A stretch of 64,000 bases of DNA from positions 61,901 through 125,900 of IMG/VR virus record IMGVR_UViG_3300021255_000062; one strand, written 5' to 3'. The notes beneath the pieces were generated by a model. That model did no database searches and was not told the origin of the DNA. It saw only the letters and a program-made list of their open reading frames with translations. The stretch comes from a virus. Lineage: Duplodnaviria; Caudoviricetes. The position numbers and the translations under genes were made by a program. Of the stretch, positions 1 to 64,000 are shown piece by piece. Numbering within the stretch: the stretch's first letter is position 1; every line of letters starts with the position of its first letter.

Positions 1-2
1 CT

Positions 3-62
3 TTTAATTATGGAAAACAGAAAGAAGTCGAAGAAAGATTCAGACATAGTGATAAATTATGA
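3..62 (+). CDS. nrdD: Anaerobic ribonucleoside-triphosphate reductase, C-terminal fragment
   Basis: Frame from nt 3 reads FNYGKQKEVEERFRHSDKL*, a typical NrdD C-terminus; the stop overlaps the nrdG start (ATGA). Confidence 0.85.
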   Translation, partial: FNYGKQKEVEERFRHSDKL

Positions 63-547
63 ATAGATATAATACAATAATTAAAAATGACATCGTAAAC
101 GGAGAGGGAGTTTGTGTCTCCTTCTTCGTTCAGGGGTGTCCACATAGGTGCAAGGGATGTTTCAATCCCGAAACATGGAATTTTGAAAGCGGAAAACCAT
201 ATACTGAAGAGACAAAGAAAGAAATTATTGAAGCTATCTCAGCAAATGGCATACAACGAAATTTTTCGGTCCTTGGCGGTGAACCATTAACATTATATAA
301 TTTAGAAATGACTGAAGATATTGTCCGTTCAGTGCGCGCGGCCTATCCAGACATTAAAATTTATTTATGGACGGGATATTCTTTTGAAAATGTATCACAT
401 CCAGATATTTTTAAATATATAGATGTAATAATAGATGGAAAATTTGTTAAAGATTTAAAAAATTTAAATTTAAAACTACGTGGAAGCTCTAACCAAAGAA
501 TTTGGACTAAAGACGAGGATGGATTTTGGAAGGTACAAAATGATTGA
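59..547 (+). CDS. nrdG: Anaerobic RNR activating protein (radical SAM)
   Basis: NGEG..VSFFVQGCPHRCKGCFN (CxxxCxxC), GGEP and RGSSNQR motifs. Confidence 0.95.
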   Translation: MNRYNTIIKNDIVNGEGVCVSFFVQGCPHRCKGCFNPETWNFESGKPYTEETKKEIIEAISANGIQRNFSVLGGEPLTLYNLEMTEDIVRSVRAAYPDIKIYLWTGYSFENVSHPDIFKYIDVIIDGKFVKDLKNLNLKLRGSSNQRIWTKDEDGFWKVQND

Positions 548-746
548 AGATATTACTAAAGTTAAAGTTACGAAAATAGAAAAGATTTGCGAGATCCTTA
601 AAGATAATAAAGTTGAAGAAACTTCTTTTGAATTTGTTATTGGAAGCTTGTTTCCTAAGGTCTATGAAAATATAAAAGAAGAACTTAGACGGCAATATAC
701 TCTTGGATATACTGCTGGGTTAAAAAATATTAAAACGCCGAATTAA
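540..746 (+). CDS. Hypothetical protein
   Basis: ATG overlapping the nrdG end; followed by a terminator. Confidence 0.6.
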   Translation: MIEDITKVKVTKIEKICEILKDNKVEETSFEFVIGSLFPKVYENIKEELRRQYTLGYTAGLKNIKTPN

Positions 747-760
747 TTTTCGGCGTTTTA
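731..760 (+). terminator. Intrinsic terminator
   Basis: AAAACGCCGAA-ttaatt-TTCGGCGTTTT inverted repeat. Confidence 0.75.
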
Positions 761-764
761 AATT

Positions 765-793
765 TTGACAAAAAAATTTTTTTGTGATATAAT
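765..793 (+). promoter_or_regulatory. sigmaA-type promoter
   Basis: TTGACA-17-TATAAT followed by ATATATAGAAA, an extension shared by many promoters in this window. Confidence 0.85.
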
Positions 794-837
794 ATATATA
801 GAAAGTAAGAAATAGGATATAAGGCTAAGGAGATTAT

Positions 838-1581
838 ATGAATTTTAAAAGTACTGAGGTTTTTAACTTTGAAGGAGCGATAAGAGGGATGAGAAATCCT
901 CTTAATTCATGGAACAAAAGTGATAGTTTTCAATGTAATGGTAAAGAATGTCACTTTGAACAATGCTCGGAATACAGCAAGGCAATAGAAAAAGGTTGCG
1001 ACAAAATAAGTAAATACATTATAGGTAAAAAAGATTTAGGATTGGCTCAAAAATTGATTAAGTCAGGACCAGAACACGCAAAATTTCTACGACAAATTTT
1101 TGTAAGTGTTGATATAACTGCACCACTTTATTGGTGGAAGGAAGCAGATACTTACAAAGTAGGCACAACTGCAAACTCAACTTCTACAATGCACAAATTA
1201 ACATCTTATCCAATTACAAAAGAGATGTTTGAATTAGATGATTTCTCCAATATGGACTTTTATGTTGATGATAGTGGAGATGGAAAGCCAATTATGTGGT
1301 ATATAAATGATGATATAGAAGATTTTATTTGGTTTTTAGAAAGTTTACGTCAAAGATATTTAGAAACAAAGAATAAAACTTACTGGCGCGCACTTGTACA
1401 GTTGCTTCCACAAGGTTGGTTGCAAACTCGGACATGGACGGCTAATTATGCAATATTAAGAAATATATACTTTCAACGTAAAAATCATAAATTAAAAGAA
1501 TGGCATCAATTTTGTGACTGGATTAAAACACTTCCATATAGCAAAGAGCTAATCACTCTAGGAGATGAAAATGAAAGTTAA
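838..1581 (+). CDS. ThyX-like (flavin-dependent thymidylate synthase family) phage protein
   Basis: EHAKFLRQIFVSVDITAPLYWWKE...STSTMHK...LLPQGWLQTRT...QRKNHKLKEW; the canonical RHR motif is absent. Confidence 0.7.
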   Translation: MNFKSTEVFNFEGAIRGMRNPLNSWNKSDSFQCNGKECHFEQCSEYSKAIEKGCDKISKYIIGKKDLGLAQKLIKSGPEHAKFLRQIFVSVDITAPLYWWKEADTYKVGTTANSTSTMHKLTSYPITKEMFELDDFSNMDFYVDDSGDGKPIMWYINDDIEDFIWFLESLRQRYLETKNKTYWRALVQLLPQGWLQTRTWTANYAILRNIYFQRKNHKLKEWHQFCDWIKTLPYSKELITLGDENES

Positions 1582-1822
1582 AGTTTTTACTAAAAATCAA
1601 AATGATAAAATTGAATTCACAGAAGATGAATTACGAAAATTACTTGATGAAATTTATAACGAGGGGTATTTAGATGGAAGAAAAAATAATTATATTTATA
1701 CTACCCCATATACTCATACATATCCATATACCGTTCGTTCAACTTCTACATCTGCTACTTCAGTAGATTGTTCAAATGAATTAAAAGCTACACTTAATAC
1801 CGAAGGAGAAATAAATAAATGA
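1565..1822 (+). CDS. Hypothetical protein
   Basis: Coupled ORF in the operon with SD. Confidence 0.65.
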   Translation: MKMKVKVFTKNQNDKIEFTEDELRKLLDEIYNEGYLDGRKNNYIYTTPYTHTYPYTVRSTSTSATSVDCSNELKATLNTEGEINK

Positions 1823-2040
1823 GATTAATTGAAAAAACAGAAAAATATGTCGTAGACAGCGAAAATGAAGCTATTGAGTTAATAAAGACATCAAAAAAAG
1901 ATGCTGAGGAAAAAAATTATACCCTTGGTTCTAGCGGTTATACTTATAAAACTAAAAAAGCAAAAGGCGAAATTATCGGAGAAGCTTGGGTAGTTTCAAT
2001 TAAAAAAATACTTGGCGGAGTGTGGGATGATTATGAATAA
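1819..2040 (+). CDS. Hypothetical protein
   Basis: Coupled ORF with AAGGAG SD. Confidence 0.65.
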   Translation: MRLIEKTEKYVVDSENEAIELIKTSKKDAEEKNYTLGSSGYTYKTKKAKGEIIGEAWVVSIKKILGGVWDDYE

Positions 2041-2920
2041 TGAATTAAATAACAAAGAAAAATCCATGGAGCAATTAGAAGAACTTTATAAAAACAATCC
2101 ACAATTTGCAGAAATGCTTGGCGGTTTAGAGGTTTTTAGTACCTTATTTGAAATGAATGAGGAAGATTTTATTAAAATTGCTCCATCAATTTATCAAATT
2201 TATAACGAAACTCTTAATGAACCCGCCACAGAAGCAGAATTTTCTACTTTGTTTGCATCTGGACAGTGGCAAATAGATGATTTAGAAAAGGAAGTTAATA
2301 TTGCCTACCTCGCCATTGATGATATAGAAGAATTAGAAAGTGTAAAAAAAGATTTCTTTAAAAGATTAGTTTCAACACTTGCTAATAAAATTAGAGAAGT
2401 ATATCATCGTAAAGCAATAGATATTCCATGTGAACTTAGCAACAATGTAAAACTACCTACCTATGCTAGACCAGGGGACGCGGGGATGGATATTGTTTCG
2501 CCGGAAGAATACACAATTAACCCAGGAGAAACAGTGATAATTCCGACTGGAATTAAAGTTGCAATCCCAGAAGGTTATGCAATTCTTATACAGCCGCGCA
2601 GTGGTCAATCAGTCAAAACAAAACTTCGAATTGCAAATAGTCCAGGGCTTATTGATTCAGGATATAGAGATGAAATTGGAGTCATTGTTGAAAATATTGA
2701 CCCACCTTTTAAAGACATAGATTATGAATTTGACAATAATGGAGAAATTCATATTAAATCTATTCTCCACGGACAACCTTATACTATCGCCAAAGGACAA
2801 AAATTCGCTCAAATGAGATTAGTAAGAGTGCCGACAATTAATTTTGTAAAAGTAGATTCGGTACAAAATATTGGAGAAAACCGTGGCGGAGGCTTCGGAC
2901 ATACTGATTTAAGTGAGTAA
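2033..2920 (+). CDS. dut: Trimeric dUTPase with acidic N-terminal extension
   Basis: AGMDI, QPRSG, GLIDSGYRDEI, AQM and RGGGFGHT motifs in the C-terminal ~170 aa. Confidence 0.9.
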   Translation: MNNELNNKEKSMEQLEELYKNNPQFAEMLGGLEVFSTLFEMNEEDFIKIAPSIYQIYNETLNEPATEAEFSTLFASGQWQIDDLEKEVNIAYLAIDDIEELESVKKDFFKRLVSTLANKIREVYHRKAIDIPCELSNNVKLPTYARPGDAGMDIVSPEEYTINPGETVIIPTGIKVAIPEGYAILIQPRSGQSVKTKLRIANSPGLIDSGYRDEIGVIVENIDPPFKDIDYEFDNNGEIHIKSILHGQPYTIAKGQKFAQMRLVRVPTINFVKVDSVQNIGENRGGGFGHTDLSE

Positions 2921-3644
2921 AATTAAAATAGAAGATATAAGAAAGGCGGCGATAGAACATAATTGGACTTTACTTTCAGAAGAATATAAGAATTTAGATT
3001 CTGAATTAATATTTCGATGCAATGAAAGCCATAAAATTTATTTACCTTATAAAAAGGTAAGAGATAAATGGGAGTGTCCAATTTGTAAGCAAAATCAATA
3101 TAATAATTTTTCAAATGAAATAATACCTAAGAAAAAATCTACTCAGCGTACAATTGGTCTTGATCAAGCGACACATATAACAGGATATTCAATTTTCGAT
3201 GATGGAGAATTGGTTTATGCGGGAATTTTTGAAACTTGTGAAGAAGATGAAATATCTCGTGATATAGAAATAAAAAATTGGTTAATCCAATTGATTCAAA
3301 ATTGGAAACCAGACATAGTTGCATTAGAAGGAATACAACTTCAACAATTTAATAATAAAATGATAGGAGTTACAACTTATCAAACTCTTGCTAGATTACA
3401 GGGAATACTTATGGCAACTTGTCACGAACAAAAAATTGAATATGTAATTGTGCCGCCTGCTACGTGGCGCGCACACTGTCAGGTGAAGGGTAGAACCCGC
3501 GCAGATAGAAAGCGTTCAATGCAGATGAAAGTAAAGGAATGGTTTGATATAACTGTTTCTGATGATGTAGCTGATGCAATAGGTATTGGTAAATACGCAA
3601 ATGATAAACATAGAAGAAAAATAGAAATATTTAATTGGGAATAG
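2913..3644 (+). CDS. RuvC-like Holliday junction resolvase with N-terminal zinc ribbon
   Basis: IGLDQAT..TGYS, VALE and DDVADAIGIG motifs; N-terminal C..H/CPIC. Confidence 0.8.
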   Translation: MSKIKIEDIRKAAIEHNWTLLSEEYKNLDSELIFRCNESHKIYLPYKKVRDKWECPICKQNQYNNFSNEIIPKKKSTQRTIGLDQATHITGYSIFDDGELVYAGIFETCEEDEISRDIEIKNWLIQLIQNWKPDIVALEGIQLQQFNNKMIGVTTYQTLARLQGILMATCHEQKIEYVIVPPATWRAHCQVKGRTRADRKRSMQMKVKEWFDITVSDDVADAIGIGKYANDKHRRKIEIFNWE

Positions 3645-3653
3645 GGGGTTATT

Positions 3654-4040
3654 ATGATAACTATTACAATGAAACAAGTCATTGATTTTAGAAATAACGA
3701 GGAATTTCTCACTAGGGCTAATCTTCCTTTGAAAGGTGCATATAAAATTAATAAAATTAGGAAGGCCCTTGAAAAAGAAGGGGATTTTTATTCTACCAAA
3801 TTTCAAGAAATTATTAATACGTATGCGAAAAAAGATGAAAATGGAGAATTAATTTTTAGTGAAGATGGAGAACAAATTATAATTCAAGATGATAAAATTG
3901 AAGAGTGCAATCAGGCTCTTGTAGAACTTCAAGAACTAAAAATAGAGGTTGATAACTATAACTTAACTATTGATGATTTAGGGGAAGATTTAAAATGCAC
4001 TCCTGATGAATTAGAAGCATTAATGCCATTTTTGAGTTAA
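3654..4040 (+). CDS. Hypothetical acidic phage protein
   Basis: ORF with SD ending at a bidirectional terminator. Confidence 0.7.
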   Translation: MITITMKQVIDFRNNEEFLTRANLPLKGAYKINKIRKALEKEGDFYSTKFQEIINTYAKKDENGELIFSEDGEQIIIQDDKIEECNQALVELQELKIEVDNYNLTIDDLGEDLKCTPDELEALMPFLS

Positions 4041-4043
4041 TTT

Positions 4044-4077
4044 AAAAAGAGGTCGTTTTATAAACGACCTCTTTTTT
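4044..4077. terminator. Bidirectional intrinsic terminator
   Basis: AAAAAGAGGTCGTTT-tat-AAACGACCTCTTTTTT between convergent genes. Confidence 0.9.
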
Positions 4078-4078
4078 A

Positions 4079-7000
4079 TTATCTAAAATTTCGTACTTGA
4101 GCTACATTCCTATAACCAGCACTTTTAACAATTTCTTTTTTAACCTTTGTTATAATTCTGTTTACGTCATAATCATCAGCAATTTTATCAACATTAATAT
4201 TTATATTAAATTCACTGTTGGCATAAGAATTATTACTTGAATTGGTTGATCCAATTACTTTGCTCAATATATCTCGAAGTGCTATAAAATTTTTAGTATC
4301 TGTTGAATTAAGTACCAATTCTGGTTTAGATGGAGTACCATCAAGCCAAGCAGGACCAGTATAATTCGCTAAACCACCTGTTGCAAATTTTAAAGCGGTA
4401 GCATTTTTATAATTTTTATGTTTTTTAATCTCAGCATAAGTATTAGGATTATTTTTCAAAGTCTTGATTGCACTAGCTAAACTTCCATTTCCATCCGGCC
4501 ATGTCTTGACTAAATTATACCTATCAATTCCTTCGGCACCTAAAATAGCTTTAAAAATATTATTCCAAGTAAATGGATCAGAACCACCTGTTCCATCAAC
4601 TAAATGCTGTAAGACGGAAGCTTTACCATAGCCTGCCTTTGATCCTAAGTCAAATAAATCATTAATATGCTCTTTCTTTACACTTGCTGGTTTAATTTGT
4701 TTTACTTCTCTTAATTTATTAATATAAGCATCATATTTAGCCTGTTTATCAGCAGCGGCCTTTGCAGCAGCGGCTTTCTCTGCCGCTTCCTTTTCTGCTT
4801 TTGCTGCGGCCGCAGCCTTTGCAGACTCATCAGCTGCCGCCTTTGTTTTTTCAACAGTAGCCTCGGTATATCCTCCCTTTTCAAGCTCATCCAAAGTGAA
4901 ACCTGCGGATTTTGCATTTCCATAAGATACATTTCCTGATTTAAAGGCTGAAGCCCCAAAACCTGCTTGTTTAATTTGTTGGTAAGAATAGCCCGATTGT
5001 TGAAAATCATTAACAGTATATTTACCTACCGTACGTAAATCACTCAAAGAAGCGCCATATATCTTTTGCGCTTGTGCAGCAGTATATTTATCTTGTTTTG
5101 CCGTTGCCAAGGTTTGAGTTTGTTGTTTTACATAAGTTTCAATAGTTGATATAATACTTTCTATGCTTTGGATTTTTGTGCCCAAATCATTTTGTTTCTG
5201 TTGGTTGGTTATTAAACCATTATAGAATTCATTAAATTCTGTTTCAATTTGCTCTCGTTCAGCTTTAGTAACTTCATCGTAATCATTTTTTGAATAATAG
5301 GCAGCACGAATTTCTTCCCCAAAAGCTTCCGGATTTGCCATCCACTCATTAACTTTTTCTATATTATTAACAGAATCAACTAATGTTTCTTGTAACTCAA
5401 TTTGACGTTCTCTCTGCTCTGCCGCGAGATCGGCTTGCTGTTGAAGTTTATCTAATAATTGATCTTCAAGAGAAGTTTGATAACTTTGTTGTGCTTCAGA
5501 GATTTCTTTTTCTAACTGAGCAATTTCAACTTGATTTCCTCCAGAAGTATCAGCACGTAATGCCGCTAATCTTTGCTGTTTCTGACTAATATCTCGTTCA
5601 GTTTTGGTATTCTCCTCTTGCTTTCTTCGCTCGTCAAGTTTTCCTTTAACATCATCTAAAAGTTTATTTAATGCTTCTTTAACTGAATCAGATAATTGTT
5701 TGATTTTATCTATTTTTTCTTTTTCATAGGTTTCACTTATTTCGGTTAGTTCTTTACCATAGTTTGCCCATTCATCCTGTAAAGATTCAAGTTGAGTATA
5801 ATATTCGGTAGCTTCTTTTGTAAGCTCTTCATAATTTTTCTGCAAGTCGGTGCTAGCTTCTTGTAATTTCTTCACCCAATCTTGTACGGCTTTAGCCATA
5901 TCACTGGTAATATTACCATTTGAACGTTCATTTTCAAAGGCTGTGGTATCAAACTGTATATCAATAGTGCCATCAGCTCGTTGAGTTATATTAGTAAACC
6001 TACGAGCCATATCTTCGGCAGACAGTTGTTTTTCAAGTTCTTCCTTATACTGCTTGTAGCCTGCTCGCTGAGTTTCATTTAAGGCAATACCACTTGCAGT
6101 TTCATTATATTCCTGTTGTAATTTGTTAATTTGATTTGCTAAGGCTGTATTATCGTTAATGGTTTTATTGTAATCAGTTATCTGTTTTTTCAGATTGTTT
6201 TGTTGAGTTTTTAAATTCTTGAGTTCTTTTTTCTGAGCCTTAGAAAGTTTTTTCTTCTTATTTAATTTATTAATTTTTTCTTGAACCTTATCAAGATTAG
6301 CTTGAGTAACTTCTCTATTCTTTACCGCATTATCATAATTTGTTTTTGCTTGTTTAGCTTGGTCAAGTTTAGCTTTTTTATTAGCTTTTTGAGTCGCTTG
6401 TGCATCTGCATTTAGTCTACTATTTACATCGGCTAAGAATTTCTTTTCATCTCCCGAATTTAAAATATTTTGTAGATTCTGTTGGCTCGCAGCGATTGCA
6501 TCTTGTCTATCTTCTAATAATTGATTTTGGGTTTCTAATTTACTTCTAAAATTAGTTAAATCTTTACTTTTTGAACCAGCCCCCGCAGCTAATTTTCCAG
6601 TAGAAAGCTGAGCCTTTAATAATTCTTCATAAGCATCATTTCTACTCATACGAGATTGAGCTTGGTCAATCCTTTGAGTTATATTCCAAATTCTAGTTAA
6701 CTCATTTTCCCAAGCAAAGAAAGTATTGTATAACTCTTCGCTAAACTTTTCAAGCGCCTCTTGAGCTTTCTCAATGTTATCTTCAGCGGTGTTTCTCTTT
6801 GAAATTCTATCATTGATTTCTTTATTAAGTGCATCTCTTAAGGCTTTACGTTCATCTTTGTTTTTAACCTTATTAAGCGCGGCTTGGTCAATAACATAAG
6901 TACCGTCTTGCTCTTTTATATAGCCAGCAGTAGCAACAGTTTTATTAACTGTTTTCTTTTTCTTGCCGCCCTTACTATAAGAAATTTGAACTGCTCCGCC

Positions 7001-10000
7001 TTCTTCAGCATTAAAAGCATCTTTATTAGCATTTTTCTTTTTAGCTTGTTGCGCAGCAGTACCTTTATCTAAATTAGTTAATTCTTTTCTAGCTTGATTT
7101 AACTGATCGGTATATAACTTAATTGCTTTTCTTGTATTATCAATAAAAGCATTACCGCCGCCAGTTGTGCCAGTAGTTTTTAATGTTGCTCGAAGTTCTT
7201 TAAGATATTTTTCGTAGGTTTTTTGATTTTTATCTGCTCTACGCTGCGCAGCATCGGCTAAACGTGTGATGTTTTCCCACCATACAACGATGTTAGAGAT
7301 TGCTGCTACGTTAGCTGCATCTTTCGAACTTCCGGTACCTTTTTTACTACTTTTACTCTTTTTAGATTTTTTACTGCTTTTACTACTTTTACTGCTTTTA
7401 CTACTCTTATTAGTACTTTTTGAAGGCTTGCGCCGCCCGCTATGAGAACCAGCATCAATACTTTTTCTCTTAAGTATATCCTCAGACTGCTCGTGTGTAT
7501 ATACAACAGCATCTTCGGGCAAGGTGATCATCTGAGGTCCACCAACACCCAAAATCATAGAACGATTCTCTGATGGAAGCCAAGCAATTTCATAGCCTTT
7601 TTCACCAGTTAACGTTAAACCACCCTTGTCTTTTGGCCCAATAGTACCATAAGGTCCTCTAGCAGCTGAACCAAAGGTCGGAGCAGAATGATATTGAATA
7701 TGATTATTTTTACCAGTTGCAGCCTTAGTAATTTTAACAGATTTAGTCCAAGGACCTCTAAAATCCGCAGTAATAGGAACTTTTAAATGGGGTACTTTCG
7801 ATTTTAAAGCATTCAAAGCATTTCTAGCACCGTTGTCTATTGCTGTCGGTATTTTTATAAGCTTAGCCTTTATAGAATTAATTGTATTTTGTGCGGTATT
7901 TGTAGCTTTAGTTTGAACAGTATGTGTAGATGTCGTATTTTTTGGTTGTGATGTCTGTTGTTTAGTTTGTTTTTGTTGCTTTGATTGAGTAGTTTTGGTT
8001 GTTACGTTAGTAACAACACCACTTAATTTAACTGGTTCACCAGAAACTTGACCATTTTTTTCTATCTTAGAAATAGAACCCTCTACGCCTTTTATTTTTT
8101 TCGCTTCATCCGCTACCTTAAGCGAGGTAGCTTCAACAAGAGCTTTAACAGTTGGCCCTTGTTTATTTCCACCAAATAATTTGCTAAGAGGATTTCCTTT
8201 CTCTTGCTCGCCAAATTCAAGTTTTCCTATAACAGAAACTGTAGGTTTGGTTGCAGGTTCTATAGTTTCTATTACATTTCCAATAATGTCCATTGTTCCA
8301 GTTCCAGGAATCTTAAGACCACCCGTTCCTCCCGTTCCTCCTGCCATCGTACCAACGGGAGTAATTCCTCTGGCTCCAGTTCCAACACGACCTACTGAAC
8401 CACTATTCTTTTTAATACGTTTTGTTTGATCGGCGTTCCAAACAACGGCATCTTTAGATATGTTAGCAAATTGCGGGCCATTAGAGCCGACCATATAGGC
8501 TTCATTACGCTTTGGCTCCCATACAAGTTCTTCTCCTTCTTCTCCAGTAAGGGTTGGACGTCCAGAAATTGTATATCCACCACGAGAGCCTCGTGCCATC
8601 GTGCCTGTTCGATGGAAAGCAGAATTGGGATTGTTTTGACCTGAAGCCTTTGCCGACTGTACACCACTTTTTACGTCTGTAATATTTGCGGTGGCATTGA
8701 TTTCAAAAGTTGTGTTTTTTAACTGATCCTGTAATGCTTTTTGGTTAAGAGTGACATTTCCCTCTTTTCCGGTAAGATCTCCCTCTTTAAATTTAGTACC
8801 AAGTCCATCATTGATGGCTTTTCTCATACTTTCGGGATCTATCTTCCATTCGTTCATTTTATTGACTATACCATTGATAGCATCACGTTGCTGAGATTCG
8901 TTTAGATTAGAAAGTTCTTGTCTATGTTCGGCTAAGTATGAACTTACTGCATTAGCAATATCTTTTCCAGTAGCTTCTCCGTTCTCTTCTTTGGTTTTAT
9001 TGTATACGTTTTGTAGTCCTTTATCATTAACATTATTCGCACCAAAAGTAAAGCCCGGTCCAAAAAGTTGGGAAGAGGTTGTTTGATTTAGATTAGATTC
9101 TTCGGATTTTTTTATTAATGCAGACCAATCAATTGATTTCATGGCATTAACAATTTGATCACCAATGGTTTGTCCAACTGTAACCCACTGGCTAGATTCG
9201 GTCATAGAGCTAATTTGTTCTTTAAACTCTTCAAGATTTAAACCCTCATCTAACCTTTGTCCTTCATAAGAAAAATCCTTTTTTGCATTTTGAGCTTGCT
9301 CATAAGCTTTATAAGCCATTTGAATGGCCTGCTCGTCATCCATACCCCTTTGTTTTGCATCGGATTGTACTTTTGAAATATCAAATCTTTTATTTTCATC
9401 TAAAAATTGTTCTTGTTTATAAAGGGGCTTTCCTTTAAAAACTTTTTTCTGATATTCACTAAATAATTTATCGTAATTAGTTATAGCCTTTCCGTCTTTG
9501 GTAACTTGTAAAGCATGAGCTTTTAATGCATCTACAGAAGTACCCGCAGCTGCAGCTAACTCTGCTAAAGCCTCCTCACCACCAGGAGCGCTTTCAATCA
9601 TTTCTATCTCACTGTTTGATAAAACTAATTTTCCATTCGTATCCTTATGTTCGTCTTTAAAATCATCTGTCGTAATAGCCTTTTTTAAATCATTGGCTGC
9701 TAACTTTGTCGCTTCAGTTTCATTATAATTTAAAATATCTTGTAAAAATAGCTTGGCATACTCTTCAGAAACTCCATAAGCTTTTTGGAAATAAGTCTCC
9801 AACTCATCGGTAGTTAACTCACCAAAATTCCATTGCATAAATCCATTCTTATCCCAACGGACCCTAAGGTCTTTAAATTTATTTCCGAGTGTTTCACTTA
9901 TCTCTTTTTCACTTACGGCTTTATCTATATTACTAATAATACTTTTTCCATTTATTCCTTTTTTAGCCATGATATCATCATAAGCTGCTTGGAAACCATT

Positions 10001-13000
10001 TTCAAATTTTGTAACATATTGATCTAAATCTTGAGTAGCTAATTTTACATCACCGTGACGCCTATTAATAGCTGCAGTCCAACGATCTTCGCCCGCGGCC
10101 AACTTAATATAATTTTGGAGTTGTTCATTTCCCCATTCGTTATTGGCCATATATTCTTTGACAGCCTTAGCATTTTCTTTAACAAAATCTTCGCCTTCAC
10201 CAGTATCAATTCCGGCATCAAAATTTTGAATAATATTATGAGCTTCTAAAGCAACATCCTTTAGTCTATTAATACTGCTTAATAATTTAAGCATAGACTC
10301 ATTCAGGGTAGAAAATTTTCCAGATTCAATACCATTTAATGCCGCTGCTAATCCATTTGCTGAAACTTCTCCGCTGTCTAGTAAAGCCTTAAGAGAACGA
10401 CTCTGCTCAGCTGCCTTTAAAATGCCGGCACCGTCAATTTCTCCTACCGCATTTTTAAAATCATCTGCGTTTTCTTGAAGTTCGGTCCAGTCGCTACCAA
10501 GAAATTCATCAAAGGTATCTCCCAAAAGATTGGCCCCACTTGCAGTTTCTCGCATAGTCTGTCCCATCTCTTGCAAATCTTCATCACTGGAATTGATTAA
10601 TTTTGTATATGTTTCTAAACGTGATGCAGGAGACTCCCAGGTAACTCCCTCAATGATATCATTAAATTTTTGAATCTGTTTTTCATCACCAGATATGTAT
10701 ATATCAGAAGCTTGATCCAAAAAGGTTCTCATAGCTTCAGGACCGGCACTTTCATCTAATTTCTTTCCGATGGTAGCTAAAGTATTAACCTGCTCAGAAC
10801 TCATTTTATCCAAATAATTCTGAGCAATTTCTGTAGCATGGTCTTGTCCCTTTTCACCATCTAATTCAGAACGATCAAATTTAGAAGTTGCAAGCATTGC
10901 TCCCAAGTCTTCATAGGTTTGTCTTTCTGTATCTAGAATTGCTTGCGCGCGATCCTGAACCCAATCGCCCAATTCTTTTCTATATTTATCATCAGAAGCA
11001 TTAGTAACCTCTTCTGGGCTAACTCTCATCAAAGCAGCGACTTCTTCATTTTTTAGTTGACTAATGGCCTCCGACAATTGACCGGGATCGCCAACAATAT
11101 CTTTAAGTGCGTCACGATCAACATCAATATTACTACTTAAGATATCAGACAATAAACTACCAGAATTTTCATAAGTTCCCTTTAGTCCTTCAGAAAATTT
11201 TCGATCAATAGTATCTAATACATCATCTAAATTTGAGCCATCTACATTAAAATCTGTTAATACACTAATTTTTGGAAAGGCATCTTTTATAGTCTTTTCA
11301 TAATCTATCTCTTCTCCGTTTTGATCAGTTACTTTTTTTGAAACCGCGTCATAATTATATCCGTAAAAATCTGCGTATGCTTCTTTTTGCTTTTCTTTAT
11401 TAACAAATTTTGCTTCAGCCTCAGCTTGCTTAAGTGCTGTGTCATAAGTATTAGCATAAATACCAGCAATTTTATCTCTTCGTCCTACTTCTACTTCTGT
11501 AAGAGAATTACTAATTGCCTGTTGGTTTGCCAAATTCTCAGCATTCTTTGCACTATCTTCATAAAGTTTAACCTCTTTTTCTAGGGTCTTTACTCTTTTT
11601 TCCTCTTCAGCGGTTAAAGTCTTTTCAATTTTAACATTATTTATCGCGGCCGCTGGATTGGTTGGGCCAGTAATTTGATTAATTTTATTTTGGCTACGTT
11701 CTGCTTCCTGTCTATCTTCTTCAGCCTTTAAACGAGCACTTTGAAGAATATTTAATGCTGAAGCATTGCCAACCCTTTGTGCCTGCTGTTTTTTGATAAA
11801 ATTGACGCCCTCTTCATTTATATGTTTTAATCCATTTTTATCTGTAGATAAATATTTAGGATTATTTAATTCAGGATATTTTAAAAGTAATTCATCAATT
11901 TGATGGTTAGCCTCAGTTAACTTCTCATTAAATTCAGCAGTACCAGCAACCAAACTTTCAAAAGCTTCTTCATTAGTTTTAATTTGTTCTAAGGAATCAT
12001 TCAATTCAGAAGACTCTTGTTTTAAAGAATTATAAGCATCTGAAGCGGTTTTGGCGGTATTAGTAAATCTTTCCATTCGCTCTGCATCTGTTTCTATAGC
12101 AGCATCAAGTGCTTTATATATAACTATTGCAGCACCTATAACAGCAATAATAGCTAAAAGCGGAACCATGGTACTCCGAATACTCGTAGCAAGAGCTTTA
12201 AAAGTATTACCTAAAGTTAAATTAGTCCCCGCCTGAACTATCTCTTCACCAGTGAGCTGTTGAGTCGCAGCGGCATCTAGTTGTTTAGCCAAAGCGTCTG
12301 CTCTTGCGGCTTCAAAATTCTTAATAAAGCCTGTCGATAGCGCCCCTAGGGTTGTACCTAAAGTTGTCATAACCGATCCAATCGCCGAAAGCATTCCACC
12401 AAATGGCCCCATTTTTGCGCCGACTTGTTGAAGAACTATTCCCATTTGTGTTAAACTGGTTGTAAAAGTACCAGTTTTTTGAGTCAAACTATCTAGCCTA
12501 CTCTCGGTAGGTTTCATACTGTTAAAAATACCCTGGGCTTGTTCTGGAGAGAGTTCTCCATTTTGAACCATTCCAGTTAATGTAGCAGTAACTTTTGTTC
12601 TTTTTTGAACTGTTAATTCGTCATTTCCAATCTCATTTTTAATTTTTGTTTTAACTTGTTCATCTAAATCTAAAGAATCTATATGCTCTAAAACAGTATC
12701 AACATTTACTGGTTGCTTTGCAGTTAAAGGTGCCATCGCTCTGCTAGATAACCTTTTCTCAACTTTATCGCGATATGCCTGTTGTATTTTAGCCTCATCT
12801 GGTCCCGCATTGACTCCAAAACCGCTCGTAAAATTTTTTCTAAAATTTCCTTCGTTACTCCACCAACCAGCGCCTGCCATTATTGATCCACGAGTAAACT
12901 TTTTAGCAAAATTTAATCCAGCTAAAGTTGCCCCCAATGTTAAAAATGACTTGGTAAAACCTTTCATCGGTCCAGTTACACGACTTAAAGTATCAATAAT

Positions 13001-14908
13001 TTTATTAACAATAGAGAAAAATCCTGTTAAACCGTCTACTCCCGCCTTTAAAATTTTATTATTCATTAGCCCCATCGTAAATTGATTCCAAGCATTTTTC
13101 AGCTGATTCAATTTAGATGACATTGAATCCATGGTTTTTTCAAACTGTTTCTGAGATGCGCCTGCACTATTATTAGCCTCTTCAACCAGTTCCATAGTAC
13201 GATCATAGTTACTCATCATCGCAATAAAACGAGATTGCTGTCTAGAACCTGCTGCGGTTGTAGCGATATATCTCTGCTGACCTTGACTTAAAGAGTCCCA
13301 TTTTTCAGAAATTTCTAAAAATACATCATCAAGATCTCTAAATTCACCCTTAGTATTAGTAAGAGATACACCTATGGTTTTTAAGGCAGTATCGACCTTA
13401 TTAACGTCCATGGCAACGCCTTCAGAATCCACTAGCTTGGTGGGGTCTTGTTTCATCTCCTGGAATCGCGCGATAATAGTTTTCATCGCTGTACCAAGAT
13501 TTTCGGGTGCCTCTCGAGTCGTTTCAATCATTTGAGCCAAGAAAGCTGAGGTTGTTTCAAAATCCATATTGGCAGAATTCGCAAGAGAAGCTGTTTTTTC
13601 CATCGCAGTACCGAGCTCTTGTGTATTTGAAGCAGTAATTGCTGCTAACTTAGAATACACATCATTAATTCTTTGTGCCGATACTTGATTGATTTCCATA
13701 TTGAAACCACGAAGTGCAGCGGTCATCATATCCGTAGCTTCTGCTGCATCCATACCCGCGATACGAGCCATTTTAAGAGTCTCATTGGCAAGACCCATAG
13801 CTTGATTTTGATTTAATCCCTGTTGATAGTAAAGAGTTGCAGCATCATATACGTCTTTAATAGTTGACCCTAACTGATTTGCTTGTGCAGTATAAGTAGG
13901 AAGCATCTCCCACATATCACCAACGTCAAAATTAGTTACAACCGCTGTTTCAGTCATAGCCTGGTCTAATTCTTTAACAGTATTAAAGGCACTTTTAGCA
14001 ATATTACCAACCTTTCGAATCATTTGTGACAAGCCAAAATAACTTTGAACTTGACGATCTATCATTTGAACTTGTCTATTAAAATCAAATTCTTTATCAT
14101 GTATATTTTGTAAAGATTTGACAACACTTTCGGCGCCCTGTTCGGTATCCCTTAAACCTTTTTGAACGTCACCGAAAGCAGACATACCCTTAGAGCCAGT
14201 AGAAATTAATTCATTATTAAGTTCTGTTATCTTGCCCATTAAGGGAGCGGCAGATTTTTCCGCAGCTTCAAGTTCAATTCGCATATCTCGGAGAGAGTTA
14301 CCCCATTTTAGATCTGTATTTTCAGACATTTGAGATTTAAAGCGAGCATAGTGATTCTCTAATTCAGTAAGAGCCTCTCTAGCTTTTACCAGACCATCTG
14401 GCCCTCCACCCGTTAAACCTTCTTGAAAAACATTAAGCAATCCGTCCGGCCCAACAATTTTATTGGACTTGGTCAATCCTCTAATTTGCTCTAATGGTCC
14501 GGTTATTTTACTTGGGTCAACCTTAATTTTATCTAATTCTGCCTGCACGCCTCTAATTTTATTAGTGATAGAAGCGAAAGCACCTTCATCTAATTTAAAA
14601 AGCTCCTTAAAATCCTTAGGCTTTATTTTATTAAAATCATTAACAATTTTCTGATAGGAGCTTAACATCGAACTTAAACTCCTATTTACAGCATTATTAT
14701 CCCCTTGAGTTTTAATTCCACCCGAAAGCTTTTGCTGATATCTATCATATTCCCTCATAAAGTTAGAAATATTTTGAGTTAAATTATTTCCTAACTTATC
14801 AGGTACTTTTAACTTAGTCAATGCCCTTTGGACACTATTGACGTTACTTACAACGTCACTAAAATCGCCTATACCTTTTATGGTAATACCAATAACTTGA
14901 TCGGCCAT
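4079..14908 (-). CDS. Tail tape measure protein (3609 aa)
   Basis: TP901-type core (VKELDQAMTETAVVT...AAGSRQQSRF..LKNAW), long helical regions, C-terminal FATGG...GTPSKPELVLN; lies after the tail genes. Confidence 0.92.
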   Translation of the reverse strand: MADQVIGITIKGIGDFSDVVSNVNSVQRALTKLKVPDKLGNNLTQNISNFMREYDRYQQKLSGGIKTQGDNNAVNRSLSSMLSSYQKIVNDFNKIKPKDFKELFKLDEGAFASITNKIRGVQAELDKIKVDPSKITGPLEQIRGLTKSNKIVGPDGLLNVFQEGLTGGGPDGLVKAREALTELENHYARFKSQMSENTDLKWGNSLRDMRIELEAAEKSAAPLMGKITELNNELISTGSKGMSAFGDVQKGLRDTEQGAESVVKSLQNIHDKEFDFNRQVQMIDRQVQSYFGLSQMIRKVGNIAKSAFNTVKELDQAMTETAVVTNFDVGDMWEMLPTYTAQANQLGSTIKDVYDAATLYYQQGLNQNQAMGLANETLKMARIAGMDAAEATDMMTAALRGFNMEINQVSAQRINDVYSKLAAITASNTQELGTAMEKTASLANSANMDFETTSAFLAQMIETTREAPENLGTAMKTIIARFQEMKQDPTKLVDSEGVAMDVNKVDTALKTIGVSLTNTKGEFRDLDDVFLEISEKWDSLSQGQQRYIATTAAGSRQQSRFIAMMSNYDRTMELVEEANNSAGASQKQFEKTMDSMSSKLNQLKNAWNQFTMGLMNNKILKAGVDGLTGFFSIVNKIIDTLSRVTGPMKGFTKSFLTLGATLAGLNFAKKFTRGSIMAGAGWWSNEGNFRKNFTSGFGVNAGPDEAKIQQAYRDKVEKRLSSRAMAPLTAKQPVNVDTVLEHIDSLDLDEQVKTKIKNEIGNDELTVQKRTKVTATLTGMVQNGELSPEQAQGIFNSMKPTESRLDSLTQKTGTFTTSLTQMGIVLQQVGAKMGPFGGMLSAIGSVMTTLGTTLGALSTGFIKNFEAARADALAKQLDAAATQQLTGEEIVQAGTNLTLGNTFKALATSIRSTMVPLLAIIAVIGAAIVIYKALDAAIETDAERMERFTNTAKTASDAYNSLKQESSELNDSLEQIKTNEEAFESLVAGTAEFNEKLTEANHQIDELLLKYPELNNPKYLSTDKNGLKHINEEGVNFIKKQQAQRVGNASALNILQSARLKAEEDRQEAERSQNKINQITGPTNPAAAINNVKIEKTLTAEEEKRVKTLEKEVKLYEDSAKNAENLANQQAISNSLTEVEVGRRDKIAGIYANTYDTALKQAEAEAKFVNKEKQKEAYADFYGYNYDAVSKKVTDQNGEEIDYEKTIKDAFPKISVLTDFNVDGSNLDDVLDTIDRKFSEGLKGTYENSGSLLSDILSSNIDVDRDALKDIVGDPGQLSEAISQLKNEEVAALMRVSPEEVTNASDDKYRKELGDWVQDRAQAILDTERQTYEDLGAMLATSKFDRSELDGEKGQDHATEIAQNYLDKMSSEQVNTLATIGKKLDESAGPEAMRTFLDQASDIYISGDEKQIQKFNDIIEGVTWESPASRLETYTKLINSSDEDLQEMGQTMRETASGANLLGDTFDEFLGSDWTELQENADDFKNAVGEIDGAGILKAAEQSRSLKALLDSGEVSANGLAAALNGIESGKFSTLNESMLKLLSSINRLKDVALEAHNIIQNFDAGIDTGEGEDFVKENAKAVKEYMANNEWGNEQLQNYIKLAAGEDRWTAAINRRHGDVKLATQDLDQYVTKFENGFQAAYDDIMAKKGINGKSIISNIDKAVSEKEISETLGNKFKDLRVRWDKNGFMQWNFGELTTDELETYFQKAYGVSEEYAKLFLQDILNYNETEATKLAANDLKKAITTDDFKDEHKDTNGKLVLSNSEIEMIESAPGGEEALAELAAAAGTSVDALKAHALQVTKDGKAITNYDKLFSEYQKKVFKGKPLYKQEQFLDENKRFDISKVQSDAKQRGMDDEQAIQMAYKAYEQAQNAKKDFSYEGQRLDEGLNLEEFKEQISSMTESSQWVTVGQTIGDQIVNAMKSIDWSALIKKSEESNLNQTTSSQLFGPGFTFGANNVNDKGLQNVYNKTKEENGEATGKDIANAVSSYLAEHRQELSNLNESQQRDAINGIVNKMNEWKIDPESMRKAINDGLGTKFKEGDLTGKEGNVTLNQKALQDQLKNTTFEINATANITDVKSGVQSAKASGQNNPNSAFHRTGTMARGSRGGYTISGRPTLTGEEGEELVWEPKRNEAYMVGSNGPQFANISKDAVVWNADQTKRIKKNSGSVGRVGTGARGITPVGTMAGGTGGTGGLKIPGTGTMDIIGNVIETIEPATKPTVSVIGKLEFGEQEKGNPLSKLFGGNKQGPTVKALVEATSLKVADEAKKIKGVEGSISKIEKNGQVSGEPVKLSGVVTNVTTKTTQSKQQKQTKQQTSQPKNTTSTHTVQTKATNTAQNTINSIKAKLIKIPTAIDNGARNALNALKSKVPHLKVPITADFRGPWTKSVKITKAATGKNNHIQYHSAPTFGSAARGPYGTIGPKDKGGLTLTGEKGYEIAWLPSENRSMILGVGGPQMITLPEDAVVYTHEQSEDILKRKSIDAGSHSGRRKPSKSTNKSSKSSKSSKSSKKSKKSKSSKKGTGSSKDAANVAAISNIVVWWENITRLADAAQRRADKNQKTYEKYLKELRATLKTTGTTGGGNAFIDNTRKAIKLYTDQLNQARKELTNLDKGTAAQQAKKKNANKDAFNAEEGGAVQISYSKGGKKKKTVNKTVATAGYIKEQDGTYVIDQAALNKVKNKDERKALRDALNKEINDRISKRNTAEDNIEKAQEALEKFSEELYNTFFAWENELTRIWNITQRIDQAQSRMSRNDAYEELLKAQLSTGKLAAGAGSKSKDLTNFRSKLETQNQLLEDRQDAIAASQQNLQNILNSGDEKKFLADVNSRLNADAQATQKANKKAKLDQAKQAKTNYDNAVKNREVTQANLDKVQEKINKLNKKKKLSKAQKKELKNLKTQQNNLKKQITDYNKTINDNTALANQINKLQQEYNETASGIALNETQRAGYKQYKEELEKQLSAEDMARRFTNITQRADGTIDIQFDTTAFENERSNGNITSDMAKAVQDWVKKLQEASTDLQKNYEELTKEATEYYTQLESLQDEWANYGKELTEISETYEKEKIDKIKQLSDSVKEALNKLLDDVKGKLDERRKQEENTKTERDISQKQQRLAALRADTSGGNQVEIAQLEKEISEAQQSYQTSLEDQLLDKLQQQADLAAEQRERQIELQETLVDSVNNIEKVNEWMANPEAFGEEIRAAYYSKNDYDEVTKAEREQIETEFNEFYNGLITNQQKQNDLGTKIQSIESIISTIETYVKQQTQTLATAKQDKYTAAQAQKIYGASLSDLRTVGKYTVNDFQQSGYSYQQIKQAGFGASAFKSGNVSYGNAKSAGFTLDELEKGGYTEATVEKTKAAADESAKAAAAAKAEKEAAEKAAAAKAAADKQAKYDAYINKLREVKQIKPASVKKEHINDLFDLGSKAGYGKASVLQHLVDGTGGSDPFTWNNIFKAILGAEGIDRYNLVKTWPDGNGSLASAIKTLKNNPNTYAEIKKHKNYKNATALKFATGGLANYTGPAWLDGTPSKPELVLNSTDTKNFIALRDILSKVIGSTNSSNNSYANSEFNININVDKIADDYDVNRIITKVKKEIVKSAGYRNVAQVRNFR

Positions 14909-14947
14909 CTACTTTCCCTCCAATAAAAAAATGACGCTAATTAAAAA

Positions 14948-15748
14948 TTAACGCCATTCTGAATCCTTATCTATATCATCATCCAAAAAGTATATCTCTA
15001 ATGCTTTTGATTGTTTGCGCGCCCCTGTTGAAAAAGCTGTGGCACTAAACTGTCCCACAACTGGTTGCGCTTTTTTACCTAAAGTGAGATTAAAACCTGA
15101 CGTAATTTTTAATTTTGGAATATAGATAATCGCAGTATGAGTTTCCCCAGTTATATCATCTTTAAATCTCGTTCTACCTTCTAAACTCACATAATTTTCA
15201 AAGATGTCTTCTCCAACGAAACTTACATCTGCGCCATTATCATAAGCATATTCATAATCTACAATAACATCTTTATAAATTAAGGGAGTTTGAAGTGTTT
15301 GTTGATCTACAAAAGTTAGACCTGTCAGTTTCTCACCGGTTTCTTTATTATAAACAAAAATCCATGAATCTATTGGAACATGAGTTAATGTTATTTTTCC
15401 TTCATCATTTGTTTCTAGTTCATCTCGTTGTGCAATTCGCACTATCTGATTATCTTTTAAAGAAATAAGACGCATATTATTCATTAGTGCTAATTGCGTT
15501 TTAGAAAAGACTCCTTGTGTAAAAACTAAATCTACTCCCTCAGTTTTATTCCAAACTACCAACTTACGATTCTGATAGCCACCCTGTGCAGAAGCTTCTT
15601 TATGAATTTCATGAAAGTTAGCAATTAGAATTTTATCAAACGCTGCGATTACCTCTCCTGCAGCGATTTGTTTTCCTTTTATCTCTATAGGATAAGTAGA
15701 TTTTAGTTGCACAAAGTATAGTTCTTGTAAACCAAATTCTTTATCCAT
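14948..15748 (-). CDS. Tail-tube-like structural protein (second copy)
   Basis: N- and C-terminal patterns parallel the adjacent major tail protein (FGLQELYFV vs YGIKEVADV; IYIPKLKI..FNLTL vs FIVPKGKV..VSLTM). Confidence 0.55.
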   Translation of the reverse strand: MDKEFGLQELYFVQLKSTYPIEIKGKQIAAGEVIAAFDKILIANFHEIHKEASAQGGYQNRKLVVWNKTEGVDLVFTQGVFSKTQLALMNNMRLISLKDNQIVRIAQRDELETNDEGKITLTHVPIDSWIFVYNKETGEKLTGLTFVDQQTLQTPLIYKDVIVDYEYAYDNGADVSFVGEDIFENYVSLEGRTRFKDDITGETHTAIIYIPKLKITSGFNLTLGKKAQPVVGQFSATAFSTGARKQSKALEIYFLDDDIDKDSEWR

Positions 15749-15815
15749 CTATTTAGTTCCTCATAAAAACAAAACGGAGGAGCTTACCGCCCCTCCGCCA
15801 TCAAATTTTATTTAA

Positions 15816-16796
15816 TTAACCTTCGTCTGTAACATTAGCACCCTCAGTTAAAGAAGCACCAGTAATAGTAGAAGCATTAGTAGCATAAGCATCTCTCTGA
15901 TTTGGTCCATTATAATGGTCTAATACAGAAGCTACACCCTTATTAGTACCAGCACCTGTACCTTCAGCACCAAGTGTATACTTAACAAGTTTAATCATGG
16001 AGCCGTCTGTAGCTTTCAGACAGTTAACTGTCATAGAGAAAGTAGCGGGATCTCCATCTGCTTCCATTGTAAGAGAAACGTCCTCAGCAGAAACTTTTCC
16101 CTTCGGAACGATAAACTGAAGGAACTCATCCTTACCAGACTCAAAGTTTCTAGCAAATGTATCACCAGTAATATAATAAGTATTGGCATCAAAATTAGAT
16201 GTAATATCAATAGTAATACCATTAGAAACAATACCATTTGCACTTATCGTTCCATCAGCTCCAACTTTAACTGCATCAAGCAGATCAAAAGTAACAAAAT
16301 CCCAAGCAACAGGGGAAGCCTTTGTAGCATCCTCTACTTTTACCGGAGAAGGAGTTGTTTGGCCACTAGTATAAACAAAATAAGTACATTTTGTTTTATC
16401 AATAGCATAAGTTCCATCTTTAATAGTAAACTTCCAATAAGCAGTAGATCCACTACCAGTTGCAGTAGTAACCTCGCTGAATTTTAAAGTTTTAAGAACC
16501 TCCTGGCTACTACCATTGTCCTTCATAGTACCACCGAACATGATACCAAGAGACTTAGCACTAAACAGAGCGTCCTCAAGTGTCAGTTTAATTTCCTTAT
16601 TTGTATCCCAAGTAAGCAGCTTAACATTACCCTTACCACCTGTGGCATCTACAGTTTCAGCGGACTGCTCAATTGTAGAAACCTTTAAAGAATCAAGGTA
16701 AAGAGCGGGAGCAGAAGGTGCGCCCTTAGAGTCTAACTCATAGAACACTACGTCAGCAACTTCTTTAATACCATATTTATCAAGAATACTCGCCAT
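15816..16796 (-). CDS. Major tail (tube) protein
   Basis: ATGGKGN..LLTWD, LTMEADGDPATFSMT; position in the module; followed by a terminator. Confidence 0.75.
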   Translation of the reverse strand: MASILDKYGIKEVADVVFYELDSKGAPSAPALYLDSLKVSTIEQSAETVDATGGKGNVKLLTWDTNKEIKLTLEDALFSAKSLGIMFGGTMKDNGSSQEVLKTLKFSEVTTATGSGSTAYWKFTIKDGTYAIDKTKCTYFVYTSGQTTPSPVKVEDATKASPVAWDFVTFDLLDAVKVGADGTISANGIVSNGITIDITSNFDANTYYITGDTFARNFESGKDEFLQFIVPKGKVSAEDVSLTMEADGDPATFSMTVNCLKATDGSMIKLVKYTLGAEGTGAGTNKGVASVLDHYNGPNQRDAYATNASTITGASLTEGANVTDEG

Positions 16797-16820
16797 ATTA
16801 AATAGCCTCCTATAATTCTT

Positions 16821-17570
16821 TTAGTCTAAATTTTTAATCCAATATTTCGGTTTAACTTTTTTACTATCCGCGCCAGCTAATAAAGCTCGTATATCAACAT
16901 CATATTCTTCATTCTGTTGATACATAGCTATTAACCACTGTACACACGCATAGCTCATCTCTCCAATATTAAGTGGATTTAAACCAATCCCCATACAACA
17001 AATTGCAGCAAGTAAGGTTCCTAAAGTTGGAGCAGTTTTTGCTTTTTTAGAATTGAGAATTTTTTCACGTTCTTTAATCTTCATTTTCCATCGCTTAACC
17101 CGTGGATCTTCAATTTCTTCATCCTCTGTTAAAACAATAGGTTTTAATCCTATTGATAAGCGTATTTTGTTTTGAAAATCAAAGAAATTTTCTTCTGTTA
17201 TTAATCGAGGATTCTCCAAATCAACATCTGGATCTATTTCTTCCTCTTTTTTACCTATGAGTAGCATTTCAATTTCTGGAACTATAGTAACTGATTCATG
17301 GATAAATAATTCAAAGGCATTTTCTATATAACTTCTCATTTTTTCTTCAGCGTAATAATTCATCATTAGATATTGAAATGGAGTAGGAATATGTTTAACA
17401 GATTCGTCTTTTAAATAAATCTCATCTAATTCTTCTTGTGTAATTGTAAAAATTGACAAATACACATTAAAATTCTCATTGCCAACAACATCATTTACTT
17501 TTGGTGGATAAACCATACAAATATCTTCAAATTTTATTGGGTAGCCAAGAAAAATTTTATCATTAATCAT
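16821..17570 (-). CDS. Virion morphogenesis protein (possible tail chaperone)
   Basis: Position between neck and tail tube genes. Confidence 0.5.
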   Translation of the reverse strand: MINDKIFLGYPIKFEDICMVYPPKVNDVVGNENFNVYLSIFTITQEELDEIYLKDESVKHIPTPFQYLMMNYYAEEKMRSYIENAFELFIHESVTIVPEIEMLLIGKKEEEIDPDVDLENPRLITEENFFDFQNKIRLSIGLKPIVLTEDEEIEDPRVKRWKMKIKEREKILNSKKAKTAPTLGTLLAAICCMGIGLNPLNIGEMSYACVQWLIAMYQQNEEYDVDIRALLAGADSKKVKPKYWIKNLD

Positions 17571-18054
17571 ATGAAGTCAGTGTGAACGTTTGTTCATAAT
17601 CTGAAATTTCTTCAGTTAAAAAGTTCAAATCAAAGTCTCCGCCTGTTAATTTTCCTAGCCCCTCAATTTTTTTATCATTTAAAGATTTTTGAATTTCCCC
17701 CATAATGGCAAAAGGTCTTAAATTAGTTCCCTTAATTATCCATTGAGTCATTGGCACGAAAGTTTCCACATTAACTATAACACTTTTAAACTCACTATTT
17801 GTTACTAAACCACGACCGCGCGAGATACGTATCGCGACTATGGAATGAGCAGTTTCTTTTGGTCCGACACGTGGAACTATTTTAATTAATTTTTCAAATA
17901 TCTCATTCTGTATTTGTTCTTGGGTCAAATCCTCATGACTCAAAGGATCCTTATCGGTATAGTACAATAGCTTTAACAAGTTTTGATTAGCCATAAGTCT
18001 CTTTACTATATATTGCGCGTTTACTCCTATGTCAGAACAATTTCTTACTCCCAT
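17563..18054 (-). CDS. Putative tail terminator/neck protein
   Basis: Synteny; size; LLKLLYY and RPFAIMGEI patterns. Confidence 0.5.
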   Translation of the reverse strand: MGVRNCSDIGVNAQYIVKRLMANQNLLKLLYYTDKDPLSHEDLTQEQIQNEIFEKLIKIVPRVGPKETAHSIVAIRISRGRGLVTNSEFKSVIVNVETFVPMTQWIIKGTNLRPFAIMGEIQKSLNDKKIEGLGKLTGGDFDLNFLTEEISDYEQTFTLTSYD

Positions 18055-18791
18055 TATTCTACACCCCCATTAATCCAAAAGAAGTCATCATCACTATCTC
18101 CTTCTTGTTTTTTAGGTGGGGGAGTCAAATCGCGAATATATTGTGGGTCAACAGACACAAATTCAACACCGGGTGTCGATTGTGTATCATAACCAGTAAC
18201 TACATAGGCTTCTTTAATAGACTCCAATTTTTTACCAGCGTTTACCTCTAAATAATCATCTTTTCTAATGTTTTCATTTAAAGGCATAATAAAGAAACTT
18301 AATTTTAAATTCTCCGTATATAAAACTTTACTTCTACTGCGCGATTTTAATTCATCTTTTAGCATATTATCTTCTTGTCCATAAAAATAAGCCCAAGAAG
18401 TTTGTAATGTGCCTTGTCTATCTTTCCATGAAAGCATATGCGTCATTTTTAATACAATGTATCTATTATATCCACTAGCTTTCATATCTTCTAAATAATA
18501 AATAAGCCATGGTTGTAATTCATTATTTTTATCTGGAATAAAGAGAAGAGTTCCACTCGGCATATCCAAATGAACATTTGTTAGTAAATATTGCATAGTT
18601 TTTGTTTCATTTTGTCTCATCGGAGTTAATTCGCCCTCGCACATTTCATCTCCATATTGAAACTTAACATAATAAACTGATTTCATTAACTGTCGTCGAA
18701 AATTTTCTTCTCTTTGCCCCTGCATGCGAGATTGAAAATCTATTCCGTACCTATTCAACCTCTTTAAATATATATCTTCATAATATCCCAT
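18054..18791 (-). CDS. Putative head closure/neck protein
   Basis: Synteny in the head-tail joining block. Confidence 0.5.
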   Translation of the reverse strand: MGYYEDIYLKRLNRYGIDFQSRMQGQREENFRRQLMKSVYYVKFQYGDEMCEGELTPMRQNETKTMQYLLTNVHLDMPSGTLLFIPDKNNELQPWLIYYLEDMKASGYNRYIVLKMTHMLSWKDRQGTLQTSWAYFYGQEDNMLKDELKSRSRSKVLYTENLKLSFFIMPLNENIRKDDYLEVNAGKKLESIKEAYVVTGYDTQSTPGVEFVSVDPQYIRDLTPPPKKQEGDSDDDFFWINGGVE

Positions 18792-19065
18792 CTTCTACCT
18801 CCTCATATTTAGAAAGTAAAGACATACAATCGAAAATTGTACTTCTAAAATATTCATATCTTAAATATCTTAAAGAAGAGATTTTATGAAACAAAGTATA
18901 ATAGTTTATGGTTCTTTCTTCCGGTTCAAAACCGCTCAATTCAATAAGGATTGAATCTAAGAATTTCTCCCATTCTCTTCCCTTTTCATATTCGCAGAGT
19001 AATCCAAATAATTTATTTTTAAGACTATTTGCATAGCCCTCAGCCATACCAGGAATATACTTCAT
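18778..19065 (-). CDS. Hypothetical protein in neck block
   Basis: Coupled ORF starting MKYIPG. Confidence 0.6.
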   Translation of the reverse strand: MKYIPGMAEGYANSLKNKLFGLLCEYEKGREWEKFLDSILIELSGFEPEERTINYYTLFHKISSLRYLRYEYFRSTIFDCMSLLSKYEEVEDGIL

Positions 19066-19066
19066 T

Positions 19067-19495
19067 TTAATTCTCCGCCAATTCTCCATAAGTAAATGGC
19101 CGTCCTTTGCGAGAACGATAATAAATTCTCTCTAATTTTAATGCTTTATATTCCTCTCTTTCAAGTAACTGTTTTAGCTTATCTATTAAGTTAGCTTGAG
19201 AAAAGTCTCTTTCTACATATAGAGGTTTTACATTTTCCCAAGTAAGAATGGTCCTATTCAACCATTCGCATTTCATGTAAGTTGCAAGAATTTGGATTTC
19301 TTCATTAGCGACATTTTTGTCAACAAACTCGTCTCCATCTATTTCTAAGCTAACCCTAGGAAACTTAAAGTAAGGAATAGCAGCATCCAAAAGGGCGCGC
19401 CAATCTTCTTCTCTTTCTTCTTCTGTCCAATTTAACCATTCGTCTTCCAACATTTTTGCCAAAAAGGCATCATATACATCATAGACTGAAGCCAT
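19067..19495 (-). CDS. Putative head-tail adaptor
   Basis: Synteny; EEIQILATYM..EWL..DFSQANL pattern. Confidence 0.55.
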   Translation of the reverse strand: MASVYDVYDAFLAKMLEDEWLNWTEEEREEDWRALLDAAIPYFKFPRVSLEIDGDEFVDKNVANEEIQILATYMKCEWLNRTILTWENVKPLYVERDFSQANLIDKLKQLLEREEYKALKLERIYYRSRKGRPFTYGELAEN

Positions 19496-19505
19496 TTTAT
19501 TTCTC

Positions 19506-19988
19506 CTATTTGGAATCCGCCCTATCTGCTCTATTTAATTCAATAGCCTTCATTATATCAACATTTATATACTGCTGAATAATATCAGACTTATCATAAT
19601 CCATAATTTCATTAGCAATAGCATATGCAGCTAATTCATTGATCTGTTCAATAGGAAGTTCTTTTATTTTTTGTTTAAACTCAGCTACAGGCATCACTGT
19701 TAAATAACGTTTTCTCTGTGCATCATTTAAAGTAATAATATTGACTGGAGCTTTCGCGCCCTCTGGCTCTAGACCCAGAGCAATTTTAACTTCCATATCA
19801 TCAATTCCAAGGATTCCATTTTTAAATAAATTTTCTACTCCTGGGCTATACATAGCTTCTTCTAACTGCTCAAAAGGAATAACCATTGTGGCGCCCTTTC
19901 TTTCCCAAACTCTTCGAAGTCTTAATTCGGGAACAGTTAAAATAACTCTTTGAGAAACTAAACTTACAACTTTTACCTTTTTATCCAT
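19506..19988 (-). CDS. Hypothetical protein downstream of capsid
   Basis: ORF with AAGGAG SD. Confidence 0.65.
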   Translation of the reverse strand: MDKKVKVVSLVSQRVILTVPELRLRRVWERKGATMVIPFEQLEEAMYSPGVENLFKNGILGIDDMEVKIALGLEPEGAKAPVNIITLNDAQRKRYLTVMPVAEFKQKIKELPIEQINELAAYAIANEIMDYDKSDIIQQYINVDIMKAIELNRADRADSK

Positions 19989-20054
19989 TTTAAATACTCC
20001 TTTTAACTCCAATAATAAAGATGAGGGAGGGTGTACCCCTCCCCATCAATCAAA

Positions 20055-21116
20055 TTATACGTTCGGGTACATTTCTTTATAAGTCTGAGTAATACCTTCG
20101 TTTTTATAAATTCCCCAATTGTGATAAGCAAGGATTGCTGTTCCAAGCTTTCTATAAGTGTGAATTTCCATTGACTGATCAGCATTAACGAAATCCCAAA
20201 TCTGGGTCTGTCCTTCGAACACGACCTTAACAACTCTTTCCCCGCCTGTCGGAAGCACATAAGCAAGCTGCGGGTCAATCCAAGTTTCTACATTGTCGCT
20301 ATCAACAAATGACTGCGGAATTTGAACAATCGGTGTTCCTCTAAATAAATTAATATATCCAGTATTATGAATAGCATCAATATCTTGAGGATGATATACT
20401 CCACCATAGTTACCGTTAGCTGCAACAGGAACAATTGCATCTGCGCCCATAGCAGCGATAAACTCCGGAGGAGCAAAAATAACAGCGCCAGAACCATAAG
20501 CCCTAACAGTTGAAATCAGCTTCATCATCTCTTGTCCGTCGAAATCATTTCCAACTGTAACATTAGCTCTATTATTTGCGGGAACACCCTGTTGACTTAC
20601 AGCCTTACGTAAAGCTCTTTGAACCTCTTGATATACTGCATCAGTTTGAGCTTCTGTCAGTATATTAACAAGTTCAGCCATATCTTCTGCACCATCGAGC
20701 ATTCTTTCAAAATCAATTGTACAAGCTCCACCAATAGCATGAGCGCTTACTTCGAAAGTACTGTTATCAAGTCTAAAACTCTCATAAACTCCAGAAAGAC
20801 CAACTTGAGTAAGGAACTTCTTAGCTCTATTCTTTCCTAATCTTGTTCTAAACAGAGCCTTCTGTCCTTGACCAACCTGTCTAACTTCAGCAAAAATGCC
20901 TACGGCATCAATAACTTTATTGGGTACTACTTCATCAGCAGCCTCAATTATAATTTCGTAAATATCATATCTATTTTTCATAAACTGGTTAACAGAACCA
21001 GCCAGCTCTCTTAAACCCTCAACTAAAGCATCATTAACATTCTCCATTGTATAATTAGCCGGAGCACTATTCTTAGCCGCGTGAAGGGCTAATTCTTTCA
21101 TTTCTTTAATAGTCAT
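20055..21116 (-). CDS. Major capsid protein
   Basis: 353 aa; follows scaffold and decoration genes; followed by a hairpin terminator. Confidence 0.75.
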   Translation of the reverse strand: MTIKEMKELALHAAKNSAPANYTMENVNDALVEGLRELAGSVNQFMKNRYDIYEIIIEAADEVVPNKVIDAVGIFAEVRQVGQGQKALFRTRLGKNRAKKFLTQVGLSGVYESFRLDNSTFEVSAHAIGGACTIDFERMLDGAEDMAELVNILTEAQTDAVYQEVQRALRKAVSQQGVPANNRANVTVGNDFDGQEMMKLISTVRAYGSGAVIFAPPEFIAAMGADAIVPVAANGNYGGVYHPQDIDAIHNTGYINLFRGTPIVQIPQSFVDSDNVETWIDPQLAYVLPTGGERVVKVVFEGQTQIWDFVNADQSMEIHTYRKLGTAILAYHNWGIYKNEGITQTYKEMYPNV

Positions 21117-21132
21117 AATTTATTACCCCCTA

Positions 21133-21684
21133 TTACGCAGTTAATACCTGAAATTTAAATGCAAATTGTCCATCGGGCATTGTTGTTTTTTCTACAGCTT
21201 TTAATACCGGGCCTTTCTCTGGAGCAGTTTTTGTTAAGAGAATGGCACCCTGTCCACTAATACCGCCAAACACATCAGTAGTGGTAAGATCCACTTTTTC
21301 AACCGCATCGTCATCAGCAAAATCAGCATCATATCCAAAGCAATTAGTTGTAAACAGTTCACCAGGTGAAAGGAAACCAAGTCTAGGATAGAATGTACCT
21401 CTTTCAAGAGAGAAATCCTTCAGCGCATTAGCTCTTTCATCATACATATGTTCCGTTGTATAATTAATGGCAACAGGCATAGTTTCAACATTGTCTTCTG
21501 TAGCAAACTTAATAGTTCTATTCACCCTATCAACCGCAAGAAGCATACCGTTTTCAGCCGGTACGTCAGCAAAATCAGTTGCATCTAAAGCACACTGAGC
21601 TTCAACCCTGCCGTCTCTACGGAAGGCTACTTGATTTAATTCCAATTGACCAAAACCGTCAATTACAAATCTTTTAAAGGCCAT
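21133..21684 (-). CDS. Putative capsid decoration/cement protein
   Basis: Lies between scaffold and capsid; ENGMLL..D motif. Confidence 0.55.
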   Translation of the reverse strand: MAFKRFVIDGFGQLELNQVAFRRDGRVEAQCALDATDFADVPAENGMLLAVDRVNRTIKFATEDNVETMPVAINYTTEHMYDERANALKDFSLERGTFYPRLGFLSPGELFTTNCFGYDADFADDDAVEKVDLTTTDVFGGISGQGAILLTKTAPEKGPVLKAVEKTTMPDGQFAFKFQVLTA

Positions 21685-21698
21685 AATAAATCCTCCAT

Positions 21699-23096
21699 TT
21701 ATTTCTTCTTATTTTTCTGTCTCTCTAAAATAGCTTCAATTCCAGTTAAAACAGGCTCATCCTTCGGAATGAAACCATTATCATTATCGGAAAAAATAGC
21801 TGACTTAGATTGAACAAGAACGAAAGCAAGTTCCTTATCTAACTGTTCTTTAGTAAACGAATCGATTCTATCTCTAAAATCTTTAAGTTGCTCTTCTTCA
21901 AGAAGGGTTACATACTTATCAATAACTGACTCTTTTTCTTTTAGCTCTGCGGCAAGTTTAAACTCATTTAAACTATCTTTTTCAGAGGTAAGAGTTTCGA
22001 TTGTTTCTAAAGCAGTTGTATAATTACCATTTACTTCTTCTAATTCATTCTCAAGTTTTTCTTTATCCTGTTGTAAAGTAGCAATTGTAGAATTGTTCTC
22101 TTCAATTTTGGAGTTAAAATTTTCTACTTCAGTTTGAAGACCAGTTACTACTTCATCAAGTTTCTCATAAGTATTGTTATTCATAGCATGAAGAACGTCA
22201 AGCGCGTGTTTTTCTTCTTCATTTACGTCTACAATATAACAGGTTTCTAATCTATCAATACTAAGAGAATCTGTTTCATCATTTTTAGTATAATACGCTC
22301 TTTCATATTCACCAGATTCAAATTTAAAAACTACTGCATATTCGTCATATACGTCACAAAGTGCGTAATCCATAATATACTCGTTTTCTTCATTGAATCT
22401 TGGATTAAGTAAAGTCCAAAGCATATTATATTTCTGATTATCAGAAAGTTTAAAGTTCATATGTTTTTCTCCTCCCAAGTTTTGCTTTTGAAATATTTCT
22501 GCACTTTCTAAATTATTCATCAAAGCCTTTACAGAATCTACTAGTGTATAAAATGATGCTCCCTCAAAACAAGGCTCATAATCTTCTCCAAGGGCCTGAA
22601 GTCCAAGGAAACGCCCTGCCGTAAAAACAAAATATTTTTTCCCTTCGATGAATTGCCATTCTCCTTCAATAGAATCAACATACAACTCCATTGATTGAGA
22701 TTTCCCAATTATATCAAAAGCTTCTTGTTTGTAAAGTCCAGTAAAAAGATATATGTCAGTACACGCATAAGTTCTTTCTACTCCATCTGTATCAAGATGC
22801 TTCTCCCAAGAAAAATTTGGATTTTCTGGAACAATACCATAAATACGCCCTTCGTATCTTTCTCTTCCATGGTCTGTAAAGTCATCTTTCATGGTATCAT
22901 ATATTCCCTTAACAGGAACATAAGGCAAGGTTGTTACTAATTTCTCAGCAAATTCTTCTGTAATATAAGTACCATTACGATTTGCACCAGTATAAAAAAT
23001 TCGACATCTTGCTTTTGATAAGACTTCATTATAATCAGTAATATTGCCATAAATAGAAAGAGAAAAAGTTGTTATTTTATCCTTTTCTATATCCAT
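21699..23096 (-). CDS. Prohead protease/scaffold
   Basis: GANRNG, H, KSQSMEL, LG..YEPCFEGA protease domain plus acidic coiled-coil C-terminus. Confidence 0.8.
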   Translation of the reverse strand: MDIEKDKITTFSLSIYGNITDYNEVLSKARCRIFYTGANRNGTYITEEFAEKLVTTLPYVPVKGIYDTMKDDFTDHGRERYEGRIYGIVPENPNFSWEKHLDTDGVERTYACTDIYLFTGLYKQEAFDIIGKSQSMELYVDSIEGEWQFIEGKKYFVFTAGRFLGLQALGEDYEPCFEGASFYTLVDSVKALMNNLESAEIFQKQNLGGEKHMNFKLSDNQKYNMLWTLLNPRFNEENEYIMDYALCDVYDEYAVVFKFESGEYERAYYTKNDETDSLSIDRLETCYIVDVNEEEKHALDVLHAMNNNTYEKLDEVVTGLQTEVENFNSKIEENNSTIATLQQDKEKLENELEEVNGNYTTALETIETLTSEKDSLNEFKLAAELKEKESVIDKYVTLLEEEQLKDFRDRIDSFTKEQLDKELAFVLVQSKSAIFSDNDNGFIPKDEPVLTGIEAILERQKNKKK

Positions 23097-24565
23097 TATT
23101 TAGAACCCCCACGATCTAACGACTCCTCATTAGCAACTGTTTTAGCACTTTTATCTTGCGTATCTTTTTCAGGACGTCCTACGTTTCCTGTTTCTGTAAA
23201 AGCGGTACTTAAAGGTAGAAGTTTTTCTTTCAAATTTAAAACATCATTCTCTAAATCTTTTATACTATTTAATTCGCGCTGAGAAATATCCATAGCCAAC
23301 GCCGGCAATAAAAAACTATAACCAGAATTGGCTAGTTTTAAACTTGTTTCTACATAATCTTTTTGATTATAATATGATATAGGTAAAATCTTATATGTAA
23401 AAGTTATATTTGTATTACCATATCGCTCATTTATAATCGAGGTTATAAAACTCTCAAGTTTGCGCGCCAATACCATCATCAACGCCATATCGTTAGTAAT
23501 AGAAGTACTTAATGAAAGGTTAGAATCTGTGCCAAATAATTGACTACTAGAACCAGACTCAGCATAAATATTAGACAAAGCCTTATCTACAGAATTAAGA
23601 GCATTGTCATTAGAAGTTTTAGAAACAATCGCGTCTACATCGGTATATGTCGTTAACACACTTAAATTCTCATTCTTTTTAAGCATATCAACTGCGCCAC
23701 GATGCATTTCTAAGGCTTCCTCGGGTTCGAAAAGTAATCCACCATCTTGCAGATGAGGTATTCTCTGAACGAGAATTTTTCTAATTTCTTCTAAGTCACG
23801 TTCCTTATTAATATCTTTTGCATCTTCGTATTCTAATTCCGCAGTAATAATATTTAAAAATATTGGCCTATCTTCAAGTAAAGACATACAAATTCCTATA
23901 CTAGGAGAAACATAACACCACGGATCATTAATTTTTCTATTTTTATAACGTCTATACCAGTTAACCACTTCTTTTGGATATGTTGCTAAAGCTTTTTTTC
24001 GATATTCTCCATCGGTTATGGTGTCAAAATAAGTAACATTAAATTCAATTATATCATTACCCTCTTTATCCTTAAAGCGTGAACGACAATAAAAAACAGG
24101 CAAGTCTAAAATAGAAATTGATTTATCTGTTACTTCTTGAATCACCCCATAATAGCAACCATCGCGTAAAACTTTGATTGCTATATGAGTAAATAATTTA
24201 GGTAGTTTTGCATTATCTATAAAAGTAACTGCATTATTATACTTTTTTACAATATACTGTTCGGAGAGATTTTTACCAAAACTTGGATTAGGAATTAGTA
24301 AACCAGTATATTTTAATAAAGTAGCATAGTGCAATAACAATCTTTGATAAAAACCACCCCTTCTAAAATAGTTACGAGAAAGAATAATTTGAGCCTCAGT
24401 AGAACCGGAATCAATAATTTTTTCTATTTCTTCTAAGGTATATTCCCTAACTCTTTCATATCTATTTCTTCCCCAACGTGTCAAATTATAGGATGATTCA
24501 TTTTTAGCAACCATATTTGAAATTGCTCTTGTAAAAGTTGCTAACATATTTTTTTGTTCATCCAT
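23096..24565 (-). CDS. Portal protein
   Basis: 489 aa directly after terminase; PLSTAFT...GRP C-terminal pattern. Confidence 0.75.
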   Translation of the reverse strand: MDEQKNMLATFTRAISNMVAKNESSYNLTRWGRNRYERVREYTLEEIEKIIDSGSTEAQIILSRNYFRRGGFYQRLLLHYATLLKYTGLLIPNPSFGKNLSEQYIVKKYNNAVTFIDNAKLPKLFTHIAIKVLRDGCYYGVIQEVTDKSISILDLPVFYCRSRFKDKEGNDIIEFNVTYFDTITDGEYRKKALATYPKEVVNWYRRYKNRKINDPWCYVSPSIGICMSLLEDRPIFLNIITAELEYEDAKDINKERDLEEIRKILVQRIPHLQDGGLLFEPEEALEMHRGAVDMLKKNENLSVLTTYTDVDAIVSKTSNDNALNSVDKALSNIYAESGSSSQLFGTDSNLSLSTSITNDMALMMVLARKLESFITSIINERYGNTNITFTYKILPISYYNQKDYVETSLKLANSGYSFLLPALAMDISQRELNSIKDLENDVLNLKEKLLPLSTAFTETGNVGRPEKDTQDKSAKTVANEESLDRGGSK

Positions 24566-26376
24566 TATCTTCCTCCTGAGAAGAATACTAATTGTCGACT
24601 ACCTCTGCGCCGGCGGTGGCTTGTCTTATAGTAGTCTTCTTCAAGTTCCTTAATTCTCCATAACCCATAAGAAAAGCTAGAATACTTATCTTTAGGAAAT
24701 CTCGAATTAATTCGTTCAAGAACTATATCCAAGCTTGTTCCAGTTCGTTTTAGTCGAAGATTAGCCATTTCTTCAAATAACTTTGTTGTCATCTCATGCG
24801 GCATCAAACGTACCACACGTTGTTCTACGGTCATTTTTTGACCCTTTTTTGTAGCAAGTAAAGCACTTTTAGCTTCTTGCTCCTTTATTAAGAAGCGAAC
24901 TAAGCCGCTTGTTAATCGTGAATAACAATTTCCATGAATCTTTGAATTAAGTGATGTGTTAGCTTTAATACCATAAAGAATTTTTGGTGCATCTTTAGGC
25001 TGAATCAATTTATAATTATCATCATTAATAAAACCATAAGCAGGAAGCAGATTCCCCATTTCATCATAATGAGGTTTAATCATTTCATCTGCCAAACCAA
25101 CACCTAACCCATTGGTATCAATTACGACCTCGCGCGGATTGAATTGAGCGATGATTTTTTTCAAGTCAACCGCCTGAACAGTAAAAGGTTTAGTTTGTGG
25201 CGTCCTACCTAAAACAATCAAGTTTACTAAGGTTGAATAAAACTTTCCTTTCACTATATTAACCCTAAATACGCTAACTGCGGTTTGATCAGAAATTCTA
25301 CCTACGTCCACTGATATTAAGTAAAATTGTTCGGAATCAGGTCTATTAATTGCGTGCGTTTCTGGATTCTTTAACTTTCTATAACGCGATAGCTTTTCGT
25401 AGGAAAACCATGCATCTTCGCTAGAACCTTGCCAAAGACTTAAATATTCAGTTGCAAAAGATTCAGCATTATAAGATGGACTCATTTTAAGTTTATTAAT
25501 ATATTGCTTATCAATAAGTCCATGCATCGCTGGTAATCGCCAGTCGCATCCAAACATAAAAGCATGTTGTGGATCAATTATAGCATTTTCAAAAGTATCT
25601 ATAAGACGATCATAAGCAAAAGAAGTTTTGCTTCCCGCGCTAGTAGCAGCGATAATTTGTTGATTAGGCTCTTTTTCATTCACTGTATTATTTGGAAGTC
25701 TACGAGATACATTAACCAAAGGAATAACTACAGAGTTAATCATCTCCTCATCACCATCACGTATCTCATCAATCATACCACCCTGGCGACGTCCGCCACG
25801 AGCGGCATCACCAGCAAGCACAACGTCAAAAACAGAGCCATTTCGAAATTTTAAAGTCACATAGTCTTTACCAAAATTACCGGGGTATTCATTCAATTCC
25901 CAACCAATAATTTCCTTCTTTAAAAGAGGCCAATGATCATATATTTCATAAATTTTTTCTTTTGTAATTTGCGCCGCCTGCTGTTTTGTATTAGCAGTCA
26001 TAAATACTTTTCGACCGGGGATGAAAATACATTGTAAGAATAGACCAAGAATAATAATAAAAGACTTTGAGTATGCTCTAGGGGCTGTCAAAAAGACATC
26101 CTTAAAACGCATTACCACTCTTAAAGTTAATCTCTGATAGAAAAACAAAGCAAATTCAGAATCAGCAGGTTTAATAATATCTAAATAAATATCCGGATAA
26201 GCAGTGAAAAAATTAACCCACTTACATAGGCTTTCATAATTTCTATTTAAATATTCATTGGTAATCGCTGCGCCTTTCTCGAGTTCAATACCGTCGCGCT
26301 CTGCTCGTTCAACGAAATCATTTGGAGTTAATTGTTGGCGTTTTGACAGGATAACTTTTTTCCTTTTTTCTTGCAT
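24565..26376 (-). CDS. terL: Terminase large subunit
   Basis: Walker A-like APRAYSKS, RGGRR, IDE Walker B, TSAG, VDVGR and DKYSS nuclease motifs. Confidence 0.92.
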   Translation of the reverse strand: MQEKRKKVILSKRQQLTPNDFVERAERDGIELEKGAAITNEYLNRNYESLCKWVNFFTAYPDIYLDIIKPADSEFALFFYQRLTLRVVMRFKDVFLTAPRAYSKSFIIILGLFLQCIFIPGRKVFMTANTKQQAAQITKEKIYEIYDHWPLLKKEIIGWELNEYPGNFGKDYVTLKFRNGSVFDVVLAGDAARGGRRQGGMIDEIRDGDEEMINSVVIPLVNVSRRLPNNTVNEKEPNQQIIAATSAGSKTSFAYDRLIDTFENAIIDPQHAFMFGCDWRLPAMHGLIDKQYINKLKMSPSYNAESFATEYLSLWQGSSEDAWFSYEKLSRYRKLKNPETHAINRPDSEQFYLISVDVGRISDQTAVSVFRVNIVKGKFYSTLVNLIVLGRTPQTKPFTVQAVDLKKIIAQFNPREVVIDTNGLGVGLADEMIKPHYDEMGNLLPAYGFINDDNYKLIQPKDAPKILYGIKANTSLNSKIHGNCYSRLTSGLVRFLIKEQEAKSALLATKKGQKMTVEQRVVRLMPHEMTTKLFEEMANLRLKRTGTSLDIVLERINSRFPKDKYSSFSYGLWRIKELEEDYYKTSHRRRRGSRQLVFFSGGR

Positions 26377-26380
26377 TTAT

Positions 26381-27370
26381 CTATCCTCCCAAATCGGCCT
26401 CAAATTCATCATCTTTAAAAAGCTGTTCAAAGCCTTCATTCTCATAGTTATCAAAATCTGTATTTTTATCATTTAAATCATAATACGACTCTAGCTCAGC
26501 CGCAGTCTTCAAAGCTTGAATACGTTGAGTTATTTCATCACCAATCCCAGATTCATTTGTATATAACCTTTGATTCCAAGATTGAATGTTCTTAATAGTC
26601 TCGTCAACGACGTCTCTTGTTTCCCCATCGTAAAAATTATTAACAAATCCTTTCTTTTCAAGCCATCGACAAAGCTCTCCCATTGATTCGAAATCGCTCG
26701 CATTTTTAACGTTTTTAGGAGTAAACTCTCCCGTTTTAACTAACTTATCATATGAAGCAAGCAGCTTATCAAAATCTGCTCCTTCTCTAATCCTACAATC
26801 TATCTCATAAGAAATCTTACAAATTTTCAAGGCTTGGTCGCCTTGAAGCGCGCCATTAATATTTTGAGTCAGGAGCAATCCATCATATAAATTTTCTAAA
26901 TAGTTCAAAGCCTCATCATCATAATTAAAGCCCCATTTCTCTTGAAGTCGATGTCTTTTTTCTTCCGCCAATCCGGGTATTACTTCATCAAGGGCGCCCG
27001 CAGCGTTAAGTTCTTCGTATGCTTCTTGGTAAGACTTCCAATCTATATTCTCATAACTCTCACCAAAATAAATTAAATTATATGCCTTCAATAGCTCCGC
27101 CGCAGTATGATTGGGGAACAACTCAACAAATTTTTTTGGCTCAAAAGGAATATCTAAAAACTGGCAAATCTTATCCATCGCATTCCAATCATATATTTCT
27201 TTTTCCTCTGTTTTAATTCTTTCTCCTAAACAGTCTACACATACATCTATATATCCGGTTGGATACATAAAAGACTTGGTTCGCAAATAAGAAAAAGAAT
27301 CTTTCATCTGGCCGCAGCAAACGCATTTCTTTGAAGAGAAATCTATATCAAAATGTGGATTTAAAGCCAT
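26381..27370 (-). CDS. Putative terminase small subunit (zinc-finger N-terminus)
   Basis: Immediately upstream of terL; CxxC...CxxC. Confidence 0.5.
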   Translation of the reverse strand: MALNPHFDIDFSSKKCVCCGQMKDSFSYLRTKSFMYPTGYIDVCVDCLGERIKTEEKEIYDWNAMDKICQFLDIPFEPKKFVELFPNHTAAELLKAYNLIYFGESYENIDWKSYQEAYEELNAAGALDEVIPGLAEEKRHRLQEKWGFNYDDEALNYLENLYDGLLLTQNINGALQGDQALKICKISYEIDCRIREGADFDKLLASYDKLVKTGEFTPKNVKNASDFESMGELCRWLEKKGFVNNFYDGETRDVVDETIKNIQSWNQRLYTNESGIGDEITQRIQALKTAAELESYYDLNDKNTDFDNYENEGFEQLFKDDEFEADLGG

Positions 27371-27371
27371 T

Positions 27372-27644
27372 TTATTTCCCTCTTTTAATTACTTTACTTA
27401 CTAATCTGTTCAAATTTATTCGGCGGGTTCTGCTTAAATTTTCAACTTTGTCGCACAAATCACACCAAATGTCAGTAAAATCGCGGGCTGATTGGTTCAT
27501 ATGCTTATCATCTGCATCTTTATTTAAAGACTCATCTACATTATATAAATCAACCCCTAAAATTTTACAGACTCCAAGAAATTCTACAGTATCTAGTTTG
27601 ACAATCTTTTTTAATAAATCTTCTGAACTATTTCTACCAATCAT
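27372..27644 (-). CDS. Hypothetical protein
   Basis: Coupled ORF. Confidence 0.6.
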   Translation of the reverse strand: MIGRNSSEDLLKKIVKLDTVEFLGVCKILGVDLYNVDESLNKDADDKHMNQSARDFTDIWCDLCDKVENLSRTRRINLNRLVSKVIKRGK

Positions 27645-28957
27645 AATTTACTCCTTTTCTTCTTTCGAACTTCTCTCTCGCACCTCTTACATCTATTTTG
27701 AAAACCATCTTTATTTCTGCTCTTCTTAATCCAGTTCCTTCCGTCTAACAGTAAAATTCTACCGCAATCAGTACATTTTTTAAAGTTCTCTGGAAAAAAA
27801 CAGTTTTCAATAGTATCTTGATGAATTCTTGCCGCCTCATTAATTTTTGTAATAATTTTTTGCTTAAAAATAGTACTAATATAATTTGCAGTATAACTCT
27901 TCCCATATTTTTTATTAATATAATTAGCTATATCAATATTTTTTTCTTTTTTCTCTTTTAAACGTAAAATTTCCTTTTGTACATCTGTTAAATCAGCAAT
28001 AGATTCATAAAATTTCAATGTTTTTAAAAGACTATCTAAATTATTTTCCACTATATAATTAGATTTAACTCGAGCAATCCTATCTTCAAAGTCTTCTTTA
28101 AATAAGTAAAGCTGATAGACCATATCGAGTTCTCTAAAGTCAAAAACTTTTGAATCTTTAAAATCTATTTCTTTTTTCTTCCATATTAAATCATTAATTG
28201 TTTTTAGTTGTTTTTCGCTGAGGGCGCCGGGGTCAAAATCAGTATTAAAAATAAGCTCGCCCGCTTCTCCCTCTATTAATCCCAAAGGCAATACCTGTAT
28301 ATCGCAGTCAAAAACCAATGTATCATCTTTTGGACTATAAATAGACTGAGTAATGTTAAAAGTACTCTTATAAGAATCTCTAATCGTAAATTGTTCTGTT
28401 CTAAGTTCGCGCAATCGATGTCGCAATTTAAGATAGTTATATTGACTAAGTTTTTGACTGCGCGCACGTATAAGTTCAGCCTCTTCGTCGGTGAATCGTT
28501 TTAATAACTCATCTCTTGGTGGCTTGTCTCTTTTTCCAGACGCTATCTCATAAAAATTGATTTCCAATTCAGTCTCATCAATATTTCTCCATAATTTTTC
28601 AAAAGTTTCAATTAAATATTGTGGAGCCTGGCGTCGAGCTTCGCTTCTACTAAAAACCTTTCTATTCTTTTTTAAAACAACTGCATCGTTAAGTGAGTAG
28701 AGCTGTATGTTGGCTAGAGCTGGATTTTCTAAAACCGCATCTAATGATTCTACGTCGTTTGTTTTGGCCCATCTGGTTTTTAAATCTGTACCTGCACCAA
28801 TTGGGGTACCATCTTCGGTCTTGCCCCATAGTAAATAGTCTGCAATTGTGGTGGCTTCTGTTGAAGTCAAATCGGAAAATTGTGCCACATAATCGTTAAT
28901 AAAGTTAACTCGTTCTTCCACTGTTTCTAGGCTGAAGTCAAGCTTCAATCTATTCAT
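27641..28957 (-). CDS. Putative transcription regulator (HTH plus C-terminal zinc ribbon)
   Basis: LTDVQKEIL...NIDIANYIN..YTANYIS HTH-like segment; CTDC...CKRC; heads the late operon. Confidence 0.5.
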   Translation of the reverse strand: MNRLKLDFSLETVEERVNFINDYVAQFSDLTSTEATTIADYLLWGKTEDGTPIGAGTDLKTRWAKTNDVESLDAVLENPALANIQLYSLNDAVVLKKNRKVFSRSEARRQAPQYLIETFEKLWRNIDETELEINFYEIASGKRDKPPRDELLKRFTDEEAELIRARSQKLSQYNYLKLRHRLRELRTEQFTIRDSYKSTFNITQSIYSPKDDTLVFDCDIQVLPLGLIEGEAGELIFNTDFDPGALSEKQLKTINDLIWKKKEIDFKDSKVFDFRELDMVYQLYLFKEDFEDRIARVKSNYIVENNLDSLLKTLKFYESIADLTDVQKEILRLKEKKEKNIDIANYINKKYGKSYTANYISTIFKQKIITKINEAARIHQDTIENCFFPENFKKCTDCGRILLLDGRNWIKKSRNKDGFQNRCKRCEREVRKKKRSKL

Positions 28958-29108
28958 ATGTGTTACCTCCCATATCTATAGTATACCACAGCGCGCCGCA
29001 GAAGTCAAATTTTGAGAAACTCCTAAAATTTGACTTTTCTTTAAAAAACTTTTATTATTAATATAAGGAAACAAATTAAATTAAAATTCATAAGTGAGGA
29101 TATATTGA

Positions 29109-29840
29109 ATGAATTGTAGAGTAAGTCTTACAACGAAAATTGATTCTTCTACTTTAGAAGAGGGAACTGAAATTCTTGTTCTTAATCCCGATGATTACGA
29201 TTTAGGTTCAATAGAACAAATTAAAACTAAGGGATATAAGGTGTTAGCCTATTTATCAATTGGTACAATTAAGAAAGACCACCCATGGTATTTTAAATAT
29301 AAGCGATATAAGTTGGGAGAATTGAATAGTCAGTTAAATGAAATCTATGTTGATGTGAGAGAGAGGGACTGGAGAGATTTTGTTGTTGAGTGCGCGCGAG
29401 TGATTAGAGAGAAGGGTTTCGACGGTTGGTGGTTAGATAACTTAGACATTTATGAACACTATAAGTCTGCGAAAATGTTTATTGCTTGTAATTTGTTGAT
29501 AAAGAAGATAAAACGGCTTGGCGGTTATGTGATGGTGAGTGGGGGAAGTGAGTTTTTTGATTTTGCAATTGATCAGGACGTAGATTTGTCGATGGTTGAT
29601 GGGGTTATGCAGGGAGAGGTTTTCTCGTTAATAACGTCATATGAAAGGGGTGGAAAGTTTTCAAAACAAAAGAAAACGCGAAGAGAGTTCTATGAGAAGC
29701 TTTTACGAAGGTTGCGCAAGGGTGGAATTGATATATTTTTATTGGAGTATACGAGAAGCGAGAAAGTGAAAGATGAGATAAAAAGGTGGGCAAAAGAGAA
29801 TAAGGCGAGTTATTGTATAGCGGATGAAATAGTTTTATAA
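29109..29840 (+). CDS. GH114-like endo-alpha-1,4-polygalactosaminidase
   Basis: VLAYLSIGT, YVDVR..DW, KGFDGWWLDNLD and LLEY motifs; own promoter and terminator. Confidence 0.7.
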   Translation: MNCRVSLTTKIDSSTLEEGTEILVLNPDDYDLGSIEQIKTKGYKVLAYLSIGTIKKDHPWYFKYKRYKLGELNSQLNEIYVDVRERDWRDFVVECARVIREKGFDGWWLDNLDIYEHYKSAKMFIACNLLIKKIKRLGGYVMVSGGSEFFDFAIDQDVDLSMVDGVMQGEVFSLITSYERGGKFSKQKKTRREFYEKLLRRLRKGGIDIFLLEYTRSEKVKDEIKRWAKENKASYCIADEIVL

Positions 29841-29843
29841 AAT

Positions 29844-29872
29844 GACCTGGTCGAAAGACCGGGTTATTTTTA
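29844..29872 (+). terminator. Intrinsic terminator
   Basis: GACCTGGTC-gaaa-GACCGGGTT plus T-tract. Confidence 0.75.
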
Positions 29873-30259
29873 TTTCGTGGATATTATGTTCAATTTTTTA
29901 TTTCGTGGATATTATGTTCCAGGCATCGAACATTTGTTCGGGTCAAAACGGGCCACTTCCCATAAGCATGGGCCCACTACCAATATTTTACAATTCAAGC
30001 GAGCGAAAATAAAAACTATTCCTCTTACTGGAAAATTTTTACAATTGCTCACACCGAAAAATTTCAATTTTTATTTTTCCAATTTTTTACAGTGGAAAAA
30101 TTTTTTTCGAAAAAATTTCATTTACATATTTTTACAGTGGTAAAATTTGACAGGGGAGATTTTCCTAAAATAAAGGTACTACTAGATTTTAAGACTACCA
30201 TTTTTAAAAAGTGGTACAGTATCAAAATGATACTGGGGGATAGAGAAGAAGCAAGGATT

Positions 30260-30760
30260 TTAAGTCCTTGCCTCGAACCATTTTTCAATGGCTTCTCTTT
30301 GTACGTTTGTCGGTTTCGGTCCTCTGATAACCTTTCGGCTTTTTTCGTATCTTGCGAATCTGTAAAGGAATTGATTGAACTCGTCGGCGTTCATGTTGTA
30401 GATTATCAATTCTTCTTCTTCCTTCCAACCGAAGTCGAAGTTTGTGCTTTCTACTTCTTTCCAGTAGGTTTCAAGTATTGCTTCGAAGGTGTTGCCTTTA
30501 ATCGGTGCTAATGTGAATTCCCAACTTTTACAACTTGTGTGTGTTTCTTCAATGTCGCTTCCCTCGTTGTATTTTCCGTTTCCGTCCTTGTGGGTGTCGT
30601 ACCCTTTAACGAATTTATCTGCTATCTCGAAGAAGTCGCCTGCGTTGCCTCTTTTGTATTCGTTTAGAAGAGTGTCAAACCATTCGTATTTGCTCCCTCT
30701 TCTAGTGTTATCAAACTTGTAGTCAAGTCCTCTTAAGTTATAAACTGTCTTTGTTGCCAT
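30260..30760 (-). CDS. Hypothetical protein, possible PD-(D/E)xK fold
   Basis: Start MATKTV with GGAGAGGAGG SD; GNAGDFFE...GSDI..TSCK pattern. Confidence 0.55.
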   Translation of the reverse strand: MATKTVYNLRGLDYKFDNTRRGSKYEWFDTLLNEYKRGNAGDFFEIADKFVKGYDTHKDGNGKYNEGSDIEETHTSCKSWEFTLAPIKGNTFEAILETYWKEVESTNFDFGWKEEEELIIYNMNADEFNQFLYRFARYEKSRKVIRGPKPTNVQREAIEKWFEART

Positions 30761-31066
30761 TCTGTTGGCCTCCTCTCCTCTGTTCTTGAGTCTATTATAA
30801 GGCATAAACCGGCAGATTAGAAGGCACTTTATTGCTATCAATAGGTAAATACTTGTCACGTTTCAATGGATGATATGACAAGATAGTATCAGTTGCAGTC
30901 GGCGGATCCTTCGGTAGATACTTTATTACTTTAGTGTAGTGAAGTGTCCAGGCAGGTCCAGGATAGTAGCGTTTACTTTAGTGGTTTAAAGTATTAAAGT
31001 ACTGTGTACTTTAATACTTTAAAGTGTTGAAGTGGTATACGTAAAAAAAAGAATCCTTGCGGATTC

Positions 31067-31225
31067 TTATTTATAAAGAAGTTCTTTTGTCTGATAAAGA
31101 TTGTCAGTGAAAATGTGACCGTAAACATATCTTGTGTATGCCATGTTAGTAACGTCTTTCTTTCTTCCCCTTGCTAACTCTTTTCCGTCCTTGTCTGTTA
31201 ATACCCATACTCTCCAGTTTTTCAT
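31067..31225 (-). CDS. Small early protein (52 aa)
   Basis: MKNWRVWV..., AAGGAG SD, terminator hairpin at the stop. Confidence 0.6.
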   Translation of the reverse strand: MKNWRVWVLTDKDGKELARGRKKDVTNMAYTRYVYGHIFTDNLYQTKELLYK

Positions 31226-31544
31226 TTTGTTTTCTCCTTTCGTTTGATGCTTTCTTTAACTGTCTATATATTATCATATATTGAAATATTCGTACAGATA
31301 TTTTTTTGTTATTTCAGAGAAAATTCAGGTAAATAATTGTCAATTTATTTAGGTTATGAAAGTACTTTCCCACTTGCAAATGACAACATTCTACCCGCGC
31401 GGGCGGCCGGATTCGGTGTGGACGGATTTGGTGTAGACGGATTCTAATTGTAAATGATAGAATGAATCGGTATAGTTCGGCGGTCCTGCTGCCGCCGATG
31501 AATTGAATTATTAAGAGGCAGATAATCTGTTTTGTCTTTTAATC

Positions 31545-31860
31545 AGTTAGTTATAACTAATCTATTTTGAGTTTATAAAACTAAAACTAATTTAATTAAT
31601 TTAAATTGAACAAAACTAATTTAAATTAATTGGATTAATTTTAGATTAGATACTGGTATTTAAGTTAGTTGAAACTAATCAACTAATTAGATTGATTGCA
31701 TCTTATTCAAGTTAGTTGAAACTAACCAACTAATTAAGTTAGTTGTAATTAACCAATTAATTAAGTTAGTTGCAACTAACCAACTAACTCTAATTGGTTG
31801 GTTAGTTGCAACTAACCAATTAGCACTGACTAACCGAGTTAGTTGCAACTAACCAACTAT
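31545..31860. repeat. Cluster of GTTAGTTG(A/C)AACTAACCAACT repeats beside an AT-rich tract
   Basis: About 7 near-identical copies; internal palindrome GTTAG-N6-CTAAC. Confidence 0.85.
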
Positions 31861-31883
31861 TATAGGACAAATAAAAGAGAGGA

Positions 31884-32129
31884 TTATAAATCCTCTCCCA
31901 TGTAGTCCTCGTAGCAAAGCGAGCAAATATACTCGCCTTCTTCAAAGTCGCAAGTCCAAGCTTCTAAGTCGAAGTAAGTAACCATTCTGCCACAATCTGA
32001 GCATTTGAAGACTCTCGCTTTATCAGATTCAAGAATCTTACGCAACTCTTTACATCTGTCTTTTCTTCCTGCCTTGTATTCTGCTTCCCATTCGTTTGCT
32101 ATTGCCATTACTTCATTGATTGTCATCAT
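31884..32129 (-). CDS. Small zinc-finger early protein
   Basis: CSDC...CSLC; own promoter and SD. Confidence 0.65.
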   Translation of the reverse strand: MMTINEVMAIANEWEAEYKAGRKDRCKELRKILESDKARVFKCSDCGRMVTYFDLEAWTCDFEEGEYICSLCYEDYMGEDL

Positions 32130-32332
32130 TTTGTTTTCTCCTTTTCTTTTGTGTTTTTGTTTGCCTTCCTTAATTGCCTATATCTTATCACATACCGGCC
32201 TACTTGTCAATAGATTTTGAAAATAAAGTTGCACAAAAGATTAGATTTGTTTTTGTGCAATCTGCTGATCTCTGGCCGGCCTGCGGGTAAGTGAATTACT
32301 TGTCAACCATCAACAAATAAAAAACTGGAATC

Positions 32333-32428
32333 TTAGGATTCCAGTTCTTCTAACTCGATACCGAGCAGTTCTGCGATGTCTTCAAGTGTTGCGCCAAAAT
32401 CAAGAGCCTCTTCAATTGTGTAATTCAT
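32333..32428 (-). CDS. Small acidic early peptide (31 aa)
   Basis: MNYTIEEALDFGATLEDIAELLGIELEELES; AAGGAGG SD, own promoter and terminator. Confidence 0.6.
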   Translation of the reverse strand: MNYTIEEALDFGATLEDIAELLGIELEELES

Positions 32429-32510
32429 TTTTATTCCTCCTTTTGTGTTGCCTTCCTTAACTGTCTATATCTTATCATATTTCGGCTTATTTGTCAACAA
32501 CTTTTTGAGG

Positions 32511-32654
32511 TCAACGGCGAAGATTTTCATCTTCGCCGTTGACCTTTATGTATTCTCTTGAATACTCGTGTTCGTGATCGAACCGGACTACCACGTGGTA
32601 ATCATTCTCTTTAACAACAGTGCCCCAACCATATCTTGCATCGTATACTCTCAT
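32511..32654 (-). CDS. Small early protein (47 aa)
   Basis: MRVYDARYGWGTVV..; SD, promoter and terminal hairpin. Confidence 0.6.
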   Translation of the reverse strand: MRVYDARYGWGTVVKENDYHVVVRFDHEHEYSREYIKVNGEDENLRR

Positions 32655-32873
32655 GTTTTTGTCTCCTTTCTTTTGATAGTTTTATTATAGCAGACAATGG
32701 GTATTTTGTCAATACCTTTTTTAATTTTTTAAAAAAAATTTTTCAATGGCGGCCGGAAAAAAATCAGACCGAAGGCGACGGAACCCCTTCGGCCCTAGAT
32801 GTTAAGGACGTTTCTATACCTCCTTAACTCTGTATTAAGTATAACATGTTTAGGCTAGTTTGTCAAGAACCTT

Positions 32874-33020
32874 TTAAATTAATTTTCTTAATTCCTTAAG
32901 TTCCCTTTCGATTTCGAATAACTCTCTTCTGTCTTTTTCTCTCCAGTGGTCAATCATGTGGATTAAAAATTCTTTATCTTCTAACTCTTTAATTCTTTTT
33001 AAAATTTCTTCTCTTGTCAT
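32874..33020 (-). CDS. Small early protein (48 aa)
   Basis: MTREEILKRIKELED..; AAAGGAG SD, promoter. Confidence 0.6.
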   Translation of the reverse strand: MTREEILKRIKELEDKEFLIHMIDHWREKDRRELFEIERELKELRKLI

Positions 33021-33166
33021 TGTTTTTATCTCCTTTCTTTGTTTCTATCTAAATTATAATATATATTTTTAAATTTGTCAAGTCTTTTTAAAAAAATTTT
33101 TTGAATTTTTTCTATTTCGATCCTGCAAAATTAGACGGCCGGCCAACGAAAAAAGTATCAGATGAA

Positions 33167-33469
33167 TTAATTCATCTGATACCCACTGTAAGTAATTTCT
33201 AAAATTACGTCATCTGTGATATTTTCAGTTCCACAAGTTCCCATTAAGCAACAAAGTAAATCACCTTTTACGTTATCTTCACAACCGTAAAACTGCCATT
33301 CATAACCTACTGCATCAACGCAAGTAACAAGGTCTTTATCATAGTCTAAGTCAACAACTTCCATACACCGCATATAAGTTTCGGGCATCTTTGTTTTTGC
33401 TGAGGTGTGGATTGTGGGAACGAGGGCTAAAACAACTAAACTAAATACTAATACTTTTAAAATCTTCAT
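33167..33469 (-). CDS. Small secreted/membrane early protein
   Basis: Signal-peptide-like N-terminus; SD and promoter. Confidence 0.65.
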   Translation of the reverse strand: MKILKVLVFSLVVLALVPTIHTSAKTKMPETYMRCMEVVDLDYDKDLVTCVDAVGYEWQFYGCEDNVKGDLLCCLMGTCGTENITDDVILEITYSGYQMN

Positions 33470-33625
33470 TTTTTGTATCTCCTTTCTTTATCTATATGTA
33501 TTATATCACATATAAGAGAAATGTCAATAGTTTTTTTAAAAAAAATAAAAGTTAGTTATGTCCAATCTTTTGGCCGGCCGACTTGAAAAAGTCTTGCGAC
33601 TTTTACAAGTACTCAGCATGATTAA

Positions 33626-33811
33626 TTAAGCATTTCTTAAAACTTTAAGTGAAAAGCCTAATTTTAAAACAGAAAGAACTTCATAGACTTGACTATTGTA
33701 AATATTAGTCTCATTAAAAAAGAAATGGATTCTTTTAAAAAGAAAGCCTTTAAAACCATATTCCCACCAAATTTTCCCAGTTTCAGTATTTAAAACTTTT
33801 ATTTTATACAT
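33626..33811 (-). CDS. Small early protein
   Basis: SD and promoter. Confidence 0.6.
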   Translation of the reverse strand: MYKIKVLNTETGKIWWEYGFKGFLFKRIHFFFNETNIYNSQVYEVLSVLKLGFSLKVLRNA

Positions 33812-33956
33812 CTTATTTACTTCCTTTCTTTTATGTTGTGTTGTCTTTCCTTAACTGTCTTTATTATACACTATGTTTGTCTTTTTGTCAATACTTTTTT
33901 GAAATTTTTTAAATTTTGCCGATGGCGGCCGGCCCGCAACAAAAAAAGATGGACTT

Positions 33957-34103
33957 TTATAAGTCCATCAATCCTTTATATAAGTCTTTAATCATTCCAT
34001 CTGTGAAGTGTTTATCTTCCATTACGTTTGCAAAGTCAATTGTGAAAGAATGTTCAAAACCCCATTTTCTAATAATATTTGTAAGCATCTCTTCTCTTGT
34101 CAT
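33957..34103 (-). CDS. Small early protein (48 aa)
   Basis: MTREEMLTNIIRKWGFEH..; leader nearly identical to the 33020 gene. Confidence 0.6.
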   Translation of the reverse strand: MTREEMLTNIIRKWGFEHSFTIDFANVMEDKHFTDGMIKDLYKGLMDL

Positions 34104-34259
34104 TGTTTTTATCTCCTTTCTTATTTTCTGACTTAATTATATCAAACAATCTTACTTTAGTCAATAGACAAAATACACAAAATCATTTGTGCAATTTGCC
34201 GAAACCAGGATCCGGCCGGCCAACAAAAAAAAGAGTCCTGAAAGGACTCTTTTAATTAT

Positions 34260-34442
34260 TTATTTTAAGCTTTTAGTTATGGCCTTAACCATAACCAGTA
34301 CAAGATAAATACCAACTGCGATTTTCCAAGTAAAATCAAAACCGAAAGCCCAGCAGATTCCATATACAAGGCCTGAAGTAATTCCAAAACCGAATGCGAT
34401 TGCTAACAGAATAACTAATGTAGTTGCGATTACTTTTTTCAT
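34260..34442 (-). CDS. Small two-TM membrane protein
   Basis: Two hydrophobic helices; SD, promoter, terminator. Confidence 0.65.
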   Translation of the reverse strand: MKKVIATTLVILLAIAFGFGITSGLVYGICWAFGFDFTWKIAVGIYLVLVMVKAITKSLK

Positions 34443-34726
34443 TTCTTTATCTCCTTTTCTTTTTTGAAGTGCTTTCCTTTAACTGTCTATATAATATCAT
34501 AAACCGGTTTATCTGTCAATAGTTTTTAAATAAAAAGTTGCACAAAAGTATAAAAGATTTTTGTGCAACCTGACGATCCGTCCTGGCCGGCCCGCGCCCT
34601 GGTTAGGTTGGTCCAGGCGGGACTAAACCAGGATAACTTTAGGAAACTAAAGTATTAAAGTACAAAGTACTTTAACACTTTAAAGTGTTAAATTGAGGGA
34701 TCCGGGCCGGCCGGGCGACTCAGCCG

Positions 34727-34856
34727 CGGGTTAGTTGAAACTAACCAACTATCGGGTTAGTTGAAACTAACCAACTATCGGGTTAGTTGAAACTAACCAA
34801 CTATCGGGTTAGTTGAAACTAACCAACTATCGGGTTAGTTGAAACTAACCAACTAT
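34727..34856. repeat. 5 x 26-bp perfect tandem repeat CGGGTTAGTTGAAACTAACCAACTAT
   Basis: Units start at 34727, 34753, 34779, 34805 and 34831; no spacers. Confidence 0.97.
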
Positions 34857-35112
34857 ATTGGATCCGCACACTTTAATGCTTTAAAGTAGCAACTTTGTTA
34901 AGAATTTAACATTCGAACTGACGTTCACCGAACTGACGTTCACCTGGTCGGCCCGCCACTTTAGGGGTTTAAAGTATAGAAGTAACCGGATCCGCCGCTA
35001 CCAGGAGTAATTTTTTGTTGTCGAAAAAATTACCCATGACAAAAATTTACCCTTTACAAATCCGGACTTTTCCTGTATAATCTTAAGTAGATAAGGAAAG
35101 GAGATAAAGACC

Positions 35113-35574
35113 ATGAAAAACATCACATTATTCAACGAAATGATAAGAGTTTACGATAAAAAAGCCTACACCCACAATTACATCTTTGGCATCCGCTACA
35201 AGGGCAACATCTACATGATAAAGACCACAAGCCAGCTTTTGGCGCTGGTCTTAAAGCTTGATAAAGCTAGCCGTGGTAAGGGCTACAGCTTAAGATTCAA
35301 GCCGAACAACAAAGTTAGGGAACTGCTCTTAGCTGAGGGCGCTGAGCTGATTTGCTCCGCTGAGATGTTCGACGAACTGGTTAAAAACAGCAAGTACAAC
35401 AAAGGCGAAATCTTTGAGAAGCTTGTGACTGAGTGGTTCGGTCAGAAGTGGGAAAAGGACAACGTACCATTCACAGAGGATGGCGACCTCACGGTAAACG
35501 GAACAGCCTACCAAATCAAATACGAACAGGCAACCTTCCTCACGGAAGCCCAAATGCTCAGGCTGAGGGGCTAA
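35113..35574 (+). CDS. Hypothetical protein, possible PD-(D/E)xK fold
   Basis: KYNKGEIFEK...DGDL...YQIK pattern; strong SD. Confidence 0.6.
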   Translation: MKNITLFNEMIRVYDKKAYTHNYIFGIRYKGNIYMIKTTSQLLALVLKLDKASRGKGYSLRFKPNNKVRELLLAEGAELICSAEMFDELVKNSKYNKGEIFEKLVTEWFGQKWEKDNVPFTEDGDLTVNGTAYQIKYEQATFLTEAQMLRLRG

Positions 35575-35945
35575 GCCCCTGGGCCTGGACCGCCTGGCGG
35601 ATCCACTGTCCTAATATTAAAGCTAAGCCATGAGCTAAGGTTGCGCTGCTGGTCGGAGCTTCACAGCCTGGCGCTACAATTGCTAAAAGCTATTCGCTCG
35701 GCCGGCCCGCTGCCACTGAGCGCTACATCAGCCGCGGGTCCTGCTGCCGCTGCCATCAACAAAATCAAATCACATTTTTAAACAACAAAAAATTTGACAA
35801 ATCTAAAAAAATTTGATATAATAAATTTAGAAAGAAAAAAGAAATTCAAACAAAAACTAAAATTCAAAAACAAAATAAAAAAGTCTTGACAATAAAAGAA
35901 GTACATGCTATAATATAATTACTAAAAGAAAGTGAGGGCGAATCA

Positions 35946-36305
35946 ATGGCAGTTAGTAGAAAAGTAGAGAGAGAAATTTTAAGAACTGAATACCTTGATA
36001 AACTTATTGAATACTTTAGAAATGACGAGGATGTTTTAAGAACCAAATCTAACGAAATTGCTTTTCCTGTTGTTGGTTGTGAAGGAAATGAAGATTTCAT
36101 CGTTATTACTGTAAAAGTTCCCACAGGCGCAAATAAAGGTACTGAGCCTTACGATGGTTATGAACTCGCGCAGGAATACATCATGAAAACAGAAGAAAAG
36201 AGACGCAAAGCAAAGGAAAAAGAAGACAAAAAGAAAAAGAAGATTGCAAGGGATGAGGAAATCCGCAAGAAAAAGAAAGCAATCGCAGATAAGGGCGCAG
36301 AGTAG
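35946..36305 (+). CDS. Early protein family A, copy 1
   Basis: Paralog of 44008 (shared KSNEIA.PVVGCE, KVPTGANKGTEPYDGY). Confidence 0.75.
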   Translation: MAVSRKVEREILRTEYLDKLIEYFRNDEDVLRTKSNEIAFPVVGCEGNEDFIVITVKVPTGANKGTEPYDGYELAQEYIMKTEEKRRKAKEKEDKKKKKIARDEEIRKKKKAIADKGAE

Positions 36306-36434
36306 CGCCCTTTTGCGTCGGCCGGCGCCACCTTCCATCATAAAAATAAAATAAATTTTTTAAAAATAAGGGTTGACAAATAATAAAAAATAATATATAA
36401 TATAGATAAGAAAAGAAAGAAAGGAAAAAAAGAA

Positions 36435-36878
36435 ATGACAAAAGCAATTTACTTTGATATGGATGGAACGATTGCAGACCTTTACGGAGTTGATGGATGG
36501 TTAGATATGTTGATTAATGAAGATGCAACACCATACGCACAGGCAACACCACTTTTAAGACTTTGCACTCTTGCAAGGGTTTTAAACAATCTTCAGAAGA
36601 AAGGTTGGCACATTGGAGTTGTTAGTTGGTTAGCAAAAAATGGCACAGACCACTATAACAAAGATGTTACAGAAACAAAAAAGGAGTGGTTAAAAAATCA
36701 CATGCCAAGTGTTAAATGGAATGAAATTAAAATTGTAGAATACGGTACACCAAAATCAACAGTTGTAAATCTTAAAGGTGGAATCCTTTTTGATGATGAA
36801 GAAAAGAATAGAACTGAATGGGATGGGATTGCATACGATGTAAATGACATTATCGGCACTTTGAAGGCGGTTGCATAG
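36435..36878 (+). CDS. HAD-superfamily 5'(3')-nucleotidase-like
   Basis: YFDMDGT, VVS, K and LFDD motifs. Confidence 0.75.
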   Translation: MTKAIYFDMDGTIADLYGVDGWLDMLINEDATPYAQATPLLRLCTLARVLNNLQKKGWHIGVVSWLAKNGTDHYNKDVTETKKEWLKNHMPSVKWNEIKIVEYGTPKSTVVNLKGGILFDDEEKNRTEWDGIAYDVNDIIGTLKAVA

Positions 36879-36980
36879 GTCGTCTTCTGCGGCCGGTCGA
36901 TAAAAATCTTGTAAAAACTATTGACAAATAAATTATTATATGATATTATATAGAAAAGAAAAGAAAGGTAGGAAACAAAC

Positions 36981-37154
36981 TTGAAAATTGGTAAAGTTGT
37001 TCTTGGAATTTTTTACGTAGTAATTGCTATTATACTTTTATGGATATTATTTTCCTATATTGAGGTAGTATCACATAATTTGGATGGTTTCTACAATTAT
37101 TCTAGTTGGAATTGTTTCGTTATTTTTATTAATGGATTTTCCCCAATTCATTGA
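36981..37154 (+). CDS. Small membrane protein
   Basis: TTG start after SD; hydrophobic N-terminus. Confidence 0.5.
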   Translation: MKIGKVVLGIFYVVIAIILLWILFSYIEVVSHNLDGFYNYSSWNCFVIFINGFSPIH

Positions 37155-37676
37155 AAAAATCTCACATTTTAAATGTGGGATTTTTTCTCTCTAGAGATCT
37201 CCCAAAATTACTACAGTTTTATTCTTCCTAAAATTATTCTGCGCGGGTACTGGCCGGCCGCCGAATTGTCGGAATATTCCGAAAATATTTTTTTGAAAAT
37301 TTTTTCAAAAAAAGTATTGACATTCTCCCAAAATTATGATATATTATAATTGTCAAGGGGAGAGAAAGGATAACCCAAGGCAAGCCTTGATGGGGAATGG
37401 GTTCGAATCCCATGTGTGGACGCACACAAACCACGAAACTTTTTAAAAAAAGTTGTGATAAACCCCTTGACATTTTTCAGAAAATCTGATATAATAATTA
37501 TAGAAAAAGAAAAGAGGTCAAAAACTTCTCAAAAACTTTTTCAAAAAAAATCCTAAAAAGGTCTTGACAGATTCCAGAAAATCTGATATAATAAAGACAA
37601 CAAAGAAACAGGGGAGACAGGAACTCCCAAAATTAATCAAAAAGGGTTGCGACCAAACGCAAGAAAGAGGTATACT

Positions 37677-38021
37677 ATGACAAAGAGAGAATTCCTTAAC
37701 GCAGTTATTGAGACAGTAGCAGTTGCAGAACTTCAGGATTTTGCTAGGGCAGAAATCGAGAAGATGGACGCACGGAACGCAAAACGTGCAGGCACTCTTT
37801 CCAAAAAGGCAAAAGAAAACGAACCCATTAAGGAAAAAATTGTTGCTTTCCTTACTGGTAAAGAGGTTCCGCAGATTGCAAGTGAGATTGCAACGGCACT
37901 TGAAATCTCTACCCAGAAAACTTCTGCACTGTGTAGGCAGTTGGTAGAAGTTGGCACTCTCAATGTCGAGGATGTCAAGGTCAAAGGTAAAGGTAAGGTC
38001 AAGGGTTATACCCTTGTCTAA
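37677..38021 (+). CDS. Winged-HTH DNA-binding protein, family B copy 1
   Basis: ASEIA..LEISTQKTSALCRQL...KVKGKGKVKGYTL. Confidence 0.7.
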   Translation: MTKREFLNAVIETVAVAELQDFARAEIEKMDARNAKRAGTLSKKAKENEPIKEKIVAFLTGKEVPQIASEIATALEISTQKTSALCRQLVEVGTLNVEDVKVKGKGKVKGYTLV

Positions 38022-38232
38022 CCCTCTTCTTTCCCTCCTTTTCCTCCTTAGGGGACAGACAAAAAGTCTGTCCCTTTTTTATTTCTTCCTAACCGAACAT
38101 ACGTTCGGGCGCGGCCGGCCGATCCCAAAATTTCTCAAATTTTTTTCAAAAAAGTGTTGACAAGATAAGAAAAATATGATATTATATAGACAGTTAAGAA
38201 AGACATTTCAAATAATTAGGAGGTATTACGAA

Positions 38233-38373
38233 ATGAGAAAACTTTTATATGATTGCTATTACGGAAAAATTCTTGTAAAAACTGTCGCAACTCAAAAGAA
38301 GGCGAAGGAATGGAAAGCAACCAATCCTGAAAACTTCTATAAAATTAGATTAGAAAAGATTACGACCCTTTAG
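38233..38373 (+). CDS. Small basic early protein
   Basis: AGGAGG SD, promoter, terminator. Confidence 0.55.
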   Translation: MRKLLYDCYYGKILVKTVATQKKAKEWKATNPENFYKIRLEKITTL

Positions 38374-38636
38374 AACCCAACGGGTTCTATTGGGCCGGCC
38401 CGCCGAGTTGTCAGACTATTCTGAATTTAATTTTAGGGGTTGACACATAGAAAAAAATATGATATATTATAATTACCAAAGGGATAGAGTAACGGTCTCG
38501 GCAGATGTTAACTCACTTCTGAGGACGTGAAAAAATCTCAAAAAAGTTTCAAAAAACTCTTGACAAGCTTTTAAAAATCTGATATAATAAAGACAAGTTA
38601 AGAGAAACACACCACATAAAAAGAAAGGTTAAAAAG

Positions 38637-39011
38637 GTGAAAACTATGACAAGACGTGAAATGTTTGAAGTAATCGTAAACGGTAACATCACTGATGAGG
38701 TTGTAGCAATGGCGCAGAATGAAATCATCAAGATGGATGAGCGCAACGCAAAGCGCAAAAACAGACCTTCTAAAAATGCCCTTGCTAATGAGCCTATTAA
38801 GGCACATATCCTCGAGGTTCTTACTGATGCGCCTATGGTAGCAAGTGAGGTTGCTGAAAAGGTGGGTATCTCCACTCAGAAGGCTTCCGCTCTTCTCCGT
38901 CAGATTGACGGCTTAGTTGTAACTGAGGTTAAAGTCAAGGGTAAGGGTAAAGTCAAGGGTTATGCCCTTGGCGAAGGCCCTCAGTACCTTGACAGAGAGG
39001 TTACTGTTTAA
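38637..39011 (+). CDS. Winged-HTH DNA-binding protein, family B copy 2
   Basis: ASEVAEKVGISTQKASALLRQ...KVKGKGKVKGY. Confidence 0.7.
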   Translation: MKTMTRREMFEVIVNGNITDEVVAMAQNEIIKMDERNAKRKNRPSKNALANEPIKAHILEVLTDAPMVASEVAEKVGISTQKASALLRQIDGLVVTEVKVKGKGKVKGYALGEGPQYLDREVTV

Positions 39012-39184
39012 TCTCTCTTCCTTGGCTCTCTTGGGTTGACAAAACGTCAACCCTTTTATTTTATTATCTTATCCGAACATACGTTCGGGCGGGCCGGCCG
39101 CGAACGAAAATTTTCAAAAAAAATACTTGACAACAAGTATGTTTTCGGTTATAATAGATATAGAAAAAGAAAGGAGAACATAAA

Positions 39185-39376
39185 ATGACAAACACTAAAC
39201 ATCGTGATATGATTAGAGAAAACTTTATAGTTCTTGCGGAAACTGATAACGCAATTCTTTTTGACGCTTACGGAGAAATCTGTTGCGAAATTAACGGCGC
39301 AGACTTCTCTTGTAGTAGTGTCAAAGAGTTCTACGAAATGGTAGAACTTTTTGGGGATGACTCTTTTGAAGAGTGA
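39185..39376 (+). CDS. Small acidic early protein
   Basis: SD and promoter. Confidence 0.6.
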   Translation: MTNTKHRDMIRENFIVLAETDNAILFDAYGEICCEINGADFSCSSVKEFYEMVELFGDDSFEE

Positions 39377-39488
39377 TCCCCTGGCCGGCCCGCAGACTTT
39401 GTTAAAAAAATAACTTTTAAAAAAGGTGTTGACAAGTCCATAATTGTTTGCTATAATATAGGTACATTAAAGAAAGGAAATAAAACGA

Positions 39489-40127
39489 ATGGAAAAAATT
39501 CTTATTATCGACACAGAAACTACTAACACAATTGATGATGCACTTGTTTACGATGTGGGATATATCGTAGCAGACTATGATGGCAATATCTACCACAAAG
39601 ATAGTTTTGTTAATGCAGATATTTTCTGTGATAAAGAACTTATGGCAAGTGCATACTTCGCAGAAAAAATTCCTCAGTACTGGAAAGAAATTAAAAAAGG
39701 TAAAAGAACTTTAACCTCTTTCAGAAAAATCATGTGGACGTTGCGCCATGTTATGAAGGACTACAACATCAAAAAGGTTTATGCTTATAATTGCAGATTT
39801 GATTATTGTTCTCTTGCCACTACTCAGAGATATTTAACAAAATCTAAATGGAGATACTTCTTTCCTTATGGGACTGAGTTCCATGATATTCTTGCTCTTT
39901 CTCGCCACGTATTGAAAAAGTTAGATACTTATAGAAACTTCTGTAAAGAAAATGAATATGTCACCGCAAGAAACGCAAATAGATATACCGCAGAAATTGT
40001 GGCTCGTTACTTTTTCGATGAATCTTTTGTTGAAGAACATACAGCGCTTGCTGATTGTGAGATTGAATATAGAATCTTACTTGAATGTTTAAAGATGGAT
40101 TCAGACTATGAGACGAAAATGTGGTAA
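39489..40127 (+). CDS. DEDDh 3'-5' exonuclease, copy 1
   Basis: IIDTET, AYNCRFD, EHTALAD. Confidence 0.85.
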   Translation: MEKILIIDTETTNTIDDALVYDVGYIVADYDGNIYHKDSFVNADIFCDKELMASAYFAEKIPQYWKEIKKGKRTLTSFRKIMWTLRHVMKDYNIKKVYAYNCRFDYCSLATTQRYLTKSKWRYFFPYGTEFHDILALSRHVLKKLDTYRNFCKENEYVTARNANRYTAEIVARYFFDESFVEEHTALADCEIEYRILLECLKMDSDYETKMW

Positions 40128-40237
40128 GGGGTGACTCTTACCACGTGCGCCCGGCCGAAAAAATTTTTCAAAAAAGTGTTGACATTGGTGTAATTGTATG
40201 ATATAGTATATATAGAAAAGGAAAGGAGATAGAAAAA

Positions 40238-40432
40238 ATGAAATGTCATATTTGTAATAACGAAACTACTTGGGAAGAATCTTTTGGGAGAGAATCTTTT
40301 ATAGTTTGCCCATCTTGCCACAGGGAATTAACAAATAGAATTAAGGTTTTAAGAGTATGTGGATACACCCCAGAATCTTCCGCTTTAGATATTATCATTA
40401 CAATAGGAATCATGAAAGAAGAAAGGAAATAA
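40238..40432 (+). CDS. Small zinc-finger protein
   Basis: CHIC...CPSC. Confidence 0.6.
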   Translation: MKCHICNNETTWEESFGRESFIVCPSCHRELTNRIKVLRVCGYTPESSALDIIITIGIMKEERK

Positions 40433-40437
40433 AAGAA

Positions 40438-40677
40438 ATGAATAAATTTTTCGAAAACTTAAACTATATCGTACTTATACTTTTAATCGTTGGTCAGTGT
40501 ACCATCGGCGCCAATTGGGTAGTCGGTCAGTGTGTTTATCTTACAGCAAATTTGATTAGCGTTTCTCGTTGTTGGATTCTCAAACGTCCCGCTGCCGATA
40601 AAATTAAAGATTGTGCATGCCTTGCAATCACTCTTGGACTTCTCGGTATTAGGCTTCTCGGCGGACTTCCTTTTTAG
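40438..40677 (+). CDS. Small membrane protein
   Basis: Hydrophobic helices. Confidence 0.6.
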   Translation: MNKFFENLNYIVLILLIVGQCTIGANWVVGQCVYLTANLISVSRCWILKRPAADKIKDCACLAITLGLLGIRLLGGLPF

Positions 40678-40794
40678 GGTCTGCCGTTGGGCCGGCCCAC
40701 GTTAGAGACAACTAACCAACTTTTTTAAAAAAATACTTGACAAATAAGAAATTTTCTGATATAATTATTTTAGAAAAAGAAAAGGAGAAACAAA

Positions 40795-40971
40795 ATGACT
40801 AAAAAGAAAATTGATAAAGCAAATTATGTAAATGTTTCCAAAAAGAAAAGAAAAGAAATTGCAAAGGCGAATCGTGGAGACACCTTTGAGGGCTATCGCC
40901 CCGTATATTTCAGAGACAAAACCAAATACAACAGACAAAAAAATAAACAGATTAAAGATTGGGAGGATTAA
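40795..40971 (+). CDS. Small basic protein (58 aa)
   Basis: MTKKKIDKANY..; AAGGAG SD. Confidence 0.6.
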   Translation: MTKKKIDKANYVNVSKKKRKEIAKANRGDTFEGYRPVYFRDKTKYNRQKNKQIKDWED

Positions 40972-40972
40972 A

Positions 40973-41179
40973 ATGTTAGAAAAATTACAGAAATTTATTG
41001 AAGATTGTTACAACCACGCAGAAAAAAATGCAAAGACTTTCCGAGATATTGAAAACTATCGCGCGCAAGCATACGGCGCATTAACGTTCTGCATTGATAA
41101 TGACCTTGTAAAATATGAGGAAGTTGAAGACTATTGGGATACTATGTGGGAAAAATTCTTTCAGTTAAATAACAAATAA
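40973..41179 (+). CDS. Small early protein
   Basis: MLEKLQ..; GGAGG SD. Confidence 0.6.
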   Translation: MLEKLQKFIEDCYNHAEKNAKTFRDIENYRAQAYGALTFCIDNDLVKYEEVEDYWDTMWEKFFQLNNK

Positions 41180-41605
41180 AGATGGAAAACCTTTCCATCT
41201 TTGGCCGGCCGCGAGCAAATTGCACAAAACAGATCCTATTTCTTTGTGTAATATTCCCACTTGTTTTTTCTGTTCAATGTGATATAATTATAAGTGTCAA
41301 GGGGATGGAGTAGTAAAGAACAAAGGAAGTTACTCCCCCTTAGAAAATTAAAAAATTTTCTTAAAACCCCTTGACAAACTTGAAACTCTATGTTATAATA
41401 ACTTCAGAAGGTGAGGGAAGGAAGCAAGGGCAGACCCCAAGGCGCAAGATGCCGCAGTAAGTCTTCCTGATAAAGTCCCACCACCGCAAGCCGAAGTCCT
41501 ACTTTGCGGTATATAAATGTGAGGCAACATACGGGGATGCTCTGGAACCCCTAGGCTGGTAGGATGGAGCAATTTTATAATATAAAAAAGTGAGGATAAG
41601 ATAAT

Positions 41606-41839
41606 ATGTGTGATATTAATTTTCAGAATTATTCCGTTGAAGAATTAATTGCAATGAAAGCAACTATTGAAGCGACAATCGGAGACAAGAAACGAAAAGA
41701 ATATGATATTATGGTTAACAAGGTACTTAGTATTTTAGAAGTTATGGCAGAAAAATTTCCTTGCGAATGGGCCATAGATAATGAAGACCATGTGCTTGAT
41801 TGGGGTGATATTTATAAAGAAATTCGTGATTCTCATTAA
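41606..41839 (+). CDS. Small early protein
   Basis: SD-preceded ORF. Confidence 0.6.
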   Translation: MCDINFQNYSVEELIAMKATIEATIGDKKRKEYDIMVNKVLSILEVMAEKFPCEWAIDNEDHVLDWGDIYKEIRDSH

Positions 41840-41914
41840 TATTTTTTAAAAAATACTTGACTTTTTCTTTTCTCTGTGTTATAATTAATTTACCAAAAGA
41901 AAGGAGAACAAGAT

Positions 41915-42238
41915 ATGAAATTCGAACCAAAGATTAGTGGTACTAAAGTTACAGATTTTGAGATTAGACCCTTATTTAGTTCTCAGTTTATTTCATTACA
42001 AGATGTAATGGAAAAAGATTTATCTCAGCGCACGATGGATTGGATTTTGGATAATATCCGTTTTCATCGTGGCGACAGAACGGAAGAAAATAAAGGTAAA
42101 TGTATTTGGTGGGCAATATTAGATTTTGATACTGACTTAAAATTGGCGGTATTAGAAAATCACCCCGAATATGAAAAAGAGTTTATTGAATATTTCGGTG
42201 AAAACTGGATGAATCATTATATCCGTTTTAATCATTAA
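41915..42238 (+). CDS. Small early protein
   Basis: SD, promoter, terminator. Confidence 0.65.
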   Translation: MKFEPKISGTKVTDFEIRPLFSSQFISLQDVMEKDLSQRTMDWILDNIRFHRGDRTEENKGKCIWWAILDFDTDLKLAVLENHPEYEKEFIEYFGENWMNHYIRFNH

Positions 42239-42313
42239 AAAGTTGGGGTGGACAAAATAGTCCACCCTGGGCCGGCCAATCGGGGCAACCCTCTCAGTTG
42301 CCCCATTTTTATT

Positions 42314-42523
42314 TTATTGTACCAATCTACCGAACAACTGACACAAGTCACGCCATTCCTCATCATCGTTTGCAAAAAATTCATAATCATCTTCTTGTGG
42401 TTCATCAGGAATACCGAGGGCAAACCACACGTCATAAATTTCTTCGTCGCCAAGATTAATAATATAGTCGTTCATCTGTTTCGCAAACTCAATTCTCATT
42501 TTGATTAATTCTTCTCTTGTCAT
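42314..42523 (-). CDS. Small acidic early protein (inverted unit)
   Basis: MTREELIK..; promoter and terminator. Confidence 0.6.
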   Translation of the reverse strand: MTREELIKMRIEFAKQMNDYIINLGDEEIYDVWFALGIPDEPQEDDYEFFANDDEEWRDLCQLFGRLVQ

Positions 42524-42585
42524 GATTGTTTCCCCCTTTTCTATTTATATTATATCCAATTTTTGATTTTTTGTCAAGTACTTTT

Positions 42586-42753
42586 TTAAAAGAAAATCGA
42601 ATGACGACTTTCTCTTTCAATTTTTAAAGAATATCTTATCAATTCAGAAGGACTGAACTCTTCCACGTGTTTGTGGATTTCGTCCAGACTATTAGCAGTT
42701 GCAACTAAATATCTGTAACCATCTCTTCTATCAATCATATACAAAAACCACAT
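42586..42753 (-). CDS. Small early protein (inverted unit)
   Basis: MWFLYMIDRRDGY..; AAGGAG SD, promoter. Confidence 0.55.
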   Translation of the reverse strand: MWFLYMIDRRDGYRYLVATANSLDEIHKHVEEFSPSELIRYSLKIERESRHSIFF

Positions 42754-42975
42754 TTTTTCCAACTCCTTTCCTTTGTTATATATAATATACCATATCCTTT
42801 CCCGAATGTCAACCCCTTTTTTGAAAAAATCTTTTTATTGAACATGTATTCGGCGGGCCGGCCGCCGAGTTAGTTGAAACTAACCAACTAAAAAAAAGAA
42901 AAAATAAGAAAAAAGTGTTGACAAGTAATACAATCTATGCTATACTATATACAGTTCAAGAGAGGAGAAAATAAA

Positions 42976-43641
42976 ATGAAAATCGACAAGAGAAAAAATT
43001 ACTACATCGTTTTTGATACTGAAACCGCAAACGGACTTGAAGACCCTATTATGTATGATTTGGGTTTTGCAGTTATCGACAAAAAGGGAAATGTATACGA
43101 AACCCATTCTTATATAATTCGAGAGGTATTTTTTGGGATGATTGACTTAATGCAGTCAGCATATTACGCAGAAAAAATCCCAGAATATAAAAGACAAATT
43201 GCAAAAGGGGAAAGAAAAGTTGTTTCCCTTTTTGAAGCAAAAAGATTTTTTGCAGATACTTGTAGAAAATACAATGTAAAGATTGCTATCGCGCACAATG
43301 CACGTTTTGACTATCGGTCAACCTCAACCACTCAAAGATACATAACAAAATCAAAATATCGTTTCTTCCTTCCTTATGGTGTTGAACTGTGGGATACGAT
43401 GAAAATGGCAAACGATACTATCTGTAAACAGAAATCTTATAAAAAATGGTGCCATGAAAATGGATACATCACAAAAAACAATCAAGTTCGTAAAACCGCA
43501 GAGGTTCTTTACAGATACATCAGCGGAAAATATGACTTTGTAGAAAGTCATACAGGACTTGAAGATGTGTTAATAGAAAAGGAAATCTTTGTTCATTGTT
43601 TGCGACAGCATAAACCCATGAGAAAGAAATGTTTCGCCTAG
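42976..43641 (+). CDS. DEDDh 3'-5' exonuclease, copy 2
   Basis: VFDTET, AHNARFD, SHTGLED; paralog of 39489. Confidence 0.85.
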   Translation: MKIDKRKNYYIVFDTETANGLEDPIMYDLGFAVIDKKGNVYETHSYIIREVFFGMIDLMQSAYYAEKIPEYKRQIAKGERKVVSLFEAKRFFADTCRKYNVKIAIAHNARFDYRSTSTTQRYITKSKYRFFLPYGVELWDTMKMANDTICKQKSYKKWCHENGYITKNNQVRKTAEVLYRYISGKYDFVESHTGLEDVLIEKEIFVHCLRQHKPMRKKCFA

Positions 43642-43774
43642 GGTCTCCCCTAGGCGTGGGCCGGCGCGCCGCATAATTATGCAAAAGAAATTAATAAAAA
43701 TTTTTTATAAAAAACTATTGACAAATCACTTCCCATATGATATCATTAGTACAGATAGAAAAGAGGTGAACAAA

Positions 43775-43960
43775 ATGTTAGATAAAGCAATCCTCCATGG
43801 CAAAGAACATAGGAAGCCATACTATGGCGCCAAAGCCATTGACTGCTCTTGTCGTAATCATGGGTCTTGCCCTCATTGCGAAGCAAATAGATTATATTCA
43901 ACAAAGAAAAGATTAGAAAAAACTAATTATTCTTTAAAGAACTACTTGACAAACTTTTGA
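43775..43960 (+). CDS. Small basic Cys/His-rich protein
   Basis: KEHRKPY..AKAID.SCRNHGSCPHC. Confidence 0.6.
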   Translation: MLDKAILHGKEHRKPYYGAKAIDCSCRNHGSCPHCEANRLYSTKKRLEKTNYSLKNYLTNF

Positions 43961-44007
43961 TTGTGTGCTATACTTAATACAGATAAAAAAGAAAGGAGAT
44001 AAAATCT

Positions 44008-44364
44008 ATGGCAGTTTCAAGAAAAGTTGAACGTGAAATTATCCGCAACGAGTTCCTTACAATGGTCAGTGACTTCCTTAATCTTAAAGGCGAAGAGGTT
44101 CTTCGTGTGAAGTCCAATGAAATCGCAATCCCTGTTGTTGGATGCGAAGATAACGAGGATTTTCTTGTTATCACCTTTAAAGTCCCAACTGGAGCAAACA
44201 AGGGAACAGAACCCTATGACGGTTACTCCATGGCAGAGGACTACGAATTGAAACTTAAGGAGAAAGCCGAAAAGGCGAAAGCCAATGCCGAAAAAAAGGC
44301 AAAGAAAATGGCGAAAGATGCGGAAATCCGCAGAAAGAAAAAAGAGATTGCAGAAAAGAGGTGA
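44008..44364 (+). CDS. Early protein family A, copy 2
   Basis: Paralog of 35946. Confidence 0.75.
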   Translation: MAVSRKVEREIIRNEFLTMVSDFLNLKGEEVLRVKSNEIAIPVVGCEDNEDFLVITFKVPTGANKGTEPYDGYSMAEDYELKLKEKAEKAKANAEKKAKKMAKDAEIRRKKKEIAEKR

Positions 44365-44825
44365 TTCACCCGAAGGGGTGACCCTTCGGGGTCGCCCTGG
44401 GCGGCCGGCCCGCCGTCAAATTGCACAAAAACGGATCAGAATTTTGTGCAATATTACATATTGACTTTTAAAGAAAATTTTAGTATAATCTAATTACAAG
44501 GTAAGGGAAGTCAAAGAAGTCAAAACAAAAAAACCTTAAAAAGTTTAAAAAAGTTCTTGACAAAACAAAAACCTTGTGATATAATAAAGGTACAAAAGAA
44601 AGGGGATAATAAAAATGACAAGGTTTAGGCTTTAAGCGGTTACCACATCGCAAACAGAAAAGAGTGGCAGGGCAAAAAAGGTGGTAGAAAGTGACGTCAC
44701 CTACCACCGCCCGCAGTATAGGAAATAAAAATAATTTAAAAAAGTTCTTGACAAATAATACAATCCATGTTATAATCTTAAATGTAATCAAAAGAAATCA
44801 CTTAAAGAAAGGAAAGGTACTAACT

Positions 44826-45164
44826 ATGACAAACAGAGAATTTTTCGAAGCAATCGTTAACGGAACTATCAATGACGAAATCAAGGCTCATGCACATGAA
44901 GCAATCGAGAAACTCGATGCTCGTAATGCAAGACGAGCAAATACCCCATCTAAAACCGCAATTGCCAATGCTCCTATCATCGAAGCAATCAAGGCAATTC
45001 TCACGACTGAACCGCAGACTGCGGGCATGGTTGCAGAGAAGGTTGAAATCTCTGTACAGAAGGCAAGCGCACTTCTGCGTCAGATTGTCGCCAATGGTGA
45101 CGCACTCGTAACTGAAGTTAAAGTTCCCAAGAAGGGAAAACAGAAGGGTTACTACCTTGGGTAG
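44826..45164 (+). CDS. Winged-HTH DNA-binding protein, family B copy 3
   Basis: VAEKVEISVQKASALLRQ...KVPKKGKQKGY. Confidence 0.7.
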   Translation: MTNREFFEAIVNGTINDEIKAHAHEAIEKLDARNARRANTPSKTAIANAPIIEAIKAILTTEPQTAGMVAEKVEISVQKASALLRQIVANGDALVTEVKVPKKGKQKGYYLG

Positions 45165-45351
45165 TACCCTCAAGGGTTCGGTGGACACCCTAAGTCCACC
45201 TTTTGTTTTGTTCTTTTAACCGAACAAGTGTTCGGGCGGGCCGGCCAGGTCCAGGCCGGATCCACCAGGCAATCCCCAAAAATTTTTCAAAAATGTCTTG
45301 ACAAAAAATCAATTATCCCTTATAATAGTATATAGAAAGGGGGTCATGCAT

Positions 45352-45522
45352 ATGACAAAAGACAAGTTCATCAGAATCCACCTCAAGAGAGGTTACACCG
45401 TTCAAGACTTCGGTAGAATGGTAATTCTCTCCCTCAACAACTACACAGCAATTCACCACTTCAAAGACAACGGTGAGTATGATTACGACACCGACGCCTT
45501 TTGGAAACTGGAGCGCAATTAG
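45352..45522 (+). CDS. Small early protein
   Basis: SD, promoter, terminator. Confidence 0.55.
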   Translation: MTKDKFIRIHLKRGYTVQDFGRMVILSLNNYTAIHHFKDNGEYDYDTDAFWKLERN

Positions 45523-45642
45523 CGTTCCAGTTTTTTTATTACCACTAATGATCGCCGGCGGATCCATCAGTCTGGCCGGCCTATTTGCGCCGGCCTGGCA
45601 GTTTTAACCAGGGAAAGTTGGCCGGCCAGACCCATCCGGCCC

Positions 45643-45832
45643 CGAACATATGTTCTGGTTGGTCAACATTTCGCGAAACATGGTTTTAACGAATAGTTGC
45701 GGCGCGCATACCATATCTAGTACCGAACATACATTCACCCACAACATATTGTGGAATTTTTTCATCTCAACTATTCGCGAAACATATTTTTAGCGAAGTC
45801 TTACCGAACATACGTTCCCGAACATACGTTCG
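45643..45832. promoter_or_regulatory. Cluster of Gram-positive LexA (Cheo) boxes and tandem NrdR boxes
   Basis: CGAAC-N4-GTTC at 45643, 45805 and 45819 (variant at 45724); ATACCATATCTAGTAC at 45708 and CCACAACATATTGTGG at 45739, 31 bp apart. Confidence 0.7.
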
Positions 45833-45875
45833 ATTCCGCCTGCGGCAGCGGTCGTCCATGGATTACCATCGTGTG

Positions 45876-46160
45876 GGAGCTGCGTCCATCCAGGAGCTGC
45901 GTTTGGGAGCTGCAATAGGAGCTGCGTTTGGCCGGCCAGCAGCTGCATTAAAAACACGTCCAGGAGCTGCGTCGACGCCGGGCCGGGAGCTGCGTATGGG
46001 AGCTGCGCCGGCTGCTGTCAAATTTTCCCATGGGAGCTGCAAAACTCATTGGAGCTGCATCACAGCCGCTGCCAGCAGCTGCAAAACGTTCAAGAGCTGC
46101 GATAGGAGCTGCAGCTGCTGCCAAAAATCACACTTCTCTATAGTAAAATGCGGCAGCTGC
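45876..46160 (+). repeat. Co-oriented GGAGCTGC/AGCTGC repeats
   Basis: About 10 GGAGCTGC plus about 4 variants, all GGAGCTGC copies on the same strand. Confidence 0.85.
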
Positions 46161-46525
46161 CGAAAATTTGACTTAAAAAGTCAAATTTTTTTATAATTTT
46201 TCTTAAAAATTTGACAAAGATTGTCAAATTTTCTTATATTTTCTCCTGAAAATTTGACTTTAAAAGTCAAATTTCCTGGCCGCAAAATTTTCGCTCGTGA
46301 AAATTTGAAAAATTTTCAAAATTTCAGTATAATATATATAGAAAGTGAGGGAAGGAGAAAAAAACTACGGCTCTCCTCCCTCGGCTGGAAATAGCTTCTG
46401 AAAATTTGACAACTTTCAGAAAATCTGATATAATATATATAGAAAGTGAGAGAGAAGTAACCTCTCATTTGATAAATTCAATGTAACTGGCGCCCACTGC
46501 CGAGTGTGGGAGAAAGAAGGACCGT

Positions 46526-46879
46526 ATGACAAAGTTTGAAGCTTACCAGGCAGTTATCAATGGACAGGTTAACGAGGATGTTGTTGAGAAGTTCCGCGAG
46601 ATGCTCGAAACCCACGAAGCTGAAGCTGAGAAACGTCGGAACCGCGCAGCTGAGAAAAGGGCGGAGAAACTGGCCGCTGAGAAAGTTCTGGAGGACGGAA
46701 TTATGGAAGTCCTCGGAGAAGAGCCGATGACCGCATCTGATATTGCAGAAGCAGTCGAGGGAATCAACACTCCGCAGAAAGCTACGGTAGTCGTTAAAAG
46801 ACTCGTGGCAGCAGGACTTGCAACAGTGCAGGACGTTAAGGGTAAGAAAGGCAAGGTTAAGGGCTACACCTTAGCCTAG
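46526..46879 (+). CDS. Winged-HTH DNA-binding protein, family B copy 4
   Basis: TASDIAEAVEGINTPQKA...DVKGKKGKVKGYTL. Confidence 0.7.
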   Translation: MTKFEAYQAVINGQVNEDVVEKFREMLETHEAEAEKRRNRAAEKRAEKLAAEKVLEDGIMEVLGEEPMTASDIAEAVEGINTPQKATVVVKRLVAAGLATVQDVKGKKGKVKGYTLA

Positions 46880-46897
46880 GCCTTAACTGGTCAAAAC

Positions 46898-47700
46898 TAC
46901 GTATACGTACTACTTATACGTTATACGTATACGAAAAACGGGTCTTTTAGACCCGTTTTTTTATTCCTACTTACGTATACATATATGTATACGTTTTACT
47001 TATACGTTATTTTTAAAATTTGACTTTTGTTGATGGTTGTGGCACCTACTTTTATTGACTATTACCCACATTTACTAGTCATTAGCCACATTTACTTATA
47101 TTTATTAATTACTATTAGTCCTTACCTATACTTATATATATACTAATATAAACTAATATAAACTATCAATCTCAATCAATCCTAATCAATCCCAACCATA
47201 TTCTAAACCGCGCGATCCACTTAAATTTTGCTTCGGACTATAGGTTTTGGTTCTAACGTACATTTAACTTATACGTTTTTACGTCTACGTTTTTACGTCT
47301 ACGTTTTTCGTTCATTCCCTTTCCCCCTTACTTTTACTCTTGCCCTTACTCTATTTTTCTACCTACTCTATCCCTACTTACGTATACGTTATACGTATAC
47401 GTTTTGCTTACGCGCCCTTATCTATAGTTGTTTCTCTTGCCCGCTATTTTACTTTATACCTACTTATCGTATACGTTATACGTATACATTTATATACTTT
47501 ATACGTATACGTTATTTGTATACGTTATACTTATACGTTGTATGTATACCTTGCCCGCACACCCTAATTACGTATACGTTTTACTTATACTACAATGTAT
47601 ACGTTTATTTTTTTATTACGTATACGTTATACGTATACGTATTACGTATATATATACGTATACGTAATACGTATACATATATGTATAAGTTTTACTTATA
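46898..47700. repeat. TATACG/TACGTA low-complexity repeat field
   Basis: Dozens of TATACG, TACGTA and TTATACG units. Confidence 0.9.
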
Positions 47701-48235
47701 TGTTTTTAAGTGTCTTTTTCTTTAAATCTCTACTAATTTTTTGAGACTCAAAATTTCAAATTTCTAGGAAATATTTACTCAGCGCCCGAGCGGTAAATTC
47801 CTGGAAAATATTTCACCCAGAAAGAATTTCTGGAAAATTTTTTCACTTGAAAAGGTTCCTAGAAAATTTTTGTCGATTGCGCCCGCGCTAAAAACGATTG
47901 CCATAGATGTTCCCAAATTTTTGGAAAATTTTTTTAGAAAAATTTTTTGGAAAATTTTTTTAGAAAAATTTTTTGGAAAATTTTTCAACTAAAAAAAGAG
48001 AAGGTTTAAACCTTCTCCCAATCAATCCCATATTTACTCTCTCCAGTCATCGTAAATTTCAATTTCTGGAAAATCTCCTTTCGTCCAAAGGATTACTGGC
48101 GCACCAAAACTTTTAGAAATATTTATAATATCTTCCGCAGTTTTAGGCTCAACAGTAATCATCATATTATCGCCAAGACGTTCACTCGTTCTGGTTAATC
48201 TAAAACGCATTAACTATCCTCCGTTTCTGAATGAC

Positions 48236-48436
48236 TTATTCAGCGCCCGTACCATAATTTCTACAAATTAATTGCCTTAGCTCTTTATCTCGAATATTTT
48301 TATTGATGTACCTCCCACAATTTTTCGGACATTCTTTGAGGTGCGCGCAGTAGTCATCTCCAGTAGAACAAAGACACAAATGCCAATCAGAGTTCTTTGT
48401 TTCATCATACCAAATACAGCTTCTCTTATATCCCAT
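48236..48436 (-). CDS. Small Cys-rich protein
   Basis: ORF with AAGGAG SD. Confidence 0.5.
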   Translation of the reverse strand: MGYKRSCIWYDETKNSDWHLCLCSTGDDYCAHLKECPKNCGRYINKNIRDKELRQLICRNYGTGAE

Positions 48437-48463
48437 AGTACTCCTTTCCGAAATTTTGGAAAA

Positions 48464-48709
48464 TTACCAGCCCGCATTTCCTTCGACAACAGTAGTTACC
48501 TTTGCAAACAAATCCTTTTCATTCTCTTCAAAGATAATAAAATCCTCAGGAGCAATAATCGATAAAGAAACCGATTCAAGATTGCCTTCTTTGTAGTAAT
48601 CAATTATCCTTTCCATGACGTTAAGATAACTCTCTCCATTGATAATTAAAAAATGGTTTACTTCTGTACACCCATTCTCATAATATTTTACTTTTGCCTT
48701 GTACATCAT
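48464..48709 (-). CDS. Hypothetical protein
   Basis: Coupled ORF. Confidence 0.6.
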   Translation of the reverse strand: MMYKAKVKYYENGCTEVNHFLIINGESYLNVMERIIDYYKEGNLESVSLSIIAPEDFIIFEENEKDLFAKVTTVVEGNAGW

Positions 48710-48710
48710 T

Positions 48711-49592
48711 TTATTTGTCCTCCTTAATAATACAACGGCTCAAATAAGTTGTTTTTGTATTTCCATAAATTTTATGGCTTTTTACCGTTCCAGTAAGAAT
48801 GTACTCGGCGCCCTCCCGTAAATCTTTGGTTGTTCCGGTAAACCAAGTCAGCTGCGCGCCGTTGCAGTTAAACTTATAAACATTAGTCTCTCCATAGTAT
48901 CCGTCGAAAGAAGAAGAGCCTTCAAAAACAACTGTTAAATTTCTGAGCCTTTCTCCAACTTCTCCGACATACTCTCCATCGCTATGGGAAGTAAAGACTC
49001 TTTCAAGAAAATCCAGTCCTTCCTCCGTAAGCTCCATGGTGTAAGAAGCTTCGTTCCACTTATAAATATCTGACCACTTTACCTCATCAATATAGCAATC
49101 TTCTGGAACGTCTACTGCGGCGGGTCCATGCCACTTCAATTCCTTGGAAAATTTATAGCCACGTGCTTTCAGCTCTTCTTTGAAGGAATAAGTGTTCCCA
49201 TAAATAATGTAGGTAGTTCCGTATTCGTTAAAGCCATTGCGCTCGAGCCATTTAGCAAAGGCGGTTGCCCGTCTTTCTTTTTCTCTCTGAATTGCGCGCT
49301 CTTTTGCAGTAATCCGTCTTTTCTCTTTTGCTCTCTGCGCAGAGTTGTATTCACTCTCCGTATAAAGACGAACAACCTTCGAAATCCTGCCCTCGCCTTC
49401 ACACTTCAAACAAACACCACCATAAGCGGGATGTGGTACACCATGGCCGTTTTCTACGCGACAAACATAAATTCCCGTGCCGCCGCAACGGTCGCAGGTA
49501 CCAGCTACTTCTGTATACATTTTCCCATTTGACTCAAAGGGCTCGCCAACACGCTCCATATTTTTAAATGTATCAGCTACATAATATTTCAT
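48711..49592 (-). CDS. Zinc-finger plus OB-fold-like protein
   Basis: CDRCGGTG...CLKCEGEG; C-terminal YVGEVGER...LTGTVKSH..TTYLSR. Confidence 0.6.
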   Translation of the reverse strand: MKYYVADTFKNMERVGEPFESNGKMYTEVAGTCDRCGGTGIYVCRVENGHGVPHPAYGGVCLKCEGEGRISKVVRLYTESEYNSAQRAKEKRRITAKERAIQREKERRATAFAKWLERNGFNEYGTTYIIYGNTYSFKEELKARGYKFSKELKWHGPAAVDVPEDCYIDEVKWSDIYKWNEASYTMELTEEGLDFLERVFTSHSDGEYVGEVGERLRNLTVVFEGSSSFDGYYGETNVYKFNCNGAQLTWFTGTTKDLREGAEYILTGTVKSHKIYGNTKTTYLSRCIIKEDK

Positions 49593-49728
49593 ACAGACAC
49601 CTGTCCTTTCTTTTTCCTTTCTTTCACTTTCTATATATATTATATAAAAAATTTTAAAAATTTTCAAATTTAAAAAGACCCAAGTATAGTAATACTTGAG
49701 TCTTTAAGCTAACTTCCTACGACTAATT

Positions 49729-50004
49729 TTATAAGTCCATCTCCTTGATTTCATAGCTCATCTCATCCATTCTGCGCCGCTCCCTATTTGTTGGAGCATA
49801 TTTCTTCTTTTTATCTCTTGTTTTATATGAACAGAGATAACAGCTACAGTGAATTTTATTTTTACTATATTGATGTAAATTGTCATAGTATTCCCAGTTA
49901 GATTCGCTGGGATAGACTTCCTTCGCAATATTACGTTTTCGGATGGCTTTTCTAATATCGTTATGTCTGCGCTCTGCGCGCGTCCTATACATAATAGTCA
50001 TCAT
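49729..50004 (-). CDS. Small basic protein
   Basis: YSKNKIHCSCYLC motif. Confidence 0.6.
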   Translation of the reverse strand: MMTIMYRTRAERRHNDIRKAIRKRNIAKEVYPSESNWEYYDNLHQYSKNKIHCSCYLCSYKTRDKKKKYAPTNRERRRMDEMSYEIKEMDL

Positions 50005-50158
50005 CCCCTTCTTCTGTTAAAAGAAAAGTAAGATAAAAAATCATTCCAAACATAGCCTCTACTATCATTAATGGTACGTCTTTAGAAGTACAATAATTAA
50101 CAAGACAAAGCCCCATATCTAATAATCCAATTGCGCCAATAAAAATTCGAAACATAGG

Positions 50159-50461
50159 TTAGTCCTCCGCTATCATCCAATCATCGAAATTAAAAGTTTC
50201 TATAAATTCCGAGCCATCATATTCGTTTATTCTAAATAAAGTTCCTTTAGGAACTTCTTCAACCTTTAAATCATGAAAGCCTCCTAAATATGGATGTCCT
50301 CCGTGTCCGTCTCTGAAGTTGTTTTCAATGAGAAATTTTCTCATCTCTTCCAAAGTGCATCCCTTTTCAAAGAATTCAATTAATTTCTTATCTGTTGCCA
50401 TCTCTGGACAATTCCAAGTTGACCAACCAGCATTATAACCAGGGCTAATAAGTAGTTTCAT
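50159..50461 (-). CDS. Conserved phage hypothetical protein
   Basis: SPGY.AGWSTWN...FRINEYDGSE. Confidence 0.7.
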   Translation of the reverse strand: MKLLISPGYNAGWSTWNCPEMATDKKLIEFFEKGCTLEEMRKFLIENNFRDGHGGHPYLGGFHDLKVEEVPKGTLFRINEYDGSEFIETFNFDDWMIAED

Positions 50462-50532
50462 AGGTGGTTCCTCTCTTTCATTTCTTATAAATATATTATA
50501 GCAGAATTTTAAGGAATTTTCAAATTTAAAAA

Positions 50533-52281
50533 TTAAAGAAATTGAAAGTTCTGCATCCCTCCATTAGCATTAAAAATTGCCAGTAAGCTAAATCTAGTAT
50601 GAACCTTAATATCGGTTAAAAGTTTTTGATAAAGACTAATGTTATCATTGGTTTTTTCCCAGTCATCACCCTTAGTTCTTACCCAATAGTCTGTAAACAA
50701 AGGAGAGCCAGAGTCTTTTTTATTATTTAAATATTCTTCATCTCCTAAAGTTGGTTTAGCAAAATTATCAATTGTAAAAGTAGGATTCGTGATAAGTTTA
50801 TTGTTAAATATAGTTCGTATAATTGTAGAAGCTGGCATAATACTTGTTCCTCCTGCCCAATAAAAAGTATTAGTATGCATAGGATCCAAATTTTCTCCAA
50901 CATTTAAATTCATAGCTTTCCAAAAATACTTATTAAGGAATTTTTCTAAAAAAGTTTCCATATCTGTTGATTGATTATAAATATCTGTGTTAAATTGAAC
51001 GTTAGCTAAAGTATCTGCAAATCCCTCTCCTAAATTAGGGGCTATTAAACCCAAATCACTGTTTATATCTACACTACTCATTGATGACCTATCATAATTT
51101 TTAACTTGTACTCCAGCTATTATGGATCCAACCTCACCATTCTCAGCTACTTCAACAACCACTTGATAATCAGATCTTGGTTGGCCCCTGGTACCCTTAG
51201 CTATTGCACCAATAATATTCCCTAGTTTAGCATTTGTTTTATTTGTTGCTAATGCTGTATATCTATCTAAAAGACTTAATTGATACTCTCCTAGTTTACC
51301 CTTTAAACCATTCATAAAATTACCGCCAACAAAGAAAAACAATGGATCTCCACCTATTTTAGAAGACATTGTGCTTCTCCAAGCCATTGTTGCCGCCTCT
51401 TTTAAAATATTTGCTCCATTTACAGTACAACCATTTTCTACGTCTAAAATACTATTAAACACATAATTTTTTAACGCCTCTATCGCTATTCCCAACTGTT
51501 GTGAAACTTGAGCTTTTGCTTCTGGATTATTAAGTCGCTCCTTTATATCGCTGGCCTTTAAAGAAAAAATTGGTAATTCTTCGACCACACGAAAAAATCC
51601 TGTGCTTGAGGTTGTCTTTTTTTGTCCCGATCTGGTTGCTTTTAAAGTAATTCCTGAATCTCCGAGTGTTTTAATCGCTGTTTCTCCCGCTTGTAAAATT
51701 TTTCCCCCTAATTCTTCATTCATCCATTGCTTCCAATTCGTTTTTGAAGAACTAGAAGTTTTAAAACTTCCCGAATTAGTTTTTAAATATTGACTAATTT
51801 CAGGATTTTTTCTTATTTCGTTTGCTACCTTTTTTGCATCTGGTAGATTAATATCTATGTTAAAAGTTTTTCTGTTTACTTGTGAATTTTTAGTATTTAA
51901 ACCATCAAGTGGTATACTAACTGTATCTCCCTCCACAATTATTTCATATTTTATTTCTTCTTCTACTAAAATATTTCCTGCTGTTCCAAGAAAATTACCA
52001 ACATTTTCATTAGCTAATCTACTAATACGTTGACCATCTTTATCTGCTCCAGAATATATTTTTTGCATTTCCGCGAGGAATCCATTAAAATCAGAAACGT
52101 TAGGAAAAAATCTTTGATAAAAACTTAACTCTTGTCTTTTGGCATAATCTTCTGCAGCATTTAAATCTGCTCTAAGTTTTGATTCCAAGAAATATTCTGT
52201 TCTTTCCTGACTTCCCTTTAAATATGCACCATTGAAATAGGAGCTACTAGTGTGTAAAACTTTAGTTTTACCATCTGCCAT
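50533..52281 (-). CDS. Large hypothetical protein (582 aa)
   Basis: Start MADGKTK after GGAGG; no recognised motif. Confidence 0.7.
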   Translation of the reverse strand: MADGKTKVLHTSSSYFNGAYLKGSQERTEYFLESKLRADLNAAEDYAKRQELSFYQRFFPNVSDFNGFLAEMQKIYSGADKDGQRISRLANENVGNFLGTAGNILVEEEIKYEIIVEGDTVSIPLDGLNTKNSQVNRKTFNIDINLPDAKKVANEIRKNPEISQYLKTNSGSFKTSSSSKTNWKQWMNEELGGKILQAGETAIKTLGDSGITLKATRSGQKKTTSSTGFFRVVEELPIFSLKASDIKERLNNPEAKAQVSQQLGIAIEALKNYVFNSILDVENGCTVNGANILKEAATMAWRSTMSSKIGGDPLFFFVGGNFMNGLKGKLGEYQLSLLDRYTALATNKTNAKLGNIIGAIAKGTRGQPRSDYQVVVEVAENGEVGSIIAGVQVKNYDRSSMSSVDINSDLGLIAPNLGEGFADTLANVQFNTDIYNQSTDMETFLEKFLNKYFWKAMNLNVGENLDPMHTNTFYWAGGTSIMPASTIIRTIFNNKLITNPTFTIDNFAKPTLGDEEYLNNKKDSGSPLFTDYWVRTKGDDWEKTNDNISLYQKLLTDIKVHTRFSLLAIFNANGGMQNFQFL

Positions 52282-52772
52282 ATTTTCTCCTCCAAATAAA
52301 AAAGGGACGGTTCCTACCGACCGTCCCAAAATATATATAAAAGCCACAAAAGTGACTGTTTCACTCTTCACTTATAAGTTGACTTTTAAATATCCCATTC
52401 AATTTTTTTGGGCAAATTTAATTCGATTCATTGTTTTCTTTCTCTTGATTAGATTCTTCTGGTAAATTTTCCAATATATCAATTATATCATCAGACTTTC
52501 TATACTGTTCTCACGAAACGTCTGAATAAGAAGGTGCCCGCATCACCGCTCTTATTGCTTCTTTCCTACTAATTGTGTTATTTGACATTTATCTACCTCA
52601 TCGTTTAAGAATTCTACCTTTCATCCAATCTTCTAAAGAATTGGTACATTTATCACATAAAAGCCAGGTTAATTTTTTATTATTTTTAAAAACCTGCACC
52701 TTATTAAACTGAAAATCTTCATCCACTCTATAATATCGTCTGCATTTATCACACTTCTCAATCAAAGACATT

Positions 52773-53171
52773 TTATTTAACTAACCAAACCTTTTTATAT
52801 TTAATACCAAACTTTTCTACTAGATCATGATCCTCAATATAAATATCTATATGATCTCCTTCTACGCCACCGCCGCAGTCATCAGCAACATATTCTTTAT
52901 CGTCAATTAGAATTCTAGTTCCATAAGCTATAACACTTGGATCAACCGCAACGGTTTTCCCCTCTTCACAATAATTTCCAGTAGACGTTCTTGCGCCCCA
53001 GCCTTCACTACATTCGTCACATGAGCAATAATAAGTAATTTTAAAATCACCCATGCTTATTAGTCTATCTTTATTTTTCTCTTTTGCACTAGCTTTAATT
53101 GATAGTAAAATTAATAATAACAATACTACTACAAAAAATAGCAAACGTTTTTTCTTTATGCGTATTTTCAT
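52773..53171 (-). CDS. Secreted/membrane 3D-domain protein
   Basis: N-terminal TM; VAVDPSVI.YGT, ADDCGG, HIDIY. Confidence 0.8.
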   Translation of the reverse strand: MKIRIKKKRLLFFVVVLLLLILLSIKASAKEKNKDRLISMGDFKITYYCSCDECSEGWGARTSTGNYCEEGKTVAVDPSVIAYGTRILIDDKEYVADDCGGGVEGDHIDIYIEDHDLVEKFGIKYKKVWLVK

Positions 53172-53192
53172 TCTTTCACTCCTAAAATATTG

Positions 53193-53528
53193 TTAATTCT
53201 TCTTTGACCATCTACCATCACTCCAAGAATCTGTTGTATATCTGTTCCATTCACCAATTTCTTTAATTTGAGTAAATTCTGACCAACCACACTCATCAGC
53301 AAGCCACATAAAATCGTTTAATTCACGTTCATTGTGGATGATAACTTTCTCTGCGCGCTGGTAAATATCATCATCGAAAATATTGTCTCCAATGGTATAT
53401 TCCTCATTTTTTAAGTCAAAAAAAACGATGGTATTTAAATTAGGATGCGCCAATTTCTGCTCATGGGCTTCACACTCATACTCATCTTCAAAGTAAATAC
53501 CATCTTCCGATTCATACCAAATTTTCAT
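53193..53528 (-). CDS. Hypothetical protein
   Basis: YESEDG..F..E.ECEAHE N-terminus. Confidence 0.6.
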   Translation of the reverse strand: MKIWYESEDGIYFEDEYECEAHEQKLAHPNLNTIVFFDLKNEEYTIGDNIFDDDIYQRAEKVIIHNERELNDFMWLADECGWSEFTQIKEIGEWNRYTTDSWSDGRWSKKN

Positions 53529-53568
53529 ATTTGTTTCTCCCTTTCTTATGGTCAATTAAAGCTACAAA

Positions 53569-53641
53569 TGGGACCTATAGGACTCGAACCTATGACCTTC
53601 TGCTTGTAAGGCAGGCGCTCTCCCAGCTGAGCTAAGATCCC
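53569..53641 (-). tRNA. tRNA-Val(UAC)
   Basis: Canonical cloverleaf. Confidence 0.92.
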
Positions 53642-53672
53642 ATATTATAATGTCTTTTTATCAAAAGACAAA

Positions 53673-53746
53673 CGACCCGGATGGGATTCGAACCCACAAC
53701 CTCCGCCGCGACAAGGCGGTGCTCTACTCTATTGAGCCACCGGGCC
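53673..53746 (-). tRNA. tRNA-Asp(GUC)
   Basis: Canonical cloverleaf. Confidence 0.9.
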
Positions 53747-53755
53747 AGATTAAAA

Positions 53756-53829
53756 TAGACTCTCAGGGACTCGAACCCCGGACACACGGCTTATAAGGCC
53801 GCCGCTCTCACCTACTGAGCTAAGAGTCC
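53756..53829 (-). tRNA. tRNA-Ile(UAU)
   Basis: Cloverleaf, anticodon loop CT-TAT-AA. Confidence 0.85.
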
Positions 53830-53833
53830 GAAT

Positions 53834-53929
53834 TATTGCGGGTAAGGATTTGCACCTTACATATAGTGATTCGCATCTCACTACTTCTCATGTTGGCGAT
53901 AAAGCGTCTACCTATTCCGCCACCGCAAT
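53834..53929 (-). ncRNA. tRNA-like RNA 1 (non-canonical anticodon arm)
   Basis: Leu-type D arm GGCGGAATAGGTAGACGC, T arm GTAAGG-TGCAAAT-CCTTAC, long variable stem. Confidence 0.7.
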
Positions 53930-53932
53930 AAA

Positions 53933-54017
53933 CGCTGAGTAAGGGACTCGAACCCCTAGTACGCGAACGCATCATATGTTTTCAAGACATACTCCTTACC
54001 AATTAGGATAACTCAGC
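53933..54017 (-). tRNA. tRNA-Ser(UGA)
   Basis: Class II cloverleaf, G73. Confidence 0.88.
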
Positions 54018-54020
54018 ACA

Positions 54021-54102
54021 TGCGGATAACAGGAGTTGAACCTGCACGGGTCTCCCCACCAGATTCTAAGTCTGGCGCGTCTGCCTACTTCGCCATATCC
54101 GC
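54021..54102 (-). tRNA. tRNA-Leu(UAG)
   Basis: Class II cloverleaf. Confidence 0.9.
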
Positions 54103-54106
54103 AGGA

Positions 54107-54177
54107 AGCAGGTAGTGGGAATCGAACCCACGTATTTAGCTTGGAAGGCTAATATTCTACCATTGAACTACACCTGC
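54107..54177 (-). tRNA. tRNA-Gly(UCC)
   Basis: Canonical cloverleaf, U73. Confidence 0.92.
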
Positions 54178-54207
54178 AAATTTAAGTTTTAGAATGACTC
54201 AGCAAAA

Positions 54208-54281
54208 TACAGGAAGTCGGATTCGAACCGACAAACTTCTGTTTTTGAGACAGAAAGGTTTACCAATTACCTCATCCCTGC
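54208..54281 (-). tRNA. tRNA-Leu(CAA), short variable loop
   Basis: 74-nt cloverleaf, loop CT-CAA-AA. Confidence 0.8.
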
Positions 54282-54286
54282 TTAAG

Positions 54287-54373
54287 TCGGAGGAGAGGGA
54301 ATCGCACCCACTCGGGACACCTAAGCCATGAGTTTTACAGACTCACCCGTCTACTTTAGCGGTCTACCCTCCG
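54287..54373 (-). tRNA. tRNA-Tyr(GUA), atypical
   Basis: Loop CT-GTA-AA, long variable arm, C1:G72, T-loop TGCGATT. Confidence 0.7.
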
Positions 54374-54388
54374 ATATAAATTTTAATT

Positions 54389-54539
54389 ATATATGAGTAA
54401 GGATTTGCACCTTACACAACCGTGACTGTTGCACCTGGCACCTCCGAGATTCGAACCCAGAGATAGGGAGAATCGAACTCCGCTCTCACACAGTTAGTTT
54501 TCTCCATATTCTTGCGTCTACCTATTCCGCCATCATATA
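54389..54539 (-). ncRNA. tRNA-like RNA 2 with extra T-arms
   Basis: Same D and T arms as 53834; insert contains two TTCGA(A/T)T hairpins. Confidence 0.7.
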
Positions 54540-54546
54540 TAATTAA

Positions 54547-54620
54547 TACCCTTGGTGGGATTCGAACCCACACTGTATGGATTTTAAGTCCACTACCTCT
54601 GCCGATTGGGTTACAAGGGC
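54547..54620 (-). tRNA. tRNA-Leu(UAA), short variable loop
   Basis: 74-nt cloverleaf, loop CT-TAA-AA. Confidence 0.82.
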
Positions 54621-54711
54621 TGGCGCCGACACCAGGACTTGAACCTGGACTACCCTTTAAAAGGTAGGATAGATTAGCAATCTACTGAGCTACCTATTAC
54701 TCCATATCGGC
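54621..54711 (-). tRNA. tRNA-Ser(GCU)
   Basis: Class II cloverleaf with encoded CCA abutting the next tRNA. Confidence 0.88.
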
Positions 54712-54716
54712 ATTTA

Positions 54717-54790
54717 AGCACAGAGTCGGATTTGAACCGACGAATAATAGGGTTGCAACCTATTCCCTTAAACCTCTTGGGTATCCATGC
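54717..54790 (-). tRNA. tRNA-Cys(GCA)
   Basis: Cloverleaf, U73. Confidence 0.88.
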
Positions 54791-54822
54791 ATTTTAAATT
54801 AACGAGGTAAGATACCCCTACA

Positions 54823-54923
54823 TCCCGATGGTAGGATATGAACCTACATCTTCTAGCCTTACGCGTCGGCTTCTATCTTTCGCTCTTACACGTGAATCGA
54901 GCTTGCTCTTAGACGACACCGGG
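54823..54923 (-). ncRNA. tRNA-like RNA 3 (expanded D region, 9-nt anticodon loop)
   Basis: Acceptor CCCGGTG/CATCGGG, T arm GTAGG-TTCATAT-CCTAC. Confidence 0.6.
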
Positions 54924-54928
54924 AGAAG

Positions 54929-55001
54929 TAGTCCCTAGGAGAATCGAACTCCTGTTTTAGAACTGAAAATCCTATGTCCTAGGCCACTAGACGAAGGGAC
55001 C
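54929..55001 (-). tRNA. tRNA-Glu(UUC)
   Basis: Canonical cloverleaf. Confidence 0.9.
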
Positions 55002-55151
55002 CGATCGAACAATAGAGGCAGTGTTTAAGTATATTCAGTCGCGCGTACTTCGGGGTTAATTAAGCCAAAGACCCGTTTCATGGCACCTCTATTATTCTAT
55101 TGCTCAATTCTCCATCCGTCGATAGAGAATCTTTCGGCTCGTCAGCCAAAA

Positions 55152-55224
55152 CTCCCCGAGTAGGACTTGAACCTACGACAGCGCGGTTAACAGCCGCGTG
55201 CTCTACCGACTGAGCTATCGAGGA
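55152..55224 (-). tRNA. tRNA-Asn(GUU)
   Basis: Canonical cloverleaf. Confidence 0.93.
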
Positions 55225-55235
55225 ATAACATAAAA

Positions 55236-55310
55236 TTGCAGAGGTGGGATTCGAACCCACGTCATTCGGCTTATGAGGCCGAGCTGGTACCATCTCCAGT
55301 CCACTCTGCG
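55236..55310 (-). tRNA. tRNA-Met(CAU), initiator-like
   Basis: CAT anticodon, C1xA72 mismatch. Confidence 0.85.
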
Positions 55311-55454
55311 CTACATAAAATGCCTTTCGCACTAAGAATTTTAGGACGCATCCTTACTTTTCACACTACCGCAGTAGCTGTCTTTCATGGGCGCTCCGAA
55401 AAGTTCCACGGGCACGGATTGGGGTAACAGGATATTGATATCTTTTACTCCATA

Positions 55455-56039
55455 TTATTTTATCTTTATTAATTTTTTATTATCTAAATCTAATTTATAA
55501 TAACCAAGAGTAATTTTTCTGTGGCAGGTAGGACATAGAATAGACAAATTAGATAAATCATTATTATTTCTATCACTATCTATATGATGAACTTCTAATA
55601 TTCTTTCGTCCTCATTCCATCCACAGACTAAACATTCATGCTTTAGAAAATTAAAGGCCCGCAAGCGATAATTAGAAGTAGATTCATTATTTAGACTCCT
55701 TATAATATTTTTATGCTTATTACCACAAGTAGTAGAACAGTAAAAGAAACCACTTTGATTTTTTTCTATTTGATACTTAGAACGATAAATTTCTTTTCCA
55801 CAAAAACTACACTTAAGTTTCTTTCCATTTTTTACCCCACAAGATGGACACCTATGATTTTTTGCCTTATCTGTACTATAAATAAAATTACTAGGTTTCA
55901 TTTCCCATTCATATCCACACTCTAAACATTTTATATTCATTGGGGTACGAATATTTTTATATTCACCAGTAATTTCTACTTGTTGAATAAAATTCTTTTT
56001 TCCTCTTTCTATAACTTCTTCTTTAGTTAATTTTCCCAT
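55455..56039 (-). CDS. HNH homing endonuclease with zinc ribbons
   Basis: Start MGKLTK after AAGGAG; several CxxC; LEVHHID..R.NN...NL.ILCPTCH. Confidence 0.88.
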   Translation of the reverse strand: MGKLTKEEVIERGKKNFIQQVEITGEYKNIRTPMNIKCLECGYEWEMKPSNFIYSTDKAKNHRCPSCGVKNGKKLKCSFCGKEIYRSKYQIEKNQSGFFYCSTTCGNKHKNIIRSLNNESTSNYRLRAFNFLKHECLVCGWNEDERILEVHHIDSDRNNNDLSNLSILCPTCHRKITLGYYKLDLDNKKLIKIK

Positions 56040-56064
56040 AATAAACTCCTTAAATATTTTATAA

Positions 56065-56140
56065 TCGGAGAGGCGCCACTCGAAGGCGCAGTAACGTCCT
56101 GATCCCAAATCAGGCGAGGTGCCTCTTCCCCTACTCCCCG
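56065..56140 (-). tRNA. tRNA-Pro(UGG), divergent replacement copy
   Basis: C1:G72, A73, loop TT-TGG-GA, T arm GCGCC-TTCGAGT-GGCGC. Confidence 0.8.
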
Positions 56141-56364
56141 CCATTAAGTAAAAATTATATCTAAGGAGTTTATTATTTTGATGCGGAAGATAAGTTGGGA
56201 TACATCCCAAATGTAACATTCTAGCCAAACTGAACTACACCCCAATAATTATTTCTTTCTCAACTTTGTATATATATTATACCAATATTTTAAAAAATTT
56301 TCAAATTATTGTTAAGTATTTAAACGTAGAAGGCGCGGGCGCCTTCTACGAAACACCTCAGAAC

Positions 56365-56556
56365 TTATTCATAAATTATTCTTCTTCCACAAGTTGGACA
56401 TATTATCATAACAGTTTCTCGCGGTCGTCTATTTCTAAATAAAATAACACTTTTATCGCAAGAACAATATACTCCATTTTGGTATTCTCCAAATAAAGGT
56501 ACTAAATATGAATAACATTTTATATCTTGTTTTGGAATAATACGAATTTTATCCAT
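56365..56556 (-). CDS. Small zinc-ribbon protein
   Basis: CSC...CPTCG. Confidence 0.5.
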   Translation of the reverse strand: MDKIRIIPKQDIKCYSYLVPLFGEYQNGVYCSCDKSVILFRNRRPRETVMIICPTCGRRIIYE

Positions 56557-56600
56557 TGTTAACTATTGCTCCATATATTAGTTCCTTTTAATGATACTGG

Positions 56601-57140
56601 TTAGAACTGGTTAGAACTGGTTGTATAAGGAGTTGAAGTAACATAAGTACAATAAATTTTATCGCTAGTACAGAAGAATACTCCCACTACATCTCCAAAA
56701 ATGTCTCTTGCAATATTTTCATATAACGTAGAACAATATCCATTATAATCTCCAAGATTATCCGTGAAATACTGCACTACTTCTTTCTTGAACAATACAT
56801 AATGCAAATCATAATTAAATAGTCCAGAAACAGTTTCAATTCTGTCTACAATCGAATTGTTCTTTAAAGCGGCTTGAACAGTAGAATAATTAGATGACTT
56901 AAATCCAAAACTTGCTCCATTTGCTGGGATAATTGTAATTTTTAATCTTACTTCTCCAAACACTTTCTCAACAGGAAACAATTCACTTAAAGCTTTAGCC
57001 TTATCTGAATCGGATACATAAAGTTTAATTTCACTTTTATCATCATCAAACAATACTTTTACGTCTGGGTCGTGTTCAAAAAATGCATTTACCTCTCTGT
57101 AATAAATAATCCAAGGTGGACTTAAATTTACTCTTGCCAT
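56601..57140 (-). CDS. Conserved phage hypothetical protein
   Basis: LSPPW...KKEVVQYF.DNLGD..G..STLYE.IARDIF. Confidence 0.7.
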   Translation of the reverse strand: MARVNLSPPWIIYYREVNAFFEHDPDVKVLFDDDKSEIKLYVSDSDKAKALSELFPVEKVFGEVRLKITIIPANGASFGFKSSNYSTVQAALKNNSIVDRIETVSGLFNYDLHYVLFKKEVVQYFTDNLGDYNGYCSTLYENIARDIFGDVVGVFFCTSDKIYCTYVTSTPYTTSSNQF

Positions 57141-57177
57141 TGATTTTCTCCTATAATTTAGATTGACAAGTTACAAG

Positions 57178-57249
57178 CAGCCCCGGCTGGATTCGAACCA
57201 GCAAATGCAGCAGTCAAAGTGCTGTGTCTTGCCATTTGACGACGGGGCT
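57178..57249 (-). tRNA. tRNA-Gln(UUG)
   Basis: Canonical cloverleaf. Confidence 0.9.
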
Positions 57250-57655
57250 AAAGGCAGCTTATAGCACCATCAGCTGTTATTCCATAGTTTTTCTTTTGGA
57301 TTGCGCCAAAATGACTTTTTTCTTTTCTTGGAAGGTGCATAATCAGTAATCCTCACGAAATTATTTATCCTGTTATTTCGAACAGTTGATAGTTTAGGTT
57401 TACCTCCGCGATGAACTCTACCAAACTGGAGGAAAAACTAGGATACGTCTGCAGCCGCCTAGACTCTTTCTAACGCCGAGCAAGCGGAGAAAATTTTAGT
57501 CACGATTTCTCAACGCCGCATCTACCATCTGCATAGGCCAACCAATCACCTCTGGTTGGTTAGGGTAAGTTTCCTTCGCTGCCAAACTTACAAAGATAGC
57601 TACGTGGTACGCATCAGCTGCATCTTAGTGCTGCTACGAGAGGCGTTGTAGCGAG
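57250..57655 (-). ncRNA. Candidate ~400-nt structured ncRNA between two tRNAs
   Basis: No ORF; consecutive hairpins; GC above background. Confidence 0.55.
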
Positions 57656-57727
57656 AGCCGAATCTCAGTTATGCTCTGAGGCCTAAAGGTTACAAATCTT
57701 TTGTTCTACTGATTAAACTAATTCGGC
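57656..57727 (-). tRNA. tRNA-Thr(UGU), atypical elbow
   Basis: GCCGAAT/ATTCGGC acceptor, loop TT-TGT-AA; D loop lacks GG; T loop AGCATAA. Confidence 0.65.
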
Positions 57728-57760
57728 TTATTATTCAATTTTAACTGCGTTAAATTTTGT

Positions 57761-58009
57761 CTATAATAACTCCCACCAATAATCGAATATCTTTCGATAA
57801 TCATTCCCTTTGGGAGAAACTTCCATATTTTTCATTTTTCTTCTAATAGCTTTACTACAATATTTCTTTAGCCACTTATTGTGACAAGTGTATCTAATAT
57901 AGCGATTCTTGTTCTTGTTAAACCAGGCGCCCGCGCCATAGGAATTTTTAGTTTCCTCATATAATTTTTTCAATCTATGCTTATCTTCAATTTTCCGCTT
58001 ATGAGACAT
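57761..58009 (-). CDS. Small basic protein
   Basis: ORF with SD, ends YRKIFDYWWELL. Confidence 0.6.
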   Translation of the reverse strand: MSHKRKIEDKHRLKKLYEETKNSYGAGAWFNKNKNRYIRYTCHNKWLKKYCSKAIRRKMKNMEVSPKGNDYRKIFDYWWELL

Positions 58010-58603
58010 AATTTTTCTCCTTAGCATAAACTAAAACACAAACGACCTACGAATTAAATTATCCCCTAAAAGGGTGAGGATTTACTTTGCTTTTTATATA
58101 GCGCTTCCACTAAGCCACATACCACATTTATTTTACCTCAATTAATATTTTATTTCCACAGAGTCATGGAAAAGATGTGTCGGTGGTAGTTTAATCCTCT
58201 AAATCCATGTAGCGCTTTACCACATTTCTCTCTACTGAGATGCGGCCCCTGTGGCGGGTGCAGGTAAGGTAGTAGGGGATCCTCGAGGAAGGCTGCCTAC
58301 ATTTTATTTTCCCTCTTGAACCTTACAAAATAATCTATAACTTCGAAACTCATTCCACGGCTCCCAGTGAATATTTTATAGCCGAAATTTTGTGCGCAAG
58401 CTGGTACTGTTGTATCATCCCTCTATTCCATTTGTAGGGTGACCTCGTACTAGAGGCGGTTTCTCTCAAAGAACTGAACCTAGGAAAGTTCTAAGTCAGG
58501 AATTGTTATAGAATGTAAAAGCTATCAAAGAAAATTACTTCTTTCTCAACCTTACATATATATTATATCAATAATTTATATTTTTTTCAAATTTTTTGGT
58601 GTT

Positions 58604-59185
58604 CTATCCAACCTGGAAAATAACTCCTAATTCCTCCCCATCTTCAACAAGATCATAACTTTCATATCCATTAAGAATACGCCCAAGTTCCCACATATGG
58701 TATTGAGTAGACTCATAGTCAATATAAGAAACAAAACTATATTCATTACGTCTACTATCACTCATTCCCGCTAGCACTTCTGCGGAAATTGGCTCTTGTT
58801 CCATTGACCATGAAATGAAATCCTGGTCATATCCACTCCTTATTAAAGCCGCGGCTTCTTCAACTGGCAAGTATCCACGAATAGGTTCACAAGAACCCCT
58901 CCTATAAATTTCTTTTGCCGGAATCCAATATCCTATTGAATATTTTTTCTCTACATCATCGCTCCACACACTATCCTCAGCGCATAATTTTGCAGCTTCT
59001 TCTCCCAGTTTTTCCACTGGTATGTGCAAAGACTCCCATTCATTCCAACGAATAAAACTTTGGCTTCTCCACCACAGACATTTAATCCTTACTTCATTAT
59101 CTTTAGTTAATACATAAGGCCCAATAATTTCATATATTCCATCATTGGTTTTCTTAGCGAGATAAGCCGAATAATATGTAGCCAT
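58604..59185 (-). CDS. Hypothetical protein
   Basis: AAGGAG SD, promoter. Confidence 0.7.
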   Translation of the reverse strand: MATYYSAYLAKKTNDGIYEIIGPYVLTKDNEVRIKCLWWRSQSFIRWNEWESLHIPVEKLGEEAAKLCAEDSVWSDDVEKKYSIGYWIPAKEIYRRGSCEPIRGYLPVEEAAALIRSGYDQDFISWSMEQEPISAEVLAGMSDSRRNEYSFVSYIDYESTQYHMWELGRILNGYESYDLVEDGEELGVIFQVG

Positions 59186-59410
59186 ATTTTTCTCCTTCTT
59201 TTTCATTTTTTATATTATACTAAAAATATATAGAAAAGTAAAATTTTTAAAAGAAGGAGAGGTAATATAGACCTCTCCTATAACTGTTTTAGTTTAAAAA
59301 TTTTTCTTCTTATCTTTTTTACTACACCAGATGAATCAATATTTTTCCCATTACTTTTTAACTTATTGAGCCGATTTTCCATCAATAAAATTTTGTCATC
59401 TTTTGTCATA

Positions 59411-59731
59411 TTAAATACCTAATAATTCTTTTATTATAGAAATATCTATAGGGTCTGATTTTATTTTAAAGGTTGCTTCTGATTTTGGGTCTGGTTTTAC
59501 CTTAAAGGTTGCCCACGGCTCTTCATCAAGAAGTTCATAGTCAATACCCGCTAATTTTAAATATCTACCACACGCTGCAATAGCTTCATCATAGGCTTTG
59601 TCTAACTCCTGCTTATGACGCTGCGCGGCCTTGCGCTTCTTTTCCTCTTCTTCTTTATAGGAAGCTTCCGCCGCCAAGCACTCTTCAACAGTTTCATAAG
59701 TCTTACCTGTTAATTCACTTGAAATAATCAT
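59411..59731 (-). CDS. Hypothetical protein
   Basis: ORF downstream of the ribozyme. Confidence 0.65.
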   Translation of the reverse strand: MIISSELTGKTYETVEECLAAEASYKEEEEKKRKAAQRHKQELDKAYDEAIAACGRYLKLAGIDYELLDEEPWATFKVKPDPKSEATFKIKSDPIDISIIKELLGI

Positions 59732-59758
59732 ATTATTATCTTCCCTCTCTTTTTAAAT

Positions 59759-59809
59759 TAAGGTTTTAGTTTAAACAGCGCCGCCACGTGAAGGCAACCT
59801 CATGACGCC
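59759..59809 (-). ncRNA. Theta (minimal HDV-like) ribozyme B
   Basis: P1 GGCGUC/GGCGCU (G1.U), P2 UGAGGUU/AACCUUA, P3 GCC/GGC, L3 UUCACGU, J4/2 CUAA. Confidence 0.85.
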
Positions 59810-60615
59810 GGGGCGTGTCTTACGCCCAGAACGGGGAGACAGTAGTTTCAACCTGTCGATTGGATACTATGGATTGCGTAGACTTTATTAACTTATCACA
59901 ACTCAGAGTGACGACTCTCCTTCAAATTATTCGTCTCTTCATTTCTGACACTAATTTTAAGTTGCGCTGTGTTCACCCCACAGACGTTCCATTATTGCAT
60001 CTCACATTATTGTCTTAAGCGCGTTTTAATCCTTCGCCATCCCCAAAATGGATAATTGAAATAATAAAGGACTTTCATCCTACCTTATACTATCTTCAAG
60101 CATATTCAGCCAATGGGGAGATATGTCCGAAGACTAGGGAGCGACCCTAACCTAACATACCCCAGTTAATACATAACCATCATCCCATGCATCACTGGTT
60201 AGATGCAACTTTCACCCACCTTACGGTATTTTATAACATAAATCCAATCATGTCTTGATTTAAGTCCTGCCTTGGGCTACTCGTACGCGACATACAGGTC
60301 TTATACACGAATTTCTTCGCTTCATGGCAAAGGTCTTATTGGTATTTCGTAGGTTTGCACTCGACACCACTCGTTAGTACCTAACTCCGATTCGGCAAAA
60401 GCTATTAACTTTTGCTTCTATTATGACCCAACCCGCACTCTGCTTTTACTTGCGATAGCAAAGGCGCTACAACTTAGGTTTGGGGTATCACCCTCTACAT
60501 TAAGTGGATCACTCCACCCAACACAGCCGACTATCCACAGGTATCCCTGTTTTGTTTGTCCTGACCTATTCATCGCACCTCAGCTTACTGGTTCAGTAAC
60601 TCTGCACTGAGTTTT
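59810..60615 (-). ncRNA. Large (~0.8 kb) ncRNA, GOLLD-like
   Basis: No credible ORF; GAGUAGCCCAAG, GGGUGAAAG, GGGUCGCUCCC and GGCUGAAUA segments that I recall from GOLLD RNAs (unverified); size and tRNA-cluster context fit. Confidence 0.6.
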
Positions 60616-60631
60616 TATTATTCAATTATTT

Positions 60632-60685
60632 CATAGATTTTAGCGTAACCCGACACCGCCACGAGGAGGCAATCTATATGGTGTC
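60632..60685 (-). ncRNA. Theta (minimal HDV-like) ribozyme A
   Basis: P1 GACACC/GGUGUC, P2 UAUAGAUU/AAUCUAUG, P3 GCC/GGC, L3 UCCUCGU, GG for P1.1, J4/2 CUAA. Confidence 0.88.
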
Positions 60686-60767
60686 ATCTCAATTATCGGG
60701 TGGCGGCAAGAAAGGAAAAAAGTAACCGCCACCCTTACGAATATTTATCTTTAATTCTTATAAATAT

Positions 60768-60796
60768 ATTATATCAAAATTTTTTAAAATCGTCAA
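60768..60796 (-). promoter_or_regulatory. sigmaA promoter for the ribozyme/ncRNA unit
   Basis: TTGACG-17-TATAAT. Confidence 0.8.
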
Positions 60797-60800
60797 ATTT

Positions 60801-61097
60801 TCAGATGGTCTTTTCAACTAAAAAATTTTTCTTACGAGCAATTCGGTTAACGTCAAGTTTTAGTTGATGCGCATTTTTATAATCTTGAAAGGAAAAAATT
60901 AATAAAGAGTCTTTATCTTTGTATTCTATAAAGTCGTGAATAACAGCTTTATATTTAGTAATTAGAAGCTGCTTAAAATTATCTAAGTCTTTTTCAAAAA
61001 CTTCCGCCATTGCGCGCCAGTTCGTCCAAGTTTTAATATCGGCTACGTACCATTGTCCTGAACCACCCTGCCACTCGTCTACTCTCAAAAGCTGCAT
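60801..61097 (-). CDS. Hypothetical protein
   Basis: SD and promoter. Confidence 0.65.
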   Translation of the reverse strand: MQLLRVDEWQGGSGQWYVADIKTWTNWRAMAEVFEKDLDNFKQLLITKYKAVIHDFIEYKDKDSLLIFSFQDYKNAHQLKLDVNRIARKKNFLVEKTI

Positions 61098-61298
61098 TAT
61101 TTATTCCTCTCTTTCATTTTCTATATATATATTATATAAAAAATTTAGAAAAAATTCAAATTTTCAATGTCTGTAATAATTTTTTATTACCATCCAAACA
61201 ACATAAAAATCATACCAATAAAAAATGTGCAAGCTCCCGCCATCGACAGATAATAACCAACTTCTAACATAATTATTTGCTCCCTATAATAATATTTT

Positions 61299-61517
61299 TT
61301 ACTCTAATCTTCTTATAACTCTACCCATGTCCTCAAGGGCATTAATCGCCGCCCGTATCTGTCTGGCGAACAGGCGGTCGCCCTTACCGGCATGTTCACG
61401 TTCAATGTTGGTCAGCGCCGCTATGATTTCGTAGAGGCTGACGTCATCAAGAGTAACTTTACCATCATCTTTAATATCCGCTATCAGGCCAATCATCATT
61501 ATTCTCCCTTGCTGCAC
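61299..61517 (-). CDS. Hypothetical protein
   Basis: ORF in coupled minus-strand block. Confidence 0.5.
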   Translation of the reverse strand: MQQGRIMMIGLIADIKDDGKVTLDDVSLYEIIAALTNIEREHAGKGDRLFARQIRAAINALEDMGRVIRRLE

Positions 61518-61637
61518 TTACTAATGCTATTGCAAAAAACTCCAAATAAAGAGCCTATTATAAAACCAATTATAAATGTTACCAATATAATTCCCTCCAC
61601 ATCGCTATTACTGGTGTTGCCAGTGTGTATTTGAATC

Positions 61638-62123
61638 TCATTCTTCATCCTCCAACACAACCGCTTCTTTACACATTTCAACTGTATTTCTTACGGCCTT
61701 TAATAATATGTCCTCACTAATTTCTAAGTCTCTAACCTCTCCGCTTCTTGCCATCCCAGCACAAACACAGTCACAAATCATTTCAATCACATCAATAAGA
61801 TTCACGTCATCAGGGCATCTCCTCAATAGATGATGTCTTTCAAGTGCATAGTGGTCTTTATTCCATTGTCCGTCTTCAAATTTAATTTTACCTTCAATTG
61901 TATTGCAGAGATCCCGATAAAACATAGATTGATAAGGTTCTCGGAATTTGCTCCAGTCGTGATTGTTTCCAGTATCACGAATATCTTTTGAAATAGAATC
62001 CATCATATTGCCAACATCAGCCAAATGACTATAATTAGCCTTTTTAAATTCCTCAAATGTCGGCGCTTTGGTCGCCACCCTAGTATCACCATTTGTATTT
62101 CTTTTGATTTTAACTTTATCCAT
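61638..62123 (-). CDS. Hypothetical protein, HD-like metal-binding
   Basis: HDWSK, HY..ERHH, EMICD. Confidence 0.6.
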   Translation of the reverse strand: MDKVKIKRNTNGDTRVATKAPTFEEFKKANYSHLADVGNMMDSISKDIRDTGNNHDWSKFREPYQSMFYRDLCNTIEGKIKFEDGQWNKDHYALERHHLLRRCPDDVNLIDVIEMICDCVCAGMARSGEVRDLEISEDILLKAVRNTVEMCKEAVVLEDEE

Positions 62124-62124
62124 G

Positions 62125-62400
62125 CTATTCCTCCATCCTCGTTACAAAAGACTGATATATCGCATTGGACAAACACTGGACAAATTCTTCATCTTCTGAT
62201 AATTCGGTTTTGCCCAAATGAACCAATATTCCATGCAGAATCTCATGGCACAATGCCTCATCCTGCTGTTCTTTGGAAATATCCTCGCTAATCTTAATGA
62301 CTGCTTTTCCGTAGTCAATCTGACCATAGTGCGTATCTGTATTAAATTCATCTTTACAGTAAATTACTTTATGCGGAATACCGCAGATATTAACCTTCAT
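62125..62400 (-). CDS. ImmA/IrrE-like metallopeptidase
   Basis: LCHEILHG (HExxH) ...EEFV. Confidence 0.65.
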   Translation of the reverse strand: MKVNICGIPHKVIYCKDEFNTDTHYGQIDYGKAVIKISEDISKEQQDEALCHEILHGILVHLGKTELSEDEEFVQCLSNAIYQSFVTRMEE

Positions 62401-62914
62401 CCGTATCCCTCATCTTCTTCCGCAGTTCGGCAATTTCGGGAAAATGTCTACCTGTTTTCTCTAATTCGTCATGTGTAACAACAATTGTGTCGAACTCACT
62501 TGTAAGAATTGTGCCGTATTTTTCCTTAGTTTCTGGCTTCAATACAACAGCTCTCGTGCGTGAGTTATATATAACTTCATCACCTACACAAATCTCATCC
62601 TTCTGCTTTAGCCATGCTTCAAACTTAGATTTCGCTTCTTGGTAGGACAGATTTGCAGTAACTTCTGTTGTCGATTGAAAACCGAAGCATAAATCCCTTT
62701 CTTGTACATCCATTCTGCACATATAATCTGCTAACTCCCAAACCTCATCCTCTATAGCCTCGCGGTCTGGCTCGGTGTAAGGTGCTAATTTAATTCCAGT
62801 TGGAACCCCATAACGTTTACCGCCTTCGAGACAGATTGGAATACTAAGAATATCACCAAGTAATGCAGATTTTGATGTGTATGCGTCTGGCAGATCAACT
62901 ATATATTTTGCCAT
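62390..62914 (-). CDS. Hypothetical protein
   Basis: Coupled ORF. Confidence 0.65.
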   Translation of the reverse strand: MAKYIVDLPDAYTSKSALLGDILSIPICLEGGKRYGVPTGIKLAPYTEPDREAIEDEVWELADYMCRMDVQERDLCFGFQSTTEVTANLSYQEAKSKFEAWLKQKDEICVGDEVIYNSRTRAVVLKPETKEKYGTILTSEFDTIVVTHDELEKTGRHFPEIAELRKKMRDTDEG

Positions 62915-63136
62915 TTAATCCTCCTCATAAAATGTGTACTTCTTTTTCCCCTCGGCTTCTTCCACAGTGCTGATTTCTACATAGCGAATCTCATCAAGAT
63001 TGTAAAAGCCTATCCATTGCTTGTCCTTGATGACGATGAAATATCCTTTATCATAGTAATAATCGGTGTACTCGTCTGGTTTATAATGACGAATCTCACC
63101 ACTCTTAAAGTTAATCGTGATCCATTGATCATTCAT
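62915..63136 (-). CDS. Hypothetical protein
   Basis: MNDQW.. after GGAGG. Confidence 0.6.
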   Translation of the reverse strand: MNDQWITINFKSGEIRHYKPDEYTDYYYDKGYFIVIKDKQWIGFYNLDEIRYVEISTVEEAEGKKKYTFYEED

Positions 63137-63140
63137 TCTT

Positions 63141-63383
63141 TCACCCCTCCTTCGAATAAAATGGGCAATTATACCTAACCTGTTCCCCAACCCTAGGAGC
63201 ATAACGGCACTGACTATTCAGTAACGCACAATCATTGCAATCTCCCGATTCTAATATTCTCTTCAGCAGCTTCAACCAACCCGCAAGTTGACGATGCTCT
63301 CTTTCACATCTTCTATCACCATCGGTAACCGCGCATCTGCCTGCCACCTCTTCGCAATGAATAATAGCTCCTTCTAATGTCAT
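63141..63383 (-). CDS. Hypothetical Cys-rich protein
   Basis: AIIHCEE...EHRQLAGWL pattern. Confidence 0.6.
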   Translation of the reverse strand: MTLEGAIIHCEEVAGRCAVTDGDRRCEREHRQLAGWLKLLKRILESGDCNDCALLNSQCRYAPRVGEQVRYNCPFYSKEG

Positions 63384-64000
63384 TCTGATTCCTCCTTAAA
63401 TCCCAAAAAATTTCGCAAAAAGAAAAGTAATGAAAGATATGACAGTTATATATGCAAAAATCCAAGATACAAAAATCCAAGATATTATCGCCGCAATATC
63501 TGATATCATTCTTATCCCTCCTCTTAACTAAAAATCTGAATCATCGGCATTAAAATAATAATAAAAATTGCAATCATTATTGGATATGGATTCATATCCA
63601 AAACACCATATAGCATTAGCAATGTAAAAACAACCAAAGCTATATATAACACTCTGTCCACCGCCTTATTTTATGGCTCATAACACACTTTCCATGTAAT
63701 TTCCCTAACGCAATAATCTCTTCTGTCGAGAGACCAATATCAAGTAACTTTAATCTTGTCCCATCCTCAAATATATAAATCCAAACAGTGTGAGTATTCA
63801 TTTTTCCTCCTCAAAAATCGTTGGTGCTTCATCAATCTCCATTAATGTTGAAACACAAATATCTGTTTCAAAAGGAAACTCTTTTTCTTCAACTCCACAT
63901 GGATCTAGTGGCAACCATTTTAAGACTTTATTTCTGAGTTCTTTCCCATCTATCAGTCTCGCGCCGTCTGGAATCTGTACCGCTTTACCAACTACAATCT

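Follow-up and report, generated by a model that had tools for sequence, protein, structure and literature searches.

Sites for host regulators have been described in several phages. CtrA sites in phages of Alphaproteobacteria are associated with 'lytic deferment' (PMC9437464), and Spo0A boxes are found in phi29 and Nf (PMC2731898). GIL01 is a LexA-controlled phage (PMC4551915, PMC6182141) with its boxes in a promoter (PMC4551915), and SPbeta carries SOS boxes with 3–5 mismatches upstream of individual genes (PMC8270828). SPbeta-type phages have a distant terminase relationship with the phage analysed here, a large cattle-gut siphophage with a genome of 125.9 kb, of which the window (the 64,000-nucleotide stretch of DNA under study) is the right half. 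The genes of the window include a tape measure of 3609 aa and the phage's own sigma factor. Searches of the phage genes and domains found no integrase (tyrosine or serine), S24 repressor or ParB, which is not proof of a virulent lifestyle; no LexA_DNA_bind or S24 domain was detected in the genome, leaving it without a phage LexA, and no CI/LexA-like repressor was found in the phage. The early region (32–46.5 kb of the window) holds most of the non-coding DNA of the genome. Its small cassettes are driven from 37 near-consensus sigma-A promoters, and it includes at least eight further repeat or palindrome families that match no recognised host operator.

LexA/Cheo boxes are enriched in this part of the genome far above chance. 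The exact motif CGAAC-N4-GTTC occurs nine times (at 29927, 34914, 34929, 38094, 39074, 45221, 45643, 45805 and 45819), with all nine sites falling within 29.9–45.8 kb, and degenerate variants are located at 42839 and 45724. The GAAC-N4-GTTC core is present nine times between 29.8 and 46 kb, compared with 0.18 expected from dinucleotide shuffles (maximum 2), and the whole 125.9-kb genome contains a single further copy, at 17584, such that nine of the ten lie in the early region. A stricter search with CGAACRNRYGTTCG, allowing at most one mismatch, returned seven sites against 0.0 expected. The preliminary description of this DNA, which had proposed a panel of host repressor operators, was accurate as to the letters, in that its LexA/Cheo boxes and every other sequence it listed are present where it placed them. 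The boxes, repeats and winged-helix genes of the region are as follows.

29927–29940: Cheo/LexA-type box CGAACATTTGTTCG, in a gap without promoters between convergent genes
32274–45937: span of all 22 genome copies of GGCCGGCC, located at cassette boundaries
34727–34856: five tandem 26-bp iterons containing GTTAGTTGAAACTAAC, central hub
34914–34942: two 15-bp units CGAACTGACGTTCAC in tandem, within the central divergent control region and adjoining the five 26-bp iterons
37677–38021, plus strand: winged-helix paralog 1, 114 aa
38094–38107: box CGAACATACGTTCG, 18 nt past the terminator of winged-helix gene 1 and 5 nt ahead of GGCCGGCC
38646–39011, plus strand: winged-helix paralog 2, 121 aa
39074–39087: box CGAACATACGTTCG, past the terminator of winged-helix gene 2 and 4 nt ahead of GGCCGGCC
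42839–42852: degenerate box TGAACATGTATTCG, with divergent promoters on either side, 3 nt ahead of GGCCGGCC
44826–45164, plus strand: winged-helix paralog 3, 112 aa, the paralog modelled
45221–45234: box CGAACAAGTGTTCG, past the terminator of winged-helix gene 3 and 4 nt ahead of GGCCGGCC
45540–45860: gene-free hub with boxes at 45643, 45724 (degenerate) and the abutting pair 45805/45819
45876–46160: GGAGCTGC repeat array, 10 exact copies plus variants, immediately after the tandem boxes
46526–46879, plus strand: winged-helix paralog 4, 117 aa, adjoining the repeat array, with positional orthologs in relatives

A family profile built from 145–152 distinct sites reads C-G-A-A-C-R-T-A-Y-G-T-T-C-G, with approximately 0.8 bit per position in the unselected centre and zero information beyond the 14-mer. 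It agrees at every position, including the R-T-A-Y centre, with the published Firmicute LexA consensus, given as CGAACATATGTTCG for B. subtilis (PMC8270828). The sites have the properties of a LexA (SOS/Cheo) box, namely a 14-bp CGAAC-N4-GTTCG dyad, an A/T-rich R-N-R-Y centre and enrichment over composition-matched sequence.

The boxes cluster at two repeat-rich hubs, at 34.6–35.0 kb and 45.5–46.2 kb. The gene-free hub of the latter also contains an NrdR-like palindrome at 45739–45754, two copies of TTCGCGAAAC and two of GGCCGGCC. The order of tandem boxes followed by a repeat array is kept in relatives from two phage clades, and the abutting pair of boxes is retained even where the array unit switches from GGAGCTGC to TAAGCTGGAAC. 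Boxes are flanked by GC-rich sequence on one side and by the T-tract of the preceding terminator on the other. The GC-only GGCCGGCC has its entire genomic set of 22 copies within 32274–45937, against 0.045 expected; about half of the listed operators abut a copy. Across the phage family, box centres were found at −80 to −160 from the start site in 80 of 96 cases and at −50 to −1 in none, and the distance from box edge to T-run has a mode of 9–13 nt, which covers 40 of the 60 sites where a terminator could be detected, although many of these sites share common ancestry, so that counts and distances are not independent. The placement expected of an initiation repressor, overlapping or closely following a promoter, is therefore not that of these boxes, and the earlier observation that the boxes lie outside the −35/−10 elements is borne out.

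The LexA-type boxes are conserved in related phages, with 10–17 of them recurring in the same region. The complete 135-kb genome G001 has ∼15 boxes, all but one in an 11-kb stretch; the incomplete genomes G002 and G003 have ∼15 and ∼12, all within stretches of ∼10 and ∼14 kb, respectively; and another complete relative of 136.6 kb has ten within 6 kb. A second phage clade carries five boxes in ∼430 bp, and four cultured distant relatives have just one or two per genome. The cassettes themselves are mosaic between relatives. The CtrA and Spo0A sites show the same pattern, a skewed and high-scoring cluster that is found again in relatives.

Our best reading, held tentatively and on the evidence of sequence, is that host LexA acts in cis at cassette boundaries and hubs. 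The CGAAC-N4-GTTCG sites are predicted protein-binding operators of LexA specificity, and they form part of a repeated boundary module consisting of a terminator, ∼10–20 nt, the box, a GC block (GGCCGGCC in this phage), sometimes a second palindrome, an UP element and a consensus sigma-A promoter. Host LexA is taken as the candidate binder because a perfect Cheo box in any Firmicute cell should be occupied. Bound just past a terminator, it could serve as a roadblock or insulator between the dense and very strong early cassettes, keeping them independent, and it may also occupy the entrance to the hub arrays; cleavage of LexA in the SOS response would then change the affected part of the early programme. 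The fixed order, the fixed distance to the terminator and the conserved tandem pair at the hub point to such a local cis role, for which a literature search found no precedent as a LexA roadblock.

A second explanation, possible if rather doubtful, is that the box is the operator of a phage protein, most likely a winged-helix paralog that shares or mimics LexA specificity, and that several phage regulators would read palindromes of their own, for example to shut off or insulate cassettes. Small winged-helix proteins number one to five per phage, their genes were found in 10 of the 10 phage records searched and are driven by 2–4 stacked promoters, and TCAGAAAATCTGA lies within the promoter spacers of two of them. 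The model of paralog 3 is a confident winged-helix fold (pLDDT 87), yet a fold search with it gave generic MarR/PadR-type matches, with LexA not among them. The palindromes in equivalent slots vary by lineage (TTGTTAA-N4-TTAACAA, TTGCACAAAA...TTTTGTGCAA, GTTAGTTGAAACTAAC, TCGTACGT-N3-ACGTACGA and TTAGACTA-N3-TAGTCTAA). In G004 the architecture is kept, but TCGTACGT-N3-ACGTACGA follows the terminators and the hub is without tandem Cheo boxes; in the more distant G005, TTAGACTA-N3-TAGTCTAA is found at 19 of 23 early promoters. Both genomes do without Cheo boxes, and their palindromes stand at a fixed 8–9 or 19 nt upstream of the −35 element. Such lineage-specific, promoter-proximal palindromes suggest phage-encoded binders, which they fit better than a panel of host operators, and the variable palindromes together with the G004 substitute at the Cheo slot make a phage winged-helix protein a serious alternative binder. 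However, the 14-mer is identical to the LexA consensus throughout and would be contested by LexA of the host; between Cheo-less G004 and the box-bearing phages, the paralogs show little difference in their recognition helices; and the second clade, with a single winged-helix gene, has Cheo boxes as well as three or more further types of repeat.

It is unlikely, as judged from the same sites, that the boxes, multiplied by replication, form a sponge that titrates host LexA and induces the SOS regulon with neither DNA damage nor a phage protein, their placement merely sparing the phage promoters. The sites are indeed near-perfect and numerous (9–11 here), core promoters are never overlapped, the box at 29927 lies in promoter-free DNA, and the concentration of non-coding DNA in the early region would account for the clustering. 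Titration, however, needs neither the fixed order and tight terminator distance nor the specific hub pair seen in two clades, G004 and G005 manage without the boxes, and precedent was not found in the literature. Some ten sites per incoming genome are far below the host LexA pool, and therefore any sponge effect would come only late in infection. The wider form of this idea is equally improbable: that LexA operators, with Rex-type operators in sister phages, act as a protein-free sponge whose replicating DNA would strip the SOS (and redox) repressor and reprogramme host regulons, the sites being parked between terminators and promoters to spare phage transcription.

A role for the boxes as short conserved linkers for cassette shuffling by recombination, without any sequence-specific protein function, is very unlikely. 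Cassettes are mosaic, as noted, and metagenome contigs join different cassettes at common promoter sequences; with matching sides of just 20–28 nt, the latter evidence is weak. Against this, the observed joints lie in promoters rather than boxes, and perfect 14-bp dyads whose arms are conserved and whose centre is semi-variable are characteristic of dimeric DNA-binding proteins.

The account of the preliminary description, a multi-regulon decoy or sensor panel that titrates or senses LexA, NrdR, CodY, Rex and ArgR alike, is the least probable and can be given hardly any credence; of its five regulons, only LexA stands. Measured against composition-matched background, the refuting condition that the preliminary description itself had set, the LexA motif is enriched, those of NrdR, CodY and ArgR fail, and that of Rex is marginal in the window. 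The sites concerned are listed below.

34895–34912: Rex-type palindrome TTGTTAAGAATTTAACAT, the only good one, with one mismatch to TTGTTAA-N4-TTAACAA
37264–37287: 'CodY-like' site with core TCGGAATATTCCGA, from a phage-specific palindrome family
38406–38429: 'CodY-like' site with core TCAGACTATTCTGA, from the family that includes TCGGAATATTCCGA
43671–43682: 'ArgR-like' GCATAATTATGC, a single 12-bp palindrome with symmetric mismatches

Rex-like sites with at most two mismatches number four in the region against 0.55 expected, of which the one at 34895 is good; the other cited site, at 39399, has three mismatches. Rex-type palindromes are plentiful in relatives (15, 9 and 16 against 0.1–0.4 expected) and match the clostridial Rex consensus (PMC5367854). 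In the hubs of relatives, however, Rex-like half-sites are spaced more widely, as TTGTTAATAA-T-TTATTAACAA, an arrangement that should be incompatible with the fixed spacing of Rex. NrdR sites are two 16-bp acaCwAtATaTwGtgt palindromes ∼31 bp apart upstream of nrd genes; of the supposed tandem pair, 45739 is a good palindrome and its partner at 45708 a poor one, the count of one match is at chance level (0.35 expected), no nrd gene adjoins 45739, and the palindrome is missing from the homologous hubs of relatives. For CodY, with AATTTTCWGAAAATT as the reference, few mismatches and enrichment beyond A/T composition would be expected. Nineteen matches with at most three mismatches were found, where 5.7 were expected, but 12 of these are the A/T-rich UP elements that immediately precede a −35 element, and relatives show no such enrichment; the two cited sites, with 3–4 mismatches to the CodY box, belong to a four-member TC(A/G)GA-N3-4-TC(C/T)GA family found exclusively in the cassettes of the winged-helix genes. 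ArgR/AhrC sites are dyads of the TGAAT-W4-ATTCA type, usually paired, and the cited site is a single copy of a motif with three matches against 3.5 expected. Thus, what remains of the panel consists of UP elements, single chance-level matches and phage-specific palindromes, the last probably read by phage proteins. As these other supposed operators are look-alikes, the locus is described as a single LexA-type array and not as a multi-regulon decoy panel.

Should these sites prove to be bound by host LexA, large gut phages of one clade, without recognisable lysogeny genes, would have wired the DNA-damage repressor of the host into their early region, at positions that preclude ordinary promoter repression. 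This would point to an unusual use of a host repressor, whether to insulate transcription, to gate an origin or hub, or to act as a sponge; the system would also be a clean and conserved one in which to test titration of host regulators by phage DNA. If a winged-helix protein reads the box, it would be a phage regulator with an SOS operator code that could also act on the host SOS regulon. Either way, the 14-bp box offers a simple genomic marker by which phages of this type can be found.

In comparison with known systems, the locus resembles the CtrA and Spo0A phages in having no recognisable lysogeny genes and a skewed, dense set of high-scoring host-regulator sites in a non-coding-rich early region, recurring in relatives. 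The CtrA and Spo0A sites are located in promoters or origins, and binding of the regulator, with an effect on transcription or replication, has been demonstrated for them, whereas the boxes here avoid core promoters and follow terminators, and their regulator would be LexA. Cheo-type boxes are common to this phage and to GIL01 and SPbeta, Firmicute phages in which they are bound by host LexA; GIL01 and SPbeta are temperate, whereas the phage here and its relatives carry 9–17 near-perfect boxes, none at −50 to −1, and searches of this phage found no integrase or CI/LexA-like repressor. T4-type PeSL cassettes consist of small early genes framed by a repeated promoter and hairpin module, with content that varies between relatives; a repeated, lineage-variable module likewise frames small early genes here, although PeSLs are not known to carry the repressor-type dyad or GC-only 8-mer of this boundary module. 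The stoperators of cluster A mycobacteriophages are many copies of one repressor site in short intergenic gaps, thought to block elongating polymerase, and the boxes described here are similarly many, in short intergenic gaps and off promoters. Unlike the present boxes, which are symmetric and match a repressor of the host, stoperators are asymmetric, follow the direction of transcription and bind, in the lysogen, a repressor that the phage itself encodes.

The source record is a 125.9-kb IMG/VR virus genome with direct terminal repeats (the window being its bases 61901–125900), which encodes a portal, a sigma factor, and a large terminase with ~42% identity to Geobacillus virus E3, together with 16 tRNAs and a ROOL RNA. 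Tyrosine/serine integrases, S24/LexA-type repressors, a LexA DNA-binding domain, and ParB were looked for in the genome and none was found. Near-identical DNA is present in gut and bovine-gut metagenomes; a cluster look-up gave no host names, and the sigma factor revealed neither a prophage nor a host in a search of 185,579 genomes. At the customary ~0.15 nm per residue, the length of the tape measure protein corresponds to a tail about half a micrometre long.

The segment at 32–46.5 kb of the window is a classic early, or host-takeover, region, with 37 promoters having at most one mismatch to TTGACA-17-TATAAT, most of them with a TG extension and an A/T-rich UP element. These promoters lead into small, mostly ORFan genes and several non-coding transcripts, in a leftward arm (30–34.5 kb) and a rightward arm (35–46.5 kb). 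Pfam and PHROGs searches with ~35 early ORFs returned nearly all as ORFans, with no homolog of LexA, Rex, CodY, or NrdR, and the region had no megablast match among 50,697 phage records. An NT5C-type deoxynucleotidase in the early region (36435–36878) and a dUTPase/dCTP-deaminase-like protein (2012–2920) suggest that the phage may alter the nucleotide pool, and modified phage DNA, if present, could bind host repressors differently. In several sets of stacked promoters, the first promoter gives an ORF-less transcript starting with ATAATTGTCAAGGGGA or a near variant and, because this leader recurs in relatives, it may represent a conserved small RNA or leader family.

Features referred to in the text (window coordinates unless marked genome; box, CGAAC-N4-GTTC-type dyad; GGCCGGCC, GC-only 8-mer beside boxes)
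4079–14908: tape measure protein, 3609 aa
34.6–35.0 kb: hub 1, with two GGCCGGCC, CTTTAAAG palindromes, five 26-bp iterons, a Rex-type site, and two tandem boxes
37346–37440, 38469–38540, and 41290–41350: ATAATTGTCAAGGGGA-type leader transcripts, with equivalents in L028 and L031 (stretches of relatives)
45.54–46.2 kb: hub 2, with four boxes including an abutting pair, then a GGAGCTGC array and three AAATTTGAC...GTCAAATTT palindromes
Whole genome, e.g. 4806, 11646, and 19394, and genome 4009–60077: GCGGCCGC and GGCGCGCC

The preliminary description had reported LexA (Cheo) boxes here among operators of other host regulators. Every sequence that it quoted was found at its coordinate, and the LexA sites are solid: all nine exact CGAAC-N4-GTTC boxes lie between 29927 and 45819, dinucleotide shuffles would predict 0.18 sites with the core GAAC-N4-GTTC where nine are present, and the remaining 110 kb of the genome holds a single further core site. 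The adjacent GGCCGGCC is present in 22 copies (0.045 expected), all within 32274–45937. In the 125.9-kb genome these 22 copies mark cassette boundaries, and ~11 half-decayed copies (GGCCGG or CCGGCC) occupy equivalent places. The exact composite of box and GGCCGGCC was not found in IMG/VR, nor was a C5 methyltransferase that might read GGCCGGCC found in the genome. A hairpin formed by the GGCCGGCC flanks was rejected because by inspection these are not complementary. A synthetic or engineered origin was likewise rejected for the FseI and BamHI sites, since independently sampled relatives have the same architecture with other GC cores. Two further GC-only 8-mers, GCGGCCGC (10 copies) and GGCGCGCC (8 copies), are enriched several-fold even when set against others of this kind and, by eye, fall mostly inside apparent coding sequence outside the early region.

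At 38094, 39074, and 45221, the box is part of a module with the order, along transcription, terminator hairpin and T-tract, 18–21 nt, box, 3–5 nt, GGCCGGCC, UP element, and -35, sometimes with a second palindrome between GGCCGGCC and the UP element. The degenerate box at 42839 keeps a 3-nt gap to GGCCGGCC and is located between divergent promoters, with no preceding terminator. Other boxes sit in the two repeat-rich hubs, and the three AAATTTGAC...GTCAAATTT palindromes of hub 2 overlap promoters. Early-region families with no host-operator look-alike comprise TTGCACAAAA...TTTTGTGCAA, GTTAGTTGAAACTAAC, ~30 TACGTATACGT units, and GGAAAATTTTT repeats. The TACGTATACGT-type units flank an A/T-rich stretch that is followed by the GGAAAATTTTT set (46890–47700 and 47790–47990), and together these may be an origin or partition-like array. 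Contigs of four bovine-gut runs (X5, X6, X19, and X20) contain many related, mosaic phages and yielded neither usable per-site variation nor transcript ends; across 36500–46400 their cassette joins have breakpoints within shared promoter sequences (e.g. 39433 to 41283 and 37323 to 41877) and suggest, weakly because the matching sides are only 20–28 nt, that cassettes are shuffled between related phages.

Comparison with related phages, a check named in the preliminary description, bore out the boxes. The sigma factor is encoded by 23 IMG/VR loci (32–99% identity), and a clade at roughly 64–73% sigma identity has kept the boxes and has more of them, with ~15 within 11 kb of the complete 135-kb genome G001 (all but one of those found), ~15 and ~12 in the incomplete genomes G002 and G003, respectively, and ten in 6 kb of a complete 136.6-kb relative. 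The cultured distant relatives (Geobacillus E3, Enterococcus H1, Phass-1, and Alicyclobacillus KKP_3916) have the background level of 1–2 boxes per genome. The profile of 145–152 distinct sites is CGAAC-R-T-A-Y-GTTCG; the sites were chosen by their arms, making arm conservation circular, and the unselected centre carries ~0.8 bit per position, with positions outside the 14-mer uninformative. The LexA consensus published for B. subtilis is this same 14-mer (PMC8270828).

When oriented, the profiles have a GC-rich block on the promoter side of the box and the terminator T-tract on the opposite side; a terminator was recognisable at 60 sites, and in 40 of these the distance to the T-run falls within its 9–13-nt peak. 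Among 96 boxes with a promoter nearby, the centre lies at -80 to -160 in 80, and the interval from -50 to -1 contains no box centre, in agreement with the earlier placement of the boxes outside core promoters; since the boxes never overlap these, LexA cannot repress initiation at these promoters in the ordinary way. The sequence of the GC block varies, with GCCCGGGC, CCGGGCGC, or CCGCGCGC cores at the same spot in relatives. The hub order is kept in relatives (boxes, Rex-like palindrome, GTTAG-type palindromes, abutting box pair, and GGAGCTGC array), and a second clade, with genomes of 112–118 kb, has the abutting pair and two or three further boxes in ~430 bp, with TAAGCTGGAAC as the array unit. 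Four or five Cheo-type boxes also occur in ~150 bp of non-coding DNA of an unrelated viral contig of 62% GC (L043, IMGVR_UViG_3300049734_000614); other phage lineages therefore carry dense LexA-box clusters too.

From this geometry, we infer that the boxes could act as cis boundary and hub elements. A tightly bound dimer ~10–20 nt past the T-tract would face the front edge of a polymerase positioned on the terminator, aiding termination and insulating the next strong promoter, and the tandem box pair would control how transcription enters the hub array; in G001 and G003 a consensus promoter is directed into the hub. Such an element would account for the fixed order, the tight terminator distance, and the loose promoter distance. 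LexA bound at the boundaries and hub would make that part of the programme SOS-sensitive.

Host LexA has about an even chance of being the functional ligand. LexA is expected to occupy any perfect Cheo box in a Firmicute cell, the consensus match is complete, centre included, the box is unchanged across two clades whereas adjacent repeats differ, and the phage lacks a LexA homolog. Alternatively, the boxes may be operators of a phage regulator with the same boundary and hub role, and a phage binder retains about a third of the likelihood or somewhat more. In its favour, the hub and the terminator-palindrome-promoter layout recur in G004 (62% sigma identity) with TCGTACGT-N3-ACGTACGA and no tandem Cheo boxes, and 19 of 23 early promoters of G005 (32% identity) have TTAGACTA-N3-TAGTCTAA with its end at precisely 8 or 19 nt upstream of the -35; such lineage-switching operators would be the product of phage-encoded regulators. 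The G004 operator resembles the TACGTATACGT/GGAAAATTTTT repeats at 46890–47990, and in L032 (G005:40001–60000) the G005 operator replaces the UP element directly after the previous terminator.

A candidate regulator would be the small winged-helix family phrog_19455 (>1600 metagenomic homologs), present in 1–5 copies in all 10 phage records searched, and each copy in the studied phage lies downstream of 2–4 stacked promoters. The model of one paralog shows a winged helix that is confident (pLDDT 87) but generic, with MarR/PadR/ROK-type fold matches only; a weak sequence match to a CodY-type winged helix (E about 0.3) was not borne out by this fold search. Among 22 paralogs compared, no feature of the recognition helix clearly tracked the presence or absence of Cheo boxes in the phage.

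Titration of host LexA by the boxes is a less likely explanation, which fits the perfect sites and the promoter avoidance, but leaves the geometry and the conserved hub position unexplained. The wider proposal of a decoy or sensor array for five regulons was mostly not upheld by mismatch-tolerant scans, which gave one NrdR match (0.35 expected), three ArgR matches (3.5 expected), and 19 CodY matches (5.7 expected), but with 12 of the 19 in the UP-element position 5–25 nt upstream of a -35; for Rex, the site at 34895 is good and no other good one occurs in the window. The two cited CodY-like sites, which include TCGGAATATTCCGA and TCAGACTATTCTGA, belong to a TC(A/G)GA-N3-4-TC(C/T)GA set of four in the genome, the other two being within promoter spacers of winged-helix genes 1 and 4. 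The five-regulon panel is thus not supported. The LexA-type array is real, conserved, and unusual, and is located among many phage-specific operators; its binder and function are putative.

Neither an array of this kind nor titration of LexA by phage DNA turned up in the literature searched. Host-regulator sites are known to cluster in other phages, as CtrA sites in virulent Alphaproteobacteria phages (PMC9437464) and as Spo0A sites in phi29 and Nf, both classed as lytic (PMC2731898). LexA boxes have been described for GIL01 (PMC4551915) and SPbeta (PMC8270828), which are temperate. The phage studied here differs in the number and perfection of its boxes, in their terminator-proximal rather than promoter location, and in having no recognisable lysogeny genes.

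Follow-up and report, generated by a model that had tools for sequence, protein, structure and literature searches.

What does the GC-only palindrome GGCCGGCC mark in the genome of an uncultured gut phage of ~126 kb, where it recurs between short genes? The DNA analysed here as a whole, referred to as the window, is a stretch of 64,000 nt that corresponds to bases 61901-125900 of a 125,900-base IMG/VR phage record, a complete genome. The 8-base palindrome is present 22 times in the window, against 0.13 copies expected (mean of dinucleotide shuffles of the window; maximum, 2). An earlier note on this DNA had listed 22 copies, and both its count and its coordinates proved exact. It had also reported none elsewhere in the window, which a genome-wide k-mer count extends to the complete 125.9-kb genome: rather than being evenly spread, 22 of 22 copies are located within 13.7 kb (32274-45937 of the window), and all of them are intergenic. 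No published description of such a palindrome-delimited array was found.

A palindrome confined to the early region

The palindrome punctuates a divergent early-gene region and is confined to it. Around the 22 sites, conservation is limited to the 8 bases and the flanks carry no information; in sequence pairs that are 80-98.5% identical, conservation reaches 96% in the 8-mer as against 87-90% in the flanks. Other GC 8-mers are nearly absent from the array. The near-matches mentioned previously are also present and mark five further module boundaries, four of them with a single mismatch (36320, 36891, 40149 and 43659) and one as a degenerate GC block (~32752). Since GGCCGGCC is a perfect palindrome, it has no orientation linked to transcription, in contrast to asymmetric sites of the stoperator type. 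Its distance to the -35 hexamer, as read from the sequence, ranges from 22 to 86 nt without helical phasing, and approximately 12 consensus promoters in the interior of modules, about a third, lack a mark. For these two reasons, the mark is considered a module boundary and not a part of the promoter.

The array consists of early genes of the host-takeover type. Its signals, consensus -35/-10 elements and strong Shine-Dalgarno (SD) sites, are of the Firmicutes type. The phage is long-tailed, with a tape measure protein of 3609 aa, and it appears to be lytic, as the complete genome contains no integrase gene. Promoters of the sigma-70 type with at most one mismatch number 34 between 31800 and 47000, versus eight in the remaining 49 kb of the window; when spacers of 16-18 nt are allowed, matches comprise 19 perfect ones (12/12) and 18 more at 11/12, with A/T-rich tracts upstream.

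Organization of the modules

The usual order of a unit is the mark, an optional dyad, an A/T-rich upstream element, TTGACA-N17-TATAAT, an SD site, a short ORF, a hairpin and the next mark. The mark and variable dyads thereby keep hairpin and promoter apart, and every module possesses at least one consensus promoter of its own. The fixed grammar initially proposed stands as a rule with exceptions: besides the promoters without a mark, several modules carry two genes or two to three tandem promoters, the hairpins with T-runs that follow most genes are missing at boundaries 39383 and 40690, and the marks at 34585, 34705, 45574, 45620 and 45930 bound non-coding repeat hubs instead of genes.

The left arm (31875..34592, minus strand) contains the genes 34260-34442, 33957-34103, 33626-33811, 33167-33469, 32874-33020, 32511-32654, 32333-32428 and 31884-32129 in modules that each have a consensus promoter. 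Its outermost mark (32274..32281) has the terminator of gene 32333-32428 on one side and the dyad ATTGCACAAA..TTTGTGCAA with the promoter of gene 31884-32129 on the other. Further copies are found at 33137..33144, 33572..33579, 33927..33934 (after the module of a 48-aa gene) and 34214..34221, while the copy at 34585..34592 forms the inner end of the arm. A central non-coding hub (34593..35052), read directly from the sequence, separates the two arms and contains dyads, five tandem 26-bp repeats (34730-34860) and two 15-bp repeats. The copy within it (34705..34712) is the inner end of the right arm (34705..46879, plus strand), whose first gene (35113..35574, plus strand) encodes a conserved 153-aa protein of unknown fold.

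Along the right arm, the mark at 35700..35707 precedes the module of a 119-aa gene (35946-36305), and the one-mismatch copies GGCCGGCG (36320..36327) and GGCCGGTC (36891..36898) precede the modules of an NT5C-like nucleotidase (36435-36878) and of a 57-aa gene, respectively. At the site orthologous to 36320..36327, the related locus L103 carries the exact mark. The mark at 37252..37259 opens a module in which three promoters accompany winged-helix gene A (37677-38021), one of four paralogous winged-helix genes in the array; a terminator (38050-38076) and a Cheo-like box then lie before the copy at 38113..38120. The marks at 38393..38400 and 39092..39099 enclose a module that is also present in loci L103 and L102, and the next copy (39383..39390) lies 6 nt downstream of a stop codon. 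Exonuclease-like gene 1 (39489-40127) ends at a boundary formed by a hybrid copy, GCCCGGCC (40149..40156). It is followed by marks at 40690..40697 and at 41203..41210, the latter abutting a terminator (41178-41202). Beyond an inverted block, exonuclease-like gene 2 (42976-43641) is closed by a further GGCCGGCG copy overlapping GGCGCGCC (43659..43666). The copy at 44403..44410 precedes a second module with three promoters, which contains winged-helix gene C (44826-45164). The remaining marks are located at 45239..45246, at 45574..45581 and 45620..45627, each bounding a non-coding unit, which in the second case contains Cheo-like boxes, and at 45930..45937 within a hub of GGAGCTGC repeats (45860-46110). 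Winged-helix gene D (46526-46879) closes the arm.

The block between the marks at 42270..42277 and 42856..42863 had been described as inverted relative to its neighbours. The inversion is real, as this module (42278..42855, minus strand) comprises two genes (42586-42753 and 42314-42523) with their own promoters (42812 and 42577). The block did not arise by a simple recent flip, because each of the two convergent terminators around its left mark is separated by that mark from the gene to which it belongs. The duplicated cassettes that had been pointed out exist as paralogues, but with 38-64% amino acid identity they are old and not recent copies.

Exchange of modules and dialects of the mark

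The proposal that modules are shuffled by crossover at the palindrome gains support from related loci. For the module 38393-39099, similarity between the window and L103/L102 runs from mark to mark, and the DNA on both outer sides is unrelated. At 97-99.7% identity, the relatives G002 and L123 are distinguished by a 382-bp module that one of them lacks, and both junctions of this indel fall within GCCCGGGC, the sister form of the mark. In public sequencing runs, which were examined as assembled contigs, contigs of run X7 show additional DNA immediately behind two marks: ~356 bases follow the mark at 39092, and 224 bases replace 40698-40728 next to the mark at 40690. Alignments to L115, L119 and L120 begin at 37254-37256, within the mark at 37252, and the alignment to L141 begins at 37273. 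Of all ends of high-identity blocks, 8.3% fall no further than 10 nt from a mark versus 3.5% at random, a modest enrichment; a few break points only are placed to the base. Gene order is not fixed among the relatives: both order and orientation of the modules vary among the window, L103, L104 and L118, and the 48-aa gene module next to the mark at 33927 is located on the other arm and in the other orientation in L103. Other clean module indels in relatives are placed inside promoter or leader repeats of 17-44 bp that contain no GC mark. The mark is therefore not needed for shuffling, and these indels point to general exchange through (micro)homology instead of a dedicated site-specific system.

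The mark exists in sister dialects. An 82-kb relative harbours 17 of 17 copies of GCCCGGGC within 11.7 kb, a confinement like that of GGCCGGCC. More than 100 loci were fetched from viral and metagenome contigs, and these are pure for GGCCGGCC (31 loci) or for GCCCGGGC (79 loci), with two mixed loci. The pattern of an 8-mer followed after 20-50 nt by a consensus promoter is found in 76 stretches of viral contigs for GGCCGGCC and in at least 120 for GCCCGGGC, as compared to 10 for a non-palindromic control 8-mer of equal composition. On a tree of the nucleotidase, the dialect changed at least about six times but is clustered, as shuffled labels require 13-15 changes.

Possible roles of the mark

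The reading preferred here, with a probability of about 0.5, is that GGCCGGCC is a module boundary at the DNA level that serves as an orientation-independent crossover point. The mark would act as double-stranded DNA in the space that follows one module and precedes the upstream element of its neighbour. Each stretch from mark to mark would then constitute a portable, self-contained module comprising at least one promoter, one or two small genes and, in most cases, a terminator, and a few marks would flank blocks of repeats resembling binding sites instead of genes. Because the same GC-only palindrome is present at each boundary, any two of them are identical over a short and very stable stretch, whichever way they are oriented. 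Recombination at the marks could thus add, remove, replace or turn whole modules without breaking any. We infer that the exchange proceeds via general or microhomology-driven recombination rather than through a dedicated enzyme, and a crossover role, alone or combined with protein binding, probably keeps the mark exact. Several observations weigh against this reading: homologous recombination would have to rely on a very short stretch of 8-11 bases, evolvability on its own exerts only weak selection to keep 22 exact copies, and the exactness, dyad symmetry and near-exclusive dialect per genome suit a protein reader at least equally. No proteins of the RecT, ERF or RecA families were found in the phage.

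A less probable, although still serious, explanation is that the 8-mer is the docking site of a dimeric, sequence-specific phage or host protein that governs the early modules, for instance by insulating them or shutting them off, with recombination as a by-product of the identity of the sites. Its precedents are the KorB operators of plasmid RK2 and the stoperators of cluster A mycobacteriophages, which resemble the mark as short sites at many intergenic places with lineage-specific versions. Stoperators are asymmetric sites of 13-14 bp that are read by the immunity repressor of a temperate phage, whereas the mark is an 8-bp palindrome in a seemingly lytic phage without integrase. An exact dyad-symmetric 8-mer that is three times better conserved than its flanks speaks for a protein reader, as do the single dialect per genome, the clustering of the dialect despite repeated switches and the four winged-helix proteins encoded in the array. 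Other phages, in addition, carry the same core embedded in an extended symmetric site, whose GTTAA arms are spaced by one turn and which keeps a fixed distance of 22 nt to the -35 element. In the phage studied here, however, this distance is variable and unphased, a third of the consensus promoters are markless, and marks also bound promoter-less units. The L146 lineage even mixes all four GSCCGGSC variants, with the non-palindromic ones in both orientations. No candidate protein family was found that both tracks the dialect and is present in the genome of the window: the winged-helix family occurs in 4 of 32 GGCCGGCC-type loci, and an 83-aa family specific to such loci is absent from this genome. 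Alternatively, the mark might be a physical GC clamp without a specific reader, placed between a T-tract and the next A/T-rich upstream element, where it would limit DNA melting or the spread of supercoils or of an AT-binding nucleoid protein; the blocks of each genome would drift to one sequence through copying. Several relatives have heterogeneous GC-only blocks of 9-16 nt at equivalent places instead of a fixed 8-mer, 27% of 872 consensus promoters (from protein-ascertained loci) have a GC-only 8-mer upstream, and the GGCCGGCC and GCCCGGGC octamers are classic A-form DNA crystal sequences. If any GC block served, though, 22 exact copies and the scarcity of other GC 8-mers would not be expected. 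The two palindromes also rank first when the GC-only 8-mers that precede promoters are listed without bias, and many GC runs of mark-less relatives are terminator stems. A clamp is accordingly judged improbable.

Two enzyme-based roles fare worse. Restriction-modification, in which the marks are targets or decoys for an enzyme of host or phage reading GGCCGGCC, GCCGGC or CCGG and the dialects follow host specificities, had been put forward as an alternative and is now very unlikely. As read directly, each of the two dialects is recognized by a known rare-cutting enzyme and has CCGG at its centre, and outside the array GATC, CCGG and GGCC occur less often than expected (observed/expected 0.48, 0.71 and 0.68, respectively). 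Still, phages normally lose restriction sites instead of gathering them, and a decoy does not require precise placement at module boundaries. Neither a C5 or N4/N6 methyltransferase nor a nuclease of the CCGG-reading Bse634I/NgoMIV families was found in the phage, the latter being a weak negative given that the controls gave no match either. Integron-like shuffling, the mechanism originally favoured, is close to refuted. It would involve excision and insertion of modules at the palindrome by a site-specific recombinase, and the small modules bounded by one repeated site, together with the clean indel at such a site, do resemble gene cassettes between copies of attC. The absence of a recombinase gene from the window, reported previously, extends to the complete 125.9-kb genome for both tyrosine (PF00589; controls matched in 14 of 14 genomes) and serine (PF00239) recombinases, hence there is no IntI. 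An attC-like folded site of tens of bases is likewise absent around the 22 marks, because nothing beyond 8 bp is conserved, whereas attC sites fold over 57-141 bp. Finally, integron cassettes are mostly promoter-less and depend on one common promoter, while the array has 34 consensus promoters, with at least one in each module, and exchanges also happen in promoter repeats.

Among known phage regions, the host-takeover module of the Bacillus phage SPO1, located in the terminal redundancy, and its T5 counterpart, the pre-early region, resemble the array as blocks of ~10-13 kb with many short early genes in operons, each of which combines a consensus promoter of the host type with a terminator and a strong ribosome-binding site. 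We know of no shared palindromic delimiter described for either. No T4-like core was seen in the phage, so the following likeness is one of function and not of membership among T4-type myoviruses. The published parallel of the module exchange is the shuffling mediated by promoter-early stem-loop (PeSL) cassettes in hyperplastic regions of T4-type phages, whose stem-loops often carry runs of G followed by runs of C (Arbiol et al., 2010, PMC2839356; Comeau et al., 2014, PMC4122927). In both systems, strong sigma-70-type early promoters with their A/T-rich upstream region are densely arrayed among small genes of unknown function, as are stem-loop terminators, and in both, recombination between repeated intergenic elements, which in the array are the mark and the promoter or leader repeats, leads to insertions, deletions and replacements between related phages. 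The array differs in its separate, exact 8-bp GC-only palindrome, which lies outside promoter and hairpin as the sole conserved boundary sequence, occurs in nearly exclusive dialects across the fetched loci and bounds units without promoters as well.

Placement of the mark and anatomy of the early array

The early genes of this phage are punctuated by an 8-base GC-only palindrome, GGCCGGCC, here called the mark, and the stretch between two marks is referred to as a module. The earlier note had counted 22 copies in the window; this count and every position given for it proved exact, against a mean of 0.13 and a maximum of 2 copies in dinucleotide-preserving shuffles. A k-mer count over the complete genome returned the same number, with all copies inside the window, and all 22 are intergenic. 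Four further module boundaries carry one-mismatch copies (36320, 36891, 40149 and 43659), and a degenerate GC block is located near 32752. When the 22 copies are oriented by transcription, conservation in an information plot is limited to the 8 bases, and a comparison of orthologous sites between sequences that are 80-98.5% identical shows 96% conservation for the 8-mer and 87-90% for its flanks.

The early region forms a divergent array whose left arm (34592 down to about 31875, minus strand) and right arm (34705 to about 46900, plus strand) are arranged around a non-coding hub (34593-35052) that contains several dyads and a 26-bp sequence (GGGTTAGTTGAAACTAACCAACTATC) present in five tandem copies. 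A second, gene-free hub (45540-46300) contains at least 12 GGAGCTGC repeats, which occur in the related locus L118 too, as well as Cheo-like boxes; a role as an origin or in regulation is possible for both hubs. Gene calling gave about 30 short genes in the array, and 34 promoters lie within one mismatch of TTGACA-N17-TATAAT, compared with 8 in the other 49 kb of the window. From one mark to the next, the order that had been described as fixed is the typical one: in some modules a dyad resembling an operator, then an A/T-rich upstream tract and a promoter, followed by one or two short genes and, at the end, a terminator hairpin. It is not invariable, as about a dozen module-internal promoters have no mark, some boundaries are hairpin-less and five marks bound gene-less units. 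These exceptions, together with a distance between mark and -35 element that varies from 22 to 86 nt in the absence of helical phasing, indicate that the mark is part of the boundary and not of the promoter. The block 42270-42863 is inverted relative to its neighbours, as had been noticed, and since each convergent terminator lies across the mark from its own gene, it does not represent a fresh flip. The cassettes reported as duplicated do encode paralogues, but these are old: they fall into three families, with four members of 114 aa, two of 119 aa and two exonuclease-like members, and identities are 38-64%. A further, looser group consists of three small 'MTREE' proteins with 35-44% identity.

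Between mark and promoter, five modules carry the dyad ATTGCACAAA(N)TTTGTGCAAT (32274-32250, 34160-34210, 34530-34580, 41215-41250 and 44415-44450). The dyads of other modules are of the TTAGTTGAAACTAAC type or consist of TGTCGGAATATTCCGA / TGTCAGACTATTCTGA, and relatives present a CodY-box-like AATTTTCAGAAAATT in this place. Short ORF-less units are found behind their own consensus promoters at 37350-37420, 38470-38535, 41400-41590 and 44600-44720; one contains a tRNA T-arm-like GGTTCGAATCC and another is a G+C-richer leader of ~190 nt ahead of gene 41606. Neither Rfam nor ARAGORN gave a call for these units, and Rfam detected no known RNA family in the array. For the mark itself an RNA role is unlikely, because it lies outside most transcripts.

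The right arm opens with a gene (35113-35574, plus strand) for a 153-aa protein with 1437 homologues in metagenomes, whose invariant residues include E99, E102, D125, Q134, K136 and E138; no related loci of this protein were found among viral contigs. Its AlphaFold model is confident (pLDDT 89) and matched no solved fold (Foldseek; best VIA-align Z 2.9), and the idea that the protein might be a small restriction-like nuclease recognising the mark was consequently dropped; a protein atlas offered only a weak lead, to the ThaI-type family. Four winged-helix genes (37677-38021, 38646-39011, 44826-45164 and 46526-46879, all on the plus strand) encode 114-aa paralogues that share 38-62% identity and a C-terminal winged-helix DNA-binding fold. 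These proteins stand out as candidate readers of the various dyads and perhaps of the mark as well. Upstream, every one of the four genes has consensus promoters in tandem, spaced by short non-coding units; downstream of genes A, B and C the order is terminator, Cheo (LexA)-like box (CGAACATACGTTCG, or CGAACAAGTGTTCG in the case of gene C) and mark. Additionally, two DnaQ-like exonuclease paralogues with 42% identity (39489-40127 and 42976-43641, plus strand; phrog_20187 / phrog_192) are each placed in a separate early module.

Module exchange and dialects among relatives

The suggestion that the mark is a crossover point is supported by three comparisons that place break points to the base, and module order is not fixed. 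The modules of the 119-aa protein, the two exonucleases and the winged-helix proteins are permuted between the window and the related loci L104 and L118, while the module of a 48-aa gene, which belongs to the left arm in the window, is found on the opposite arm and strand in the related locus L103. Module 38393-39099 is common to the window and L103/L102 (about 80% identical, with the same form of the mark, or dialect), and here the similarity extends from left mark to right mark, with unrelated DNA beyond both sides. A two-gene module of 382 bp distinguishes the viral record G002 from the locus L123 (97-99.7% identity); both of its ends fall inside the sister mark GCCCGGGC, and a single mark is left in L123. 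Contigs assembled from X7, a public sequencing run of a different study, contain an extra 224 bases directly after mark 40690 and about 356 after mark 39092; most joints in public-run contigs had short sides in promoter repeats and were left out. In several relatives of the other dialect, the alignment to the window starts at 37254-37256, inside mark 37252. Across all high-identity pairs, a mark is found no more than 10 nt away from 8.3% of internal block ends, compared with 3.5% for random positions; since most such ends arise from divergence and not from rearrangement, the excess is modest. Clean indels of module size number 23; many of them, in lineages that lack the mark, are located at promoter/leader direct repeats of 17-44 bp, which suggests that exchange takes place at any inter-module repeat, the mark being one such repeat and the shortest.

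Six related viral loci were recovered with the exonuclease-like protein, two of which have zero copies of GGCCGGCC and 17-18 copies of GCCCGGGC at equivalent places. Record G001 (82 kb) has its 17 copies of GCCCGGGC all inside 11.7 kb, a confinement like that in the window. Modules that have GGCCGGCC at their flanks in the window have orthologues in G001 and G002 with GCCCGGGC there instead, namely those of the 153-aa gene, nucleotidase, winged-helix genes, exonuclease and 119-aa gene. A scan of viral contigs for an 8-mer followed after 20-50 nt by TTGACA-N17-TATAAT matched 76 stretches for GGCCGGCC, at least 120 for GCCCGGGC and 10, each single, for the non-palindromic control GGCCCCGG. The loci that were fetched comprised 31 with pure GGCCGGCC, 79 with pure GCCCGGGC and 2 mixed ones, both from one contig. 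In a set of 80 loci that had been selected by a protein and not by the mark, the same two octamers rank first among the GC-only 8-mers that precede the 872 consensus promoters. All four GSCCGGSC variants are in use in the lineage of the loci L146 and L159, and some lineages have heterogeneous GC blocks only, which are in part terminator stems. On a tree of the nucleotidase-like protein, whose gene is itself a mobile module, 6 dialect changes were counted versus 13-15 with shuffled labels; the dialect is thus lineage-bound yet repeatedly switched. In other, G+C-richer phages, the same core is embedded in a longer symmetric site with GTTAA arms or, alternatively, stands beside TTAGTT..AACTAA dyads; such arms are absent from the marks in the window. 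A megablast search of an annotated phage collection gave no matches, and the closest relatives (96% and 88% protein identity) stood outside the comparisons.

Readings of the mark

With a probability of about 0.5, the mark is best explained as a DNA-level module boundary and exchange junction. It would give all junctions a single identity that is short, very stable and strand-symmetric, so that recombination between any two of them, in either orientation, could move whole modules undamaged. The parallel for such junction exchange is the PeSL principle of T4-type phages (PMC2839356, PMC4122927); the principle is the same, whereas the junction described here is new and much simpler. The nearest known kind of arrangement is represented by the regulatory-cassette arrays of phage hyperplastic early regions. 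A literature search found no description of either octamer as a phage punctuation mark, and papers pairing either of them with phage concerned cloning uses only. The new elements are the bare, arm-less 8-mer, the counts of near-exclusive dialect use, the orthologous switch between two CCGG-centred palindromes and the base-exact break points.

A junction may at the same time be a docking site for a protein, as the two readings are not mutually exclusive, and docking is a possible, if less probable, explanation. A dimeric protein reader would account at least equally well for the restriction of conservation to exactly 8 bp, for the dyad symmetry and for the use of one dialect per genome; however, no reader was found and the nuclease guess for the 153-aa protein was not borne out. 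Nor does this genome contain a protein family that tracks the dialect: the association of dialects with proteins (3946 clustered ORFs from 279 loci) returned lineage effects only, and the single family specific to GGCCGGCC-type loci is absent here. It is doubtful, though conceivable, that GSCCGGSC is the recognition site of a hypothetical cutting-and-joining enzyme of phage or host, or of a docking protein, which would render early-gene modules freely exchangeable, with GGCCGGCC and GCCCGGGC as compatibility groups in more than 100 gut and rumen phage lineages; if true, this would represent a natural standard junction for assembling host-takeover genes. A GC clamp that functions without any reader is unlikely. 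A restriction-related role is very improbable, as neither a C5 or N4/N6 methyltransferase nor a Bse634I/NgoMIV-type (CCGG-family) nuclease was found in the phage, the latter being a weak negative since control genomes were unmatched too. The integron-like shuffling proposed in the earlier note is scarcely credible, because the phage array shares none of the three defining features of integrons (recombinase, folded attC site and shared-promoter cassettes): the complete genome is devoid of tyrosine and serine recombinases, an attC-like folded site is absent and every module has its own promoter. RecT, ERF and RecA were not found in the phage either.

Most unknown host-disarming phage genes are located in early regions, and to our knowledge the fast turnover of these regions is known in detail for T4-type phages only. 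Here, the unit of exchange is legible from sequence alone, as an exact 8-base mark splits the array into portable modules. Contigs of uncultured phages that carry this mark or its sister form number well above 100. Early-gene modules of metagenomic phages can thus be delimited by a simple rule, and recombination at very short GC palindromes becomes open to testing. That each genome keeps to one dialect is a puzzle, whose answer may be a hidden reader of the sequence or the concerted evolution of junctions; a reader, if there is one, would be a global organiser of a new kind for the early regions of phages.

Source phage and other palindromes

The source record comprises 125,900 bases with 35% G+C and was judged complete; the window covers bases 61901-125900 of it. 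The phage is large and long-tailed, as shown by its genes for a 3609-residue tape measure protein, large terminase, portal and sigma-like protein, together with 16 tRNA genes. A host of the Firmicutes type is suggested by the consensus -35/-10 promoters and the strong ribosome sites of AGGAGG type. The public runs that contain this phage are animal gut metagenomes, several of them bovine, and no RNA run is listed among them. Within the genome, GATC is strongly avoided (observed/expected 0.48), and a mild avoidance applies to CCGG and GGCC in the sequence beyond the early array (observed/expected about 0.7). Two further GC-only palindromes, GCGGCCGC with 10 copies and GGCGCGCC with 8, are ~50-100 times too frequent; they lie within genes across the whole genome (e.g. 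window positions 4806, 11646, 19394 and 43663), and 2 of the 7 sites alignable to relatives are conserved.

Follow-up and report, generated by a model that had tools for sequence, protein, structure and literature searches.

A mobile cassette built around a gene for an HNH endonuclease has very probably split the resident tRNA-Pro(UGG) gene of an uncultured phage, and it brings with it its own tRNA of the same anticodon, which belongs to a distinct lineage and is referred to here as tRNA*. The stretch of DNA analyzed, 64,000 nucleotides in length and called the window below, represents the right half of the genome of an uncultured phage, which has a length of 125.9 kb and terminal repeats, and the DNA of this phage is present in cattle and in other gut metagenomes. 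For comparison, pattern scans of IMG/VR and metagenomes supplied about 40 related phage and metagenome loci. The anatomy of the cassette, its recurrence in these loci, its conservation and the status of its tRNA as the sole copy are direct observations.

The broken tRNA-Pro gene at the start of the tRNA array

All features of the cassette lie on the minus strand, and their position is the start of a 16-gene tRNA array. Read in the minus-strand direction, the features are, in order, a promoter, the 5' remnant of an ordinary tRNA-Pro (the head), a palindrome, a 60-nt AT-rich leader, tRNA*, 25 nt that include the motif AAGGAG, and the HNH ORF. The end of this ORF is followed by 21 nt and then by the last 15 nt of the old tRNA-Pro (the tail), and the distance between head and tail is 767 bp. 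A sequence-only reading of the window had placed the head at 56244-56201, the tail at 55433-55419 and an intact tRNA-Pro together with an HNH gene between them, and all of these were found at their places. The insert of about 770 bp that it described, with an intact tRNA-Pro of the same anticodon and an HNH gene, corresponds to the measured distance, to a tRNA-Pro(tgg) called by ARAGORN and to an ORF matching Pfam PF01844.

About 30 nt upstream of the broken tRNA-Pro, a sigma-70-type promoter is found at 56276..56304 (minus strand; TTGAAA, 17 nt, TG-extended TATAAT) with 11 of 12 consensus matches, from which the original tRNA-Pro, then the leading gene of the array, would have been transcribed. 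Promoters of this style are also present in related phages. A promoter module (TTGA.., 17 nt, TG-TATAATAT, then a AAAGTTGAGA-like leader) is common to the window (56276-56304), L014:3720-3790, L018:5060-5130 and L036, which suggests one broad phage group with a shared early-transcription signal. At the other end of the locus, a GC-richer spacer of 110 nt (55311-55418) separates the tRNA-Pro tail from a tRNA-Met; it gave no Rfam match and folds like its shuffles (z = -0.1). In the relative from run X2 this spacer is missing and a tRNA-Asn stands directly after the tail.

The head (56201..56244, minus strand) covers positions 1-42 of an ordinary tRNA-Pro(UGG), namely the 5' strand of the acceptor stem, the D arm, the anticodon stem and loop with UGG, and four of the five nucleotides of the returning stem strand. 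Within 56040-56260 it was the sole region reported by the Rfam tRNA model, at 18.5 bits, which lies below the threshold. In comparison with the intact tRNA-Pro genes of three other large phages (L016-L018), 35-37 of 44 positions are equal and the D arm is identical. L016 is a 142-kb phage whose intact tRNA-Pro resembles the remnant of the window, and which also encodes a tmRNA; L016:799-1189 and L016:2141-2227 hold this tmRNA and a tRNA-like gene whose anticodon region is oversized and to which ARAGORN could assign no type.

The tail (55419..55433, minus strand) consists of the T-stem 3' strand, the acceptor 3' strand and the discriminator A, and an eroded T loop may extend it to about 55440. 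Its acceptor strand pairs with the acceptor 5' strand of the head at 7/7 positions. The acceptor strand of the head is G-rich, and 46% of shuffles yield such a 7-mer; as stand-alone evidence the pairing was rejected. The T-stem strand of the tail is identical to that of L016/L017, the tail is placed where the tails of relatives are placed, and in a contig from another cattle-gut run the end of the nuclease gene, 85-90% similar, is followed by a full T arm and the same acceptor strand. These three observations identify the window tail as an eroded tRNA 3' end. They also render credible the earlier claim that head and tail are paired pieces of one tRNA-Pro, the acceptor pairing alone being at chance level.

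Across loci, the heads stop at tRNA positions 38-48 (those of the window, L024 and L061 exactly after 42), and the best-preserved tails, which are found in L019, in a 31-nt duplicate in L045/L044 and in the contig of run X2, begin at 45-46 and none of them earlier. Together, these ends place the break where the anticodon stem stops and the variable loop starts. The same spot is the site of three extra bases in tRNA*.

An insert that adjoins the anticodon loop lies at the usual site of tRNA introns, and its first bases pair with the anticodon loop, like the helix of archaeal and eukaryotic anticodon introns (PMC4090602). The 767 bp might on these grounds be an intron or part of a split gene, with head and tail joined as RNA into a second functional tRNA-Pro. 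This explanation is extremely improbable in our judgment, as no group I or group II match was obtained at E ≤ 10 in 55000-57400, which agrees with the sequence-only reading that no intron structure is seen, and a ribozyme core has no room between tRNA*, the ORF and the ends. We found neither a ribozyme core or bulge-helix-bulge nor complete exons. The window pieces are without the variable loop, the T-stem 5' strand and a proper T loop, and their joined product would be unfoldable; the pieces of L020 and L032 are likewise incomplete, and the breakpoints vary between loci. Since the T-stem 5' strand would be missing even if the pieces were joined, and since no ribozyme is present, splicing is excluded. 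The sole ORF between the pieces encodes the HNH protein, and neither a tyrosine or serine recombinase nor direct att repeats, as expected of integrase elements, were found.

The fold-back palindrome that had been described at the 5' junction was located at 56195..56210 (16 nt, minus strand); it is composed of the anticodon loop of the head and the first cassette bases (TCCCAA), is scored as terminator-like, and its right arm is able to pair also with UGGGA in the region of the HNH start. L019, L024, L033, L041, L043, L031, L061 and L026 have homologous palindromes. The element is kept whether the cassette has the order tRNA-HNH or HNH-tRNA, at an HNH identity of about 50%, and in L043 and L031 it remains when the rest of the head is gone. 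Such persistence, the terminator-like score in the window and the resemblance of the I-TevI operator to its homing site (PMC2988022) would be expected if head and palindrome were kept for a function of their own, as attenuator, nuclease operator or decoy anticodon stem-loop, and belonged to the cassette and not to the debris of its target. We hold this to be quite unlikely, because the heads vary by locus in their D arm and acceptor strand and match their own tail, as target debris would, because the cassette of L020 is without a palindrome, and because a T run follows the hairpin only in some loci. For the palindrome taken by itself, a role as operator, attenuator or anti-start element is possible.

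The replacement tRNA-Pro and the HNH nuclease

The tRNA of the cassette, tRNA* (56065..56140, minus strand), was identified by ARAGORN as tRNA-Pro(tgg). It combines a covarying cloverleaf and a UGG anticodon with a normal T loop and with C1-G72 and A73, the bacterial proline identity bases, and is thus classified as a tRNA; CCA is not encoded. Its D loop, AAGAGGCA, is fixed among the aligned copies, and its variable loop of 8 nt is 3 nt longer than the ordinary one. In an alignment of nine distinct copies, all pair cells (189/189) are standard and 12 of the 21 pairs show compensatory change, a cloverleaf pairing that was reached by 0 of 500 shuffles and to which slid registers stay far inferior. 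The Rfam model RF00005 did not report tRNA* even at E ≤ 10, and the gathering score was not reached, which is likely due to the 8-nt variable loop and the odd D loop.

The 125.9-kb genome to which the window belongs has no tRNA-Pro other than tRNA*. Two further (near-)complete genomes with the cassette, of 132 and 115 kb, were available, and in all three (G000, G001 and G002) the cassette tRNA is the sole tRNA-Pro, which speaks for the earlier claim that the element supplies a replacement.

Enlarged variable loops have arisen independently among HNH-linked tRNA-Pro genes, with lengths of 6, 7, 7, 8 and 12 nt and unrelated sequences, compared with 3-6 nt in ordinary genes that are not linked to HNH. 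An ordinary variable loop of 5 nt is present in about half of the linked genes (L031, L032, L045, L046 and L028), and loop length is therefore not the sole determinant of a possible immunity. The embedded tRNA of L032 (L032:1394-1469) combines the odd acceptor stem of the L019 type with an ordinary body and with a variable loop of 5 nt, and judged by this mosaic it looks like the product of gene conversion in which a cassette tRNA-Pro and an ordinary one took part.

The nuclease gene (55455..56039, minus strand) encodes 194 amino acids and matches Pfam PF01844 at 8.2e-8, above the cutoff, and phrog_1271 at 3e-20. Zinc ribbons (CapR-like, DUF7836) occupy the N-terminal part of the protein, and its C-terminal part shows the pattern CxxC...HH...N...CxxCH; the columns CxxC...HH.D...N...CxxCH are invariant in 36 relatives, and the window copy has every invariant residue. 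With its HNH domain of the beta-beta-alpha-metal type, catalytic His and Asn and zinc-binding Cys pairs, the enzyme is of the HNH class. The predicted C-terminal domain could be aligned weakly to the HNH domains of Cap5, Cas9 and the Gme nicking enzyme (best Foldseek E 0.06), and Foldseek gave no alignment of the model at E ≤ 0.001. Sequence and fold searches of the PDB returned generic HNH and zinc-ribbon matches only. More than 200 relatives were recovered in protein searches, among them an identical protein on a 119.5-kb contig, and in GenBank phages no relative was found even at E 1e-5. The families matched were HNH and zinc-ribbon only, with no GIY-YIG domain of the SegB type, and the nuclease resembles SegB-type endonucleases in its way of working and not by membership. 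Its gene is free-standing, with no intron family at E ≤ 10 and with AAGGAG 7 nt before the ATG.

In the window, the nuclease gene has no in-frame stop codon when it is read in the standard code. The gene of L028 (L028:2501-3076) contains three in-frame TGA at invariant Trp positions, with a tRNA(tca) nearby, and in that of L021 (L021:2501-3067) six or seven Gln positions are in-frame TAG codons; a tRNA(cta) is encoded by G002. In L019 (2751-2772) and L032 (2067-2088) the nuclease ORF enters the tRNA tail, and its stop codon lies within the T stem of the remnant.

Recurrence of the cassette in other phages

Among the loci with enough flank, a tRNA-Pro(UGG) stands 15-111 nt upstream of the nuclease gene in seventeen distinct loci and 23-35 nt downstream of it in three; other tRNAs are neighbours only of the most distant nuclease relatives (39-40% identity). 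The order palindrome, leader, tRNA*, Shine-Dalgarno (SD) motif and HNH gene is shared by the window, L019, L022, L024, L032, L033, L041 and L043 at 55-91% HNH identity. L020 shows the same order without the palindrome, and in L026 the same head and palindrome are followed by the HNH gene and then the tRNA. An independent bovine-gut study contains one contig with head, spacer and tRNA*, which differs at 6 positions.

The heads in front of these cassettes belong to ordinary tRNA-Pro genes of differing lineages, and their D arms are of at least five types. The HNH gene of the window, L019, L020 and L032 is followed by a tail that shows 7/7 pairing with the head of its own locus, and in the latter three the tail continues with the discriminator base and CCA. 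Head pieces without a tail are found in L024, L041, L033, L061 and L026. L019 and L032 have HNH proteins that are 77% identical and nearly the same leader, and their head/tail pairs are different. One cassette family between the matched pieces of different targets implies repeated insertion into tRNA-Pro genes. The matching halves of L019, L020 and L032 thus bear out the view of the sequence-only reading, which had proposed a mobile HNH element that split a tRNA-Pro(UGG) and supplies its own.

Variants of the arrangement were also observed. L045 carries a complete ordinary tRNA-Pro, followed after 71 nt by the HNH gene and then by a 31-nt duplicate of the 3' end of the tRNA. Its close relative L044 has the first 24 nt of the tRNA, the HNH gene and the same 3' piece, and a replacement tRNA is absent from this 1.6-kb contig. 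In L022 and L024, another tRNA 5' fragment (acceptor strand and D arm) lies about 10-40 nt past the HNH stop codon, and tRNA debris of several isotypes surrounds the cassettes. A permuted tRNA is present at L014:2690-2810, where the 3' part (GCA anticodon arm, variable loop, T arm and acceptor 3' strand) comes first and is directly followed by the 5' part (acceptor 5' strand and D arm), with perfectly pairing acceptor strands; the order may have arisen by a deletion that spanned a tandem pair, or the gene may be genuinely permuted.

The presence of the nuclease gene is patchy. A scan for the D arm of tRNA* yielded six more IMG/VR records, which represent five distinct phages (L062 and L068 are identical). 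In L061 the head, palindrome, leader and tRNA* are retained and the HNH gene is down to about 22 codons; in the other four phages (L062/L068, L066, L067 and L069) tRNA* occurs without HNH, and L044 and L045 are variants of one locus. L061 and the HNH-free phages fit the cycle of invasion, decay and loss that is expected of a homing endonuclease gene, the tRNA being left behind as an apparently working gene. The four HNH-free phages also allow another interpretation, since tRNA* may be an ordinary phage tRNA lineage and the nuclease merely stands alongside. According to this explanation, tRNA* is the native tRNA-Pro, the HNH gene landed next to it, and head and tail are deletion debris of a redundant second tRNA-Pro, with no rescue and no joint mobility. 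The arrays of phage tRNA genes are indeed full of fragments of other isotypes, and relatives of the HNH gene stand beside ordinary-looking tRNA-Pro genes as well (L045, L046 and L031). However, a covarying leader helix that belongs to the nuclease itself encloses tRNA* in eight cassettes, the pair of tRNA* and HNH recurs between head/tail pairs of different lineages and among differing neighbour tRNAs, and no complete cassette-bearing genome has retained a second tRNA-Pro. A native origin of tRNA* at this locus is accordingly unlikely in our view.

Intact tRNA-Pro genes similar to the head exist in L016-L018; a close relative of the phage with the unbroken gene at this site, the check suggested by the sequence-only reading, was looked for and not found. 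Relatives of the neighbouring 179-aa protein had at most 49% identity and no synteny, no relatives of the 63-aa neighbour protein and no match of a 21-mer from the downstream spacer were found, and the contigs of four gut metagenome runs included none that bridged the insert.

The leader helix, the proposed mechanism and related systems

In the window, 19 nt of the leader (the anti-SD strand, 56157..56175, minus strand) pair across tRNA* with the strand that holds the SD motif (AAGGAG, 56051-56046) and the start codon (56034..56057, minus strand), and TCCCA of the palindrome pairs with UGGGA at the start. The two-strand duplex has an energy of -26.7 kcal/mol, compared with -10.7 ± 2.4 kcal/mol for shuffles. 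The corresponding helices of all eight cassettes reach -21 to -33 kcal/mol, and their shuffles -9 to -13 kcal/mol (sd about 2.5); the seven further cassettes lie about six standard deviations from their own shuffles, with differing sequences. When the eight helices were aligned on the AUG, pairing extended from -16 to +4 in nearly all of them, and each of these positions showed two to four types of base pair. The helix was tested locus by locus; RNAalifold on a MAFFT alignment of whole leaders gave the cloverleaf only, with the flanks out of register. tRNA* thus forms the loop of a covarying helix of 19-29 bp that buries the ribosome binding site (RBS) and the start codon of the nuclease.

To our knowledge, an RBS-burying helix that encloses a tRNA is not a habit of phage homing endonuclease genes, and the location of a tRNA within the translational lock of the nuclease is a new finding of the present analysis. 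Helices that bury the RBS as such are known from I-TevI-III, segB and mobE, and in T4 a late promoter within the helix frees the RBS (PMC2988022). A motif just before tRNA* was considered as a general (late) promoter and rejected, as its frequency in G000, G001 and G002 was not above chance; an internal promoter before tRNA* is unsupported. We therefore favour a putative release or destruction of the message via tRNA processing or RNase III.

From these features we infer a sequence of events in which the ordinary allele is cut, tRNA* is immune, the cassette homes and the helix regulates the nuclease. The cassette has very probably been inserted at about position 42-46 of the original tRNA-Pro(UGG), which reduced the old gene to head and tail and made tRNA* the present source of phage-encoded proline tRNA. 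In a mixed infection, the nuclease would cut ordinary tRNA-Pro genes near the variable loop, and the break would be repaired from the cassette-bearing genome, for which the conserved head and tail of the tRNA may serve as portable homology arms. tRNA* would escape cutting owing to its variable loop that is 3 nt longer, and the helix between leader and SD-start region is expected to hold the synthesis of the nuclease down. For a cut in the old allele and a resistant new one, as the sequence-only reading had proposed, the sole indirect support comes from the clustering of breakpoints at the variable loop and from the repeated independent enlargement of this loop in HNH-linked tRNA-Pro genes. As tRNA* sits in the loop of this helix, we propose that processing of the tRNA and translation of the nuclease are physically coupled.

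A more far-reaching version, which we offer as tentative and rather doubtful, regards the cassette as a naturally occurring cut-and-rescue drive that is directed at an RNA gene and combines immunity through the variable loop, tRNA-gated expression of the nuclease and an operator-like palindrome made from the anticodon loop of the target. Excision of tRNA* by RNase P and RNase Z, or cutting of the helix by RNase III, would then set the amount of nuclease, and immunity would consist in the enlarged variable loop at the place where the nuclease cuts. As its arms are tRNA sequence, the cassette would be movable between unrelated phages, including those that read TAG or TGA as an amino acid.

The cassette is a variation on free-standing homing endonucleases such as SegB of T4 and T6, whose gene likewise lies among phage tRNA genes. 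In phages that lack it, SegB cuts tRNA genes at a T-loop motif, and adjacent tRNA genes are transferred together with it (PMC2330249); its association with tRNA genes in many phages shows no isotype preference (PMC13096335), and segB has an RBS-sequestering hairpin (PMC2988022). SegB is, however, a GIY-YIG enzyme directed at the T-loop motif of many tRNAs and encoded between intact tRNA genes, whereas the enzyme of the cassette is of the HNH class and tied to one isotype, its target lies in two dead pieces, and a tRNA of the same anticodon and of another lineage is placed in the leader of the nuclease. In the genes-in-pieces work on Aeh1, the two products of the split gene reportedly still function together. 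The HNH gene mobE of T4 and Aeh1 and the genes of I-TevI/II/III resemble the cassette in the RBS helix that represses translation (PMC2988022; PMC2790892). In contrast to mobE of Aeh1, the tRNA gene split by the cassette is dead, a replacement is supplied and the repressing helix encloses a whole tRNA.

Integrase-type islands and prophages integrate within tRNA genes and bring along a copy of the 3' end of the tRNA. They share with the cassette a tRNA gene as insertion site and the restoration of function by a sequence of the element, and the 31-nt 3'-end duplicate of L045 is similar; unlike these islands, the cassette has no integrase and, in the window, no att-type identical repeat, and it carries a whole tRNA of a different lineage and not a 3' end. 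With archaeal split and permuted tRNAs and introns the cassette shares pieces parted at or near the anticodon loop and an intervening sequence that pairs with this loop (PMC3218864; PMC4090602). In the archaeal systems, a splicing endonuclease and a ligase join pieces that are complete, whereas the pieces around the cassette are incomplete and without splicing structure. Synthetic cleave-and-rescue drives use a nuclease that destroys a needed resident gene and is linked to an uncuttable recoded copy of it; the cassette differs from them in being natural and viral and in having an RNA gene as its target.

Homing endonucleases usually limit the harm they do by residing in a self-splicing intron or intein, or by sitting beside their target. 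The cassette appears to embody a third solution for a gene that is unable to host a protein-coding insert, which is to break the gene and to bring a substitute. One element crosses between phages of three different genetic codes. If the proposed steps hold true, the cassette would explain the rewriting of phage tRNA sets and the fragment-filled state of their tRNA arrays, and would represent a natural example of the logic of cleave-and-rescue drives. It would also provide a nuclease that is compact, tRNA-specific and matched by a defined resistant allele, and a tRNA in an mRNA leader as a means of coupling RNA processing to translation.

Follow-up and report, generated by a model that had tools for sequence, protein, structure and literature searches.

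The window analysed here is a 64,000-nt stretch of DNA that constitutes the second half of a 125.9-kb phage record (IMGVR_UViG_3300021255_000062), which is complete and carries direct terminal repeats. The DNA and RNA sequencing runs that contain this stretch were derived from cattle gut. On the minus strand of the window, a promoter, a leader hairpin, a theta-type ribozyme (ribozyme A), a ROOL RNA, 239 nt of further sequence, a second theta-type ribozyme (ribozyme B), a ribosome-binding site (RBS) and a gene encoding a 106-aa protein were found in this order. No credible gene was identified within 60800-59732 (-), and zero matches were returned when the region was searched by blastn against the GenBank phage collection.

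The promoter (60768..60796, -) is of the sigma-70 type, with a -35 element, a 17-nt spacer that includes TG and a -10 element. It agrees with the consensus at 11 of 12 positions and is the top-scoring site within 59300-61200, and a matching promoter is found at the equivalent position of a related locus, L003. Judged from the position of these elements, transcription would start at around 60761. Downstream of this putative start, a leader hairpin (60698..60734, -) consists of a 10-bp G+C-rich stem and a 17-nt pyrimidine-rich loop, with a folding energy of −21.1 kcal mol−1 (z = −3.0); its loop carries a 7-mer that may match the 3′ tail of 16S rRNA. The hairpin is common to the window and L003 (at about 3462-3498 of the latter, with a similar loop and compensatory changes in the stem) and was seen in these two loci only. 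As no minus-strand terminator was found between ROOL and the 106-aa gene, the transcript is expected to run into the downstream gene. The promoter, the hairpins and the two ribozymes were all confirmed where a first-pass annotation, made by a model from the letters of the window, had placed them, and its proposal of a bracketed large ornate RNA that possesses its own promoter is upheld.

Ribozyme A (60633..60685, -) fits all fields of the published descriptor of theta (minimal HDV-like) ribozymes, which was coded field by field from Supplementary Data 2 of PMC10879173. It features a P1 of 6 bp (6/6 paired), a P2 of 7-8 bp (8/8 paired), a P3 of 3 bp (3/3 paired), a P1.1 of 2 bp (CC with GG) and an L4 of 6 nt; cleavage is predicted 5′ of G60685, with the C at 60643 as the putative catalytic base. 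Ribozyme B (59759..59809, -) fits the descriptor except that the second pair of P1.1 is U-U: it has fully paired P1 (6/6), P2 (7/7) and P3 (3/3), an L4 of 5 nt and a P1.1 that is composed of one C-G and one U-U, with cleavage predicted 5′ of G59809 and the C at 59769 as the putative catalytic base. CUAA is present in both ribozymes, L3 matches its consensus (U, two bases, NCGY) and P4 is replaced by a short L4; in both, the P1, P2 and P3 strands follow the nested double-pseudoknot order. Two intact theta-type ribozymes had been proposed on first pass, and this held in full for ribozyme A and in all but the one U-U pair of P1.1 for ribozyme B.

In a descriptor scan of the entire 125.9-kb genome, ribozymes A and B were the sole matches, and zero matches were found in the genome by control scans in which the catalytic C was changed to A, G or U. 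A covariance model made from eight ROOL-linked ribozymes likewise recovered the same two ribozymes, and nothing else, from the whole genome. The proposed cmsearch check with Rfam models returned ROOL above threshold, and RF02682 (HDV-F-prausnitzii) on ribozyme A (20.9 bits, E = 0.31, below the 44-bit cut-off); this sub-threshold match begins exactly at 60685, while ribozyme B has no RF02682 match. RF02682 expects a P4 stem that is absent from both ribozymes, and a theta model is absent from Rfam. Neither ribozyme follows a tRNA, as had been stated at the outset: the 2 kb upstream of each cleavage site contain no tRNA (the nearest one being at 57656-57727), and according to the covariance model and the tRNA calls none of this phage's tRNAs carries a theta ribozyme.

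Between the two ribozymes, an Rfam search identified a full-length ROOL RNA of 587 nt (60049..60635, -; RF03087, model positions 1-574) at 311.7 bits (gathering score 99.1; E = 8e-71; not truncated), whereas GOLLD gave no Rfam match in the window, neither above its gathering score nor when hits up to E = 10 were admitted. The label of a GOLLD-like RNA, under which this RNA had first been described, is therefore replaced by ROOL. The inter-ribozyme stretch is 826 nt in length, and the predicted excised span (60685-59810) is 876 nt. It had been regarded as ∼820 nt of ORF-free structured RNA; it does harbour no credible gene in its 826 nt, but it is not one fold, as it is composed of ROOL (587 nt), a separate 3′ domain and a terminal hairpin.

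The 3′ domain (59833..60048, -; roughly 215 nt) features two conserved blocks, at ∼60045-59964 and 59899-59833, which pair mutually around a variable apical part of 64 nt. Among the first 125 loci nothing had matched the 239 nt after ROOL, and their fold z-score was −0.65; their interpretation as a non-conserved spacer was ruled out by the mutually pairing blocks in L187 and L189, which are ∼90% identical to those of the window and likewise surround a variable middle. Among the 32 predicted pairs, seven are changed on both sides, as counted over three DNA copies only. When viral contigs were scanned for the second block, the L189 contig was the only one found. In RNA-library contigs from four studies, the two blocks are linked by other, shorter linkers of 6-21 letters; as these contigs join both blocks, relatives of the 3′ domain are present in RNA libraries. 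The terminal hairpin (59811..59827, -; 6 bp with a 5-nt loop) stands one base before the second predicted cleavage site, and in L003 and L033 a hairpin of unrelated sequence is located 1-9 nt ahead of the 3′ ribozyme.

The 106-aa gene (59411..59731, -), which is preceded by an RBS, belongs to a small protein family that is encoded directly behind ROOL in almost every locus of the clade, with or without a 3′ ribozyme; where such a ribozyme is present, the small gene always follows it within ∼30-50 nt. The family (82-117 aa, with two conserved cysteines) consists of 39 clusters, all of them metagenomic, and its loci are the window, L003, L033, L121, L135, L139, L143, L144, L146, L151, L159, L165, L180, L184, L187, L189, L191 and L193. 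Neither Pfam nor PHROG yielded a match for the 106-aa protein, and no Pfam domain was found in any of the 39 clusters. The N-terminal 22 residues are nearly invariant in the family while the codons there vary synonymously, thus the small gene encodes a real protein. The AlphaFold model of the 106-aa protein (mean pLDDT of 74.5) features a short beta-hairpin, a helix spanning residues 15-60 and a poorly defined tail, and points to no function. Viral contigs were searched with the family alignment, a single-protein query having given no loci, and this selection by protein only re-found the ribozyme-ROOL-ribozyme-gene cassettes in L189, L191 and L193, plus those in L003 and L033. The small protein could be a partner of ROOL. 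Distant homologues (35-39% identity) in L194, L195 and L196 are preceded by a tRNA, not by ROOL. A second small gene family, which has a conserved C-terminal motif, is represented at 60801-61097 (-), upstream of the ROOL promoter of the window; in L123, L124 and L125 this family is found directly downstream of ROOL. The genes that flank ROOL are arranged differently from relative to relative.

Other ROOL loci were surveyed in two ways. From IMG/VR, 116 loci were retrieved via an anchor at the ROOL 3′ end, and in three of them (L003, L033 and L091) ribozymes adjoin ROOL; thus the pairing marks a subclade, and most ROOL RNAs get their ends in another way. A junction pattern, which combines the ribozyme core with the ROOL 5′ motif, found 8 viral and 58 metagenome loci; 49 of the latter hold a full theta ribozyme that stops no more than a few bases from ROOL. 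The viral loci in which a ribozyme abuts the ROOL 5′ end are L003, L033, L091 and L120-L125, with ROOL confirmed by Rfam in all nine viral loci checked. Five matches of the pattern in 185,579 species genomes were rejected as chance, since they are from unrelated phyla and none has a ribozyme.

To count pairs, 52 unique junctions were selected by the invariant core and the ROOL motif, irrespective of P1 and P2, and were scored by script. P1 is perfect in 47 and P2 in 34 of the 52 (maxima with shuffled partners: 26 and 12, respectively), these pair counts being inflated by relatedness; the distinct helices are nevertheless numerous, with 19 distinct P1 and 29 distinct P2 strands represented. The catalytic C and L3 are invariant across the ROOL-linked ribozymes. 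At least 11 further loci have a second ribozyme, 22-198 nt behind ROOL and in every case ahead of the same small gene family; the loci that harbour a 3′ ribozyme are L003, L033, L137, L143, L158, L159, L165, L184, L187, L189, L191 and L193. The double-ribozyme bracket recurs in other phages, with compensatory changes in P1 and P2. The 5′ ribozyme is located within ∼17 nt of the ROOL closing helix in nearly all loci, whether it is preceded by a promoter, by a tRNA-like element or by another ribozyme, and L189, with a gap of 66 nt between 5′ ribozyme and ROOL, is the sole exception seen. At L091 and L120, a tRNA follows ROOL in place of the 3′ ribozyme, so that in these two loci the ROOL 3′ end could be a product of RNase P.

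An 837-nt contig from a cattle-gut metatranscriptome aligns over its full length to 60673-59840, with 22 other letters and 7 gaps. By bridging all three elements, this contig places ribozyme A, ROOL and the 3′ domain on one molecule. The RNA evidence consists of assembled contigs, which are unable to show true ends, and RNA libraries can contain DNA; the ends of the 837-nt contig, which was found in one study and falls short of the predicted termini by 12 and 30 nt, are at most a weak hint in support of these termini. Contigs of four RNA libraries do not cover the leader (60675-60721) or 59500-59828, and since these are contigs this was taken neither as support for cleavage nor as evidence against a circle.

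Theta ribozymes were described as minimal HDV-like ribozymes of gut Caudoviricetes, with trimming of tRNA 3′ ends as their function; the name derives from cleavage no more than 5 nt from the 3′ end of a tRNA, a tRNA is not required by the authors, and 526 hits away from tRNAs were given no function (Kienbeck et al. 2024, PMC10879173). The two ribozymes of the window resemble them in the nested double pseudoknot, the P3/L3 consensus, the short L4, the catalytic C that heads J4/2 and the habitat, that is, animal-gut phages rich in tRNA genes. They differ in that neither follows a tRNA, in that the pair brackets ROOL and in that the U-U pair in P1.1 of ribozyme B is excluded by the descriptor. 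The 5′ ribozyme of ROOL in L033 is identical, letter for letter, to entry 1846 in the table of ‘isolated’ ribozymes of that study, and near relatives of other ROOL ribozymes are listed in the same table, one of them with 614 occurrences (PMC10879173).

The U-U form of P1.1 was found in 8 of the 13 ribozymes located 3′ of ROOL, in combination with P1 and P2 helices that differ from one ribozyme to another, while P1.1 is fully paired in all printed entries examined from the published theta list. As the published descriptor excludes this variant, theta ribozymes are probably under-counted. The variant is common, being found at ROOL 5′ ends and also behind tRNAs (L122): a U-U pair in P1.1 together with a 5-6-nt L4 starting with UU was observed in L122 (181-130 and 9507-9452, -), L120, L140, L142, L153, L166, L167 and L182. 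In L124, a theta-like ribozyme at 8133-8187 (-; 31.6 bits) has a P1 that begins with A, not G.

ROOL (RF03087; Weinberg et al. 2017, PMC5737381) assembles into an octameric nanocage (Kretsch et al. 2025, PMC12286853), the homo-octameric cage being known for ROOL env-120 only; GOLLD also forms a nanocage (PMC12286853). The RNA of the window resembles other ROOL RNAs in its full-length match with all helices, in being phage-borne and in its position beside a tRNA array, but as predicted from its sequence the 5′ ribozyme and the 3′ domain would stay on the ROOL core. With GOLLD it shares the features of a large ornate phage RNA near tRNAs, but its sequence is that of ROOL. Neither a maturation route nor ribozyme neighbours are described in the ROOL papers (PMC5737381 and PMC12286853), the ROOL-theta pairing is unmentioned in PMC10879173, and full-text literature searches returned nothing relevant. 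ROOL and theta ribozymes are each known, and it is their pairing that appears new in the literature searched.

The 5′ ends of certain retrotransposon RNAs, that of R2 among them, are generated by HDV-like ribozymes. The ribozymes of R2 type cut at their own 5′ end and stay as a structured 5′-hydroxyl head, as ribozymes A and B would also do, but they belong to eukaryotic, protein-coding RNAs, with no two-ribozyme bracket around a non-coding RNA. Retrotransposon HDV-like ribozymes are mentioned in passing in PMC11331408.

What is observed at the locus, namely conserved and covarying motifs, a syntenic order and one RNA-library contig that joins the parts, makes it probable that a linear, end-protected ROOL RNA is freed by two self-cleavages of a transcript made from a strong promoter of its own; the cleavage itself, the chemistry of the ends, the role in stabilising the RNA and the start of transcription are deduced. 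The primary transcript would begin at ∼60761 and read through into the small gene, and ribozymes A and B would cut it, probably co-transcriptionally and with no protein needed. Three products would arise: (i) a leader of ∼76 nt that carries its hairpin; (ii) a linear 876-nt RNA (60685-59810), in which ribozyme A is followed by ROOL, then by the 3′ domain and last by the terminal hairpin; (iii) an mRNA with ribozyme B at its 5′ end. The second of these is the species that double cleavage had been predicted on first pass to release, and the predicted sites indeed bound 876 nt. HDV-type cleavage leaves a 5′-hydroxyl and a 2′,3′-cyclic phosphate, which are substrates of RtcB, and such ends are poor substrates for 5′-end-dependent and for 3′-exonucleolytic decay. 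The 876-nt RNA would be expected to start with a 5′-hydroxyl and to have C59810 as its 3′ end, with a 2′,3′-cyclic phosphate; ribozyme A would be retained on the ROOL 5′ end and the terminal hairpin would close the 3′ end. Such processing would probably benefit ROOL by defining its ends for cage assembly, by detaching it from the mRNA and by shielding it against end-dependent decay.

Protected ends fit the known stability and abundance of ROOL. In L. salivarius, mature ROOL begins 225-450 nt downstream of its promoter and is a very stable RNA (PMC5643018); a promoter at such a distance fits with 5′ processing in general. Members of the theta family cleave in vitro (PMC10879173). The second cut is dispensable, as in several relatives the gene comes directly behind ROOL and no 3′ ribozyme is present. 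A more far-reaching version, which we regard as speculative and rather unlikely, holds that the cassette is one functional unit, in which the strictly syntenic small protein, with its predicted 45-residue helix and invariant N-terminal motif, would be the long-sought partner or cargo of the cage and ribozyme-made ends would be needed for cage assembly or for a later step such as ligation; a large share of the orphan theta ribozymes in gut viromes would in that case serve the maturation of ROOL.

Alternatively, the ribozymes might mainly serve their neighbours, with ribozyme B heading the mRNA with a structured 5′-hydroxyl end, ribozyme A freeing a leader small RNA, and the ends of ROOL being a by-product. 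The presence of the same small gene within ∼30-50 nt after every 3′ ribozyme, the absence of this ribozyme in relatives where ROOL itself adjoins the gene, and the conservation of the leader hairpin in L003 with covariation in its stem are all in line with such a role; however, that hairpin is confined to the window and L003, and it is to the ROOL closing helix (within ∼17 nt in nearly all loci, with L189 as the one exception seen) that the 5′ ribozyme keeps, whatever is upstream. As the main purpose of the ribozymes this is unlikely, and service to the neighbours and maturation of ROOL are not mutually exclusive.

Less likely still, and quite improbable in our judgement, is a reading in which ribozyme A, ribozyme B or both are relics that no longer cut and the ends of ROOL are made by host RNases. 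The U-U pair in P1.1 of ribozyme B does fall outside the published descriptor, and the majority of ROOL loci are without a ribozyme; yet P1 and P2 show strong compensatory variation over dozens of loci, the catalytic C and L3 are invariant, and the U-U variant recurs with different helices, also behind the tRNAs of L122. Relics would not keep the covariation, the invariant positions and a recurring variant.

The circularisation put forward by the first-pass annotation, that is, the joining of the excised 876-nt RNA into a functional circle by a host RtcB-type ligase, would draw on two ribozyme-made ends of the HDV type, which RtcB accepts, but it is very improbable given that genome searches found neither RtcB nor an Rnl2-type RNA ligase in the phage (whose sole ligase is an ATP-dependent DNA ligase), that the termini are unpaired while the ROOL closing helix joins 60629 to ∼60053, that many relatives are without a 3′ ribozyme and hence unable to circularise in this manner, and that the long RNA-library contig is plain linear and the back-joint (59810 to 60685) is not among the contigs of the four RNA libraries, which weakens the case only, since contigs can miss rare forms. 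The suggested check for rtcB in the phage genome is included in these searches and was negative; the search with PF09511 (T4 Rnl1) was blank, but so were those of the control genomes. The only relatives of this DNA ligase are distant ones, from phages of Bacillota.

ROOL is among the largest bacterial and phage non-coding RNAs and forms a striking cage made of RNA only; to our knowledge, neither a function nor a route of maturation has been established for it. For theta ribozymes, a role is proven at tRNA 3′ ends only, and hundreds of ‘isolated’ copies were left without an explanation. The locus suggests an origin for the ROOL ends and a purpose for many orphan phage ribozymes: release of a linear ROOL RNA by two self-cleavages, as proposed here for the window and its relatives, would let ROOL acquire defined ends without the help of a protein and would give the orphan ribozymes a role that can be tested. 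The 3′ RNA domain and the small protein are two further conserved companions of ROOL, and could guide work on the function of the cage.

A few additional features were noted around these cassettes. In L033 (4975-5056), L137, L158, L164, L165, L175, L181, L184 and L091 (12567-12512), the ROOL 5′ ribozyme is preceded, ∼70-370 nt upstream, by a third ribozyme, which in many cases bears a P4-like insert; given such a third ribozyme, a further short RNA would be released between the two 5′ ribozymes. In L120 and L122, two T-arm-like hairpins, unreported by any tRNA caller, are found within 90 nt before the ROOL 5′ ribozyme, and may represent a tRNA-like element that likewise owes its 3′ end to the ribozyme. 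Elsewhere in the window, a weak PolyA_pol match at ∼5078-5290 (-; G000:C1:66978-67190) is positioned inside an open frame of 3609 aa, by which the phage encodes a giant protein.
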